From the NCBI RefSeq assembly GCF_032191835.1, contig NC_083226.1, positions 125,426,001 through 125,490,000 on the forward strand: a DNA stretch of 64,000 nucleotides, read 5' to 3'. Each line of letters begins with the position of its first letter. The first letter of the stretch is position 1. This DNA is from Heteronotia binoei. Its lineage: Eukaryota. This document shows, piece after piece, positions 1 through 64,000 of this stretch. The notes under the pieces are model-generated. The model did no database searches and was not told where the DNA came from. It was given only the letters and a program-made list of their open reading frames with translations. Made by a program: the position numbers and the translations under genes.

Positions 1-1
1 T

Positions 2-1112
2 TAGGGGTGTGAAATATTTTTTTTAACCAGTATTTTTTGGTTTGAGTCTATTGGACCCCCAAAAAATTGAAATTTCCAAACAATTCCAGATCCCAATATC
101 AGTATGGTATTCAGATCCCAGATTTTTCAGAAATCCTGAATTGTTTCAGGTCAAATAGACCTGAGAAGAAAAATGCTAGGTTTTGGGGTTTTTTTAGAAA
201 GCCAGTGCAAAGCTGAGCTTGCAGGGAACCATTTACTCTCCATGGACACAGCTGACCCTGGCTGGGCTTGCTTCTCCTAAAGTCCAGTTTCAACTGTGTT
301 TCAGGAGACACAAGCCCCTTAAACCAGACTGCAGGAGAAGCAAACCCCATGAGCTGTTGTTTAAACCAGGCTTCAGGAGAAGGGAGCCCCATGAGCTGTT
401 GAGCTGCTGGAAGCAATGTGCTCCCTGTGGCACAGGAGATCCTGGATGGACTCACTTCTCCTGACGTCCAATTTAAATCGGACTGCAGGAGAAGTGACCC
501 TAGGAGCTGCTGTGCCACATGGACCCTATTGCACTTTGTGGCACAGAAGATCCTGGCTGGGCTCACTTCTTCTGCAGCCTGGTTTAAATTGGGCTGTAGG
601 AGAAATGAGCCCCAGGAGCTACTGTGCCACAGAGAGCACATTAACTAGATCCCAGCTGAGCTCACTTCCCCTGCATCCTGATTTAGACTGGTCTGCAGGA
701 GAAGCCAGCACAAAGCCCAGCCAGCAGGAAGCAATCTGTTCCTGGTGGCACAGTAGATCCTGGGACTTGCTTCTTCTGCAGCCTGGTTTAACCCAGGCAG
801 TACGAGAAGCCAGCCCCAAGCCAGGGGCAGGCTGTTCCCCTTGGCACAGCTTATGCTTGGGCTGTCTTCTGCAATCCCTTTAAAGTTTAAAGGACTTCAG
901 TAGGAGCCCAACAAACAGCTGAGAGATGGGAGCAATCTTCTCCAGTCTCTCTGCTCTTTGCAGATCTGCTTAGTAATTTTTCAGAAATTGTTTTCAGTTT
1001 TCCCAAGAAAACTCAGATACATTTGAGTAAAGTATCTTTTTTGTGGAGGAGGTTCCGGTAAGATCTTTTGGGGGTAGATTTTCCGCTCAGGTAGATCCAA
1101 ATGCACAATCCT
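2..1112. mobile_element. Probable non-autonomous DNA transposon with an internal palindrome array
   Basis: Imperfect terminal inversion TAGGGGTGTG ... TGCACAATCCTA; interior of repeated hairpin units. Family not identified. Confidence 0.4.
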
Positions 1113-2968
1113 AGTAAAGATGCTGCTGGTGATCAGTGCCCTTGGTGTAGGATGTCCAGAAAGGAAAGTATATTTCTCCTGGTGGGTGGCAGAAGATGAA
1201 GCACATTTCTTTTAGTCATCAGCAGAAAATGCAACCAGCTTGCAGGAGCAACTTCCTGCAGCCTCTTCTCATTGATATTCTAGGTGTTGTGAGCCGTTCC
1301 AGTAGAAGAGCCATGGGAGGAGGAACAAACACTAAAGCAGAAGTAAACAAATAAATAAATTCCAAAGACAGATCTATAGGGAGTCTTAGTCTCTATCCCA
1401 GGCATAAACTTCATGGAGTCAAAGCAAGTGGGACTGTAGCATGCACCAAGCTAGCTCCATATGGGTTTCAGTGCAGGATGCACCACATATTCTGCAAGGT
1501 GCAATTGATCTCACACTTTGGGGAGTCACCTTGTAGATGGTATGGTGTGGTCCAGGACATTTTGATCCATTCTAGGTTCAAGACTTCTCTTAACAGCTCT
1601 TGAAATATGTCCATCCGCCTAAGTGTATTTTTCAGAGCAGTCTGTAAACCTTTTAAAAATTCTTCCAAGAGTATCTTTGTAATGGTGCATGCTTTCTGAT
1701 CTCCTTTGTGGTAGGTTTGGACATAGCAGGTAAAAGTGGTCTGTCATTACCAGGATATTCCTGTAATTTTCACTATTGGACTCCACAGATTAGAGATTAA
1801 TTGATACTAGTTCCACTGACCCATTGATGCTAGTGCTCACCAAGCAATTATCCTGTGGTGGTTGGATTCTTTGCTGAACGATGAACACAGGTCTTACAGT
1901 TTTTGGTAACATTTTTTGCCCCCTTAGGCCAATAGAATCTGGTATGTAAGGTGCTCCAGTGTTGCTTTAATCTTTAGATTATAAGTCATCATGTAGAGCT
2001 TACATTGCTGTTGGTCAGTGATGCTAAGGTACCAACACAACTAGTTATAGGTTTGAGGGGCTCTGGGCAGCGAGTTCCCAGTCCCCCCTAACCACCACCA
2101 GCTCCCCCTCTTTCCTTTCACTCCACTCATATGCCCTACACCTATCTGTGTGTCCTCCCCCTGATCATTTGTGTACTCTGCCCATGCTCACCACTGCCAG
2201 CAGCCCTTTTCTCAGTAGCACTGGGTGGTGCATGTAGCTGGAAGCACAGCTGAGCACTAGCAAATAAGTGGGGGGGGGGGCGGTCAGCAGCAGTGGGCAC
2301 TGCCAGAAGCTCTGACCCCTGGCAGCTGCCCTGTCTTAGGATATGCTGATGCCAGTCCTGGGTACCAGCAATAGTTTGTGCCATCTTTTTAATGAAGCAT
2401 GCCATCAGTTATCTTTAAGTAATTCCATTCTCTCAGTAAGAGTGCCACTTCACCTGAGCACGGCTCAGTTCTGGGTAAAGATTTGTCATTTTTTTACAAT
2501 AAAGGTGAGGTCTTTAATATCAGGATTTCTCTGTTATGCATTAACTAGGATTCAGGCATGGTAATGGTAATATCTGGAAGACAACATAGTTTGTTGATAC
2601 AGGAAGCATAGCTTCAGGATACAAGTGCACAAATTATCTGCAACACTGCTGTCCAGGAATTTTGTACTTCTTAATCCAACTTTTCTATGTAAATGTCTTT
2701 AACTCCTTCAGCAGAGATATGATGATCATCTTGCCACTCTTGGGATAAGGTATAGGCATCCATGTTAGCCCTTTTAACTCAATTAATGTAGAATGAAACC
2801 ATAGTCATATAACACAGCTACCCATGTGTAACCAGTAGCACCCAACTTTGTAGTTATGGTACATAGGAAGGTAGGTTATTGTCTTTTCATGCCTGAAATG
2901 TATAAGTAGTCCCTATATTTTTCTGTGATAACCCACTTCAAGGGCAGGGATTCTAATTTATGTATTTG

Positions 2969-3169
2969 CAGGGGGTTTTGTAGAAAATCCCAGCAGGAAC
3001 TCATTTGCATATTAGGCCACACACCCTTGACATCACCATTGTTTGGCAAGGGTTTTTTGCAGAAAAAAAAAAACAGCAAGAACTCATTTGTATACTAGGC
3101 CATACCCTCTGACACCAAGCCAGCCGAAACTGTGTTCCTGTGCATTCCTGCTCAAAAAAAAAAGCCCTG
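2969..3169 (-). mobile_element. hAT MITE, dimeric, octamer-bearing
   Basis: CAGGG...CCCTG ends; perfect 8-bp TSD TGTATTTG; reverse complement of 29544-29742. Confidence 0.85.
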
Positions 3170-3343
3170 TGTATTTGTCACCTGGTCCCACTGTTAGTGG
3201 ATTTTCTGTTTACAAAAGCAACAGGCTGTCTTTTTCTATGAACTGGTACAGCGGAACTCCTAATCCCCTTGTGCTGGTATCTGTATATAAACACAAAAGC
3301 ATAACAGGTGCCTTGCTGAATAGAACTTCTGAACCATCTAGTC

Positions 3344-3631
3344 CAGGGATGGCCAAACTTGCTTAATATAAGAGCCACATAGAATAATTGTCAGATGTTT
3401 GAGAGCCACAAGACATGAATGTCAGAAGTTTGAAGGGAGGGAGGAATAGATGGAGAGGGAGAATGGATGGAGAGGTGGAAAGAAACTTTAACTTTAAATG
3501 CACGCTTTAAATGCCAGCTGGCTTGGCTTGGAGAGTGATTTAAACAGACAAATGCCTTTGTCAAGCTGGCTGACAGTGTGGTGGGGGCTTCAAGAGCCAC
3601 ACGCTCCCAAGCCACAGTTTGACCACCACTG
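3344..3631 (-). mobile_element. hAT MITE (same family as 16536-16854)
   Basis: CAGGGATGGCCAAAC...GTTTGACCACCACTG; degenerate TSD ATCTAGTC/ACCTTGTC. Confidence 0.75.
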
Positions 3632-3649
3632 ACCTTGTCCAACCCCTAA

Positions 3650-4640
3650 GCTATGAGGTTTGGAGTTGGGTGCCATCAATATGCTGATGACGCTCAGCTC
3701 TTTTTCCTGCTGGAGAAGCAGCCAGCAGCAGGGCCCTCAGCACTATCCTAGATGTGATTGTCCAGTGATTAAGGGGGAGCCAGCCAAAATTGAATTCATC
3801 CAAAAAAGAGGTCACATGGCTGAGAAGGACTGAGATGCTAGATGGAGGATCACTGGATCAATGGTGTCCACTTGACAGCTGTAGACTCTGTAAGGAGCCT
3901 CAGAGTATGGCTGGGTTCTGCGCTGTCATTGAATAAACAAGTGTCCATGGTAGAACAATTAGCATTTTTTCATTTACACTAGGCCCTCCAGCTGGTTCCT
4001 TATTTATCTGGGTTGGACTTTGCTACCTTGATCCATGCAGCAGGCACCTCCAGGTTGGACTACTCACTCTACCGAGGGCCACCCTTGAAAACTCTTCAGA
4101 AACTGCAGATGGTCTAGAATGCAGCTGCCAGGTTGCTGACTGGAACATCACAGTCAGCTCATATTACTCTAATTCTGCGGCAGCTGCACTGGCTACCAGT
4201 TAGTCTCTGAATCAAATTCTCAGTGTTAGTGTTAACTTTTAAAGCCCTGAACTCTTTGGGATCCTCATACCTGCAGGACCACCTCTCCTGTTACAACTCC
4301 CCACTTTCAGTCATCATCTAGGGGCCTCTTGCAGCTGTCACCAGGGGAAGGTCCTTCTCAGTTGTGGCCTCACCCTGTGGAATGCACTCTTGGATGACAC
4401 TTATGCCCTGCTGGAATTGTTTAGTGTGCTCTGCTGAATTGTTTAGGTTGGCCTTTGGAGGTAACCACATATTGGGGTTGTATGAACAGTGGTACACTGA
4501 TAGCCACATATTTTAATGTTAGTATTTTATATTTATTTGTTGTTATGTTGCTTTTCCTTATTGGTTTTAATGTTGTGTCACCATAAAAACCTTTGAGTGA
4601 ATGGTGACTAAAAAATCTAACAATCTAATAAATAAAAAAA
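3650..4640 (+). mobile_element. L2-clade LINE 3' fragment
   Basis: Decayed ORF2 end (QNAAARLLTG..HITLILRQLHWLPV..FKAL..YLQDHL) plus an A-rich tail. Confidence 0.75.
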
Positions 4641-4723
4641 TAAAGAGGTCTGCTGCCTTTTGCAAGAGCTCTGTTTAATTGCAATGTCATGGTCAGTCAT
4701 ACTGGCAGATCCACAAGGGCGGC

Positions 4724-5912
4724 CATGTTGGTCTGAAGCAACAGAACAAAGCTGGAGTCCAGTAGCACCTTTAAGGCCAACAAAGTTTTATTGAGAATGT
4801 AAGCTTTTGTGCTCTAAAAGCATACTCCATCAGACAGTAGTATGGGATGGAATTAGCAGTCCTACATATAGAGAGAGTGGGCAGTGAATTAGTATGCAAA
4901 ATAGTGAAAATGTTTTTAGTAGATTAAAAGAATGACAAGTTGGGGTCTGGTAGGTTCCGCCCTTATGTCAACAAAGTCCAGCCATTACATTCAGTCCTCT
5001 AGGCAGCCCTCAATTTGTGGCTGGTCTAGGAGGACAGTTTTCTGTTTTCTGGTACAGAGGCATACACCTGAAGCCATTTGGCAACCCCTACCTATCATGA
5101 CAGAGTCTTTCCGGACATCTCTGGGAAGATGCAAAAAGAAAGTGACAAGCTATGCCAGCTTCTGAGCTTAAGTTTTTGTTTGCTAAATCACTCTTGTACT
5201 AATCATTATTATTGATATATCACTGCTGAACTAAGACTGTCTGCTCTAATATAGGCCTCTCTTACCAAAAACAGTTTTCAGCTTTGTATATGGCCTCTCC
5301 AAGGACTGACTTAGACCATCAAGCCACAAATATCTAGATGAACAAAGTTTGAGTCCAGAATTTTTGTTTATTTATGTATTTTTTGTTTGTTAGATTTAAT
5401 GAATCGCCACATCACAGCCAAAGCCGAGTTCTGGGCAATATACAACAACAGAAATACATTGATTTAAAAACCTTAAAATGTTCTGAATAAAATGTCACAT
5501 CTTATGGGCACCCTGATGGATTACCTAATTTCAGTTCTGTTGTTTCATCATGGTGGGGAAGGGTTAGCCCAAAGGCATGGCAGAATAAGGTGCCAGCTTG
5601 GCAACCATTACTGTCCTTGTTTGAAAGCCTGGTGGAACATCCCTGCCTTACAGGCCCTATGAAATTGCAGCAGATTCTGCAGGGCCCTGCTGTCAGCTGG
5701 GAGAGCGTTTCACCAGGTCGAAACCAGGACCAAAAAAGCCCTGGCTCTAGTCGAGGACAGCTAGACCTCTTTAGGGCCGGGGATGACCAATAAGTTGTTA
5801 CCCTCAGAGCATAATGCTCTTCCAGGGATAAGACCAACTTTGTTGGTCTTAAAGGTGCCTCTGGAGTCAAACTTTGTCCTGTTACTTCAGACCAACATAG
5901 CTACCTGTCTGA
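4724..5912. mobile_element. Penelope-like terminal fragments in inverted orientation
   Basis: ATGTTGGTCTGAAG..GAGTCCAGTAGCACCTTTAAGGCCAACAAAGTTTTATT at about 4724-4800 and its reverse complement at about 5830-5910; resembles reptile Penelope termini. Confidence 0.45.
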
Positions 5913-6802
5913 ATCCAGAATGGAAACCTCCTTAGTTGTTCTCCTTTTCCAGGATGGACAGCCCTTTACTCCCTTTATGTTACTTGAGGTCAGGGCAAGC
6001 AGAGCCAACATATACCAACAAAGCAGTACAGTAGCTCAGTCACAACAGATATCTTAATAAAACAAATAACTTCTCCCAAGTATTCAAATTAGGTAACTGC
6101 CTTAACAATACCTTTTCCCACTTTGTCTGCAATGCAATTTTCTGCCACCAGATGGTAGCTAGAGAGAGGAAGGGAGAGATTTCCAGAGCTTTACGCACAT
6201 GTATACTGGTGCCAGAAGTGAAAGTCATGAGGGTGCAAGAGGCTATGACCTTCAGAGAGCAGCAGAATTTTCTATTTGTTTACATGCGCCAAGAGCTGCT
6301 TTGCCATTAGGTTCTTTAAGGACAGCAACTGGGAGAGATTTAGGCCTCTGTGCCCCTGTTGTAGGCCTTCCAGAGTATCTGGTTCGCCACTGTGGGAAAT
6401 TGAATGCTAGATTGGTTGTCTGCTCCAGTAGGGCTCTTTATACATCCTGGAACAAATTTCATAAATGCAGGCTTTCAATATTTCAGTAATACATTATACA
6501 TAGGGATGTGCATGAACTGGGGAAGTGGAAGTTAGTTCCAGTTTGTGATTTGTGAGGTCACACAAACCTCCCTCTTTACTGAACCAATTGGATCATGAGG
6601 TCTGGGGGAGATCTTCCCTCCCTCCCTTTGCTGGCAACGGTACCTTGAGGCCAGCAGAATGGAGGGCAGAGATCTTACAAATGCCTTTTAAAGATAAAAT
6701 TCCCTTTAAATGGCTTTTGCAAGTGGACAACACACAAGAGTGAATTCCAAGTGGCTGGATTTTACTTGTGCACAGTGCCTGCTTGCAAAAGCCATTTAAA
6801 CG

Positions 6803-6956
6803 NNNNNNNNNNNNNNNNNNNNNNNNNNNNNNNNNNNNNNNNNNNNNNNNNNNNNNNNNNNNNNNNNNNNNNNNNNNNNNNNNNNNNNNNNNNNNNNNNN
6901 NNNNNNNNNNNNNNNNNNNNNNNNNNNNNNNNNNNNNNNNNNNNNNNNNNNNNNNN
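6803..6956. other. Assembly gap (154 N)
   Basis: N run abutting a SINE 3' tail. Confidence 1.
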
Positions 6957-7199
6957 TGCCCTTCTCTCTGAATCAGAGACTCAGAGCGGCTTACAATCTC
7001 CTATATCTTCTCCCCCCACAACAGACACCCTGTGAGGTGGGTGGGGCTGAGAGGGCTCTCACAGCAGCTGCCCTTTCAAGGACAACCTCTGGCAGAGCTA
7101 TGGCTGACCCAAGGCCATTCCAGCAGGTGCAAGTGGAGGAGTGGGGAATCAAACCCGGTTCTCCCAGATAAGAGTCCGCACACTTAACCACTACACCAA
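6957..7199 (-). mobile_element. tRNA-derived squamate SINE (gecko Squam3-like)
   Basis: Reverse complement of TTTGGTGTAGTGGTTAAGTGTGCGGACTCTTATCTGGGAGAACCGGGTTTGATTCCCC..CACAGGGTGTCTGTTGTGGGG..; A and B boxes present. Confidence 0.85.
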
Positions 7200-7331
7200 A
7201 CGAAGCAAAAGGGATTGAGGCTGAAATAGATGCAACCATTTCAGCAGTCCCTCTCATTCCCCCCCTGCTTGCCAACATGAACCCCATGATCCTCCCCAAA
7301 AACAGAGAGAGGGTCATGGGAAGGTTGTGGG

Positions 7332-7423
7332 TAGAGATGGGCATGTACCTCTGGTTTGCCAGTCACGAACCAGTGATGTTCAGCACTAAATCAGGTTCAT
7401 GACAAGGTTTGTGCCCATCCCTA
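7332..7423. mobile_element. Short MITE
   Basis: Terminal inversion TAGAGATGGGCA ... TGCCCATCCCTA. Confidence 0.6.
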
Positions 7424-7614
7424 ATCATGCTCACATATATATATATAATTATATAATGATTCCAAATTTCTTCTTTGGTTACACTGAATCAATGGAAGTG
7501 TTGCCTTATCATTAATACCCTATGGTCTGGATTCAAGTGGCAAAAGATGGTAGCATTCACAGATAAGCTGACTCCATTTTGTATGTATTTGAGTCTCACT
7601 GAGCTAGGCAGGTA

Positions 7615-7740
7615 GAATAATAGAGTTGGAAGGGACTTCCAGGGTCATCTAGTCTAACCCCCTGCACAATGCAGGAAACTCACAAATACCTCCCACACAC
7701 ACTCCCAGTAACGCCTGCTTAACACTCAGAAGATGAGGGA
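7615..7740 (-). mobile_element. CR1 3'-end fragment (another on + at about 9016-9066)
   Basis: Reverse complement of GGGTTGGACTAGATGACCCTGGAGGTCCCTTCCAACTCT..ATTCT. Confidence 0.75.
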
Positions 7741-8453
7741 AGGGAAGAAGACATTCTCCTTCTTCCTACTTCTTCCACTTAACTGAGAACCAGAACATCA
7801 ATCTATCTCTGAAGGGTGCAGGGATATGCTTATTATTTTGACAGATATTAGTTAACATATCACTAAAGATAATGAAATGTGTTTAATTCCAGGGCACTTC
7901 AGAATGCAAGCAGCTTCTATTATTTAGAATGCATTTTTGTAGAACAGAAGCTAGATTTCTTTGGACTTAAGTCTTAAATTTGTTAATTTGTCCCCTGAAT
8001 ACATTTGTGCCCAGTAGTCAGACTATGAATTCAAGACTTGAAACCAGGTGAGGCAACTAAAATGCAACCTTTAATATTCCCATCAATTTCTAAGTCTATT
8101 ATGATAAGGTTATTTTGCTGTTTTCAATCTGCTTTAGGCACACAAGTTAGAAATGTACTTTTTAATTACTGAAACTTTAGCACTATTCAGACTTTAGCAT
8201 TTGACTCTCCCAATGGTAGATACACTGTAGAATGATGTTCGTTCAGTAAATACTAGAGTGGCATAACATTTTGACCCAGTATTAAAATATACTTTTCTCC
8301 TACTATCGTATATCCCCTGTATTAAGTGGCATCCATATGTCATTTATTTGGATTTCCTTCAGAGAAGCATAGCCTAATCTGTATTCCTAAAAGTTTGCCT
8401 GCAATCAAACCTCATTTTTCCCTTTTTTTCCTTAGTTAAAGGGCATGCATTCC

Positions 8454-8468
8454 TGCCCTCTAGTGGCA
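8454..8468 (-). promoter_or_regulatory. Candidate CTCF-binding motif
   Basis: TGCCCTCTAGTGGCA; its reverse complement contains CCACTAGAGGGCA, a close match to the CTCF core CCASYAGRKGGCR. Motif match only. Confidence 0.45.
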
Positions 8469-10475
8469 ATTATGAGGGAATTCTTTTTTGGAAGAAAAGC
8501 CTGTAATACCTACTGTTGCAAACCGTGGAAATTCTTAACAAAAGTGCTAAGTTCATACAAACCCAATGCAACCAGAAAAAGAAAAAAACCAAGAACTAAT
8601 TTTTCTTATGAATCAAAATTAACCTAATAGAGTACATTTGATATTGTTTAGTATATTTCCAGTAAGAATCTTGCAGAGAAGTACATTGTGTGGCCATTGC
8701 TCAGTACTTTAGGTTACAGCAGCCTAAAGCTGCAACCCATCTCTCTATAAATCAGTGGGAATGTTATTATTCACTCCACTGAAAGGAGAATTGACTCTCG
8801 TGTTGTCCTAACGGTGGAGCCATCTGAGGCAACAAGCCTTCCTCTAGTGCATGGAGCTTTCTGTTGATGGCTACGCCATTCACAGAATAAAATCTTCATT
8901 TCAGACTCCAGAGCTTTCTCTCATTTATTCTCCTCATTAAAAATTTCTTGTACTCTCACCAAGATCCCTGTGTATATCGTTATTCTAAAAAGCACATTGG
9001 CAACATATTTTTTAAAGGGTTGGACTAGATGACCCTGGAGGTCACTTCGAACTCTGTGATTCTATGGTAACCCCTGTCCTAAAGTGTTAAAATCTTAATG
9101 TTTTTTTACTAGCTTGCCATAATATTTTGCAAAACCATGGCAAGCAAAATTTAATTAAATTTAAAACAATAGCAGGCTTTCATAACTCTGCACAATGCTG
9201 CAGCATCATTGTCGGCTTCAAGGATAAGTAATAAGACATTTGGTACAAGTCTGCCTATAGAACATACTCTGGACTGCAGTTTCTATTGCTCTTTTATTTC
9301 ATTCCAAGACTGGCAAAAACCAGTTGCAGCCCTTTAAAAAGGCTTCATTTAGCCAAAGATAAATAGATATTAATTACTCTAGTAATATTCATTAGTTTCA
9401 TAAAGGCTACTTTTTCATCTACAGATTCAACATGGTATAAGTAGACGTCTGTCAGGGTTATTTTTTTAATAATACATATTTCTGTTGTTTCCCAGTTCTC
9501 CCTGGACAGAGTTGTTAGTTGTCCCTCCCACAATATCAATTTACCTTATAATGTATTTATATTTGACTGTTTGCTAAAAGAATACATGTAGTTTGGAAAA
9601 ATGAATTGCTACTGTTTAGCTTCTGCTCAGAGCCCCTACTCTTCGGGAGATTCATACCATTCTTTCTCTTAATGCCTAGTGTTACTCAGTGGCACCATTC
9701 ACTAAATAAATGTAAGCCAGACACACCATTTTGGTTGACTTCTAAAAATTCCATGGCCTGGATCCAGCAAACATAGGCCCTTTTCACATTACCGTTCTAC
9801 CATTGCACATACATTCCTTATGCTGTCTGTGATAGGCTGGTTCCGAGTAAAGTGGTACAAGGACAGGGCTTTCACACAGAAAATGTCCTTCCATTAAGGA
9901 GACTTCCCTGAAGTGATCTGGCCATTTCAAACAGTGCTGCTTTCTTTCCTCTCCCCTTTTCACCCCACTCATGCACAATCTTCCTTTGCCGTTTTTTTAA
10001 GGTTCTAATGTGAGTGCTGAAATGCTAAATTAATATAGCAAGTCAGTATAATGGCACCGTGGAGCTGCCTTGACTCTTGGACTCATTTGCAGCCCTCCCT
10101 CCCAAAGCGCCCGCTCCTGACTTTGTAAATAGATCTCTGACCTCCTGTACTCAGGTTTTCAAACAGCAACAAAAGCAAAAGCCCTTTGCATGCTAGCTGA
10201 TCAGGAAGCAAAAGGCTCCCTGTGTGAATTCTGAAAAGAGGAGCCCCTCTCTATCTCTCTCCCTCCATACATGCTTTCCAATCAGCAAGCCAGCTGTCTG
10301 CAGCTTCTAGGAAGCAATGCAAAGCTTCTGCCCTCTCCTCCAGATTGCAGCTAAGTGATGCAAAGAATTTATGTATTCTGCCCTTTCCATGTTGCCAACA
10401 TATGTTCTTTCAGTCACCCTAGAAGCTGTATGTAGCTGAGCTGCAATCAGGGGCTTGGGGAGGGAGAGTTGCAAA

Positions 10476-10669
10476 CAGTGTTCCTTCTAAGCTGAGTTAG
10501 TGTGAGCTAGGTCACAATTTTTTAGCCTCCAGCTCACACATTTTTGTCTCAGCTTAGGAAAAATGGCCCCAGAGCAAACTAATTGATGCAGTAGCTCACA
10601 ACTTTAATGCCAGTAACTCACAAAGCAGAATTTTTGCTCACAAGTCTCCACAGCTTAGAGGGAACATTG
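10476..10669 (+). mobile_element. hAT-like MITE (inverted relative at about 44629-44782)
   Basis: CAGTGTTCCTTCTAAG ... CTTAGAGGGAACATTG termini; TSD not recognisable. Confidence 0.65.
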
Positions 10670-13029
10670 AAATGAGCCTGTGAATCAAGGCATCTCTATG
10701 GTGCCACTGTTACACTGACTTGCTGTATTTGTTTAGAGTTTCAGCAGTCACATAAAAACCTTCCTCTCCCCCCCCCCCAAAAAAAAACACTGGTTACTGA
10801 AATGGGTCTATCTGAAAGGAAAGAAAAAAACCTCTTAGTAGCTAGTTCCTGCAACAGGATAGGCTGCCCCAAAAAGGCCATAAATAGAAAAGTTCATGGG
10901 ACAGATCTCTCTCCTTTCCCCCTGCAGCCTCTGCCAGTGTCCCAAAGCTGTTCATGAGGGTTGGAATCCCTTGTGAATTGTAGTGTGAGGGGCTGGAACA
11001 AGAAGGGGAGATCAGAATCCCCTACATGCTCCTGAGGTGTTGCTCTATTAGTGGAAAAGCATGAGGGGAGGGAATAGTTTCTGCCAAGATTCCCTTGAAC
11101 TGCACTCCCTTCCTACAATGCACTGATCTCCTCAGGAGCAGATTTCTTTTTTTTTTTTTTGGGGGGGGGGGGGTGGATACAGGGTAAAAGACTTTCTCTG
11201 TGCGCTTGGTTCATTGGATCCAGCTCTTTATTCCTAAGATGTTTACATCATGGAAGAGCAAATGATGCAGTTTTTCTGATCTTTCTACAGTTAAGTGAAT
11301 ATGTTTATTTTAGTTTTAATCATGGTCACTGAAAAACTGAGAGTACAAAGGAATAAAGCTTTCTTACAGCATTAAGAAAGAAAACCTTTAGTGATAAAAG
11401 GCATAATTGTTTTGGAGTAGACCTCATAAGGAATTATGCATACATCTATATAACACATGGCAATTTTTAATGGCTACTTTAGCAGAATGGTTCAAAACAT
11501 AAAATGCTTGAGCTGAGGTCATAAAGTCTCATCCTTCGTACATTTACTTAAAGATTTTTAAAAAAGACTGATTTCAATAGGGTTTTCTCCCAAGTAAGCG
11601 AGCATAGGATAGAACCCTTCTCTCTTTTTTGTTTCAGATGTTCCTAAGAACATGTATGAAAGACTCTCTCTTTCCTTTCACTTCCAGAAATTTGCAACAG
11701 TAGGGCCAACCCACTTGCTCTTCTCCCTTTGGGAAGAGAACTGCTCAAATGTTGACAAAAACCGCTAAATGCAGAGTAGATGAAAACCATTACTAGTACA
11801 ACATTTGTCTCTTCCTTTGTTGTCTAACAGAAGCCATACATTATTAAACTTTGTGACAATTACAGTGCAGTCCAGAGCACAGTTTACACCCTATTCAGAC
11901 CTTTGAATTGAATGGACTTAGAAGAGGGTAACTCTGATTAGGATTCTACTGTTAATTATGAAAGCATTACCACATCATTCCAAGCATAAATATGTTCACA
12001 TGGGAGAGTGGGTGAGAGAGCACGATTTTATATTTTAGCAGGATGTTGATATCTGTTGAACTACATCTCTTTACTTTTGAAATGGAAGCATGTTCCATAG
12101 AGCTGTAGAGTTCTGAATGTGTACCCAGACTGTTTACATATACACAAGCTCCAATTCAAAGATGGAGTTTCCCTCCTCAGCTCTCTCATTCTGTTTGGTG
12201 CAGCAGTCCAGTTGCCCAGGAAAAGGAATGAGTTATGGAGCAGCACTTCCCATTGAAATGAATGGCAAAACCTGCATTTGTAAGGCACATATACACAAAT
12301 TGAGGTTGACTTCCTATCTATATTCCCTCTTCTCTCCTCTGCCCCCCATGTCTGTTAAGTGTTTTTGTAAGGGGTTTAAGGTAGAAGATTCTGACATTCC
12401 TGTGCCAAATACCTGTGATGTCTGCCTGTGATGAAATTGCATTGCTGGCTTCATCTGGTACAGCAACAGCAAATGTCAGGACATCCCAACAAGTATAACT
12501 GTTAGCTCCGCTTATGTGTCTATAAAAGCAAGCCTGCATCAGACTTATAGAGCATCAAACTGCAAAATCAATAATAAATGGGTCCAGAGCTGAATTTCAG
12601 TGGGACTGTAAATGGTCAGTGGCTTGCCTGTAAAGAGTGTCACATTAATATATACATTACAACAGTGTAGACTTTTTTTTTCCTTTTTAAAATAAGGCAG
12701 TCAAAGAAAAGCAGGTTGCCAGTAGGTGGTGCTTTTGTACCAAAGTGAGCAGCATGACTCTCTTGTGATATAATAAGATGTATTTTTAGACTTTGATCTC
12801 ATATTTCCCCTTTAGCCACCTTATTTTTACAACATTTGCCCCACATAAAAAGGTACATGAAGTTTGCAATTAGAAGCTGAGTTTTCTTGCTTGTAGCATG
12901 TAAACAGTCACTACTTCTGGTGGGAAGAGTTAGGCGAGAAGTGGCATTTTTGGCTTCAGATTTGGGTGTCAAGCGCTAACTATTCAGATTGTGCCCATTA
13001 CCACTTAGCTTACTTTTCAGTAAGGAAGG

Positions 13030-13313
13030 AAAGGAAAGATCCCCTGTGCAAGCACCAGTCATTTCCGACTCTGGGGTGAAGTTGCTTTCACAATGTTTTC
13101 ACGGCAGACTTTTTACGGGGTGGTTTGCCATTGCCTTCCCCAGTCATCTACACTTTCCCCCCAGCAAGCTGGGTACTCATTTGCCGAAGTTGGAAGGATG
13201 GAAGGCTGAGTTAACCTTGAAAACCCAGCTTCCACCGGGGATCGAACTCAGGTCATGAGCAGAGCTTAGGACTGCAGTATTGCAGCTTTAACACTCTGCG
13301 CCATGGGGCTCTT
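13030..13313 (-). mobile_element. Sauria SINE (Squam1-like; tRNA head, Bov-B/RTE-like tail)
   Basis: Reverse complement begins GAGCCCCATGGCGCAGAGTGTTAAAG, has B box GAGTTCGATCCC and the GGGGAAGGCAATGGCAAACCAC RTE-like segment. Confidence 0.85.
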
Positions 13314-14164
13314 TTCAATAAGGACAGGCATCCAAAATAAGACTGGTGGGTGTGATTTGCTCTGGAAATAATTGCCTCTCAGCCACACTGCACATTACGT
13401 AAGAGATCCACAATAGAAGCTCCTGATACATTTTTAACCTTATGAAGGTTGAGGCTGTGATACTGGGGGAGGTGGTACAACTCCACCTTCTCAAACTGCT
13501 TTTAGCCCAGTAGAGAAAAATGCAGGTACAGTATAGGCAATTCTCTTTTTCTCTAACCAGGCTAACGACTGCTTAGGCGACCCAGTTTCCACAGGGAAAA
13601 TGGCCTGGGGTATAATCTTAACCCCTGCCCACCAACATTGTAGCCTCACTCTAAACACCCCTTCCTGGTTGCTTTTTTAGTTTCCAAAAGTACATAAAGT
13701 TTGCCCTCAGAATGTTGTATGTCAGTTACTTTCACCACATATCAGAATGCCATTTTCTCATTCAGACTTCATGCTCAGTCAGACTTCAACAAGAAGCTGT
13801 TGAACGTAACATATTTAAAATGTTAAGGGCCAAAACATAACTGGAGCTTACCAGCATCTTTTAATGCTACAGCTGTGTGGGCCCTGATACCAGCTGGGCC
13901 AGTTTAGGACAAAAACTTGAGTAATTAGGGAAACCACTTTTACAAGATTTCCCTGATCAAAATCTTCCCTTTCCCACACTGTTATAGCCCTTTAAAGGGA
14001 AAAAGACAGGCACCCACCCTATTATGGACTAATAAAAAGCACAAGAAAGCTGGCTTTGGTTAGAACAGAAGTTGGAAGGATTTAAACCCCTGTTCACATC
14101 CATTTTAGCACCAATATGAATCAAGCCTAGGCAGGTGTAATTTGACTGTAGGACAGAAGGAGAT

Positions 14165-14398
14165 TTTTCTTGCTTGCTTGCTTTTTTTCATTGGACTTTT
14201 CTCCAATGGCAACCTCAAGCAGCTTACATAATTCTCCTCTTCTTCATTTTGCCCTCATATTGACCCTGGAAGGTAGGTTGGGCTGAGATTGTATGATTGG
14301 TCCAAAGTCACTCACTGAGCTTCCATGGCAGAGTGGAGATTTGAACCTGGATCTCCCAGATCCTAGTCTGATACTGTAACCACTACACTACACTGGCT
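14165..14398 (-). mobile_element. Older tRNA-derived SINE (Squam3/MIR-like)
   Basis: Reverse-complement head AGCCAGTGTAGTGTAGTGGTTACAG..CCAGGTTCAAATC; L2-like tail. Confidence 0.7.
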
Positions 14399-16535
14399 CA
14401 ACTGTGCCAACATATTTGCCCTTTTCAGAAGTACATCTCCTGTTCATAGTTCTCTTCAAACGCAGCAAACTTGTTTTCCCCACATGATAATGCCTTTGGA
14501 AGAAAGGATTCCCCTTTTCTTGTGTTTGTACACTTACCCATTAACAAAAGGAGGAATGAGGCTAGACACCACAGTAATTGCTCTGAAAATGTTATATTGG
14601 TACACAGCTTATGATAATGATTTATCTGTCTCCAAGAACTTTGCTGAGCAGAGATTTGAACCTGCATCTCCTTCAGTCAACCTAACATGTTATCCACTGT
14701 TTCACACTTCTTTTCTTTTTTTACTGTTCTAGGAACTAAAATGAACTGATTTCTGTGACTATATCATATGTAGCAACTTGCAATTTCTGGGTTGCTTTCA
14801 TGTGGGTAGCCACTGGCAGTTGCTTGACTCTTGGTCTCTGTCAGGGTTATGATTTGCCACATCCTGGCATAACCTTATTCCCAAAGCAGGCACTTTCAGT
14901 TTTGGTTTCATTGTTGGCATAGGTCAGGATATTTACAAGCTCAAATTTACAACCCAGAAAATTTATCACAAGGTGCTTTCGCCATGTTGTGTGTGCAGCC
15001 CCGTATCTAGCAACTTTTTGCTTAGGGGGCCCAAGTGGGGGCTGCTATTATATGACTATGTGGAGCTGTCACACCATGCTCATAAATAACCAATAAATAA
15101 ATAATAAATACAAGTGGTTTATTGCATAAAATGTTTCAGGGTTATTATTATTGTTACAAATAAAAGTGGTTTACTTGTAAGCCAAAATGCCCTCAAAACG
15201 AGGTTGGGGAATTGTCAGGTGGGCACCTGGCTTAATAAGGATCTTTTATCTGTGTATACAGGATTCCATGTCCAGAAATTAATGCTTAATTCTACCAAGG
15301 ACTCCAAATTAAGTAAAACAATTACAATTTATTTTAGAAAATATAGGCATACATACAAGGCAGTGTGCACATGAAACATACATACAGTCCTAAGAAAAAT
15401 AGAGAGAGAGATAGAGACAACACATGGATAGACAAACAGGGTGATAATTCCCTATCGTAGTCTTCAAGGAAGGCTCCAATGGCGACGAAAGAGGACGGGG
15501 GAAATGGGACCCTCAACTGTGGCCAGAATCAGGGATGGATCTAGACAGCGGAACTGGGGTACTGCTAGATGCACACGTGAGTGGAGTTGGGTCAGAAGTT
15601 AAATAAACTACCTTAGACCCTCAGGGGTGGATGACAGGTGGTCAGCTGGTACATCACCTCAGAAAAGGGGAGGCTCTGCAGTGACCATAAGGGCTGGACT
15701 AGTGCAGTAGCCAATAGCCAGTTAATTGGCAACCCCTGATTGGACGCTCATAGCTAGCCAATGAGTGGACTTGGCCTTAGTTACCTGATTGGCTGTCCAG
15801 GTAGCGATGGGCCAAGGGGGAGGGCTCCAGGATGACTGTTGGGGGAAAGAATGGGGGAAATTACTGGGTGGAGGTGTGCTTAAGACTATTAAACTTATCT
15901 TAAAAGGTGACAATAGATGGCCAAATTGCTACCTAAGGAACACCCAGTTTACACAAAGGAACTTGGCTGTGGCTGAAGATGGTCTTCCTCTTGTTCAGTC
16001 TTCTTCTTGGCACCAGTCTTTGTCTTGAGTTCCATTAGACAAAGGCTTAGGCGGTCTGGCAGGATCCATGCGTAAGATAAGCTTGATTGCCTTATGCAGA
16101 AGTTGAAGCAGCTGTTGGATACGTGAGTTTCTTGCTTTGCTGTAATGGAGTCAGGAAAACAAGATGGATTCTGGTGGTGTTAGCCTTTGGTTCATGGAAA
16201 CAGGCTAGAAACTGTTTGGCTGTACAGTTCATGGCGGCGTGGCTTCTTCCACTGCAGTGGCCAAGAATGGGCATGCAAGGAGCAACTGGAAGCTTGTCTG
16301 TAGTTCTGGCTAACACCCATCCAGAGATGTAGAATGCTGCTGCAAAGCTGAGGCTTATAGTATCCGCATAAGCCTTAGAAACCGTGGGCAAAGTCCACTT
16401 CTTAGAGCAGATGTGTGCGAGTCAAAACTCCAGGCACCTTGGCAACCACACTGGTGATCACGATGTCCTTGTTATGAAAAGTAGGGGGCTTTTTCTTACA
16501 TACTGCACAATAATATTTCAGACCACCATATATCA

Positions 16536-16854
16536 CAGGGGTGGCCAAACTGTGGCTCAGGAGCCACATTTGGCTCTTTCACACATATTGTGTGGCTCTC
16601 AAAGCCCACACTGCCCCATTGGCCAACTTGGAGAAGGTATTTCTCTCTTTAAAATACTTCCCCAAGCCAACCAAGCTGGTAGCTTGGAGAATGCATTTTA
16701 AGTTGCTTTCTTTCCACCTTCCCCCAATCTATTTGCCTTTCTTCCTCCCTTCCTGCCGTCCCTCCCCATGGCTGTCAAATATCTGACATTCATGTCTTGT
16801 GGCTCTCAAACATATGACATTTATTGCATGTGGCTCTTATGTTGGCCATCGCTG
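16536..16854 (+). mobile_element. hAT MITE
   Basis: CAGGGGTGGCCAAAC ... GTTGGCCATCGCTG with perfect 8-bp TSD ATATATCA. Confidence 0.9.
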
Positions 16855-17324
16855 ATATATCATATCCCCCCACATTCAAGGGATTCTCTCCTTCTAGGGA
16901 ACATGTGCTGGGTCCTGGTTCAAAGAGCAGTTCTTGTACCTGTTGCTCAAAAACCAAGTGCCCCCACAATCACACAGACAGAAACAGAACATCACTATGC
17001 TCTGACACCTTTAAGACCAATGAAACATTATTCAAAGTAGAAACTTTTGTGTGCAAGCACACTTCTTCAGATACGAACAATCAAATAAAATATCCTCAAG
17101 TCCTATTGAAAGCACACTGCAACTTTGCATCTTGACTTCTTTATTTTAAATAGTCCTTGTATGCTTTTATATGGATATAACATTCAAATTCTGTCTGAAC
17201 AGACAAGCTTTGACACTTGAAACCTTAGATTCCCAAAACCAAGACAAATCAATCACTGGACACACCAAGATATGCTTCAACATTGTATATGCTGTTAAAT
17301 GCCAGCAATTCCTGTCTGATTCAG

Positions 17325-17462
17325 TAGTAGAAGAAGATACTGGATTTATATCCCACCCTATTTCTCTGAATCTCAAAGTCTCAGAGCAGTCACAATCTCC
17401 TTTATCTTCCTCCCCCACAACAGACACCCTGTGAGGTAGGTGGGGCTGAGAGAGCTCTCATA
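17325..17462 (-). mobile_element. Gecko Squam3-like SINE, 3' half
   Basis: Matches the 3' half of the 6957, 29113 and 34047 copies. Confidence 0.8.
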
Positions 17463-18733
17463 TAAGGCAGCTTCATGTGTTTTCATGTGTGTGAGTGAGC
17501 TGGCGTACCCTTCAAAGAAGTTATTATTAGACATTTTACATAGTGAAGAACTCCTCGAATTTAGGGATTGTAGATGCACTCTAGGTAATAAGGGGAACTC
17601 ATTTTTAATATAGTTTTCTCATTTTAAAAAGATTTTTTTCTTTTTCAGTGTGGCCTACACAAGGTGGCTTGAAAAAGAAAAAAAGAGACAAGATTTACAT
17701 CACCCCCAGGCAGTATTTAAAATAGATGGAATGTAGTCCAAGCAGAGGCCTGAAAACAAAACAAGCAATTGATCTGGCAAACGGTCATTTTATAGCCATG
17801 AAGGTATGAGCAAATGTTAATTTCAGGGAGACAGGATAGCCAGCTGGAATTCTGAATCTCAAATTTCACTAAGCAAGCCAGAGCTAATAAAACCAGCATT
17901 GAGTTAAAATGCTTGACATTAGTCTGCATTGAAAACACACCAAAAGGAAAATTACTGAAAAGACAACCATAAAACAAGAATGGGACAACAGCAAGTCTGC
18001 CCCCCCCCCCCAAAAAAAACAAGATAGGGAAGGTTTTAGATGTCTCAAAATAGCTGTTACTGGTGAAGAGGCATACACTTTGTTTCAGTCAGACAAAGAT
18101 CCCAGCAAATTGCAATCCTTACAAAGCCACCCCCCTCCCGCCCTCACCAGCCACTCTCAATCTAACTCACCTGGAGTCCAATCCAGAGGAGACTTAAAGA
18201 GTTTGCTTTGCTTCCCGGGCAAACTCCAGCGTTCTGTAGAAAGGATGAAGGTGGAAAGAGGAGGGGGAGGGAAGCCAAGGCTGTGGGAGGGCACAGGAAT
18301 GCAAGGAGGCACTGCCCCCTCCAGCCCTTTGAGCCGTACGGCGCTGTGTGTGTGTTTCCAGAATTGCTCATGTATCTCTGGAACCATCAATATAAATTAG
18401 ATTACTGAATCTCAGGATGTCACTATGCAAAAGCACCCATATCTGCACATGGAATCTTTGTTCCTAAAATTTGATGCAGCTTGAACACTGTACCATTTGG
18501 CTACTATGGTACATAGAGATAAGCTTCATCTTGTTTGCAGTCCTCAGGTACATTGTGGAACTTTCCATATAAGAGTTATTTTTTTGTTATATACCAGTTC
18601 AGATGTTCCTTCAGCTGTTTCTGGTGCTGAGTTGCCCTGTCAAAAAAATATCTCCCCTTCTTGATGTGCACTGGTATTGGTTTAAATCTTTTAGCTGATG
18701 TTTTGTCTGAGTGTGCATTTCTGGGGGCTCTAT

Positions 18734-18897
18734 NNNNNNNNNNNNNNNNNNNNNNNNNNNNNNNNNNNNNNNNNNNNNNNNNNNNNNNNNNNNNNNNNNN
18801 NNNNNNNNNNNNNNNNNNNNNNNNNNNNNNNNNNNNNNNNNNNNNNNNNNNNNNNNNNNNNNNNNNNNNNNNNNNNNNNNNNNNNNNNNNNNNNNNN
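18734..18897. other. Assembly gap (164 N) over the MEF2C last-exon acceptor
   Basis: N run; the MEF2C frame resumes immediately after it. Confidence 1.
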
Positions 18898-19095
<198 letters not shown>

Positions 19096-19127
19096 TAACA
19101 TTATTAGCTATTAGGGTTTTTTTTCCT

Positions 19128-19131
<4 letters not shown>

Positions 19132-19158
<27 letters not shown>
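19132..19158 (+). repeat. (GT)n microsatellite in the MEF2C 3' UTR
   Basis: Direct read: about 13 GT units. Confidence 0.95.
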
Positions 19159-19934
19159 CTATACCTTAATGGGGAAAAGGGAGGGAGGGGTCGATATCCA
19201 TTTATGTGCTGTGTGTGGGGGGGGGGGAAGTCAGGTACTCTGTTTTGTAAAAGTACTTTTAAATTGCCTCAGTGATACCATATTAAGGATAAACAGCAAT
19301 GCTGAGATAAGCTTCGCACTTGAGTTGTACAACAGAACATGTGTACAAAGTAGGTTTTAAGGTTAACTTCTTTTCACCGTTGTGCTCCCTTGCAAACTGT
19401 ATGTTACAATAGATAGTGTCATGTTGCAGGTTCAACGTTATTTACATGTAAATAGACAAAAAAAAGGAAACATTTGCCTACTATGGCAGATCTTTACTGA
19501 GAGAGAAAGCAGCTGTTATGCAACATATAGAAAATGTACAGATGTTGTGGGAGACCCAGGTATTGGGTGACCAAGAAAAGAAGATGGAAAAATCTAGGTC
19601 ATCCAATATATCTGAAATGTTCACAAATGCCTAGGCATATTGTTAGAGTATGGCACTCAGTTAAACGGATCAAAAACTTTTAAAAGAGAATCATACTTAT
19701 AAAAAAAATGTTTTTAGTTTGAGGGCTAACCTATTTAATTTTTAAAATACTGGGTCTGCATCACTTATTAAATAAAATATAAAAATATGTAAATTACATT
19801 TTCCTTATTTTCATATTAAAAAGTAAGAGAGTTTGCAAAGCATTGTGGCTTTTTGTAGTCTACTTAAGCCAAAATGTGTTCTTTTCCCCCTCCATAGCTT
19901 TGCCAATATTTTAAACAACCCTGAAAGAAACAAA

Positions 19935-20137
19935 NNNNNNNNNNNNNNNNNNNNNNNNNNNNNNNNNNNNNNNNNNNNNNNNNNNNNNNNNNNNNNNNNN
20001 NNNNNNNNNNNNNNNNNNNNNNNNNNNNNNNNNNNNNNNNNNNNNNNNNNNNNNNNNNNNNNNNNNNNNNNNNNNNNNNNNNNNNNNNNNNNNNNNNNNN
20101 NNNNNNNNNNNNNNNNNNNNNNNNNNNNNNNNNNNNN
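19935..20137. other. Assembly gap (203 N) in the MEF2C 3' UTR
   Basis: N run. Confidence 1.
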
Positions 20138-23100
20138 TAATAGCAGAAGTTTTTGTTATCTTAATAGTGGGGGAATTATATTTGTGCAGTTGCACATTTA
20201 AGGGGTTTTTTGTTTTTCTTTTAATCTGCATACATTTACAGAATCAGTCAGCTGTTGAAGGCTAATCTGCAAAGATTAGAATTTTCTCTTCCTATAGCAT
20301 CCCATTCATTCTAATCCATCTGCAATCAATTTGGTGAACCATTGTATATACTGATTAGTTCCGGCATACTGGTCTGTACATTTGACCAAGGTCCCCTTTT
20401 TACCTCATATCTTGAGTATCTTGTGGCTTTCTGCTGATTTAAATCATAACGTGGCTTATCTTTGTCCTCATTCCATAAATTCAACTGAATTGGCATCCTT
20501 TCATTATTTGCTCTGATGTGCACCTGGAAGATGTACCATATTTTCAAATTTATGGAAGTGTAGAGTTAACATAAAAGTGAAGATAAAAGTTCAGTGATGA
20601 GTTACCCAAACACCCCAAACCAACTCTGTTTATCCCAAGGCACAGTTTGATGCCTCAGAGATATGGGTGAGAATATTCAAATATAGATAATCAATGCTAT
20701 CTTAGACAATATAATGGGAGATAAGAACAGCAGTATGGTCAAGGCCATCAGTTCTGAAGCTCAGGGTGATTATAAATTTCAGGTTGCTGTAGTCTTAAGG
20801 TTTATTCACATGTGCACATATATACTCGTAGTGCAATCCTCTAAAGTTGTGTCAGGCAAAACCTGCTAAATTCATGGAGCTTAGACCTCCGAGCTTAGAC
20901 TCTGCACAGGATTGTGCAGTCACTTATTAAACATTGAGTAACCAAGTGATTATTGATTCTTAGCTGTGTGAACTATTTTCATTGAAAGGTGCTTGACATG
21001 ACATCTATGGTTAGTCATAGACTGTAAGTGATTAACATGTATGTCTAGACATGCCCATTCAGGAAATTATAGGAGCTGAACTCTACTACCTTGTTGAAGC
21101 AGGTTTGAGAAATCTCATTCATAATAAAATATGTGGATACTAGCTAGATGTTTCACTTCTCTAACCCTCTGAAGATATACTTAATGAGATCATCATTGTT
21201 TTAGTAAATCTCCATTATTATTATTCAGAAGGAACATTTTTGAACCATTTTGGTTCTACCCTACTTCCAACCCAGAAGAGTCATTTTGAAAAAAGAAAAA
21301 ACTGCAAGAAAAGGATTAAAGTCCTGGCTAACTAATGTTCCTCCATTCCTCATAGCAGATTCCTGATTGTCTTTTTAGAAAAGCAGTAGAAACATCTAGT
21401 TGACCCTTACATAGTCATGTTATCAGTATAGCACGAGAAAGACAAAAGCCTTCATCTTAAATGCATTTTTCCCCTTGTGCAGAATTTTAAAGACAAGTGA
21501 CCAGTGAGATAATTTAATAGAATAGAACTTGGGGATCAATTCTTACTCCCTAACTCAAAATGTGTGGCAGCTTTTTATGGCCACTCAGTAATGAGTGAGA
21601 GGCATTCTGCACATGGTAATTCACTCATATCTGTAATATTTCTTCATACGCTTGAGCTCTGGTACTCAAAAGTCATGAGGCTCAACCCTCATCACACCTG
21701 TCTCATATTAAGCTCTACTAGTCGTACATTATATTTTTGTGAGGTGAAATCTGAGTAATTCCTTTCAAACATTTCAGTGCTAGAAGACAGCTGGTGCTGT
21801 CTCTGTTCCTGAAATGGGTCTCCCTCTCATTTAGAGTTATTGCAACTATAAAGAACTGTAAGTCGAATGTTATGGGATACCTGTTCTTTATCACCCATAA
21901 ATACATGCAGATAGCTGAACAATAGTTTTCCTATATCGTTTCTGCATCACTCTAATCTGAAACTGGACAAAGTGAATGTAACTGGCTTACTGTTGGCTGT
22001 GAACTGTATCAAGAGTTTTCTCAAGGTTATGAGGTTCTGGGCAGTGTAATAGCCAGCCACCAATAATGAGCATGACTAATACAGGTGAAGCTTGCCATAT
22101 TTCTCCCATCATTTTTATGCCATGATACCTACTTGCAAGTTCCTGATTGTGCTGACATTATCAGCCAGCAACCCTAGCTTCCTGGTCTGTGATGCTGTAC
22201 TGGTTCAGCAGTTGCTTTGTCCCAACCTAAGTGTTTATTGGCTGGCACAGCAAATCTTAGGAGGACACCGAGACCAGGACATTATCACATATATTCATGG
22301 TAAAGAAAACAGTTCTGATAATTCATCTAACAGTGACTTGCAAAATATATGCATGCATTACAAAACAGAGAGAATGGGGCCAATAGTTGATTTTAGAAAC
22401 CCAAATTGGGTTTCCAAGATAGTTCCCTTATCTTAACCCATGCCAATACTGGTCTACATCTGATTTTTTTTACTTCTATGAAATATGCAAATATGTCACA
22501 ACTGTACCTTCTCATTCTTCAAGAGAAACAATCCTTGGTTTATCACTATTGGGTAATGTCAGTGGGATTGGTGGGGATCAGTCTGAATTAGAACAGTAGC
22601 CATATGAATAGTTTACCTTGCAGGTTGCCTAAACTACAAAAGAAAAAGAAAAACTTGAATTTTTGTTGAAGGAGAGTAGAGATTAAGGATTGTTGGCCCA
22701 TTGCACCTGTTTGCAGACAAGCAAGCTCATACAACTAGGCAATTGGCCGCTGTTATGACCTTGGTTTTTAAACAGCCACTGAACTGAATCATGTGACAAT
22801 GGACACCAGTTTCCCTCTTCTTTCTGCTACCAAGCTGTCTCAAGTATTAGCAGGCAAGGAAGTTAAGGTTAATTCATACTTGTTGATGGATTTAATAAAA
22901 GAAGCACAACTTTTAATCATGACATTGCTTTCTAGAAATTCTAGCTGTCTGTGTTTAGGTATTCCCTCTGCCTGTACCTTAACCATCTATTGCATTTGCA
23001 AAAGCTACTGTGGGGGCTTATTGTGTGATTTCCTTTATATTTAAGCAGTTTGGGGCAGCGCCTCAAAAGAGTATTCACATAAACTTTGGTCCAGGCAGTA

Positions 23101-23413
23101 TAAAGTGACTTGAGATACCTCAGAGGCATCTCCTCCCTTTCTTCTTTGGAAAGGTGTCATAAATGAAATTCTGAATCCTGATTGCTGGTGGCGATGATAT
23201 GATATACACAATCTGCACAAATTTGTATATTGTATGCATGGATGCCTTTCCCGGAGAAGTTTTTTGACTCATTTAAATGTTTTTTCAAAGTTGTTTTTTG
23301 TAACCAAATTGTTTCTATTTTCCCCGGAAGTGGAATTTAAGAATTTTTAATGATTAATATAAAGTTATCTGCTGTTTCTCAGAGCTTTTTTTCAGGTAAA
23401 GCTTAAAAGCAAG

Positions 23414-23419
23414 AATAAA
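23414..23419 (+). terminator. Candidate MEF2C polyadenylation signal AATAAA (alternative at 23623-23628)
   Basis: AATAAA in AAAAGCAAGAATAAAACAAC at the end of a U-rich block, with T-rich sequence downstream. Confidence 0.55.
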
Positions 23420-25427
23420 ACAACTGCTGTGCTGTTTTCAAGGATGTCACAAACCCTTTTTTATCTTTTTTTATCGTTTCCGTTTGTCTTTGCCTATATA
23501 CCCGTCATCTTAGTAGACAAAACAATGTGATTTGGTTTTTTCTCCTCTTTTTTCCTTGCCCGAGAAGGCAAATGCTTTGTCATTTCGCGTGCCCCCCCCC
23601 AAAAAAAAGCACTTGAAACCTCAATAAAGGCTGTTGCCTAAACACAGCATACTTCATTTGCTCCCGTTTTATGCCATCTGCAGTGACATCCTCACTTCTG
23701 TGGCCTTCATTTCCTGCCATCACACATCTCTTGAAGGTCTGATGGAACATTGGTGTCAGTTGAGAATGCTTCACTGTCAACATAATAACAGGCTTTTGTG
23801 CATATATTTTAACCAAAGATGTGGAGCAATCCAAGTGCTGAGTTATATACTTTTCTGTGTCAGATTCCCTGTTTGATTATCATCATAATTAGGTAGTTTG
23901 GTTTTACTGTTCCCTTTCATACCTGCAACTGACCCATGCCTCAATTTGATTCAAAGAGGTCAGCTCAATGAAACCAGCATTGTTGCCCTCAGAGTCACTG
24001 CTATAGGCTTGCATTACACCACAAGGCATTTGACTTGGATTGCTTCAGATGATTTGCTTCTATTACATTTTTTTCTGGGGATCTGTTTCCATTCAATCAG
24101 TGATAATTTAAAAACATCCTTTAAATGGGGCATACAAGCATTTTGCAAGAAACTTTAAAGGCTTACAGCGGCATAAGCTGGACTTTGTCGCCACTAGATG
24201 ATGAAACATTATAACTAAGTTAGAATCACATCTGTGTATCTCAAGGGACAATTCAGCTGTCTGTAGTGAACAAAAAATGGGAAAATTTCAAATGTTTCTT
24301 CTGCTGAAAATAAGGTATAATTTGTATTTTGCAGCCAATCAGTAAAGTTACTGGCTTTCTTAGTGACACAGTGTCTCTGGTGCATTTTTTTAAATTGAGA
24401 AAGTAATGCTGTGCTGGCCAGTTAGACATCATTGCACATTTAGGGGTTGCATGTCCAAACATTGATGTCTTGCCAATAATTTGAAAAAAAATCCAGAAGA
24501 TCAGGGCAATATGCAGTATTCCAGTTCGCAAAGGGTCCATTTCCTCCATTCTAGTGTCACTCCACAATTGCAGAAGAAATGGGCTTGTGAATGAATCATT
24601 AAGTGCTAGAACAGAAGGTGTTCTGGAGATCTTAAAGCAACATGGAATGACCATCAGGTATTATAACCTAGCAGTCTTAAAATTACTCTTTTAAAAATCC
24701 TCTTAGCTATCCGTCATATCACAGAAAATAAACATAAAACATTTGATTTTGCTCAGCCAAGGAGAATCTAGTGCTATAATGGTAAAATCTAAATTGATCA
24801 GTTCATGGATGGGATACCAGTGGATGCCCCGCATAAAATGGTCTTAGCTTTCTACAGAATGAAATATGCAAGCACTACAATAATTGCAACACTTTCCTGG
24901 AAAGGAGGGTAAAATGGGTTGTATCAAGACAGTTTTTCTGCTGGGGAGGGAGGAAGGGTTCCCTTTGACTGAAGTGGGAACCATGGGACCAGCATGCACA
25001 AAAGCCTTGTGGGATGGGGGCTGTAGTAAGGGGGACGGAAGTCAAAATTAAAAATTTGGCTCACTCCAATCCACTTGCAATACCAAATTCCGGTTACATC
25101 AAAGATGACTTCTTTTCATAGCTTCCATTCCATAGCTTCCCCCAATCTCCCATTTCCTCTGAGTTCTCCAGGAAATGTAGTTGATCAATCCACCTGCTGT
25201 TATAACTGAAGATCAATGTGTTGGTGAAAAGGGATCGCAACCTGCAGATAACTGGATGCAACACATAATTATGTGTGAACTTTCTAGGAACAGTCCTCAG
25301 AATCATAACTTCTAAGTGGTTCAAATAATTGACTGCCAGAAGTGGAAAACAAATCCAAGTAACTCCCTTCCTGGGGAATTTCTCTAATATACCTTTCTTT
25401 ATATTACTAAGAGTTAACTATATGGTA

Positions 25428-25829
25428 TGCCCAACACATGTTGGGTCATGGGTGTGCAACTGGACTATCAGTCAGACATACATTGAGGGAACTTACCTTC
25501 AAAAGTGCTTGTTTGCTTTGTGCTGCAAGGGAGCATTGTGAGAGGGAAGAAGGAGCTTCTGGTTCACCTTTCATCCTGCTTTCACCAGTGGAAAAAGGTA
25601 GGAGTCTTTTGCCCCTTTTCTCTGGCTCCATATATCTTTCTCAGTGCCCATGGAGCAAGAAGAAAGGGGCAACAAGTTCCCTTTCTACTGGTGAAATGAA
25701 TGGGAGAAAACCAAAAGCTCCTTCTGTGTTTTCTCACAGCACCATGCAAACAAGCTTTTTATTACAGGTCCCCAACTTGTATTAATGACAGTCCAGTTGC
25801 ACACCAATAACCCAACATGTGTTGGGTGT
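25428..25829. mobile_element. Fold-back MITE-like element
   Basis: About 45-bp terminal inversion CCCAACACATGTTGGG..GGTGTGCAACTGGAC, plus an inner inversion GAAGGAGCTT..TTTCACCAGT. Confidence 0.6.
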
Positions 25830-26114
25830 GTTGTATAATTTGGCCGTAAGGGTCATTGGCTGGCAGCAAAGTGCAAGACCAGGCCCATACCCTAGTAATA
25901 TGACATGTGGTGACCACAGTGAGATAACAGAAGCCAAATGTTCCTGCATCTTCATTATATTTGACATGGTCCCTAGAATTCATTTTGGACCTTCTCTCAC
26001 TTCTTCCAATTTCTGTCCTGCATGGTATATTGTGATTTCTTTACCACATGCCCAAGATCTCATTTTCAGCTTGAGCTGACGCTGCACAACACTAACACTG
26101 GGAAGCCTTTAAGA

Positions 26115-26727
26115 TCATAAGAACATAAGAGAAGCCATGTTGAATCAGGCCAATGGCCCATCACTCTGTCACACAGTCACAAAAAAAAAAAGTGCCATCA
26201 AGAGGTACATCAGTGGGGCCAGGACACTGGAAGCCATGCTACTGTTGCCCCCCAAAGCACCAAGAATACAGAGCAAAACTGCCCCAGAAGGAGAGTTCCA
26301 TCTATACCCTGTGGCTAATAGCCACTGATGGACCTCTGCTCCATATGTTTATCCAATCCCCTCTTGAAGCTTTCTATGCTTGTAGCTTCCACCACCTGTG
26401 GCAATGAATTCCATGTGTTAATCACTCTGGGTGAAGAAGTACTTCCTTTTATCCTTTCTAACTTGACTGCTTAGCAATTTCATTGAGTGCCCANNNNNNN
26501 NNNNNNNNNNNNNNNNNNNNNNNNNNNNNNNNNNNNNNNNNNNNNNNNNNNNNNNNNNNNNNNNNNNNNNNNNNNNNNNNNNNNNNNNNNNNNNNNNNNN
26601 NNNNNNNNNNNNNNNNNNNNNNNNCTATCCCATGCATAGTCTTGTAATCACCTATCATTTCACCCCTCAGTCGTAATTTCGCCAAGCTAAAGAGCCCCAA
26701 GCGCTTTAGCCTTTCTCCATAGGGAAA
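26115..26727 (-). mobile_element. CR1 3' fragment, same tail family as 52504-53575
   Basis: CATAAGAACATAAGAGAAGCCATGTTG is the reverse of the CR1 tail; [17 protein letters not shown] on the minus strand. Confidence 0.88.
26494..26624. other. Assembly gap (131 N) inside a CR1 fragment
   Basis: N run flanked by CR1 RT sequence. Confidence 1.
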
Positions 26728-28180
26728 ATGTTCCTTTATAATCCAATGAGATGATGATGATAGATGGTGAAATTTCAGTGAGGAAACAGTCTTATGTATG
26801 TGGCAAAGCAGTTACAGTACAGTTTCACCATGTGCTTAAGATTATCAGCAAATAAACTACTAAAACTTTGGCTGGACTGTACTAGTTCAGGCTGCCATTG
26901 TGTGTGTGCTTGCTTCATACATCTGTTTCTTCAGGGACTTGTTCATGGGAATTGCATTCAAATTTGAATAAGCAAAGTTGTCCTGTACTAAAACCATTTG
27001 TGCATCTAACTTGATATTACCTACATGACTGGCAGCTGCTCCCTCGGCTCAGGCAGAGTAGGTAGTTCCTAATCCTTATGATCTTATATGCTTTAGCTGA
27101 TGATATCTGGAACCTTCTCCATGCAAAGCATGTATTCTCCCACTAAGTCACAACCCTGCACCACTGCATATACATGAGAGATTGTCCTTGGAAAATTTGC
27201 CTGCAGTGGAATTATATTTTCATTAGCAACCCCCACAGGGTCAGTTACTCTGTCTTAGCCTGATCTATCTCATAGGCTTGTTGTTGTGAGGATAAAACAG
27301 GAGACAATATAAGCCATTTTGGATCTCCATTGGAGTGAAAAGTGGAGCATGAATGAGCCAGTCACATAAGAGGAGAAGTCAGTGTAGGTCTCTTCCCTTA
27401 AACTGGAATACTCCGTTGCATTAAGGTACCAGTTTCAGGTAGGGGACACATGTAATTCTTCCTTACCCCTGTGGTTAAGGGTATTTTAAACACTACCTCA
27501 CCTGCATGGGAGCTGTTCATAGAAAGGTGGCACCCTGCAGTTTTGTATAATGTTTGAAAGAGGCTACGCTAAAGCAATCAAATCCAACAAAAGCTGGAAT
27601 CTGATGCATAAATAAACTGGCCATTATTACAGCCAGTTAAGTCATATGGCAATCCTAATCAGAAAATGTATCCACTTATATGAGTCATCCCCAAGATTTC
27701 TCATATCAGGACTAGTGTATAATCTGGAACCATTTTAATGGACCATTTTACTGTTCTCCTACATGTTCTATGCTAGAAGTATATAATTTAAATTCAGGTG
27801 AAGATTTGGGTTCCTCAGATCTTATGGGTAAATGGCACTCTTCTGCATTTTGGAACATTACAGTTTGAAAGCTTCTGTCATTTTAAAAGGTTTTCTAAAG
27901 AGAAGAACATTATAAAAATTTGATCAGCTTTCTTTAAGTTTTAGGGATTAAAATATTAGTATAAAATCAGCATCTTAAGAAGGATTTTTTTAAAAAAAAT
28001 AGTTTGCTTCTTTTAATAAATTCCCTCATCTTAAACTCATTGCAGAATCTCATAATTTTCAAGAAAGGCATACAAGAATAAGCAAGTTATATATATTTTT
28101 TCTCATGCAGGCACATTATGACTCCCGATAGAAGTACCAGAGTTGCCAGCATGTTTGTGTTCTAGTAGCGAGAACACAGC

Positions 28181-28280
28181 CCTGACCTGGATAGCCCAGG
28201 ATAGCCTGATCTCTTCAGATCTCAGAAGCTAAGCAATGATTAGTTTTTGGATAGGAAGACACCAAGAAATACTAAGGTTG
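28181..28280 (+). mobile_element. 5S rRNA-derived SINE or pseudogene fragment (another inverted at about 29759-29822)
   Basis: CCTGATCTCTTCAGATCTCAGAAGCTAAGCA..GGATAGGAAGAC..AAATAC resembles the 5S internal control region, with deletions. Confidence 0.7.
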
Positions 28281-28879
28281 CCTTTTTTTTACTACTTAGC
28301 TATATGCACATAACCACATAATGTTTTAACCTATGCACATGTGCATGTGTGCATGCGCATTATGCTCTTATGCACCTAATGGTGGAGGAAACAAAAAAAC
28401 TGCATGGTGTCATCATGTGGATGGCAGAAGACTGTTTCACCATGGAGTTATTCAAATTGCAGTATGGCAGTCTGATCGATAATATCCAGAACGAAGATAT
28501 TCGGAACAGTACCGGGTCAGTTTAACACGGACTCAACACGCTGTGTGAACAGGGCCTCTGAAAGTCTCTTGTCTTTAAAACCCTATGGAGTTGCCTGAAG
28601 ACAGCTGTGACAACAGCAAAAAAATCCAAATATGCCTAGAACACAGACATGAAATTAGGGATAGTATGGAGCAAATACATTGCTGCATAAATGCTACATT
28701 TGGCAAATTTAAGTCTCTTGAAACAGAATTGAAGGAAAGGTTTAGGTTCAGTACACGAACACATAAAGCTGTCTTGTACTGAATCAGACTGTTGGTCCAT
28801 CAAGTTTACTAAAGTATACACAGTCTGGCAGCCCCTTTCCAGAGTCTCAGGTACAGGCATTTTGTATCACCCAGTATCA

Positions 28880-28962
28880 GATCTTTTAAACTGCAAACAC
28901 CAGGAACTGAACCGGGGATCTTCTGCATGCCAAGCAGATCCTCTACTACTGAGCTATGGCCC
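28880..28962 (-). mobile_element. Short tRNA-derived SINE head (similar copy at about 38585-38650)
   Basis: Reverse complement GGGCCATAGCTCAGTAGTAGAG..CCGGTTCAGTTCCTGG with A and B boxes. Confidence 0.6.
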
Positions 28963-29112
28963 CTCTCCTCTGTTCAAAAAGGACAGTTTATATAAGCTGA
29001 TTTACAAGCATGCACTTATCCAATGGATGGACAAAACAGCATACCCCAGCTCCATTTCAGGTCAGAAACATGCTGTGAGGCAAAGCCTACAGTCCCTTCT
29101 CTACAGACACTA

Positions 29113-29381
29113 CAGTTTGGTGCAGTGGTTAAGTGTGCAGACTCTTATCTGGGAGAACCAGGTTTAATTCCCCACTCCTCCACTTGCAGCTGCTGGAATG
29201 GCCTTGGGTTAGCCATAGCTATCACAGGAGTTGTCTTTGAAAGGGCAGCTGCTGTGAGAGCTCTCTCAGCCCCACCCACCTCACAGGGTGTCTGTTGTGG
29301 GGGGAGAAGATATAGGAGATTGTAAGCCACTCTGAGTCTCTGATTCAGAGAGAAGGGCAGGGTATAAATCTGCAGTCTTCT
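29113..29381 (+). mobile_element. Gecko Squam3-like SINE, full length
   Basis: Same family as 6957-7199; ends GGTATAAATCTGCAGTCTTCTT. Confidence 0.85.
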
Positions 29382-29543
29382 TAATCCAAATTGGGCTCCA
29401 CACATCCAGGAATTGAGAACAACCCACAACTCAACTTTGATTGTTAAACAGGCTTCTTTTTAAAGTATGTCATCAAATCACACTGGCAAGGCAAGAGGTA
29501 AGCAATGGTGGTTTGTCATTGCCTTCTTCTGTATAGCAGCCCC

Positions 29544-29742
29544 CAGGGCTTTTTTTGAGCAGGAATGCACAGAAACACAGTTCTGGTTGGCTTGCCACCA
29601 GGGCGTGTTGCCTAATGTGCAAATGAGTCTCTGCTGGGCTTTTTCTACAAAAAAGCCCTGTGTGAAACAATGGTGATGTCAGGGTGTGTGGCTTAATATG
29701 CAAATGAGATCCTGCTGGGCTTTTTCACTAAAAAAAGTCCTG
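29544..29742 (+). mobile_element. hAT MITE, dimeric, octamer-bearing
   Basis: CAGGGCTTTTTT ... AAAAAAGTCCTG; TSD GCAGCCCC/GCAGGCCC; two GGGTGTGTGGC-TAATATGCAAATGAG modules. Confidence 0.85.
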
Positions 29743-30976
29743 GCAGGCCCAATGTTCCTTGGTAGTCTCCCATCCAACTACAGATGCTGCTTAGTTTCTG
29801 AGCTCTGACGAGATCAAGCTAGTGCTATTAGTGCTGCAACCCAAACTATCTCCTCCATAATGTGAAAAAGGTAAGAAAACAGTTAGGAGCAACTTCTGTG
29901 GTACAGTCAGATCTCTTTATAGATCTGGAGAAAATACAAGACGGTCTCATTTTCTCATTGTAGCTGTTTATTTTGGGGAAAAAAGGTTAAGGAAGGAGGG
30001 CATTAGAAGTTTGTCAAAAGATGCATTATGTGGAGAAAAGCTGACATAGAGAACTTCTTATCCCTCTCCCATTATATATGTAATTCTGATGTAATTTGGT
30101 CTCAGAATTATCAAAAAGGAAGCATGATGGGGTCATATTCTGATGGTGTTTCTGGAAACCTAAGGACAATTTTGAGAAAATATACTTAGGATATGGTTGC
30201 ATGTAAAGAAATCAATCATTAAAAATAAATATCCCCATCCCAGTCTATTTGCAAGACAGGAAGAACACCTATGGCAGAGGATAGGAGTCAGGAATATTTT
30301 TATTTATTCAGCCTGGAATGTTTGGATTTATTCACCCTGAAGGCTGAAGAATACACATAGGGTATCCCAAGGGTGTGAGACTAACACAGCAGTAGATTTC
30401 TTTCTTATGGAAGATAAAATGCACAGATAGGAAGGCAGACATACAATGGATTGTAGATGTTGTTCTGAGTATAGCTCCAAGATACCACAAAAGTCAGTTT
30501 TCTAAGTTATACAACAGCTTCCTTCATGTGTCATAAACCTGTTTTCTGATTCATAAGTCACAGAACATACAACTATACCTGTTTACCTGGAACAGTCTTG
30601 CCAATAAATAGAGATCCCATGACTCAAACTTCAAATTCTGAATTTCTTAGCAACTGATTTTCACTGACTTGAAGTCAGCTAGTGATTATGTCAAAGTAAG
30701 GCCATGAAGGTGATATATCACTTTCTACGGTCATATGGGCCAGTCAAAATTAAGCCATATTTAACAGAATTTACTCCCAAGAAAGTGTGAATAGTGTAGC
30801 ACACTTTGATCTTGTTCTACATCATGAAAGGAATGATTATGTGTCTTAATGATTATAGATATATCTCTCAATGGACCTTAATGAGTCTGGTCAAGTGAAT
30901 TAGCATAGCTTGGGGGAAAGAACACTGGTTTTAGCTGAAGGAAGTGTGTCAATTCTGTGTGTGTGTTAGAGAGAGC

Positions 30977-31581
30977 AAGGTCCATAGCCATGGGAGGTAT
31001 GGGGGGGAACAGTCCTCCACCCAACCCCCCTTGGGCCTTTATGGCCCCTCCATTCCCCTGGCCCCCGCTCAGCTCTGGTTTGGTGGCTCCCACCCCACTC
31101 TGTGGGTGCCTCCCCCCTCCCTCCCAACTCACCAATGCAGGGAAACAGTGAAGAGTGGGCTTCCGGGGCTATTTCAAGGCATCCCCTGCTGGTCATGTGA
31201 CCGGCAAGAAAAGCAGCTCCAAGGCTGGCAGTTCATATGCCGGCTTTCTGGCTAGCTCAGCAAGTTCAGCCCTGGGGCAGCCAGCACTGAACTTACTGAG
31301 TGCGTCCGAAAGCCAGGTTATGAACTGCCGGCCTCGGAGTGGCTTTTCCCACCGATCACGTGATCAGTGAGGGTCGCCTTGAAATAGTCCCTGAAGCCAG
31401 TTTTCACTATTTCCCCACGTTGGTGAGTTGGGAGGGAGGGGGGAGGTGCCTCACAGAGGTGGGTGGGGCACCAGAGCGGTGCAGAGATTGGGGCCAGAGG
31501 GGGGGCCACCAGAGGAGGGCCCTCCATACAAATTTTTTTCCTGTGGACCCCTCCATTTGGAATTTTCTGGCTATGGGCCTG
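30977..31581. mobile_element. 605-bp hAT MITE with a long internal palindrome
   Basis: (A)AGGTCCATAGCC ... GGCTATGGGCCTG; perfect 8-bp TSD GAGAGAGC. Confidence 0.85.
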
Positions 31582-31666
31582 GAGAGAGCACCATTTAGAT
31601 GGAGGAAGGAACAGAGACAGAAACAGAGAGTCCCTCCTGTGGATTGACTGAAGTATCTGGGAGGTA

Positions 31667-31940
31667 AAGGTAATCCCCTGTCCAAGCACCAGTTGCTTCC
31701 GACTCTGGGGTGATGTTGCTTTCATGACATTTTCATGGCAGACTTTTTATGGGGTGGTTTTTCATTGCCTCCCCAGTCATTTACACTTTACCCCCAGCAA
31801 GATGGGTACTTATTTACCAATCTCAGAAGGATGGAAGGCTGAGTCAGCCATGAACCAGCTACCTGAACCCAGCTTCTGTCGGGATCAAACTCAGATGGTG
31901 AGCAAAGCTTGGACTGCAGTACTGCAGTTTTACCACTCTA
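31667..31940 (-). mobile_element. Sauria SINE (Squam1-like)
   Basis: Colinear with 13030-13313. Confidence 0.82.
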
Positions 31941-33110
31941 CAAAATCTCTTTCTATGCCTGTTACAAAAACACCACAAGTCCCCAGAGCTCACTTCTTGA
32001 AAGGGGAATCAGCTATGTAAGTACTAGTCCATTGAACTTTTTACCACTTGGCGAAGTGGGGCAAGAATAACAAAAGGATCACAGTAATGGCATATGATGA
32101 CATTGTACTATCTATCAGTTCCCTGTTACTATAAAATATAGTTGAATATTCACATTGATTACTTATCCTTAATTAAATTAGAGATGTTTATTTTGGGAGC
32201 TGGGGTTCTACATTGAGAGCTTTTATGTATTTATGTGATGTATTTATACCCAGCTTTTTATACAGATTGGCTCCCAAACCAGCTTATCATTAAAGTAACT
32301 AAATTTCCTAGCAATATTTCGGCCTCAGAAGATGGTTTGTCTGCACAATTATCCTCTTGCAAGAAGTGTGGCTGCAGTCATAAAGCCTGTCCTGCTTTTG
32401 GAGATACTTGCTACAAATGTGGAGCACAGAATCATTTTGCAAAGGTATGCAGGAGCAAACAGACCCTCATCTAACAAAACAAGAGTTGAAACGCTTTGTT
32501 CATGGGAGTGATCACAGCACCTCAGCCTAGGGAAGAACCTAATAGTTCTGAGCCATGATTTTCCGCTGTTAGTATAGCTAGTGTTCCTGTGTCATGCAAC
32601 CTGGATAGTCGTGCTCAACCAAATACCTTACTTGAGGGCATAGTCTCTATCTTGCTGATTAGCATGCAAGAAACACGTAAATGCCATTTTGGTCACTTTG
32701 GGAGGGTCCAAAAACAGGTCAAAAGCAACAATTACAGCACCCTGCATGGTGGACTCTCAATCAGCCATCTTGACCTATGTCATGGAAGTTGATGAGCCTC
32801 CTCTGCTTGGAAAACCAGCCTGCATGGCCTTTGACCTTCTTAGGAAAGTCAATAGTATGTCACTGCCCATCTTGTCTTCTAAATATGATATTTTGCAAAC
32901 CTACTCAGACATCTTTCAAGGGTTTGGGCCATTCCCTGGCACCTCCCATATCCATGTAGATCCTGAGATACCACTGGTGAATACCACTGGTTGTTGCAAA
33001 ATTCCCTATGCTACACTATCTGCACTCAAGAAATCTCTTGACCATCAGGAAAAGACCAAAGTCATCACTAGGATGATAAAGCCAACTGTGTGGGTTAATA
33101 GCATTAGACT

Positions 33111-34020
33111 AGAATCACAGAATCATAGCGTTGGAAGGGACCTACAGAGTCATCTAGTCCAACCCCCTGCATAATGCAGGAAACTCACAAATACCACACC
33201 CTCACCAAATTCACAGGATCTGCATTGTTGGCAGATGGCCATCCAGCCTCTGTTTAAAAACCTCCAAAGAAAGAGAGCCCACCACCTCCCGAGGAAGCCT
33301 GTTCCACTGAGAACCGCTCTAACGGTCAGGAAGTTCTTCCTAATGTTAAGCTGGAAACTCTTTTGATTTAATTTCAACCCATTGGTTTTGGCCCTACCTT
33401 CTGGGGCCACAGAAACAATTCTGCACCATCCTCTATATGACAGTCCTTCAAGTATTTGAAGATGGTGATCATATCACCTCTCAGTCACCTCTTCTCCAGG
33501 CTAAACATGCCCAACTCCTTCAACCTTTCCTCATAGGACTTGGTCTCCAGATCCCTCACCATCTATGTTGCCCTCCTTTGGACCTGTTCCAGCTTGTCTA
33601 TATCCTTCTTAAAATGTGGTGCCCAAAACTGAACACAATACTCCAAGTGAGGTCTTACCAGATCAGAGTAAAGCGATACCATCACTTCACATGATTTGGA
33701 CACTATACTTCTGTTAACACAGCCCAACATTGCATTTGTCTTTTTTGCCACCGCATCACACTGATGACTCATGTTCAGCATATGGTCCACTAAGGCCCCT
33801 GGATCCTTTTCACATATACTACTGCCCATACAAGTCTTCCCTGTCCTATAACCATGCATGGGATTTTTCTTACCTAAATGCAGAAGTTTACATTTATTCC
33901 TGTTAAAATTCATTTTATTGGTTTCAGCCCAGTTTTCCAGCCTGTCAAGATCATCCTGGATCCTATTTCTGTCTTCTACTGTATTTGCAACCCCTCCCAA
34001 TTTAGTATCATTTAGCATTC
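33111..34020 (-). mobile_element. CR1 LINE 3' fragment inside the Gypsy relic
   Basis: DDTKLGG..IQDDLDRLENWA..FNRNKCKLLHLGKKN..YCVQFWAPHFKKDIDKLEQVQRRAT on minus; (ATTCT)-type tail at 33111. Confidence 0.92.
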
Positions 34021-34046
34021 CCTCTATTCCTAGTTTGGTGTGGAGA

Positions 34047-34322
34047 GCTAGTTTGGTGTAGTGGTTAAGTGTGCGGATTCTTATCTGGGAGAACCGGATT
34101 TGATTCCCCACTCCTCCACTTGCACCTTGGGTCAGCTATAGCTCTGGCAGAGGTTGTCCTTGAAAGGGCAGCTGCTGTGAGAGCCCTTTCCAGCCCCACC
34201 CACCTCACAGGGTGTCTGTTGTGGGGGAGGAAGGTAAAGGAGATTGTGAGCTGCTCTGAGACTCTTCGGAGTGGAGGGCGGGATATAAATCCAATATCTT
34301 CTTCATCTTCTTCTTCTTCTTC
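34047..34322 (+). mobile_element. Gecko Squam3-like SINE with (TCT)n tail
   Basis: Same family as the 29113 copy; CpG-rich, so young. Confidence 0.87.
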
Positions 34323-37300
34323 ATCTGGCAACAACTCTTTCTGATCCCTATCAGCAAAGCCTGGTTGGCAAAAAAATCTTCACAGTCTTGGATGAAAAAG
34401 ATGGCTACTCTCAGGTCAAACTTGACAAGGAATCTGCTGAACTGTGCACATTCAAGATTCCATGAGGTCACTACCTTTTAGCATCAAGTCAGACACTGAA
34501 GTTTTCCAGCAAAAGAACCATAAGTGCTTCTCTGATATCCGGGGTGTGTACATTGTCACAGATGATATGATCAATGCAGCCTCTATGGAAGCAGAGCACC
34601 ATCAGATTCTTAAACTAGTCCTGAAAAGGACTTGCCAGAAAAGTTTGAAATTCAATCCTGACAAAGTTCAGTTCATGGTTGACAAAGTCAAGTACATGGA
34701 CCACATCATCTCTAAAGATGGTCTTCAACCTGACAATGCTAAAGTACAAGCTATAATTCAGATGTCCCTGCCAACAGATAGAAAGGGTGAACAACGTCTG
34801 TTAGGCACTATGCAGTATCTCTCCAGGTACATCCCTAATGAGCCCTGACAGCACCTCTGTGTACACTCCTACAGAAGGACGCAGCCTGGCAGTGGGACCC
34901 AGCTCAGCAAGATGCACTGGATGCTCTTAAGACAGCAAATCACCACAGCTCCTGTGCTCAGATTCTTTGATCCAAAAGAGTAGCTGGTAGTCCAGGCTGA
35001 GGCCTCCAAAGACAGCTTAGGTGCTTGCCTGCTCCAAAAGATGCAGCCCATTGCCTATGCCTCTAGAGTGCTTACACAGGCTGAGCAAAACTATGCACAA
35101 ATCCATGCAGTTTCACAAACTAATCCTATCAGTGATCATTTGCTGTGCCAGTTGCCAGAGGCACAGGGCATTGGGTCCATTTATAGGAAAACTGTTCATT
35201 CTACAAAGTCTTGAGAACTGTCAACAAATCTGCAACAAACATTCACCCAGCCCAGGAGCAGGTGGGTTAGTTGCTGAACTTTTGTCATACAAAAGTTCAA
35301 AGTGCTCTTTCCTGCAGGAGAGGTATGTGCTTGAACCTCTGACCCCAAACTTGCAATAGATATTTTGTTTGGGGACATGTCATGCTAGGGGATATCCATG
35401 TAAAGATATAGTCTATAGAATCTGTCTCTTTAAGGAACAGGCTTAGTCCTAAGTAGAACTCCCTCTCTTCACATGAATGGATGTGTCTTATGGAATTTTA
35501 CACAGTTTTATCAATTTAAGCATATCCTGCCACTACATTTCCCTCAGGTGGGCTTCCAGGCAGCTGGTCCTCCAAACAGAAGTGAAACCACTTGTAGAAT
35601 AAAGAAACATTTACATTCACATTAGGTCCTGCTCATTATTTTGGTTTGGAATTAATCAATATATACTAGTTAGAACTGGGTTGTTGGTAGTTAGGACTCC
35701 AGCTGTTGTCAAATCTGTGTTGTTCCCTGCCTTGTTGTTCTGCACATAAAAGCCATTTTGAAGACATCCTGCCTGCTGCATCTCTCTGGCCTTAGGGCAG
35801 ACCAGTTACCCACCTCCACAGTGAGCTCATTTTACATCACACTCTCACTGCCCAGGGAAGTAACATCATAATCAATTCTGCACATTTCTGATGGTTAGAG
35901 AATATTGAACATTATTTCAGTCATATTATTTTAGTTAATCTAGATACTAGTTATAGTAAAGAATGGGCATGATTAGCGTTGGATCATGTTTATTATCTGA
36001 ATGCAAATCTTTCTGGTGTCTTTAATTTGTAGAATGGTTTTACATTTACATTGTCAGTCTATGTCAAGATGTACTCCTCATGTGATAGCTTTCTTAATTC
36101 ATTGGTTCAAGCTTAATGTGAAAACTATAGTCTATTGCTCAAATCAGATTAATTTATACCCTGAATAAAACTTTGCTGATCTTAAAGGTGCTATGGACTC
36201 TAACTTTATTCTCTCGCCACTCTTGTTAGAAACTCTTGTTTCTAGTTATAGGTATTAATGTGAAGCACCCCCCTCTTTGTTTTGAAGCAAATATCTGCCA
36301 CAAAATGCAGTATCGCTTGAAAAAGACTGGTTATTCTTAATTTTCTAAGCAGTCTACAGCGTCCTCTTCATAATTCCTCATCTGCAGCTTTCCACACAGG
36401 AAATAGTTAAGCAACAATGTTATACAGCTGCTTCTGTGTATTCAGTTTTTCTGCATTGCTGTTCTTTGATGGAGTTGTCCAATTCTTTAATACTTGAATG
36501 GCACTACTCACTCTCTGTAATTGGAACACATGGCCCTGGCACAGCCCTTTGCTTTAAATTCTGCTATTATATTATATTGCACCTGATGTGACCTATTGTT
36601 TTCTGTACTGGGAGGAGCTGCTCAGCTGGGCTTTAATGACCATCAGTCATCTCTTTTCTCACAATGGCTGCTCATTTCTTGGGTTTCCAGTTCCCTTTGA
36701 TTACCATGTTTGAGGATGTGTCATCTAATCAGAAAAAAATAGAGGAAATTAGGGGGGGACATAATAGGAGTTAAGAGAGGGCTCTACAACCAGATGGGAA
36801 TGAATGTACTGAAATTTTCAGATGCTCAGTTAACAAGAAACCATGTTGAAAAAGTTTCCCCCCCAAAATAGTGAGCCAACACTGAAGAATCAAATAATTA
36901 TCAGAAGCTGTCTAATCTACAGAGATGCCAGAACCATTCCTTCCAGTGACCCAAGTGTTGTTGGAAATCCACATGTGAATGCTGGTTTCACAAGTGCAAC
37001 CCAGACCTCTGTGTCAGTGGATCTTTTCTCTTGAAACAACTGCAAGTTTGGGCAATACCTCAGGGAAGGACTTGGAATGTTTATTGAATGTATAAAATTA
37101 AAAGAAGAAAAAGTACTGTGCTCTGGGATTGATGGAATATCTGAATCTTTGCTCTGATTGGGGAAAAGTCAGAATCCTATCTGTTATTAGTGGGTTTGGA
37201 TTTCTGTAAAGGTGAACATAGGAAGAGTAGAAAATGTCCCAAAACAATCATAAGTGTGTGTGTGTGGGTGGGAGGGTTTTGGTGGGTACCAGTTTTTGTA

Positions 37301-37989
37301 ATGGTGAGGTAGGGCAGATCTGGGCAGAATGACTGAATTATCTGAACAGCAAACCTAATTATTGCCTGTTGACAAAGATCAGAGGATCCCTGATGGCCTT
37401 GTCTCCTATTTATGATTAGGTCTGGAGAGAAGTCTGCAATGTAAGGCAAATCATTGGATGGTCTAGCTGATTATTTGTCTGACTTCAATAGTTAAACATG
37501 ATTGGAATTTTGATGAGCTCTTAGGAAGCCAAAGAATAGAACCATTGTCAAGAGAGTCTCCAAACCCACAGGAGAACCTAGCCTGCAATCTCTGGCAGCA
37601 TCAAGTGTGAGAAGTCATGGAGGGGCTCAAAAGCATGGCTCCCAACCCAGCTCATCTTTTGAGGTAACAGGCCATGACATTACCATGAGAATCAAAGGAG
37701 AGGGGAATGTTGTCTTCACTTAGCTGGGCTGGCTGGGCTTCTAGTCTGGGCCTGGGAAGCAGCAGCTAGAGGAGAACTGAGACAAGAATCAGCTTCCTAG
37801 GGAAACTGAGGCTGTATTTGGACAAATAAATGAATGTCAAGTGGATAGAGATCTTAGTAGGTGGAGACTGCCTGTAAAGTAGCAGGGAAGGAAATGTGAG
37901 AAATCTGTGCAAGACATGAACCCCCCCTGCCCAAACATCTGGATAGGCAGAACATCCTTCAGATTGTACCACCCATTCCCGGACCAAGG

Positions 37990-38380
37990 GAGGTCAGACT
38001 GGGCCCTACATGGGACAGGGCCTTCTCAGTGGCAGCACCAATGCTGTGGAACACTCTCCCTGAGGCCATGAATGCTGCGGGGTCTCTCCCAATTCTACAG
38101 GGTTTGTAAAACCAAACTTTTTAAACAGGCCTATAACAACTAAGGGAGAAGGCTGCCGCTTTTATGCTGCTGGACAATTCCACCAGAAGGACCACCAACA
38201 GATAAATTGTATATTCTGTATAGCATCAATGCATTGTTTTAAGTTGTTTTAAATTGTAAATTGTTTGTCTTATTGTTTTATACCTACAATTGAGATGTTA
38301 ATTTTATTATGATTGTTAGCCGCCCTGCGTCCGTTTGGAAAGGGCAGGATATAAATTGAAAGTAAATAAATAAATAAAAT
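37990..38380 (+). mobile_element. L2 LINE 3' end
   Basis: GGGCCTTCTCAGTGGCAGCACC..TGGAACACTCTCCC..AGCCGCCCTG..GGGCAGGATATAAAT plus (AAAT)n. Confidence 0.7.
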
Positions 38381-39411
38381 AAAAGTTTTCTTTGCTTGTG
38401 GCATGCCCCTTTTTTCACCGAAGACTCTGACAACAAGCTAAGAGCTAAGCACTACACAGAACATTGAAGCTAGGGTCATATGAATACCTTGTGATGATCA
38501 TCATTCTATCAAAATTATTGTCTCTGACTGGTAGCAGCTTTCCAGGATCATAAGTTGATGTATTTCACGTCCTGTTTTATTGGAGATGCCAGGGATTGAA
38601 CCTGGGAACTTCTGCATCCAAAGCAGATTCTGTACCACTGAACCCATCCCCTTTCCAGCTCCTTTCTGTACAGAACACTGAAATTACACAAGCCTTACCT
38701 TGGGTGGAGAGAGAGTAGACAGATGTCTGGGTCAAATGTGCAAAGAAAGAATGAGGAGTATTAATAATATAGCATCATCAATGACACTTTATAGAGAAGA
38801 TTGTGTTAAAGACAGTCCCCTGCCCTGAAGGTCTTACAATATATGGTTTAAATAGAGAAGAACAAGGAATAAGTATCAGTTGATGCACAGAGATAGACAG
38901 TACAGGCTTCATCTCCTCCATGAAGAAGAGAGGCTCAGGATCACCATTCAGGGCTGTACTGTGGGTTTGACTTACTATGGGACAGTACATGCCCAGCTGG
39001 TGGGGGGAGGTGACCCATGTGCCCAGTATACATCAGAAAGTCCCAAATCAACCCAAATGATCAAATGGTAGGAGCACCATCAGTAAAAGAAAAGGTTAAA
39101 TACAATTCAACGCAGGTATGATAGAGATGCGTAAAGTTACATATGGTGTAGAGAAAGTAAATGAAGAGAGGACCAATATAGTGCAATGGTTAGCGCATTC
39201 AGAGTAGTATCTAGGCAACACAGGTTAAAATCCCAGCTCAGCCACAAAGTTTGCTGTGTGCCTTTGAGCCAGTCATTCTCTCTCAGCTTCAGGATTGTGT
39301 GTGTACATGCATATGTATGTGGTCCTCCTTACCAATTGCAAGTTAAAGCAGTCATAGGGGAGGGCCATTTGCACTAAGCCTCTAGTGCTAAGAGAGCAGG
39401 TTGTCTTCCCC

Positions 39412-40077
39412 TAGGATTGCAAAGTCCAATTCAAGAAATATCTGGGGACTTTGGGGGTGGAGCCAGGAGACTTTAGGGGTGGAGCCAGGAGACATTAGGG
39501 TGGAGCCAGGAACAAGGGTGACAAGCGGGAGTTCTGGCCATCACATTTAAAGGGACAGCACACCCTTTTAAATGTCTTCCTTCCATAGGAAATAATGAAG
39601 GATGGGGCACCTTCTTTTGGGGCTCACAGAATTGGACCCCCTGGTCCAATCATTTTGAAACTTGGGGGGCACTTTGGGGAGAGGCACTAGATACTATACT
39701 AAAAATTTGGTGCCTCTACCTCAAAAAACAGCTCCCACAGAGTCCCCGAAACCTCCAGATCAATTCCTCATTATACCCTATGAGAAACAATCTCCACATA
39801 GGGAATAATGAAGTGCTCAGCGGACGTTTCCCTCCCCCCCCCCCGTTTCTGGCGACTCTGAAGCGACAGATTTGCATCTCTACTCACAAGTTGCTGCCAA
39901 CTTCTTCAAAGTAACACAGACACACCATCCCAAGAGGAAGCCTTTCAGTCAGAGACCAAAGCCTCCAAAGGCATATGGTCCCCTGGGGTCGGGCTTCCCC
40001 CCGCCAGACTGGGGGTGGGAAGGAGTTTGGGAAAGCAGAAGAACCCCCGCTGGGACCTGAGGACTGGCAAGCCTATC
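39412..40077. mobile_element. Non-autonomous DNA transposon with TAGG(A/G)TTGC(C)A-type ends and GGTGGAGCCAGG triplicate
   Basis: TAGGATTGCAA ... TGGCAAGCCTA imperfect inversion; three GGGTGGAGCCAGG repeats at about 39455-39512. Confidence 0.6.
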
Positions 40078-40433
40078 TCCTCCCCCCCCATTAAATTTGT
40101 CTGCTAATTATTTATTATATTGGACTTCTAGCCCTCCCTCCGTTGTGCAACAAGGCTTAGAGTGGAGTACAACAAATTAAAATAATAATCAGAGTATTAA
40201 AAACAATACCATACAGAATAATCAAAGATAAAATCAGATGGCACCATAGACAGGGCCTGGATCTGATCTGGAAGCATGGACATAAACAATGGTGTGGGGG
40301 ATCTCAGGCCTCCCCCAAACTTTTTCAGAGGGGTCTAAGCCTCCCCCAGGCAACCATTGCCAGGCAATATTGAATTTAAAACTTTTCTCTATGTGGTTCC
40401 GCCCCCCCCTCTGGACTGCAAAGGACTTCAGTG

Positions 40434-41482
40434 TGTAATGACCTTCCAGACTCACCCTCTTACAAATGCTAATTAAGGTAGCAGGTTAGACAATGGGATG
40501 GTTAAACATCCCCTTCCCTCCCCACCCCCATTCTTCAAGCAAGGAGGTATCAAATACCTCGAAAGTCTTTAGGAAGACAGATCTCAGGAAACAGGAAAAG
40601 CTGCCTTGGGTGGGGAAACATAATTGATAACATTGCTTGTAGAAGAGACAGTCTCTTGCAGCTGGGTCCATTGGGGAGATGGACCTCTAACCATAGGTTT
40701 AGGGAAGGCAGCCATTTTTGTCTATCTGGCTGGCCTAGAGGGCTGAAGGACACTTGTCCTAAAATAAAATTTGTCCTAAAATAATAACTTGTCCTAAAAT
40801 AAAATGCTTTCCTGAAATAAAATGCTTAGCCTAATAGCTGCCATATTGAACCGCTGTTACTAACCATGAGAAAGACCTTGCATATCAAAGTAGAATGTTG
40901 TAGATTGTTGCCAGTGCTTGATGTGAACCTCTCTCTCCCTAATACTAACAAAAGCAAGAATTCCCCTTTGAAGATAAAGTGCCTCCAGGGACGAGCCTTT
41001 TGGCCATCCCAGGAAGACAAACCGTAGGAATAAGATAAGAGAGAGGGACCGTGTGAACCTTCACACCTCAGCTCAGCAATGTTTAGAATTGTGGCTTTTG
41101 TTTAGAAATCTTTGATGTAGCCTTCTTAAGTATGCGTTGTACTGTTATATGGTATCAGTCCCAGCTTCTTCATTCCAGTGCATATGGAGTATCAAATAAA
41201 GCCTATCTTTGTATCAATTCAAGGTCTGGTTGCTTTGAAACCTTATTGCCTGACAGTAAACAGTAATTGTGATCTGCAGATGTTTTTGATTGTAACTTTG
41301 CACTCTCTAGTGTAATAACTAAAGTTTTTGATAGCCAGAACACACTAGTCCTTGGAAATGTTTGATGTCTGTCAGAAAAGAAAGTATAGTCTTTAAACCT
41401 GGCTGGCTCCATCCACCTTCAATGTAGCAACCGTTAGACTGTGAGACCTCTGTTGGGCCTACTTTTTGGGTTCTAATTTACA
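40434..41482 (+). mobile_element. LTR-like segment (ERV-type solo LTR?)
   Basis: Starts TGTAA, ends TTACA; (TTGTCCTAAAATAA)3 at about 40763-40803; AATAAA near 41196. No TSD found, boundaries uncertain. Confidence 0.45.
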
Positions 41483-42021
41483 TTTTGGGAGAAAGGGTGT
41501 CTCTGTTTTATTTTACTTGGGTCTATATAATCTTGATTGAAGACAGCTGTTGTTTTCATGGAGTCGAAGGGTGGGGGACTGCTTCAGCCACTTTTCAGCT
41601 CTTCTTTCAATTTCCATTTCATTTTTAAATGATAAGCCCATCTACATGAACAAGACTGGGGAGAGGACATGCCAACTAGAGGCCTTCTTAAAATTTTCTT
41701 TTGCCCTGTGTGCAGCCCAGAGACAACATTGGCAAAGAATGTGCACTCTGTACTTTTTTGTGCTTTTATTTATTTATTTATTACGTTCAACTTATATCCC
41801 GCCCTCTCCGCAAGAGGACTCATTTTACTTTTACTTAAAATGGTGTGGTACAGTTTAAAAGGGGGCAACTGAGATGTATTTAAAGGAATGACAGGATTGC
41901 CCATTAAAAACAATGGGAGAGATCTGAAGATCCATTGGAGTTAATCAGAACAGGAATGCCAATTGACTTGCATGGGCTCCAATAAAATACATTACAGCAA
42001 TAAAAAGTTGCAAAGAAATTA

Positions 42022-42850
42022 GAATCACAGAGTTGGAAGGGACATCTAGGATCATCTAGTCCAACCCCTTGCACAATATAGGAAATTTACAAATATCTCC
42101 CCTTCGACCCCCAGTGACCCCTGCTCCATGCCCAGAAGATGGCAAAAAAACAACAACACCCCAAACCCTCCAGGAACCCTGGTCAAACTGGCTTGGAGAA
42201 AAATTGCTGCTTAACCCAAAAGTGGGGCCATGAGATCTAAGCATTGATGCAACACATCCTGTCCTCCTCATGATCTGCCTAAATTCACAGAATCAGCATA
42301 GCTGTCAGATGGCCATCTAGTCTCTATTTTAAAACTTTCAAAGAAGGAGAGGCCACCACCTCCGGAGGAAGCCTGTTCCACTGTGGAACCACTCTAACTG
42401 TCAGGAAGTTCTTCCTAATGTTTAGCTAAAAACTCTGGTCTGACCTTCTGGGGAAAGAGAAAACAACTCTGCACTATCCTCTATATGACAGCCCTTAATG
42501 ATTGTGATCATATCACCTCTCAGTCACCTCCTCTCCAGGCTAAGCTTACCCAGCTCTTTCAGCCTTTCCACATAGGACTTGGTCTCCAGACCCTTCACCA
42601 TCTTCGTTGTCCTCCTCTGGACATGTTCCAGCTTGTCTATATTGTTCTTAAACTGTGGTGCCCAAAATTAACCAGAGCAGAGTAAAGTGATACCATCACT
42701 TTGCTTCATCTGGACACTATACTTCTGTTGATACAGCCCAAAATTGCATTGGCCTTTATAGCTACCACATCCCACTGCTGACTCATCTTCAGTGCATGGT
42801 CCATTAAGACCCTTAGATCCCTTTCACACATACTATTGCCAAGGCACATA
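42022..42850 (-). mobile_element. CR1 LINE 3' fragment with internal deletions
   Basis: Colinear with 33111-33830. Confidence 0.85.
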
Positions 42851-42859
42851 CTACTGCCA

Positions 42860-43860
42860 AATTGGAAAGTCTACGCCCCTGTCTGGAAGGGAATTCCACC
42901 AGGCTGGGACCAGAGCTGAGAAGACCTGGATTGCATGGGTTGAGGTAAGACAAATACTTTTTGGCCCACAGTATTCACAGAGCACAGTGCTCTCTGAGGG
43001 ATCTACCAGGAGAGACAGTCTCATAGATTTGTTGGTCCCAGACCATGTAGGGCTTTGAAGGTTAAAATGAAGAACTTGCATTTGCTCCAGTATTCAGCTT
43101 GAAGCCAGTGCAGCTGGCAGTTGTATATGGGCTCTAAAAGGAGTGATTGTAAGCACCCAGTCAACTGAATTCTGGACTAGTTGCAGTTTCTGGGTCAGTC
43201 TCAAGGGCAGCCCTGCATAAAGCAAGTTATAATAGTCTAGCCTGGAGGTGATCGTTGCATGAATCACTCTGACTAAGCTGGGGTGAGACAGGAAAGGAAC
43301 CAGTTGCCAGACTTGATATAGGTGGAAAGTCTGGCAACATTTGTGATCTGGGTCTCCACTGAAAGTAGGCATCCAGAATCACTCCCAGGCTCTTCATGTG
43401 CGATCTTGGTGTCAATGGTTCACTTTCAAGGTCTGGAATTTGGTATCTCAATCTGGGATCTCCCCAACTCAACCACAGGACATTGACAGATTTAGTTTCA
43501 GCTGACTCTGCTTCAACTAACCAACTACAGCCTCTAGACCCCAGATTGTCTGGGGCGATATTTGGCCAGTTGTCCATCAGCAGATATAGCTGGGTGCCAT
43601 CAGTGTATTGGTGAGATCCCAGCCCAAAGCTTCATATCATGTAGTTGTTAAATAACATTGGGGAGAGGATCACCCCTGAGGGACACTGCAAACCAAAGGG
43701 TTTCGCACAGAAACCCACACCCCAAGTGCCCACCCTCTGTTCCTGACCATGGAGAAATGAGTCAAACCATTTTAGGGCAGTCCCATGAATCCCCATGTCA
43801 TTGAGGTGGTGGGTCAGTAGGTCATAACTGACCGTATCAAAACCTGGGTCTGGCCCTGAT
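42860..43860 (-). mobile_element. L2-clade LINE RT fragment
   Basis: Minus strand: FDTVS, LKWFDSFL, QYTDGTQL (YADDTQL-like), ITSRLDYYNLLYAGLP..KLQLVQN. Confidence 0.82.
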
Positions 43861-46800
43861 TGTGCATTTTATATGAGTGACTTGATATAGTTCAGAATAG
43901 AAGGATAGTGAAAGCTCATGTCAAGGCTGAATGTTCTTTACAGGAACCATGCCTTCCACCTTGAAAGGTACTACTGTGGATTGTTTGTGTTGTTCAACAC
44001 ATTATTTCATTGTGAGCTTTGTCTTATCACTTCAGTGTAGGGACATATTTTTACATGAGACATCAATCTGATATAGTTTTGTCCATATCTGTCTTTGAAA
44101 CATTAGCTGCTGCTGCTGTGCCAATGGAACAGTGAGGAGTTGTTCAATAACTGGAGAAATCTGAACAGTTCTTGCTTCATATTGTCCCCCTCTGCTGCAG
44201 CCATCTGTAAAGCCTTTTTGAGTGTCCATATAACTCTCTCATTAGCTTGCAGCCAGTGTGGTGTGTTTTTTCTATGTTTGAATCAAAGATAATTTGAAAA
44301 CAGAAAACTGCAAGGTGGCCCCTTGTAACAACAGCTGGTATACTATAAAATGAAAATATAGTGTATTGTTTGGTTCTCCTGGCATGATTTTTCCATAAAC
44401 TCTCCTCATTAAAAAAGAATCAATTTTTCAGAGAAAAAGAAACTCAAAGGGTTCCCCCCCCATACATGGCACAGAGAGAGAGAGCATGGTGAACAAGTGT
44501 ACTTTGTATTGCCACCTGAACATTGCTCAATTTTTATTTTTTATGAACCCTAATGCCTTTCCAGGGCATTGTCTCCAACCTCTTTTTAAGCTAGTAGCTC
44601 TCAAACATTTTGAAGTAGGACCAAACTCCCTCTAAGCTGTGGAGTCTTGTAAGCAAAAATTCTACTTCATGAGCTACTGGCATTAAAGTTGTGAGCAAGG
44701 GACTTGCCTACTCCATAATGTGTGAGCCAGAGGCTAAAAAACTGTGACCTAGCTCACATTAACCCAACTTAGAGGAAACATTGAGTAGGGCCCATTTTTA
44801 CATTTACCATACTTTTGTGCAGGCCTCATTTTTGGCAGGAATTCACATGAGCAGAGCTCCGGAACCTCTAGATGTTATTGTGTTTTTTCTTATTCTAACC
44901 CCTCCCCCCCCCAAAAAAAACCCCACTTGTTTCTGGGCTCCATTGTTCATATCCCTTGTGAGAATTTTGCTGATCTCTAAGATTTGACAAACTTTCTAAT
45001 ATTTTCCCTCACAAAAAATGGGGGGGGGGACCAAAACATATAACGCAGACAGATGGAAACCTTCATCATGCCACTGCGGTCACATAGGAGAAAGTAATTT
45101 TAAAAGTATGATGGGACTGGGAGTAAGGTTTTCTTATGACAATTATAATTCAAGAAGCATTTTAAGGTAGATGCTGAGCTGATATAATTTAGTACACCTT
45201 CCGGTGATGTCAGGGGTGTGTGGCATATGCAAATGAGCTATGCAAATGAGTTGTACTAATGAGCTCTGGCATCTCTTTTTCGATGAAATGACCTCTGCTT
45301 TTGTGGGACCCACTTCTAAACTTACTGTAGTTTCTAGGATTTATTTGCAGTTCGTAGCTAAGGTGGGGCATTTGATAGAATAGTTGTGGGCATTTCTACC
45401 TCTGAATACCAGCTATAATCATCAATCACAAACAAAAGATGATCACAGAAATCTACACTGATCTCAACCTGTAGTGATGGAGGTAGTGGTATAGAACAGT
45501 TTTGTGGAATTGCTGCTTGGCACAGAGTATGAGACTTGACTTGCTAAGTGACGTTTTAATCAGCCCTGAGACACCATACTTTCTCTTTCAATGAAATTTG
45601 GGTTTTAACTACTCCGTGGGGATCTTCATAAGCCAGATCCACTGCAAGGTTCCCTAGTGAATGTGAGATAACTGTGTGCCATGAAGGAGGAGGATATTTG
45701 CAGTAGCAGTAAATTAAGTCCTAATATTACCAAAAGAGCTGATGACTGCTCGAGCCTCAGTAGAGAAAAGTTATAGATTATTTAGAAGATTTTCCCACCA
45801 GCATTATGGACAGTCTTGGCCATTCTCTGGAATCATGAATCAGCACATGCAGCAGTGTCTATGTCATGAAGAGAAAGAGAAAAGAAAATTAGAGCATGCC
45901 CAACCCACTACAAAAGTCTCCATTCCTACTTGAGAATGTCTTCTTCAGTGGGTAAGAGAGCTTTACTAGGATAGGCAATGGTAGAAACATGACAACACAG
46001 ATCAATCTGTATGAGAACGGCTCTCAGGTCATCAGAGCTGACTTCCATCAAAAGTTCAGATTCTTGCATGAATCAAAGTAGGACATGATTACATAACTTG
46101 TAAAGACATTATTTAAGTCATTACAAGCAGTTTGATATATTTGACCTTTCCCACAGTTGGTCTTTGTGAGAAACCAGAGAAGCTGTGAAATCATAGCCAC
46201 AATAGTTTATAGGGTCTATCAGGCTGCAGACGTCCTTAGAATTTAGAAAAGATGTATCCAAATAATTTCAGGACAGATGTTTTAAACTCACTTTGCTTTG
46301 GTTCAATGTCAATTTATTCTTCAGTAGTCATTGATAAACAGCAGCAAGGTGCATGTCATGCTCTTCTAGTCTGGTACCAAACACTCTTCTTAATGTGGTA
46401 CTTATATTAAGAACCCCTAGAAGTCCAGCCAAAACCTCACAGATGGCATTCTGAAATAATTTCTGCACCTAAAGAGATGCCAAAGCTATTGTACTTATAG
46501 CAGCAAAGTCTCATATGTGTTGATAAATTATGACAGATCTGGATTAAGAATGAAGCTCCAGATGATAGTAACCAACACTGAGCTGAAGCTTTAAGAAGAA
46601 TTGCACACCATTCAGATCTTCAGTTAAGTCATCCACAGTGGAAGTAATTTGTCTCTCCCATTTGATAGCCTGGTTAGGTAGGCACCCAAATTCATATTTT
46701 GCCTGGTTTAGTTTTGGGGCCACTCCTATTATATGCTCAATGAGGTCAAGTCATTCCAGATGTGATAGTTCAATGTGGAGTTCTATTGTTTGTTATGAAA

Positions 46801-46918
46801 CTTGCCAGTTCCTTGAATAAGTCTTCATGAGCTTGAGGACTTTGAGTTTACTGAGGTTTATGATCTTTTAAAATTAAACCTAGGGCACTAGCCATATCAT
46901 AATTAATCAGGATATCAG

Positions 46919-47593
46919 TGTGACTGGCCAATACATACACTGGGTATGTAACTGATAAAGCCTTAAGGGGAAAGTGAGCTTGGAACACACCAGATGTTGA
47001 GAATGGCTGTGAAGTTCTATAGGAATATATCTTTACTAGGCATGCTAGGCCCCTGCCAGGGGCAGGGGATCCTCTGCTTCAGCCCACCCCCCAAGCCAAT
47101 CAACTGACCAGCAGGGGGCTATCAGAGGCAAAAGAAAGCCTAGGCATATTGTTAAAGGCATATTGTAGTGATCCACAGACCTAAGAATAGTGATTTTTGT
47201 TTCAGTTGTGGCAAACAGTGCTTTTGGTAGGGCAAGCACCTCTGTGTGGATAGGATCCTCCACAATTGTAGCAGATTATTTGTGCTATCTTCAAGGCCAA
47301 TTGTTGTACTTTGGGAAACTGTCAGCTTGAAGATGTTCTTGGCTGGTTCAGATTGGACTGTTTATGTAGTGCATGTGCAGGTTCTATTTGTGCTGAGTGT
47401 TTTCTTTCTTCTCTTATCTGGGCACAGCTTTCAGTCATTCTGCTTACTCAAGCAGGGTTCCAAATCTTGCTGAGAGTCATTTGAGGTTCTTTGTCTGGTA
47501 AGGTTCTTGTAAAATTTGCCTTTGGAGTTTGGCTAATAAAAATCCTTATATTATTTTTGCCTGTATCTCATGGTTGATATTTGCATATTCACA
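46919..47593 (+). mobile_element. LTR-like segment
   Basis: TGTGA ... TCACA ends, CCAAT near 47096, AATAAA at 47535-47540; no matching TSD. Confidence 0.35.
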
Positions 47594-48114
47594 TGAATGT
47601 GCAAGATGGTCTAATCTGGTGTGATACTGAGCTGTACTTTCTCCTCTTTGTTGTATTGTTCAATGTCAACTTGTATGTAGTTTAAAGTATTTTCAAGTGC
47701 TAATGTTGCCTTTTCATAATCATTGCTGTCTCCTGTAACAGGTAGTGCGTAAAATGTAATAACATTGTCCTTTTGGTGGTGGGGTCAGCTTTCATTGCAA
47801 GAAATAAATGTTCCAGCCTTTCACACTTATGTTCTTATATGAGCCCCAATGTACTATTATGTTTATGGACTGGAAATTCAAAAAATGTAGAATATGTCAA
47901 AAACACAATTGCTCCATGAAATGTCATAGAAAATGGGGCAGTTCCCTCTTCTTTGGGAAAAAATTATCACTGCAGTTTTTCTGAATATTGTGGAAAGTTA
48001 TGTTGTAGCCCTGACTGAAGTTGTTGGGACAGAACATTTTGGAAATGGCTGTTACAGTATGTGGAATAAGTTGGCAAGCTAACATCTAAACTGTGTAAGC
48101 AGGAATGTAAGTAC

Positions 48115-48800
48115 GTAGTAAATGGACCCCCCCCCCATGAATTATTAATGAAGGTGGCGTAGTCAGTGACATCACTTCCAGTGACGTTACCGAAAACTGT
48201 GTCAACCCCCGCATAATTAATGAAGGGGTGTGGCCAGTGACATCACCAGAAACTGCGTCATCAAGGTCATGGCCCCAATGACATCACCCAGGTCATGACC
48301 CCAGAGTCACGTGACCAGAAATTGCGTCAAATGGGGATGGAAGTGACCTATTTTGGGGGCGCCACCATGATGTAGGTACTCTGCATATTTAATTAAACAC
48401 CTCCCACCAGGAGGTGGCCTGTCTAGCCCCACCCCCTAGCCCCGCCAATCACATATATGCCCCACCATGATGTAGGTACCCTGCATATTTAATTAATTAA
48501 GCATCTCCTCCAGGAAATGACCTTACTAACTCACACCACGTGGCATAGCCAATGAGTGTCTACATCCACCCCGCAGTAACGTAGCAACCCCACATATTAA
48601 TTGAGTAGACTGGAAATCACATGTGTAGCCCCCTCCCCTGCCCCCTTCTCCAGCACCACCTACTGCAGCATCATTGAACTTCCATCTGTGGCACCCCACC
48701 TCGGAAAATGGGGGCCACCACTGAGAATGTCTGAGTAGGCCCATGCAACCCCTCTAACAACACGCCCAGCCAATAGCAAAGGGGCTGGGGCCCACCCCAC
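48115..48800 (+). promoter_or_regulatory. Maverick left terminal region (probable TIR plus promoter) with ATF/CRE-like, POU-like, GC/CACCC and CCAAT motifs
   Basis: Repeated TGACATCA, TGACGT and TGCGTCA motifs; TAATGAA twice; GGGGTGTGG; CCAAT near 48446, 48549 and 48770; 35-bp direct repeat at 48362 and 48462. TIR length cannot be set without the right end. Confidence 0.7.
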
Positions 48801-48939
48801 CAGGTTATTTTAGGAAAGGAGGCATTTGTGCTTGAACACACGTGTACAGCCTCTTGCTGAGAACATAGAAATTCCTGCCAGACCCTTGGTACTTTTCAGC
48901 CTGCAGCCATTGGTGAGATAAAATTTTAAAAGGAGATAT

Positions 48940-49579
48940 ATGAGCAGTTCTGAGGATGAAGAATTTGTTCCCACGAAGCTCCATTTCCCGGGGCCTGTTT
49001 TTGATGAAGAGACACGCGTTACTATGAACAGCGGGGAGACAACAGCTGACATGCTAGCTAAAAATGGCGTTACCCATATTTTGCAAGGCCTTCTGGAAGA
49101 TTTCCCAGACACTCAGAAACTTATTCCCTATGGCAACCAGGTTTTCCAAGAGATTCCTGATTCCCAAGAGCTGATTCCAGGTGAGAACTCTATCGCACAG
49201 GTAATTTGGGAAAGGGGAAAAGGGTGGGGGAGTAGAAAAGGTTATTGGAAACAGGCTTTGCATAGTACTTTTAACTGAAAAAATCTGCTTTTAATTTTCT
49301 AGTATTCTTCCTGCATTGAGCCACAAATCCCAGATTTAAAATTGACTGATGCCATAGAGGAGAATATTCCTTTGGAGGAAAAGATCTCCATGCAGGTATG
49401 GACCCCAGTTGTTGAGTGTTGTGTGGTGGATGTGGGGCTTGTCAAGGCTTGTAAAACTAAAATAAATGCTGTCTTTTTAACAGGAACAGCAAAAAATTCC
49501 ATTTGGCTTAACACCTGGGGAACGAGTCATTGCCATGAGAAAGCTTTTAAACATGAACGTTTTTGAACATTCTGACTAA
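48940..49579 (+). CDS. Predicted three-exon Maverick accessory gene (48940-49200, 49303-49395, 49484-49579), 149-aa acidic protein of unknown function
   Basis: ATG at 48940; donors CAG|GTAATT (49201) and CAG|GTATGG (49396); acceptors TTTTCTAG| (49302) and TTTTTAACAG| (49483). All junctions are phase 0, there are no internal stops, and it ends TAA at 49577-49579. Splicing is inferred. Confidence 0.65.
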
Positions 49580-49606
49580 ATACCACCCCGAAAACGGAAA
49601 TCAGCA

Positions 49607-50035
49607 ATGTCATCATTAGTGCGTGCGGCTGTCTATTCAATAACAATGCATTGTATCAATGAATTTTTATATGAATCTTGTGAAGGATGTCAGCGTCAGT
49701 GGCCAGCATAGAAATCACATGTATGCGTTTCTTGGTCTGAACAAATAGTAGACCGCAAGGTGAAATTTGTTACAGATGAAATTTTGATACATTCAATAAT
49801 GCAAGTTGTGAACTTGATTGGCTATTCATTGAAATGTCTGCTCTTCATGCAAGAGAATATGGACCAGATATTTGATTTATTAAATAAAGTTGGAGACGCC
49901 TCAAATTCACGCAAAACTCTTGAAACAATTTTGAAGAACTCTGACAGTGCAATGGTTAAATATGTTCAAGGCTATATCAAAGATTTGCATTTTCGTTCAT
50001 TTTTTTCTGCGTCAGAAAAAATGGCATTTCTGTGA
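49607..50035 (+). pseudogene. Maverick accessory gene with a Cys/His motif (CEGCQRQWPA*KSHVC) and one premature stop
   Basis: ATG at 49607 is in frame with track ORF 49760-50035; single TAG at 49709-49711; AATAAA at 50040, 50079 and 50092 right after the stop. Confidence 0.7.
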
Positions 50036-50097
50036 TGTAAATAAAAGCGAGATTGCAGCTGCTTTTTACTGTTTTTGGAATAAACCTTGTAAATAAA
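50036..50097 (+). terminator. Cluster of three polyadenylation signals closing the left accessory unit
   Basis: AATAAA at 50040-45, 50079-84 and 50092-97; two are directly preceded by TGTA (UGUA). Confidence 0.7.
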
Positions 50098-51978
50098 AGG
50101 AACTATTTTAAAGAAACTAGTGTTGTTATTACATGCCCAGGCATGCCCCCATGAAATGAAGGGCTGGTGGTTGCAAGGGAGGAAGGAAGGGGGGCTGCAC
50201 TCTGATTAAATCTGGCAGCATTTTAAAATTCCTAGGATGGTTAGCCCTCATATTTACTGGCTGCTGTTTTAAAAAAAAAAGTTTGGGAAGGGAGAGCCTA
50301 ATTTTATATATATATATATTGCAGTGTATTCTGAAAAACTACTTACCCTCTTTCCCATGTGCTTCCTGAAAACATGACTGCTTCTTCTCTGAGATTGTGG
50401 GGAGGGGAGAAGAAGGGGGGAATTTTGCAGTCACATGGATGGAACCTGGTTACCTTTACAATTCATGCACAATTTCTATTGGATTAGCAAGTCACATGGA
50501 AGGGGGGAATCAATCACAGCTCTATTTCACACACAATAGTGGTCAGTTGTTAATTGAATTAGGCTGATTGGATCACATCCTTTTTGGCCAGAGGAGGAGG
50601 AGGTCAGACACATCTTTACCTTGAGGCTGCAGGTAAGCCATGTGTTACTCTTTTTTCTAAGTTATTAGAAATCAATACTTCATGTAATTTTGATTTAGGG
50701 GTGCTTAAAACAGACAAATTGTAGGCTTGTAAATTTGTGTTTGAATCCTTTTACTGCCTGTAAAGCAGCTGGTTTATGGCCTGTTTGTCCCAAGCATGCT
50801 TAATGGGAAGAAAAGGGGATCTACTCCTGTTTTTTAAATGTAACAGACATGTGCAAGCTGCAAGGATATTTAGCTACCCTTTATCGTGACTCTTTTGAAT
50901 GGCAGAGGTTTGTTTAATATATTTTATAATATGCTTTTTTTAAAAAGGCAGATTTCTTTCCTTTGACTGAAAATGAATGCCTGGGGGGGCAGGGAGGGGC
51001 GAGAGGAGCATGGGCTGTTTCAGTTTTTCTTGATTAGATTAAACGGCGAGTCAGATCCTTTTCCAGCTCACAGAGAGGCACTAAAGGGAGACTTTTTTAC
51101 CTTGAGGTGTTTGTTTGTCTTATGCTTCATAAACGGGGATAATAATTTAATGCTGGAAAAAGGTTTATTTGTGATCAGTCTTTTTCAATATTTTTTTGTA
51201 AATCTTAGGGGTGAAAAAGAACAAATATGGCAGAAGAAAAGTCTTCAAAAAACAAAGGTATATTTTGTATTCCTCTCTCAGTTTTAAAATTAGTTTGTGC
51301 TTGTTTTTATGAGGTGTGTGTGGTGGGGGATAATTTAAAAATGGGGTGGCTGCATTATATTTTATATTTTTTGCATTTTAATATGCAGGCCAGAAGAGGC
51401 CACATGGCTGTGAAACATATCGGACAATGATACACTCAAGAATACAATGTGGTAAATATTTGATTTGCCTTTGTGTGTGGGGTGGAGGCTGTTTTTCTGA
51501 ATGAATTTAAGTGTTTTTTCCTTTTTAAAAAACAAGTTTGTAATTTCATTTTGTGCTATAAGGGTGGGAGAGATGCCTATGAACCTAAAAGCAGATACTT
51601 ACAATCCTGGGGTTTTTTTTTATTGGACCAGCATGCCCCTGGCAAAGATGATGGTGGACCTTATAAAGAAAACATTCTTCCCTCATCCCTATTGGAAACC
51701 AAGAGATGCTTGAAACCACTGTCTGGTAAATTTTAAGTTTTGCTTAACTATTCTGGATTTTCATTTTAAAAGCAAGCTTAATGTTTAATTTTTATATGGT
51801 GAGGAAATGTTTTTTTTAACTTTGTACCTATGTGATAACTCTCCACTGTATATGAGAAAAGGCTCAAATCTGATGAAATACATGTGGGCTTTAAGCAAAA
51901 CATAGAAGGCCAGCAAACACTAGGGGGTGCTATGAAACACAAAAGAACCCTGAAAGTTGTTTATATGTATATATAAAG

Positions 51979-52488
51979 AAAACACACAAACCAAACTGAC
52001 TGTAAACACCTACAAAAGGATATTTTTGAACCACCCTCTAATAAACAGAAAATTGACAATGCTAATGTGGATGTGTCTTTTAGGGACAAATGTGAGCACA
52101 TGTTAAAATTCCTGGGGGCTACAACAGCTGGAATGCAAACACTTGCTGACCATGCAAACAGTTTTCAATCATTGGGTATAGACAGCTCCTGCAACCCCTT
52201 AATTGCTGCTTTTAAAGGCAGCCTTATGGGTTTCTGGAAAGGTTTTGAAATTATTTTACAAAGTGATTAAGGGAAAGGGGTGCAAGCCAGGTTAGAGGTT
52301 GTCAGCCCCGCATTAATATCACTACAGATGCACCTTTTAGCGAGATATGTGAGCATACGTTGAAATTGCTTGGCATTACAACAACTGCTGTGCAAATACT
52401 AAATGGCCAGGCCACAAGCTTTCATTCTTTGGGGCTAGATGGCTCTTGCAATCCCTTAAATGCTGCTTTAAAAGGCAGCCTCGTGGGT
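51979..52488 (+). pseudogene. Maverick coding segment with two tandem copies of a ~60-aa CEH...SCNPL module; copy 2 interrupted by CR1
   Basis: Copy 1 (52067-52270) DVSFRDKCEHMLKFLGATTAGMQTLADHANSFQSLGIDSSCNPLIAAFKGSLMGFWKGFEIILQS; copy 2 (52321-52488) DAPFSEICEHTLKLLGITTTAVQILNGQATSFHSLGLDGSCNPLNAALKGSLVG, resuming FWKCSERILQS at 53576. Confidence 0.7.
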
Positions 52489-52503
52489 GCTTTAAAAGGC
52501 AGC

Positions 52504-53575
52504 AGAGAGTGAGTATAAATGGGCAGTCTTCGCAGTGGAGGACGGTAAGCAGTGGGGTGCCACAGGGCTCGGTACTGGGTCCCATGCTCTTTAACTTGTT
52601 CATAAATGATTTAGAGTTGGGAGTGAGCAGTGAAGTGGCCAAGTTTGCGGATGACACTAAATTGTTCAGGGTGGTGAGAACCAGAGAGGATTGTGAGGAA
52701 CTCCAAAGGGATCTGTTGAGGCTGGGTGAGTGGGCGTCAACGTGGCAGATGCGGTTCAATGTGGCCAAGTGCAAAGTAATGCACATTGGGGCTAAGAATC
52801 CCAGCTACAAATACAAGTTGATGGGGTGTGAACTGGCAGAGACTGATCAAGAGAGAGATCTTGGGGTCATGATAGATAACTCACTGAAAGTGTCAAGACA
52901 GTGTGCGTTTGCAATAAAAAAGGCCAATGCCATGCTGGGAATTATTAGGAAGGGAATTGAAAACAAATCAGCCAGTATCATAATGCCCCTGTATAAATCA
53001 ATGGTGCGGTCTCATTTGGAGTACTGTGTGCAGTTCTGGTCGCCGCACCTCAAAAAGGATATTATAGCTTTAGAGAAGGTGCAGAGAAGGGCAACTAGAA
53101 TGATTAAAGGGCTGGAGCACTTTCCCTATGAAGAAAGGTTGAAACGCTTGGGACTCTTTAGCTTGGAGAAACGTCGACTGCGGGGTTACATGATAGAGGT
53201 TTACAAGATAATGCATGGAATGGAGAAAGTAGAGAAAGAAGTACTTTTCTCCCTTTCTCACAATACAAGAACTCGTGGGCATTCGATGAAATTGCTGAGC
53301 AGACAGGTTAAAACGGATAAAAGGAAGTACTTTTTCACCCAAAGGGTGATTAACATGTGGAATTCACTGCCACAGGAGGTGGTGGCGGCCACAAGTATAG
53401 CCACCTTCAAGAGGGGTTTAGATAAGAATATGGAGCACAGGTCCATCAGTGGCTATTAGCCACAGTGTATGTGTGTATATAACATTTTTTGCCACTGTGT
53501 GACACAGAGTGTTGGACTTGATGGGCCGTTGGCCTGATCCAACATGGCTTCTCTTATGTTCTTATGTTCTTATGT
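52504..53575 (+). mobile_element. 5'-truncated young CR1 LINE inserted in the Maverick
   Basis: Uninterrupted RT C-terminus (GVPQGSVLGPMLFNLFINDL, FADDTKL, YCVQFWSPHLKKDI, LFSLEKRRLRG) to the stop at 53459; 3' UTR ending in a (TTCTTATG)3 tail; CpGs retained. Confidence 0.95.
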
Positions 53576-53796
53576 TTCTGGAAATGTTCTGAAAGAATTT
53601 TACAAAGTTATACTGTATGCCCAAATGGGGGGGGGCCCTGCAGATAGGTGTGGGGCAGGTCAGAGGGCCTTGTCACGCACACCAAAGGAAAAGCAAGCAT
53701 TTGAAACTGAGAAAGGTTTGGCAAAGAGTCCTACAAAAGTGCTTCAAGAATGCAAAAAAGTTTAAATCTAGACAAAAAAGAAGTGACTCTCTTTAA

Positions 53797-56700
53797 AGGT
53801 TTTTTAGCAGAGTCAGGGCCTCTGAGAGATCAAATGTTAACACAGGTAATGGTGCCTCTCTCAGCACAGAGGTAGAGCCTGTCACCACCTCCATTTTGCC
53901 AAATAACAATGCAGTCCCTGTCTCTGAGTGTCCAAATGATAATTCAGTTCATGGTTCCCCTCTCAGCGCAGATGTAGAGCCTGTTGCCACCTCCAATTTG
54001 CCAAATAACAATGCTGCTGCTGAACAAGGCCCCTCATCACCCCCACAAAAACTGTCCCCTAGCCCTGACACTCCAAAGGTTAACCTAGAAAAAGTTGGAG
54101 AGTGGGAACGACATCTTGCAAACTTGCCAATGGATCAGTATTCAGAGGCCTTCAGGTTTGTAAACTTAGAGCAGTTAAGCCACCCCGTCCTCATACAACA
54201 GGCAATACAGGGCCTTCTTAATGATATGAAAGCCAGAGTCCAGGATGGTGATTTAGTACAGCTCCATATAAATGAGGCGGGCCTAAGCAGTGCCCTGCAT
54301 TCTGTAGGGAGGCCCGTGGGTGGCAAATCTCATGCAGAATAATGTCGAAATTGATCTTCATGGCACCCTGCACTTAATTATGACGGTAATAAGGAATAGA
54401 GGGGGGAGAGGGAAGAGAGTTATAAGTACTGTCCTCTATAGTGAAGTTATCAAAAAGAAGCAGCTGCATTTATTAAAACCAGATCATGGCAATCGTATTC
54501 TTTGCTTTGGCATAAGCCTCACTGGTGTTATGTCAAAGACGTTGGTAGCCATCCCCAAATTTACAGAAAGGGCATGGCTGTTGTACAGAGAGCTTGGGTT
54601 TTCAGATGAGCAGGAGATATTATCGGATGTTGCCACCTTTGAAAAGCATTTAAAGGTAAAATATAGCTGTGGTATTGAATGGTGGTAAAGGTTGGGAAAT
54701 TTTTATGGAATAATTAATTTGAAAGGGTTTTATGGAAAGAAACATTATTGTCAGGTTTGTGGTGATATTTATAGCCATTCACACCTGTGTAAATACAGCT
54801 GTCACATGTGCTTGGACCCTAAATGTAGTCCTCAGCAAGAGGTAAAAAGCAATAACTGCAAAGTATATTGTAAATCCTGGATCTGCCTTGAAGAACACAG
54901 GGATGTGCCAGACATCTGCAAAACCAAAATATATTGTAAATCATGCCAATCCTATGCTCCAAAGAAAAACACTTGCCGTGTTCGCTGGTGTAAGCAATGC
55001 AAAGAGCCTGTTGGGGATATAAATAGCCACCGCTGTTTCATGCCTCCTCTTAAAAAGGTTGAAATTGGCAACAATTATATTTTTTATGATTTTGAATGTA
55101 TGCAAGAGACTGGCATACTTATTCCAAATTATATCTATGCAATGGGGCTAGAGGAAAGTGATACCTGGGAATTCAAAGGAGAGGGCTGTGTGTCAAGCTT
55201 TGTTAAAAAAATCATCAACAACAAATTCAAGAATTATAACTTCCTAGCGCATAATGCAAAGGGGTATGATAATTACTTTATCATTAGGCAATTATTAGGA
55301 GAAAAGATGGAAGTTGACCTTCTTACGCAAGGGGGGAAGCTCATGTGCATCACAGTTAAGAAGCTAGGCATCAGATTTCTGGATAGCTTAAACTTCTTGC
55401 CAATGAAGCTGGCCAAATTGCCGCAGGCCATGGGCTTCTCTGGATGTAAGGGGTTCTTCCCCCATTACTTTAACACTGATGCTAATTGGGAGTATGTTGG
55501 GACAATGCCTAGGATGGAGGATTATGGTGTTGATAGCATGATGAAGGGTGAGAAAGCAGTTTTTTCCTGGTACATGGAGAACAAAAACAATGAATTTAAC
55601 CTACAAAAAGATCTGGCCTATTATTGTCAACAGGATGTTAAAATCCTGAGAAAGGCCTGTCTCTTGTACAGGGAGGAAATTATATCCATGTCAGGAATTG
55701 ACCCCTTTAACCACATAACTCTCAATGGGGTGTGCATGGCAACATATAGGCACATGTTTTTGAAATCTGATACAATTGCCCTCCTGCCACATGACCATTA
55801 CCACAGGCAAGAAAAGCGTTTTTCAACCCCATCCATATAGTGGCTAATGTATATCGAGCACAAGGAGGGTCTCCAGACATAGCATGCCCTGAGTCCGCTT
55901 GCGGAGAGGGCGGGATATAAATGCAAAGTAATAAATAAATAAATTAATAAATAAAATAAAGGTGGCAAGCTAAAAGCAGGAAATTATTTTCTTGATGGTT
56001 ATGCGGTGGTTGGGGGGTAGCCAACAACCTTTGAATTTAATGGGTGCTTTTTCCATGGTTGCCCCACATGCTACAGCCCCAGTGATAGAAACCCATTGAC
56101 AGATTCATCCTTTGCTGACTTACACTATAGAACCCTGAGGAAAGAAAGTTACCTGAAAAGCCAGGGATATGCTGTGGGAACACGAGTGGAGGGAGATGGT
56201 GACAGCTGACAGGGAGCTTGGAGGCTTTCTGAGTGAGAAGAAATTTCCATCACTGCTGCTCCCTAGAGATGCTCTATTTGGGGGGGCAGAACAAATGCCA
56301 TTTGCTTCTATTACAATGCTGAAGCTGGTGAAAAAATACATTACTATGATTTCACCAGCCTGTACCCTTTTGTCAACAAGACAAAGAAATATCCAATTGG
56401 ACACTCCCAAATTATTTATAAGGACTTTGCCCCAGTATCTGAATACTTTAGCCTGGTCAAACTGAAGGTGGTGCCACCTCAAGGTCTCTTTTTCCCTGTA
56501 TTACCCTACAAGGTGGAAGGCAAACACATGTGCAGAGACTAAGCAACAAGAGCATTGTATGCATTCTTCACTGAAAGAGTGCTAGAAGGCGTGTGGTGCA
56601 CAGTGGAACTGATGAAGGCCCTCAAGAAGGGGTATCAGATCATGTCTATTAGTGAGGTGTGGCATTTTGAGGAAAGCTCTGAAGACCTGTTTTCTGAATA

Positions 56701-57531
56701 CATTAAAGTGCACCTCCACCAAAAACAGGAGTCTTCTGACTATCCTAGCTGGTGTACAGATGAGGGGGAAAGGGCCAAATACATACAGGATTACCTAGAG
56801 AAAGTTGCATTCTGAACACTTAGCTGTCAATCCTGCAAAGAGGCAGATTGCAAAATTATTTTTAAATTCCTTGTGGGGCAAGTTTGGCCAGCGTTCAAAC
56901 TTGGTAAACACTACCATAGTGAGGGATGCTACCAAGCTTCTAGAATTTGCCTTTTCTCCAGCATATGATGTGTCAGGGTTTGAGATAATTGATGATGAAA
57001 CAGCAAGCGTGTCCTGGAAACACACAAAAGATACAATTACCTTATTTGGCAACACGAATGTTCTGATTGCCTGTTTTACAACATCCTATGCATGGTTAGA
57101 ATTGTATAAAATTTTAGATAGGCTGCAAGACCCATTCAGTCATTTTTGTCAGTAGGGAGGGGGATTTTATTCCAGCTCTGAGATTATTTAGGAGATCTCA
57201 CATCTGAACTCCCACCAGATGAGCATATCACAGAGTTCACATCAGCAGGTCCTAAAACCTATGGTTACAAATTGTCAGGTGGAAAGGTGTACATGAAAGC
57301 CAAAGGCATCACCCTCAACGTTAAAAAATTAACTTTAACACCTTGAAGGACCTGGTCTTAGATTACACTGCCGAGCAGGCATCTAAAGAGATCACAGTCC
57401 AGCAACCCTCCATCATAAGGAAAAAGAATCAGTGGTTTATTGAGACAGGGCCACTTAAGAAAACCCTCAAAGTTGTTTATGATAAGAGGGTCCTTGTGGA
57501 CAAAAACAGAACATTGCCACATGGTTTTTAA
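53797..57531 (+). pseudogene. pPolB: Protein-primed family B DNA polymerase (pPolB), fragmented
   Basis: Cys-rich N-terminal region; ExoI YIFYDFE, ExoII AHNAKGYD, FLDSLNFLPMKL, ExoIII YCQQDVKIL; inserted FEFNGCFFHGCPTC domain; motif A YDFTSLYP (~56350); motif B KLFLNSLWGKFGQR (~56850); KTYG; C-terminal LPHGF*. Many stops and frameshifts; the motif C YxDTD appears deleted near 57130. 5' limit uncertain. Confidence 0.95.
55885..55960 (+). mobile_element. L2/SINE 3'-tail fragment inserted in pPolB
   Basis: GCCCTGAGTCCGCTTGCGGAGAGGGCGGGATATAAAT plus an (AAAT)n tail; the same family occurs inverted at about 41765-41822. It splits the polB HAL/GG junction. Confidence 0.8.
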
Positions 57532-57532
57532 A

Positions 57533-58222
57533 ATGGATGTATGGTGGAAACATCCATTTTCTGCAGTACTGGCAGGGCCTAGCAATTGTGGCAAGAGCAT
57601 CTTTGTAAAAAGTATTTTGGACAATGCTCAACATATGCTTTCTGTATCACCTGATAATGTCATATGGTTTTATAGTTGTTGGCAGAATCTGTATGACAAA
57701 ATCCTCTGTAAATTCATGTCTGTAAAGTTTGTTGAAGGGCTGCCTGAAACCCTAAATGATAATCAACTGTTACCCACTAAGAAAGTAAGTCTGATTATAG
57801 TGGATGATTTGATGGACTCTGCTTGTCAATACCCTGAAATTGAGAGAGCCTTTACCAAATATGTGCATCATCGAAATCTGAGCGTTATATTTATTACTCA
57901 GAATATTTTCTTTTGTGGAAAAAGCACCAGAACCATAAGCTTAAATACAGAATACCTGGTTCTGTTTAAAAACCCCAGGGACAAATTACAGATTGCTACT
58001 CTGGCCTGCCAAATGTACCCGGGGAAGTCCCAATTCTTTCTGGAGGCCTTTGAGGATGCAACACAAAAATTTTATGGGTATCTGGTGGTGGTTTTAAATG
58101 TGTGCATACCAGATTCATTGAGGTTAAGAACAAGGCTTTTCCTGCCCCAGAGGGCTGCTGCATATGTCTTAAAAACAAAACAAGCACCCAGTGGGCACAA
58201 AATGAAACAGACGGTACACTAA
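57533..58222 (+). CDS. ATP: FtsK/HerA-family genome packaging ATPase (open frame, 229 aa)
   Basis: MDVWWKHPFSAVLAGPSNCGKS (Walker A), LIIVDDLM (Walker B), HHRNLSVIFITQN, LFKNPRD, YGYLVV; starts 2 nt after the polB stop. Confidence 0.93.
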   Translation: MDVWWKHPFSAVLAGPSNCGKSIFVKSILDNAQHMLSVSPDNVIWFYSCWQNLYDKILCKFMSVKFVEGLPETLNDNQLLPTKKVSLIIVDDLMDSACQYPEIERAFTKYVHHRNLSVIFITQNIFFCGKSTRTISLNTEYLVLFKNPRDKLQIATLACQMYPGKSQFFLEAFEDATQKFYGYLVVVLNVCIPDSLRLRTRLFLPQRAAAYVLKTKQAPSGHKMKQTVH

Positions 58223-58242
58223 ACATCCTGCGAAGGGTCAAC

Positions 58243-58570
58243 ATGTCCAGCTGTATAAAGAGGAATGTGCTCCTCCTAAAACTACTATCAAAACAACCCC
58301 ACAACAAAAGAAAGCCATTCTATGCTCAGCTTCAGATGATCTGGTCACAGCTATCTCAGAAATTGCACTCAATACTTTAAAAAGGAACATTCCTCTTTCA
58401 CCACGTCAGGTGTGCATGTTGAGGAAAAGGTGAAATTTCATTAAAAAACTTAGTAACAAGAGAGTACCACTGAAAAAGAAGAAACAGCTGGTGAAACAAT
58501 CTGGCGGATTTATAGGGCCTCTGTTAAGCTTTGCTATTCTCTCTTAACTGGCCTTTTAACAAGCAGGTGA
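58243..58570 (+). pseudogene. Small basic conserved Maverick protein ending QSGGFIGPLLSFAI(P)LLTGLL; frameshifted
   Basis: Reconstruction MSSCIKRNVLLLKLLSK/TPQQKKAILCSASDDLVTAISEIALNTLKRNIPLSPRQ..KR*NFIKKLSNKRVPLKKKKQLVKQSGGF... needs two 1-nt corrections. Its TGA overlaps the next ATG (TGATG at 58568-58572). Confidence 0.75.
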
Positions 58571-59269
58571 TGGAATATGCAGAAAAAATGTACTTGGTTC
58601 CTAGCCATCAGCTGGAACAATTAAGGAACCCCCCTCCCTTTAAGGAGGAGAACATCAGAGCCCATGCAATGCATTCCCTAGATATTGAAATGAAGGCTGT
58701 TCTCCAAAGGCAAGATTTAACAGAGTTTCAAAAAGTAAGCCTATTTGAAACTCTGCTGCAAAAATATTTAGCTCATGTGAAGCAGGGGGAAACTGAAAAA
58801 TCTAAACTGAACCTGTTTCTGCCTCAGCCAGAGACAGCCTCTGAAGAAACCAATACGAGTTCTGATGGTCTTCCAATAAATAATAGACAGCTTGCCTGAC
58901 AGGTTTAAGAACCATGCAAAGATGCTGTTAAACAAAATGAAACAGAACAAAAATTTTTCTTCTTGGGATGGCAATGGAACCTTTGTATATCGAGGTGAAA
59001 ATACAAAGGGATCTCATCTTATGGATTTGGTGAAGGCCATCACTTTAACACATGATCTGCCTAGTCATCACAAGCCTAAAGACTGGGATGTTTTCATGAA
59101 GGCTTTGGCTGAACTAAATGTGCCATCTTCTGTTGTGGGCAACACTGGTAATCGCCATGCTTTGGAATACCTAAAGAACCCCGCCTCCATTCCAGAGATT
59201 TCACAGCTGTCTTGCAGAGCATCTAAAAAACACAAAGCTGTCACACACCCTGGCTGGATAACCTTGTAA
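58570..59269 (+). pseudogene. Conserved uncharacterised Maverick protein (PW-type, tentative), one frameshift near 58885
   Basis: MEYAEKMYLVP..LDIEMKAVLQRQDL..QKYL joined to SWDGNGTFVYRG..GSHLMDLV..KPKDWDVFMKALAELNVPSSVVGN..WITL*; followed by AATAAA at 59277. Confidence 0.7.
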
Positions 59270-59276
59270 TCATGTA

Positions 59277-59371
59277 AATAAATGTTTTTTAATTGAAAGA
59301 AATTTTGTTTGTTTAGTTTTTTTTTAAGTGAACAGACAAAAGGGTTTAAGCCCACAAGGGGGTGCTTTATT
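59277..59371. terminator. Convergent polyadenylation signals between the two Maverick gene blocks
   Basis: + strand AATAAA at 59277-59282; - strand AATAAA (TTTATT) at 59366-59371. Confidence 0.7.
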
Positions 59372-59397
59372 GAAATACAATGTTGTTGTTGTGGAAC

Positions 59398-59917
59398 TCA
59401 CTGCAAGATGCACAGGCCTGGGGTTGCACAAAGAAGTTTAGAGCATGTCTGGGCATGCCGGGTTTTTTTACAAATTGCTCCACTATTTGGTCATTCTGTG
59501 CTTAATCATCAGAGTACAGCTCTTGAATCTGTTCAAAAGAAAGCCCTTTACTGCACAACTGTAGAAAAATATGCAGTGATATCCACAGACCACAGAATAA
59601 GATGTCTGTAGTTGCCTGGGTTGGAATGCAGTCTCATTGGCATTTTTTCTCAAAAATCTCACAATGGATTTAGGAAATAAAACACTGCTAGGCGCATGTC
59701 CATACAAATCAAAGAACTTGCTGCATCCATCCTCTGTCAAGTATATGGTAAACCAATATTCTCCAGGGAGGTCATGTGGGTGGGTATTTACAACTAGCCC
59801 TGCTGGTCTTTGATCCACTCTCTGTTTGGGGAGCCAGTCGCTTGGATACACTCCCAAGAAAGTCTTTTTGGTGTAGGGGTTAGTAGATAACACAGTTGTT
59901 AGCTGCAGGATGTCCAT
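59398..59917 (-). pseudogene. PRO: Adenain-like cysteine protease
   Basis: MDILQL..FLGVYPSDWLP..VNTHPHDLPGEYW..FFDLYG..QLQTSYSVVCGYHCIFF. The catalytic His of the usual GxHW reads as Tyr; frameshift after CIFF; 3' end approximate. Confidence 0.9.
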
Positions 59918-59918
59918 G

Positions 59919-60347
59919 TGGTCAGAGTTGTTGAAGCAGTGACCACTGGACTCACCAGTCACAGGGAGCAGTCCCAAAGAAGACACTCGAAACAGACAGC
60001 AGGTTAAACAAACTGCATTGGGTTCAGGCAAGTAACAGAGTCAGTAGGCATCCAAGAGTCATACACTTACACACAAGTAGAGCCAGGCAGAGGTACAAAT
60101 ACAGAGTCCAAGAGAGTAGTCATTACACGGTCCAAAGTCATCACTCCAATATTGATCATCCAAACAGTATGCCACGCTAGTATCGTTCTTTCCCTAACCC
60201 ACAGTGAACTGGTAGCTGGCTACTGTATTTCAATCACAATGCAAACTGGTTAAGTGGCCTACACCTGACAACAATGTACCACCTGTAGTCAAGGATGACT
60301 CAATTCCAGACAGTTCCAAGTTTCCTTAAAGGAATAGGACACTGTCA
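59919..60347. mobile_element. Probable solo LTR (429 bp) with 4-bp TSD CATG
   Basis: Begins TG (59919) and ends CA (60347); CATG on both sides (59915-18 and 60348-51). Removing it abuts the MCP stop to the protease ATG. Confidence 0.75.
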
Positions 60348-60351
60348 CATG

Positions 60352-61648
60352 TTACACATAGTCAAACAAAACATTTCACCTGTGGTTTATCTCTATAATG
60401 TTGTCAAAAACACCATAGACAATCATGTTGACAGCAATGCTCTAGCAAACTGCACCTCAGCCTGCAGGTTCCCAGTTTTAATCAAGGAATAGTGGTTTGC
60501 ACATTCCTGATTTGCAGAAAGATCAAATGCAAATAGTGTGTAGCCCTGTGCAAACTCCTTGCGGTTTACTAACAAAGATATGTCATATTTTTACCAGGGG
60601 CCTGAACAAGCTGCATGTATTCCCTCATGCAGTTTCCACCTTCAAAGTCCGGCTGCAGTGGTTTTGTGGGTACGTGTTCTCCATCCAAGTAGAGAGCAAA
60701 GAAATTAATGTCATAATGCTTAACGTTAAATAGGTTTTTATTATGGGTCCTGCTGAAGGACTCGTTATCCACCAGTCCAATAACCAGCAGCTTGGATAAT
60801 TGCCCCCAAAACAAATTCTCTTGGTTGCTGACACAACTTCCTTCAGGGATGCTAAACTCTTTGATGCCCACACGGTCCACAGGATATTTGGCATTAGCTG
60901 TGAAGAGCGCCTCTGCATGGCCTAAATGGACACCAGGGGCTACTCTGACTTTCTTAACGAAAAAGGAAGCAGACAAGATGTTTAATTTGCAACCCCTGTT
61001 TAAATCATCCGCCATGAGACAAAAAGCATCTTTACTGCGTGTCAGTTTAATTTTGACATCCACGCCATTTAAGAGCAATTTTTCTTGGAAAAACAGGTCA
61101 CTGTGAAGCTGACCCAGCAAATCTATTTTTCTGCTTTCAGCCACTAGAGCTGCTCTTTTAACAAACCCTTTGTCTCCATCCAGGGCAGTTAATTCATGTT
61201 CAGCAGCTGTGTCTTTGTAAAACAGGCCTGCAGAGAACTGAGTGTTCAGAGTATCATTGCTGTATTTCAGTACAGCTTCTATAAACCCTCTGTATGGATA
61301 TGCGTTATGCGAATGCATAATGAGCCTGTCTCCCAGAGTCACATCCAGCTGGCTAAAGATGGAGGCAATAGGATAATTCACCAGACTCACCCTTGCATTT
61401 CTGTCAAGGTCTGTCCCATCTTCTTTCACAATTTTGCAGCACAAATAAAGCAGGGTATTATTTAAATCCATATACTCATCTCCATTTCCAGGGATGAAAA
61501 AGTCAAGTGGCACAGATTCTGACAAAGCCGTCAGGGGAGGAACTTCAATATATAGACATCTCTCGATGCTGGTTTGCGTAGGGGCTATTTGGAATAGGTC
61601 CAGTGCAGATTTTGTGCATTCTTCTGACCCACTATGAATAAAAGCCAT
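60352..61648 (-). pseudogene. MCP: Major capsid protein (double jelly-roll, PY type)
   Basis: MAFIHSGSEECTKSALDLFQIAPTQTSIE..YMDLNNTLLY..NYPIASIFSQLDVTLGDRLI..YPYRGFIEAVL..LHSDLFFQEKLLLNGVD; after a frameshift near 60570, GYTLFAFDL..IKTGNL..VNMIVYGVFDNIIEIN..VLFDYV*. Confidence 0.93.
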
Positions 61649-61654
61649 TGCTGT

Positions 61655-62119
61655 TTAAAATATATCTCGGAGGCTCGGGAGACGTCTTCCTGCCCTTCTC
61701 TTGGCCTTCTGCTTCTGAGGGACCTTGCGCTTCACAGCTTTTCTTTTAAAGGGGTGTGGTGGGCCAATTAGTTGTGCCCTTGATGCCTTTCTTTTAATTC
61801 TGCGCTGTCTTTTAAGGTACATGAGGCCTGAGCCTTCTTGTGGCATAAGGGGACTCACTTTATTTAGAACAGCACCAGAAACATGACCTACTACATCTTT
61901 GGCTATATTTCTGGCTGCGGTTCTCAAATGGGGCTTCATGAGTTCAAATCCCCTTCTCAAAAGAGGGACAGCTTTTCTGAAAAGGCTCCGGAAAATTCCA
62001 CCTACCCCAGCCCCATACATCACTGGGGCACCATGGTAACCAGGAAGAGCATAGCCAGCCTGGTTCTTGTAGTAATTCCTATAGAGGTCAGGATCCCTAT
62101 AGCTTTTTAAGATGACCAT
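61655..62119 (-). CDS. PZ: PZ-type Maverick protein (Gly-rich N-terminus, basic C-terminus ending DIF), intact 154-aa ORF
   Basis: YYKNQAGYALPGYHGAPVMYGAGVGGIFRSLFRKAVPLL...KRKAVKRKVPQKQKAKRR..RDIF*; lies between mCP and MCP. Confidence 0.8.
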   Translation of the reverse strand: MVILKSYRDPDLYRNYYKNQAGYALPGYHGAPVMYGAGVGGIFRSLFRKAVPLLRRGFELMKPHLRTAARNIAKDVVGHVSGAVLNKVSPLMPQEGSGLMYLKRQRRIKRKASRAQLIGPPHPFKRKAVKRKVPQKQKAKRRAGRRLPSLRDIF

Positions 62120-62129
62120 CTTTGTGTGC

Positions 62130-62869
62130 TTAACAGACTAGACCTTTCCGTGGACAAAAGTGAAACATCACGATCACCTTACCAAACTGGAATGGCACAT
62201 TCTTGTTCTGATCTGTCTTTATTTTAACAGTGATGGTGTCTATGTGGTGCTTATTCACAGGAATATCATGTAGCTTGTCATAGATATTATTGATACAGTC
62301 GCCAGTCTCCCCTTGCACAGTGATACAATGCAGTAATGGAACATATGCATCACCCACAATTTGGTGATCCACAATGTCTGTGTAAATGTACAAAGTGTTG
62401 AACCACCCCCCCACCCCGTGATGTCTGCTGTAAAGTTTAGATTTTGGATCGCCTCATCTGGGGGTGCCCCTAAAAGGTGAACCAATTCTTTAGAAGCTGA
62501 AAAGGTATAAGTAGGTGGTGCTCTTAGACCGATCTTCCTATACCGTCCATGCTCAGTTCGAGGTGGGTGGGGGGAATTTGACTGTATGGTGTTGTTCAGT
62601 TTCACCACCAGGTCAAGAATGCTTTTATAATAGCCACTACTGAATCTGTATTTCCAGTGTTTCTCCTTGGTAACAATTACAATGGAGGAATCTTCAGTGA
62701 GGGTCTTCCAGCTGTGAGGGTACTGTATTTCCATAAGCTCAACCTCCCAGGCCCCTGGAAGGTCCAATGACCATGCTAGATGGGTGGTAAAGGCCATTGT
62801 AATGTTCTGTGGAAAAACACTTGCACATGCGTTGCTAGGGAGGGTGATAAGGAAGCCGCTGTCAGCCAT
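62130..62869 (-). pseudogene. mCP: Minor capsid protein (penton-like, PX type), frameshift in the G run near 62410
   Basis: MADSGFLITLPSNA..FPQN..FTTHL..LDLPGAWEVELMEIQYPHSW joined to LYIYTDIVDHQIVGDAYVPLLH..FQFGKVIVMFHF*. Confidence 0.9.
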
Positions 62870-62876
62870 TTTTTTC

Positions 62877-63910
62877 CTATATAGGATCACAGAGTTGAGA
62901 AGCAGGAACCCAGCTGTTAAATTTATCAGGCCACCCTAACCACTTCACTAGATGTTGTTTTCTCTTCCCCCTGCCTTTGGAGGCTAAGATTTTCTGAATT
63001 TGATACACTCTGTCTGCTTTACTCTTAACTTTTTGTAACACTTCAGGATAGAATGAGCCTATGAGGGGGTCTCTGGCATAATCTTTTGAGCAAGTACACA
63101 GGCCTTTGCCTCTACAGATGACCTGCTCTACTATAAATAGTTCATCTGTGAAGCCCCATTCATATCCTTTTACAAAAACTTCTTTGCTTTTAGACACACG
63201 CACATGATCTCCTTTTCTAATGAAAGGCCTCTCCTTTACATTTGCCCCAACACAGTCTCTGTAAAACGTTTTCCACATGGTATGAGCGTTGGTGTGGTTT
63301 ACATCCACAGAACGGGCTCTGATTGTCCTGTGAAAGCTGTGGTTGTAACTTTTAATAAGCAGCTGCAGCACGTCAATATATCTGAAGGTGTTGTTGGCAG
63401 TAAAATACCTTCACATTTTTATTTTTAATGTTCAATTGAAGCTCTCCACAATAGCCGCTTTGACTTCATTATGGGTATAAAAGTGGTGGACTCTGTGTTG
63501 CTTTAACACGCTGCTTACAGACTAGTTTAGAAGCTCTATACCTGCATCAATCTGAAGCTTGGCAGGTATTCTGCGTTGTTTGAAAATTTCCTTAAGGGCT
63601 TCTGACACCCTCCCCCCTGTCTTGTTTTTTAAGGTCAAAGCCCAGGCATATTTAGACAATATGTCAACCACTGTTAAAATGTACTTGTAGCCATCATGGT
63701 CTTGTTTCTCTTAAAGTGGACGCGGGCTTGCTTATGCAGTGTATAAGCATCTTGCTCTGAAAGCCAGTTAGTAACATGATTTTAAGTGAGAGCTTTACAC
63801 TGCTTTTTGGCTGCGTGGAAGAGAGGCCTCACCCTGCCAAAGCTCCCTGCTTCTCCGGGTGTATAATACATGTGACTTAAGACCTCCTCTTCATCAGCTG
63901 CCCCCATCAT
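62877..63910 (-). pseudogene. INT: Retroviral-like integrase with C-terminal chromodomain
   Basis: YYTPGEAGSFG..QDAYTLHK..YKYILTVVDILSKYAWA..LQIDAG..AIVESFN..YNHSFHRTI..KGYEWGFTDELF..GSFYPE; chromodomain YQIQKIL..HLVKWLGWPDKFNSWVP. Several stops; the segment carrying the first catalytic Asp is missing. Confidence 0.92.
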
Positions 63911-64000
63911 CGCCCACTTAACTCAGAAATGATCACACAAGGTTATAAAACAAATGTCTTTATTGTAACAGAACTACCTCTTCCACTTATTATTAATTTT

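Follow-up and report, generated by a model that had tools for sequence, protein, structure and literature searches.

Positions 48114-64000 of a 64,000-nucleotide stretch of Heteronotia binoei DNA (hereafter the window) carry nine core genes, arranged as two modules that face each other. The plus-strand module comprises a protein-primed DNA polymerase B (pPolB), an ATPase and two small genes (PM and PZ), and converges on a minus-strand module of integrase, minor capsid protein, a basic small gene (PW), major capsid protein and protease. All nine genes match open reading frames (ORFs) of a related locus, L016, in identical order and orientation, and all nine are collinear with the published vertebrate Maverick arrangement (PMC8097293). 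The core set of vertebrate Mavericks/adintoviruses and its convergent layout, both recognized in a preliminary description, are thereby borne out by Pfam matches, L016 synteny and published order; alignment to Polinton-type profiles, also anticipated there, was found for PF03175, PF04665, rve and chromo. For the minor capsid protein, PM, PW and PZ, the names follow from gene position alone (PMC8097293). Under this nomenclature, the minus-strand gene between the capsid genes, originally called PZ, is PW, and PZ is the last plus-strand gene.

The pPolB gene (53695-57531, plus strand; start approximate) is broken by four stops, 11 frameshifts and one insert. It matches PF03175 in four separate pieces (best E 2.6e-19; Pfam), and is 56% identical to P0122 over 1222 residues, spanning residues 13-1337, and 54% identical to turtle proteins. 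A 102-bp tandem in its N-terminus shows no third-position bias (5/19). The packaging ATPase (57533-58222, plus strand), assigned from Pfam and L016 synteny, has an open frame that is 51% identical to the L016 ORF; its match to PF04665 (E about 2e-4; 2.3e-4) falls just below the cut-off, as does that of its relative. PM (58243-58567) contains one stop and two frameshifts and PZ (58570-59269) one frameshift, both lying on the plus strand and recognized by synteny; these counts, like those of the ATPase, protease, PW, minor capsid protein and integrase, depend on references 38-58% identical and may err by one or two.

On the minus strand, the adenain-type protease (59400-59917; 3' end approximate) has one frameshift, one stop and an altered histidine motif. 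It gave no direct Pfam or PDB match, but is 37-43% identical to ORFs of relatives, four of four tested matching PF00770, one of them above the cut-off. The major capsid gene (60352-61648) is open for about 356 codons, followed by two frameshifts and one stop, and is 82% identical to P0008 over 356 residues. A model of P0008, which is of low confidence (pLDDT 52) and represents this relative rather than the window protein, retrieved viral capsid or scaffold jelly-roll proteins as the top 14 of 50 rows (best Z 16.9), and matches the capsids of PBCV-1, faustovirus, mavirus and Sputnik at Z 13-17; the major capsid protein is accordingly modelled as a double jelly-roll protein. PW (61655-62119), placed by synteny, has an open frame and an Arg/Lys-rich C-terminus. 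The minor capsid gene (62130-62869; one frameshift), whose product would in this family be a single jelly-roll protein, occupies the place expected from synteny and is 38-40% identical to relatives, without a Pfam profile match. The integrase (62877-63910; start approximate), an rve enzyme with a C-terminal chromodomain, has three to four stops and one to three frameshifts; a 62-aa piece matches rve below the cut-off (E 2e-6), chromo is matched at E 3.5e-9, and the gene is 45% identical to an ORF of L003 whose rve match scores above the cut-off.

Facing polyadenylation signals lie between the modules (59277-59371), with AATAAA at 59277 on the plus strand and at 59366 on the minus strand, as the preliminary description had reported. 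A lone AATAAA is weak by itself, because a scan of 48001-64000 finds 16 on the plus and 13 on the minus strand. The minus-strand AATAAA at 63959-63964, located about 50 bp before the integrase gene begins, was earlier held to imply another gene beyond the window; the signal is present and possibly marks the end of a right-arm gene. A same-strand ORF does lie upstream of the integrase in loci L002 and L004. An Rfam search returned two tRNA matches and nothing else. The element had been placed about 24 kb downstream of MEF2C. The last exon of this gene, for which we assume the name MEF2C from a C-terminal motif, ends at 19095, 29.0 kb away, and the shorter distance holds only with a 3' UTR that reaches to about the AATAAAs found downstream at 22894-24727. 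This exon has no Pfam match, and 13 motifs for earlier MEF2 exons gave two chance matches and no exon. An influence of the element on MEF2C was considered and set aside, as nothing spoke for or against it.

Decay, nested insertions and gecko relatives

The 'full virion gene set' first proposed is complete as an inventory of nine core genes, but seven of the nine are broken by stops or frameshifts, only the ATPase and PW being unbroken, and the element lacks the eight conserved open ORFs that define an intact Maverick (PMC8097293). Breaks number 34 in 10.5 kb and are evenly distributed over 10 genes. Judged from its reading frames, the element cannot now replicate, integrate or form particles with its own genes.

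Three nested insertions, absent from the preliminary description, lie inside the element, and these retroelements are private to the window copy as far as relatives show. The first is a 5'-truncated LINE (52499-53573, plus strand; 1.07 kb), which we take to be CR1 from its TTCTTATG-type tail; it retains a reverse transcriptase C-terminus (PF00078, E 1.9e-5, below the cut-off) and shares 71-85% identity with copies in the host sequence at 26110-26734 and 33468-33651. The second, within polB, is a retroposon 3' tail of about 70 bp (55886-55958, plus strand), presumably L2-like, which appears as 66 extra nucleotides relative to P0121 and P0122 and has further copies in the window at 41765-41822 (90%) and 38322-38386 (73%). 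The third is a 429-bp solo-LTR-like insert between the capsid and protease genes (59919-60347, unstranded), with TG...CA ends and a 4-bp duplication, CATG, at its flanks; the corresponding gap is 2-15 bp in seven of seven relatives measured, and no second copy of the insert was found within the window.

Trees of the two proteins singled out by the preliminary description place PolB among tetrapod Mavericks, where P0121 and a protein from Sceloporus join it in one group (95/94), and the capsid within a star-shaped clade of nine rows, the other eight being Heteronotia copies (100/99). Inner branches of this clade are shorter than 0.01, and the window capsid has its own branch of 0.074. Its identity to Heteronotia copies is 85-90%, the protein differing by 10-15% from every one of the eight in the tree, and its identity to the Anolis capsid is 74%.

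Could the breaks be assembly errors in an intact or recently active element? The window does contain four N gaps, though none within the element, and intact lizard Polintons exist in Anolis (PMC3014272). However, the nonsense codons, the three inserts, each marked by junction signatures of its own, the divergence from eight sister copies and the CpG depletion of polB (0.17, near the host level of 0.13) lead us to reject this explanation as highly improbable. Host domestication of the ATPase, PW or the 356-residue capsid piece, any of them kept as a gene, would fit the two unbroken frames and the annotation of sister capsid ORFs as genes by NCBI. Yet at the element's break rate, an absence of breaks is compatible with chance (P=0.11 for the ATPase, 0.22 for PW), and the changes at invariant capsid columns, 8/101 in the window copy against 0/102 in P0008, P0014 and P0018, fit the branch length of 0.074, as neutral decay predicts; domestication is thus also rejected, as very improbable.

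The element is therefore best read, with a probability of roughly 0.93, as a dead vertebrate Maverick (Polinton, 'adintovirus') provirus from a burst in the gecko lineage. Its identity as an endogenous Maverick/adintovirus is supported by Pfam profiles, synteny, the capsid fold of a relative and the trees. That the lineage was once virion-competent is a fair inference at the level of the family, purifying selection being reported for capsid genes of cyprinid Mavericks (PMC8097293); to our knowledge, no Maverick virus particle has yet been observed in a vertebrate. By analogy with the family, the ancestor would have copied its own DNA by protein-primed PolB from a repeated end motif, the ATPase would have packaged this DNA into a jelly-roll capsid that the protease brought to maturity, and germ-line entry would have occurred through the chromodomain integrase, leaving a 6-bp duplication. 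After its insertion this copy decayed neutrally and received the LINE end, the retroposon tail and an LTR element, the last probably recombined down to a solo LTR.

The left end and left arm

The left end is putatively set at 48114, rather than 48115 as earlier stated, from one worn motif and a step in GC and CpG. A candidate end motif matches five of the six bases of the published AGTAGT, a six-base near match being common by chance; the end-motif search was at chance level (41/100 shuffles) and circular. CpG per 100 bp is 0-1 in 47601-48100 and 0-4 (mostly 2-4) from the left end onward. GC is also raised in 48114-48700, the putative terminal repeat region (plus strand; right limit approximate), which holds the short direct repeats D4, D5 and D18. 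The six bases preceding the motif, TAAGTA (48108-48113), are a candidate left target-site duplication. No inverted copy of the left end occurs inside the window, which stops before the right end. The accessory sequence between terminus and polB, previously given as nearly 6 kb, spans about 5.6 kb, but 1.07 kb of this is the nested LINE.

This left arm contains an apparently spliced plus-strand gene of three exons and two GT-AG introns, delineated from sequence and alignment of gecko protein models; the junctions in gecko models from the databases coincide with the predicted ones. Exon 1 (48865-49200; start approximate) has one stop near its 5' end and is 86% identical to P0233, and P0236 and P0242 align from 48865-48874. 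Exon 2 (49303-49395) follows a 102-nt GT..AG intron, exactly these 34 codons being skipped by P0233, and exon 3 (49484-50035) follows an 88-nt GT..AG intron. Exon 3 has two stops, is 78% identical to P0233 and 46% to P0242, and encodes a basic PPRKRK stretch, a CxxC...HxC motif and a helical C-terminal part; AATAAA follows at 50040, 50079 and 50092. The protein matches no Pfam or PHROG family at the cut-off and gave no usable Atlas match, and its single-sequence model (pLDDT 41) is too poor for a fold search. Of 32 matches, six were followed up, the 26 others being long and repeat-like; of the six, five clusters consist of short proteins, either from geckos or unnamed, and the sixth, the long repeat protein P0247, was judged spurious. 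A search with part of exon 3 on its own scored none of two candidates; P0233 and P0242, which do match this exon, fall outside the length range that it covered. Viral contigs yielded no locus for the capsid or for P0233, and phage records no match.

Further right, 50380-52069 (plus strand) is a candidate second spliced gene with promoter-like motifs and alternating donor- and acceptor-like sites. A crude splice-site count there was not significant (six donors against 2.8 in shuffles, 14/200 of which reach six; acceptors 92/200), and no homologue of this segment was found. Two 257-bp tandem units follow (52070-52499, plus strand; repeats D1 and D6), the second split by CR1 and resuming at 53574. 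They are former coding sequence, 24/45 of their mismatches falling on third codon positions (p=0.004).

The left 5.6 kb might instead be foreign, its spliced gene a host or separately mobile gene adjoining a truncated Maverick. DNA of this region has no match among 37 loci, no ORF match lies left of 53700, and intact vertebrate elements are said to be without introns. Against this stand the motif at 48114 together with the GC/CpG step there, three stops in the gene where 3.2 are expected at the element's break rate, an identity to the Heteronotia model (78-86%) close to the capsid's 85-90%, and named relatives that are multi-locus 'uncharacterized' gecko proteins; a foreign origin is consequently unlikely. 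If the arm belongs to the Maverick, it would have carried spliced accessory genes. A tentative reading, held at rather less than even odds, is that gecko Mavericks have their own conserved spliced left arm, with a gene for a zinc-binding nuclear protein and a second multi-exon gene. The first would perhaps possess two short spliceosomal introns, its own polyadenylation signals and a protein outside known families. Motifs and position also hint, with similar reserve, that the three-exon gene encoded an 'Oncoid'-type protein that acted in the nucleus, bound zinc and regulated the host cell.

Relationship to known Mavericks and adintoviruses

The element is another member of a well-known family, a common, degraded fossil and one more locus beside the thousands on record: 96% of 3,511 vertebrate Maverick loci are fossils (Barreat and Katzourakis 2021, PMC8097293). 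Gecko examples are reported from Gekko japonicus and Paroedura picta, and Heteronotia has no match in the table of that study (PMC8097293). Belonging to a single gecko burst with at least nine copies, all in decay, it is usable as a dated marker, and its three later insertions order events in its history. It shares with other vertebrate Mavericks the facing modules ppolb-atp-pm-pz and int-mcp-pw-Mcp-pro, accessory arms, a putative AGTAGT-type end and degradation, but differs in its spliced accessory gene, no introns having been seen in genes of intact elements (PMC8097293). Similarly, it resembles Anolis Polintons in its capsid and in the arrangement of eight ORFs that the lizard element shares with zebrafish, though those are few, young and intact and the gecko element is old and broken (Novick et al., PMC3014272).

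Vertebrate adintoviruses, whose family is now termed Eupolintoviridae (formerly Adintoviridae; PMC12166617), likewise encode PolB, an rve integrase with chromodomain, an FtsK-type ATPase, adenain and hexon- and penton-like genes (Starrett et al. 2021, PMC8502044). Their 'Oncoid' genes correspond to the window gene in position upstream of PolB and in cysteine motifs, but combine LxCxE/CR1 motifs with paired cysteine motifs (PMC8502044); by eye, position and CxxC...HxC are present here, whereas LxCxE is absent from the window gene as read, P0233 and P0242. The main text of PMC8502044 contains no occurrence of 'splic'.

The least ordinary part of the element is its left arm, and the spliced accessory gene carries more weight than the fossil itself, accessory genes being the likeliest place for host-control functions. 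ORF-based surveys split spliced genes into short unrelated pieces, and thus accessory genes of vertebrate Mavericks may be under-annotated. If the tentative reading of the arm is true, its layout would resemble that of an adenovirus early region, and host splicing would serve virus-born regulatory genes of vertebrate Mavericks, contradicting the no-intron statement. Nematode Mavericks combine intronless core genes with intron-bearing cargo, in a 2-5 kb low-conservation region by the left terminal repeat (Widen et al., 10.1101/2022.07.12.499685). That cargo, interpreted as of host origin, comprises protease and kinase families and lies beside the integrase, whereas the gecko gene lies before polB, belongs to no known family and has named relatives only in geckos.

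Gene content and decay of the element

The sequence from 48114 to the end of the window is a degraded vertebrate Maverick with nine genes, whose anatomy, breaks, insertions and kinship can be observed directly. Among 22 pieces scanned against Pfam, PolB (PF03175) was matched in four separate pieces, along with an A32-type ATPase, an rve core and a chromodomain. Scanning metagenome contigs with a capsid alignment yielded 37 related loci, of which L016 has ORFs matching all nine genes in identical order and orientation. These matches bear out the core gene set of the preliminary description, as facing AATAAA motifs at 59277 and 59366 do its polyadenylation signals at the convergence point. Protease ORFs of relatives matched PF00770 in 4/4 cases tested. 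A structure model of P0008, a database protein 82% identical to the window capsid, is of low confidence (pLDDT 52), and its best structural matches are double jelly-roll capsids (Z 16.9 for PBCV-1, 16.6 for faustovirus, 13.2 for mavirus). Because the accessible part of one survey gives the vertebrate gene order as ppolb-atp-pm-pz facing int-mcp-pw-Mcp-pro (PMC8097293), the minus-strand gene previously named PZ is renamed PW.

Breaks were mapped by frameshift-aware alignment with natural relatives; over ten genes they sum to 34, evenly spread across 10.5 kb. Measured against the related protein P0122, PolB has 4 stops, 11 frameshifts and a 66-nt insert, and over the stretch that the closer P0121 spans, 3 stops and 7 frameshifts; its low-complexity N-terminus includes an in-frame 102-bp tandem duplication (53811-54014, +). 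Integrase has 3-4 stops and 1-3 frameshifts, varying with the reference, PM 1 stop and 2 frameshifts, major capsid the same near its C-terminus, protease one of each, and PZ and minor capsid 1 frameshift each. The protease motif is also altered where histidine occurs in 16/16 matches among related loci. The ATPase and PW frames are open, which requires no selection given the chance of zero breaks at the element's rate (P=0.11 and P=0.22, respectively). PW may be a core protein, judging from its basic tail and what we take to be an adenain-type cleavage motif.

In this family, replication is protein-primed from the end motif, packaging is performed by the ATPase and maturation by the protease, while the integrase inserts the element, leaving a 6-bp duplication (accessible parts of PMC8097293 and PMC8502044). 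The ancestor of the window Maverick would have made particles, which this copy itself would be unable to do.

Termini, insertions and surroundings

The putative left end, CGTAGT at 48114, coincides with a change in GC and CpG content, directly follows TAAGTA, a candidate target-site duplication, and differs by one base from AGTAGT, the end motif reported for lepidosaur elements including Paroedura (accessible part of PMC8097293). No inverted copy of it occurs inside the window, and any right terminus would lie beyond. An AATAAA is present at 63959, about 50 bp upstream of where integrase starts, and a right arm beyond integrase is plausible because an ORF on the same strand precedes integrase in the related loci L002 and L004. 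These loci carry two accessory ORFs there (277 and 158 aa; L002:696-2059, L004:754-2117), with no match in the window.

A 5'-truncated LINE with RT similarity (52499-53573; host copies at 26110-26734 and 33468-33651), presumably CR1 from its tail, interrupts one unit of a 257-bp tandem. Its frame of approximately 960 bp is without breaks (P=0.045 at the Maverick's break rate), and it therefore probably inserted late. PolB contains a retroposon tail at about 55886-55958, presumably L2-like, with two host copies. A 429-bp insert (59919-60347) with TG...CA ends and CATG on both sides separates the capsid stop from the protease start, a spacing of 2-15 bp in 7/7 relatives measured, and would be a solo LTR. 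The window holds no second copy, and the insert does not match the LTR-retrotransposon-like pol remains at 32659-34845 (+; RT PF00078, E 8.8e-6 at 34441-34845), which are broken up by other repeats.

A MEF2-type gene lies 29 kb from the Maverick, and nothing in the sequence analysis bears on an effect upon it. Its last coding exon (18898-19095, +; 5' part hidden by an N gap at 18734-18897) is presumably that of MEF2C, by its C-terminal motif. Two low-scoring tRNA matches, at 38581-38651 (-; 44 bits; tRNA-Pro(TGG) by ARAGORN) and 28892-28963 (-; 35 bits), are probably heads of tRNA-derived SINEs. Other repeats include a young SINE-like family whose copies are 89-97% alike and occur in either orientation (6957-7201, 29115-29359, 34050-34265, 17390-17460), a palindromic MITE-like element of ~340 bp (31109-31446; 118-nt arms 5 nt apart within 50-nt outer arms), and 5-6 clustered, diverged direct repeats of 40-70 bp enclosing an inverted pair (247-828).

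Kinship and age

Eight Heteronotia binoei models in a 37-row capsid tree (36 of 120 listed matches, picked for taxon spread) share 85-90% identity with the window capsid ORF, and one Euleptes model shares 82%. The host is a gecko, Heteronotia itself or a near relative. The window ORF falls inside a nine-row Heteronotia clade (100/99) with inner branches <0.01 and an own branch of 0.074, and it is altered at 8 of the 101 columns that do not vary among 16 diverse relatives, a pattern typical of a burst and subsequent neutral decay. The branch suggests roughly 3% DNA change, which at 1-2.5 x 10^-9 substitutions per site per year would correspond, as a rough estimate, to some 10-35 million years. 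A second Heteronotia capsid lineage is placed elsewhere; Heteronotia and Euleptes each have two separate lineages, which implies two or more families of Maverick among geckos. In a 23-row PolB tree (22 of 112 matches), the window copy groups among tetrapod Mavericks. In two database gene models, P0125 and P0137, Maverick PolB is joined to a host gene (for a SCAN/KRAB protein in Alligator and for an ephrin receptor in Paroedura), likely as annotation artefacts of intronic insertions.

A predicted spliced left arm

The sole lead worth pursuing in this Maverick is a putative spliced accessory arm. Ahead of any homologue search, donor and acceptor motifs pointed to two introns, 49201-49302 and 49396-49483, though the overall splice-motif count is not significant. 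Exon 1 (about 48865-49200, +) as query retrieved P0233, an NCBI model of H. binoei that leaves out intron 1 precisely (34 codons) and shifts frame across the 88-nt intron 2; intron 1 has stops in the exon frame. P0242 of Gekko japonicus and P0236 of Gekko kuhli align with exons 1 and 3 (49484-50035) at 45-50%. On these alignments, the two apparent short ORFs are predicted to be one gene of about 325 codons, the database models being themselves gene predictions. The gene carries 3 stops in this copy, PPRKRK and CxxC...HxC motifs, and AATAAAs at 50040-50092; family and structure searches returned no matching family and no usable fold. Units of the 257-bp tandem differ at third codon positions in 24/45 cases (p=0.004), an excess indicating that the tandem was formerly coding; 50380-52069 holds no more than a candidate for a second spliced gene. 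That gecko Mavericks possess their own conserved spliced arm, comprising a gene for a nuclear zinc-binding protein and a second multi-exon gene, is a tentative reading, to which we give roughly one chance in three.

Vertebrate Maverick loci number 3,511, of which 96% are degraded, gecko fossils included (accessible part of PMC8097293). A spliced accessory gene is predicted in the window Maverick, whereas the accessible part of that survey reports no introns in genes of intact vertebrate elements (PMC8097293). Literature searches on spliced accessory genes in vertebrate Mavericks and on gecko Mavericks, within a coverage that excludes most subscription papers, found no paper describing such genes; earlier maps, Repbase or the 2006-2007 founding papers may already have shown such genes in reptile elements. 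Nematode Mavericks, as described in the accessible part of their report, have intron-bearing cargo adjoining the left terminal repeat (10.1101/2022.07.12.499685).

Follow-up and report, generated by a model that had tools for sequence, protein, structure and literature searches.

Adjoining the left terminal inverted repeat of a decayed Maverick in Heteronotia binoei is a spliced, acidic accessory gene that is almost certainly real, and of which the window (the whole stretch of DNA analysed here, 64,000 nucleotides of contig NC_083226.1) holds a pseudogene copy. We lean toward the view that the product of this decayed three-exon gene was a nuclear adaptor that shifts the cell-cycle or transcription state of the host. 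An earlier sequence-only reading of the window had already proposed such a gene next to the left repeat, and the proposal is supported by sister copies of the element, by the RefSeq model P0006, by an RNA joint and by the match between the terminal repeats; equally supported is its claim that an annotation based only on open reading frames misses this intron-containing gene.

The host Maverick spans ~17.3 kb, from near 48114 to a point 1.44 kb past the right edge of the window (in locus L094). It carries (AGT)2 ends and a 6-bp target duplication, the left end and the duplication having one mismatch each, and the AGTAGT terminus is present in 19 of 29 sisters. Its left repeat contains what we take to be CCAAT boxes (48275, 48445, 48549 and 48770), as well as motifs that presumably correspond to ATF/CRE-like and E-box-like elements. 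At the places expected for integrase, capsid proteins and protease, Pfam matched only a chromodomain, which we read as the integrase C-terminus; our naming of the integrase, capsid and protease ORFs goes by place and is likewise an assumption. An RT-bearing insertion at ~52490-53573 interrupts the window copy and is absent from the sisters. A further multi-exon gene probably occupies 51228-53800 of the plus strand, with a short first exon, a donor at 51258 and an acceptor near 51389, both of which are seen in several sisters; ~240 nt are missing from the window at 51975 within this candidate, which may be a separate gene or a spliced 5′ part of PolB.

A DNA search for sister copies gave 155 candidates, the best 40 of which were scored at 88-100% identity; the sisters are ~90% identical among themselves and 89% identical to the window. 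The alignment used for all counts below comprises the window and 38 sisters, namely 24 of L002-L030 and 14 of L031-L060. Left out were L006, L021, L025, L026 and L028 from the former set (truncated, rearranged or duplicate) and repeat places, duplicates or partial copies from the latter. Some copies (L068, L069 and L032/L033) look like head-to-head inverted duplications in which the gene is present twice, a few kb apart.

Table 1. Features of the window element and of related elements. Positions are those of the window unless a locus is named.
Feature	Position	Strand	Evidence or remark
Left terminal inverted repeat, ~820 bp	48114..48917		82% match to right repeat (in L094)
Family start codon, lost in window copy	48865..48867	+	In-frame start in 34/38 sisters
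Coding exon 1, 112 codons in sisters	48865..49200	+	Pro-rich start, acidic low-complexity region
Intron 1, phase 0, GT..AG, G-rich tract of variable length	49201..49302	+	Sisters, P0006, L127
Exon 2, 31 codons, acidic linker	49303..49395	+	RNA contig begins exactly at 49303
Intron 2, phase 0, GT..AG	49396..49483	+	Sisters, RNA contig, P0006, divergent families
Exon 3, ~180 codons	49484..50035	+	Predicted all-helical domain; stops 49577-79 and 49709-11 in this copy
Three candidate AATAAA polyadenylation signals	50040, 50079, 50092 (50040..50097)	+	Sequence match
Protein-primed PolB fragment, core gene	54806..55840	+	Pfam PF03175, E=1.9e-19
Packaging ATPase	57479..58222	+	Pfam Pox_A32, E=6.9e-5, just above Pfam cut-off
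Chromodomain-bearing ORF	62877..63278	-	Pfam Chromo, E=2.2e-9
Second spliced acidic gene, starting in right repeat	L094:669-1	-	~150 + 39 codons
L061 element	G000:C11:6411500-6421400, neighbours L073/L074; also L062-L069, L071, L072, L095-L106

The sequence-only reading had assembled the gene from three segments, 48940-49200, 49303-49395 and 49484-49579, and these do translate into 87+31+31 aa with every junction in phase 0, across introns of 102 and 88 nt that begin with GT and end with AG. Its outer boundaries, in contrast, do not belong to the family: none of the 38 sisters has the start codon at 48940, and none has the stop at 49577-79. The supposedly stop-free 149-aa product is thus a piece of the protein, delimited by changes that the window copy alone carries and lacking the conserved domain. 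The family start lies 75 nt before 48940, inside the terminal inverted repeat, which contains the first 17 codons of the gene; a start at the same position is also present in the diverged copy L127 and in the window element's own right repeat, and the G. japonicus model P0007 (XP_015263967.1) begins in the same way as the sisters. Two further in-frame stops mark the window copy, at 48919-21 (seen in one of 38 sisters) and at 49709-11 (in none). In the family, exon 3 remains open for ~180 codons towards the AATAAA at 50040, the gene ending at ~50020-50035 with a product of ~320 aa; the frame of the final few codons varies between copies at a T-run. Because the start and stop first read are private, the family start lies at 48865 and extra stops are present, the gene comprises ~112+31+180 codons, and the window holds not the intact gene that had been claimed but a pseudogene with premature stops and no family start codon.

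A stop-free join says little in itself, because 411 GT-AG paths with two introns can be drawn from 48940 without meeting a stop; sites that resemble the consensus at all four positions occur in only one of the 411, the path chosen in the first reading. Alignment of the other copies shows the splice dinucleotides retained, at donor 1 in 36 of 38 sisters and at acceptor 1, donor 2 and acceptor 2 in 37 of 38 each, a conservation that among 89%-identical copies is largely shared descent. The G-runs near the donors are homopolymer tracts that differ in length among copies. The RefSeq model P0006 (XP_060111165.1, Heteronotia binoei, 269 aa), a predicted model that begins at the second Met and is the closest named protein to the window gene, has the same two junctions. 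At greater distances, L127, an older subfamily copy with 66% DNA identity in exon 1, keeps the start and donor 1 at the same positions, its exon gaps being 3, 3 and 51 nt. Members of the L061 family, with 27% amino acid identity, contain one phase-0 GT-AG intron located 64 codons before the CxxC, as compared to 65 here, and this intron is present in 11 of 11 copies examined. An older third copy, L070 (~42% identity), has an acceptor at the place homologous to that of intron 2, the only informative site in this copy because its upstream exons have been lost to insertions. Its last exon is split by a ~530-bp insertion (L070:1813-2340) with short inverted ends and an 8-bp duplication, which we take to be hAT-like. 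L129, considered as a diverged family member, turned out to be an ordinary one.

RNA evidence comes from X1, a single run of contigs possibly with DNA included, and it bears out one of the two joints: one contig skips intron 2, but the junction 49200/49303 is not seen in X1. The contig that skips intron 2 jumps 89 nt and has one extra letter at the joint, which makes a net skip of 88 nt, and by our reading the one-letter offset fits the letters that end exon 2 in several sisters. Depth falls to 0.75-0.77 in both intron-centred bins, as against 4.8, 10.6 and 27-56 over the exons. One contig extends 17 nt into intron 1, and the contig that starts at exon 2 is preceded by 29 letters unrelated to exon 1, which may come from a host exon joined to the element by splicing or from an intron end that has diverged. 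On the young L061 family X1 gave no joints, and one contig spans its intron unspliced.

The pattern of substitutions indicates purifying selection on the coding frame while the element spread. Counted per column against the commonest codon, with CpG sites excluded, pN/pS is 1.00 for private variants (94 synonymous, 349 non-synonymous or stop), 0.52 for variants found in 2-3 copies and 0.42 for those in at least 4 copies (18 synonymous, 28 non-synonymous, no stops). Private variants and variants in at least 4 copies differ with a Fisher p of 0.009, which is approximate because shared variants are not independent. Such a pattern would be expected from purifying selection during spread followed by neutral decay once a copy has inserted. 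Indels per kb per copy number 0.8-1.9 in the exons, 21.6 in intron 1 and 3.2 in intron 2, a comparison weakened by homopolymers and neutral decay: the excess of intron over exon indels that the sequence-only reading had proposed as a test is found in intron 1, though mostly in homopolymer runs, but not in intron 2, which is near the exon rate.

The conserved part of the protein is encoded by exon 3. When this exon of a sister (P0004) was used as the query, 49 proteins were found at E<=0.001 among 1.84 billion representatives, and the 23 for which names were obtained come from geckos (three families), a skink, a cordylid, an anguid, four iguanians, turtles, gar and sturgeon; the named homologs are mostly "uncharacterized" and often multi-copy. 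Only C66, C69, H79 and C81 are nearly invariant columns across the 49 homologs, and 40 of them have the CxxC (one, not two) plus the HxC, which in the window lie at 49679-49726 as CxxC-x9-HxC. AlphaFold2 predicts an all-helical domain with a pLDDT of 92.5 and a pTM of 0.87, and judging by the motif this domain would bind one zinc ion. Thus modelled with confidence, the C-terminal domain appears to be without a clear fold match. Pfam searches of the three exons, of sister exons and of 50 aligned members found nothing above the curated cut-off for the domain, NCBIfam had no match for it, and the best hit of a PDB sequence search had an E of 0.06. Foldseek of the domain against PDB and viral sets gave no match at E<=0.001, and the best row of the wide VIA structure search had a Z of 5.8. 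Two candidate relatives were rejected, the herpesvirus ORF57/ICP27 fold on account of weak Foldseek rows (TM 0.14-0.16) and a HEAT/PDS5-type identity on account of ESM Atlas clusters at 0.91-0.93 with low feature counts and TM <=0.43, a generic helical likeness. Among 3380 candidates no longer or fused homolog was found, which is weak evidence. Sea turtles and tortoises have divergent homologs (P0039, P0065-P0069) for which isoforms are annotated and which form clusters as large as 20 members, possibly a domesticated copy; a gar homolog (P0046/P0091) bears the name "ERCC-6-like isoform X2", probably a mis-assigned gene model.

Ahead of this domain, the N-terminal half carries short motifs that vary among lineages. 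In the window, exon 1 includes a basic/CK2-type motif, KRxY[IV]S-SSEDEE, at 48928-48963, and four CK2 acceptor sites, a motif of low specificity in acidic sequence; a basic PPRKRK-type motif lies at 49583-49600 in exon 3. Among the 25 homologs with long N-termini (at least 50 aa), KRxY[IMVL]S..S..D/E is found in 10, RxL(x)F in 7 and both in none, the basic/CK2-type motif marking one subgroup and RxL-F plus SP/TP another. Such short linear motifs can arise by chance in acidic low-complexity sequence, and they may serve import/CK2 and cyclin docking. The repeated PDTQ/PDSQ unit described in the first reading is real: exon 1 has two PD[TS]QxLIP units, at 49105-49128 and 49156-49179, that lie 17 codons apart; they arose when a stretch of 17 codons was duplicated in place, and the older subfamily copy L127 does not have this duplication. 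The suggestion that they might be ATM/ATR-type sites fares poorly as a family trait. An SQ/TQ cluster is defined by three or more conserved S/TQ in ~100 aa, and at least three are present in only 2 of the 25 homologs with long N-termini; the counts are 4 in P0005 and P0006, 3 in P0007 and 2 in the window copy. The window gene lacks LxCxE, as had been observed, and so do P0001, P0005 and P0006; any LxCxE occurs in 3 of the 49 homologs, at unaligned places, and the CR1-like motif (DEN)(LIMV)xx(LM)(FY) is matched by none of the 49.

A gene of similar construction faces inward from the other end. The start codon also persists in the right repeat of the window element, where it opens a different gene, likewise acidic; this one has a phase-0 intron and ends in a short Cys-rich exon, and it contains RQL(E/V)F as well as LWCIY ahead of an acidic run. 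Across 19 sisters its start is conserved in 19, its donor in 17 (one via an alignment shift) and its acceptor in 18; the copy in the window element, just right of the window, is frameshifted. A relative of the left gene is encountered in the L061 family, a 15.4-kb non-autonomous Maverick-type element with 5.5-kb inverted repeats that hold retroelement fragments. There are 115 candidates, the best 40 of which were scored and are 99-100% alike, and target duplications of 6 bp are perfect in the 4 of 4 copies examined. All that is seen in its 4.4-kb core is the zinc-motif gene, a Bcl-2 homolog (PF00452, E=6e-22) and an acidic gene, which has intron-like GT-AG segments and faces inward from the right repeat; no core protein of the window was matched in the element by tblastn. 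The terminal repeats of the window family and of the L061 family have no detectable DNA similarity.

These observations suggest a mechanism in which the terminal repeat would supply a Pol II promoter to the inward-facing gene at each end (a sigma-70 promoter scan was disregarded as irrelevant to such a promoter), the left gene being the first inside its repeat and upstream of PolB. Host splicing would remove the two phase-0 introns, leaving a ~320-aa product with a predicted acidic, low-complexity, motif-bearing N-terminal half followed by a helical domain that zinc would stabilize. The N-terminal motifs might engage nuclear import, kinases or cyclin-CDK, and the zinc domain might bind a host protein, such that the product, with no use of LxCxE, would tilt the cell-cycle or transcription state of the host in the element's favour. 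We infer host manipulation and regard a host-directed nuclear regulator as the better-than-even description of the left gene's product.

An unlikely alternative accepts the spliced gene and directs its product to the element's own terminal repeats, where it would bind DNA as a regulator or assist replication as a cofactor. Helical parts of TnpB/Fanzor/Cas12f, presumably their REC lobes, are among the top structural rows (Z 5.8, 5.7, 5.2, 4.9, 4.9 and 4.8), basic patches lie on either side of the domain, and the gene is retained in a recently spreading non-autonomous element. However, these rows fall below a Z of 8 with an rmsd of 3.4-5.1 A over 77-99 residues and are interleaved with unrelated proteins, no better than the noise among helical bundles; moreover, the terminal repeats of the two families have no detectable similarity in DNA, and the cyclin-docking-like motifs suggest host partners. 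Somewhat less probable again is a role in counter-defence, with the product as an adaptor that would bring in a host ubiquitin ligase or else interfere with silencing or with the sensing of DNA damage. Vif and E4orf6 are zinc-binding adaptors of this kind, and a Cys/His zinc site on a helical scaffold, the S/TQ-E units of a gecko subgroup and the neighbouring anti-apoptotic gene in the young element would all agree with it; against it, Pfam, PDB, Foldseek and VIA found neither a sequence nor a fold match to such adaptors, and S/TQ clusters are confined to the two homologs noted above.

The introns themselves, being of the spliceosomal type typical of host genes, raise the thought that a captured host gene rides as passive cargo and inherited them, and a resident host gene could be represented by the turtle homologs, for which isoforms are annotated and clusters of 11 and 20 members exist. 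This we consider improbable, given that shared variants are under purifying selection, that each of the two terminal repeats has the start codon as part of its own sequence, that the named homologs are multi-copy uncharacterised loci with no Pfam family, and that the unnamed models P0024 and P0033, near the turtle proteins, run (as read by eye) into PolB-like sequence. Least credible of all is the idea that open frames in a decayed element happen to join up, which the 411 stop-free paths and the missing RNA support for junction 1 would allow. It is already largely refuted by the rarity of paths with four consensus-like sites and by the agreement of the RefSeq model, the RNA joint and the intron conserved across divergent families. 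The host-directed regulator, rather than any of these, is the reading we carry forward. A wider picture, tentative and in our judgment rather less probable than the reading on which it builds, is that reptile Mavericks have adenovirus-style spliced early regions, in which each repeat would give the promoter and the start of an inward, intron-containing regulator. The left gene would then found a family of helical zinc-binding proteins not described before, with an old conserved intron and a coupling to cyclin-CDK that does without LxCxE; such regulators would be of enough use for a young 15.4-kb element to spread with nothing but them and a Bcl-2 homolog.

Published descriptions present vertebrate Mavericks as free of introns, and most of their accessory regions lack annotation. 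Conserved introns mean that the elements depend on host splicing and that maps of open reading frames alone miss or truncate accessory genes. Many anonymous reptile gene models are now tied to a single family carried by Mavericks, whose domain is predicted well but has found no match; for example, the RefSeq models P0006 and P0007, which belong to this family, are listed as anonymous host loci under the name "uncharacterized protein", with neither a Maverick link nor a domain. This family link makes the dealings of endogenous Mavericks with the host cell a testable question, and the two-ended layout shared with adenoviruses bears on the origin of the early regulatory regions of small DNA tumour viruses.

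The adenovirus E1 and E4 early regions consist of spliced, acidic, motif-rich genes facing inward from each repeat, and E1A has a zinc-binding module. The Maverick gene resembles E1A as a spliced acidic gene adjoining the left terminal repeat, with an inward gene at each end and a predicted zinc module; it differs in the lack of LxCxE, in its zinc ligands and in its folded domain, which is C-terminal and ~140 aa. The proposed likeness to E1A stands for position and architecture, not for detected homology: Pfam, PDB sequence, Foldseek and VIA searches found no match to E1A in sequence or fold, a result compatible with a remote relationship.

Among mobile elements, the window copy is like the vertebrate Mavericks of Barreat and Katzourakis (2021, PMC8097293) in its ~17 kb length, terminal repeats, (AGT)2 ends and 6-bp target duplication, as well as in its two inward-facing core modules with accessory regions on both flanks. 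In the accessible text of that paper, intact elements are defined by eight core ORFs, no introns are observed in their genes and the accessory genes are not characterised; in contrast to this description, the accessory genes here have GT-AG introns at both ends. Introns of other kinds are on record in related elements, as group I introns in protist PLVs (PMC12220804) and as introner insertions in dinoflagellate polintoviruses (PMC12166617), according to the accessible parts of both papers. The accessible literature (including PMC11071296, PMC9341512 and PMC6431247) yielded neither spliced accessory genes nor such a non-autonomous element in reptile Mavericks, although subscription papers, Repbase/Dfam and supplements could hold one. 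The closest parallel in adintoviruses, from the text of Starrett et al. (2021, PMC8502044), is their "Oncoid" genes, which are placed upstream of PolB and defined by motifs, and Bcl2 homologs are reported there as well; the main text of that paper holds 0 matches for "splic". The window gene is like an Oncoid in its place upstream of PolB, its CK2-type acidic motif and a cysteine pair suited to metal, and unlike one in having no LxCxE or CR1 and a single CxxC plus HxC within a long helical domain; the right-end gene is closer to Oncoid in its motifs than the left gene is. By the motifs tested, the left gene falls outside both the Oncoid and the E1A families, yet it appears to be placed and built like an early regulator of that kind.
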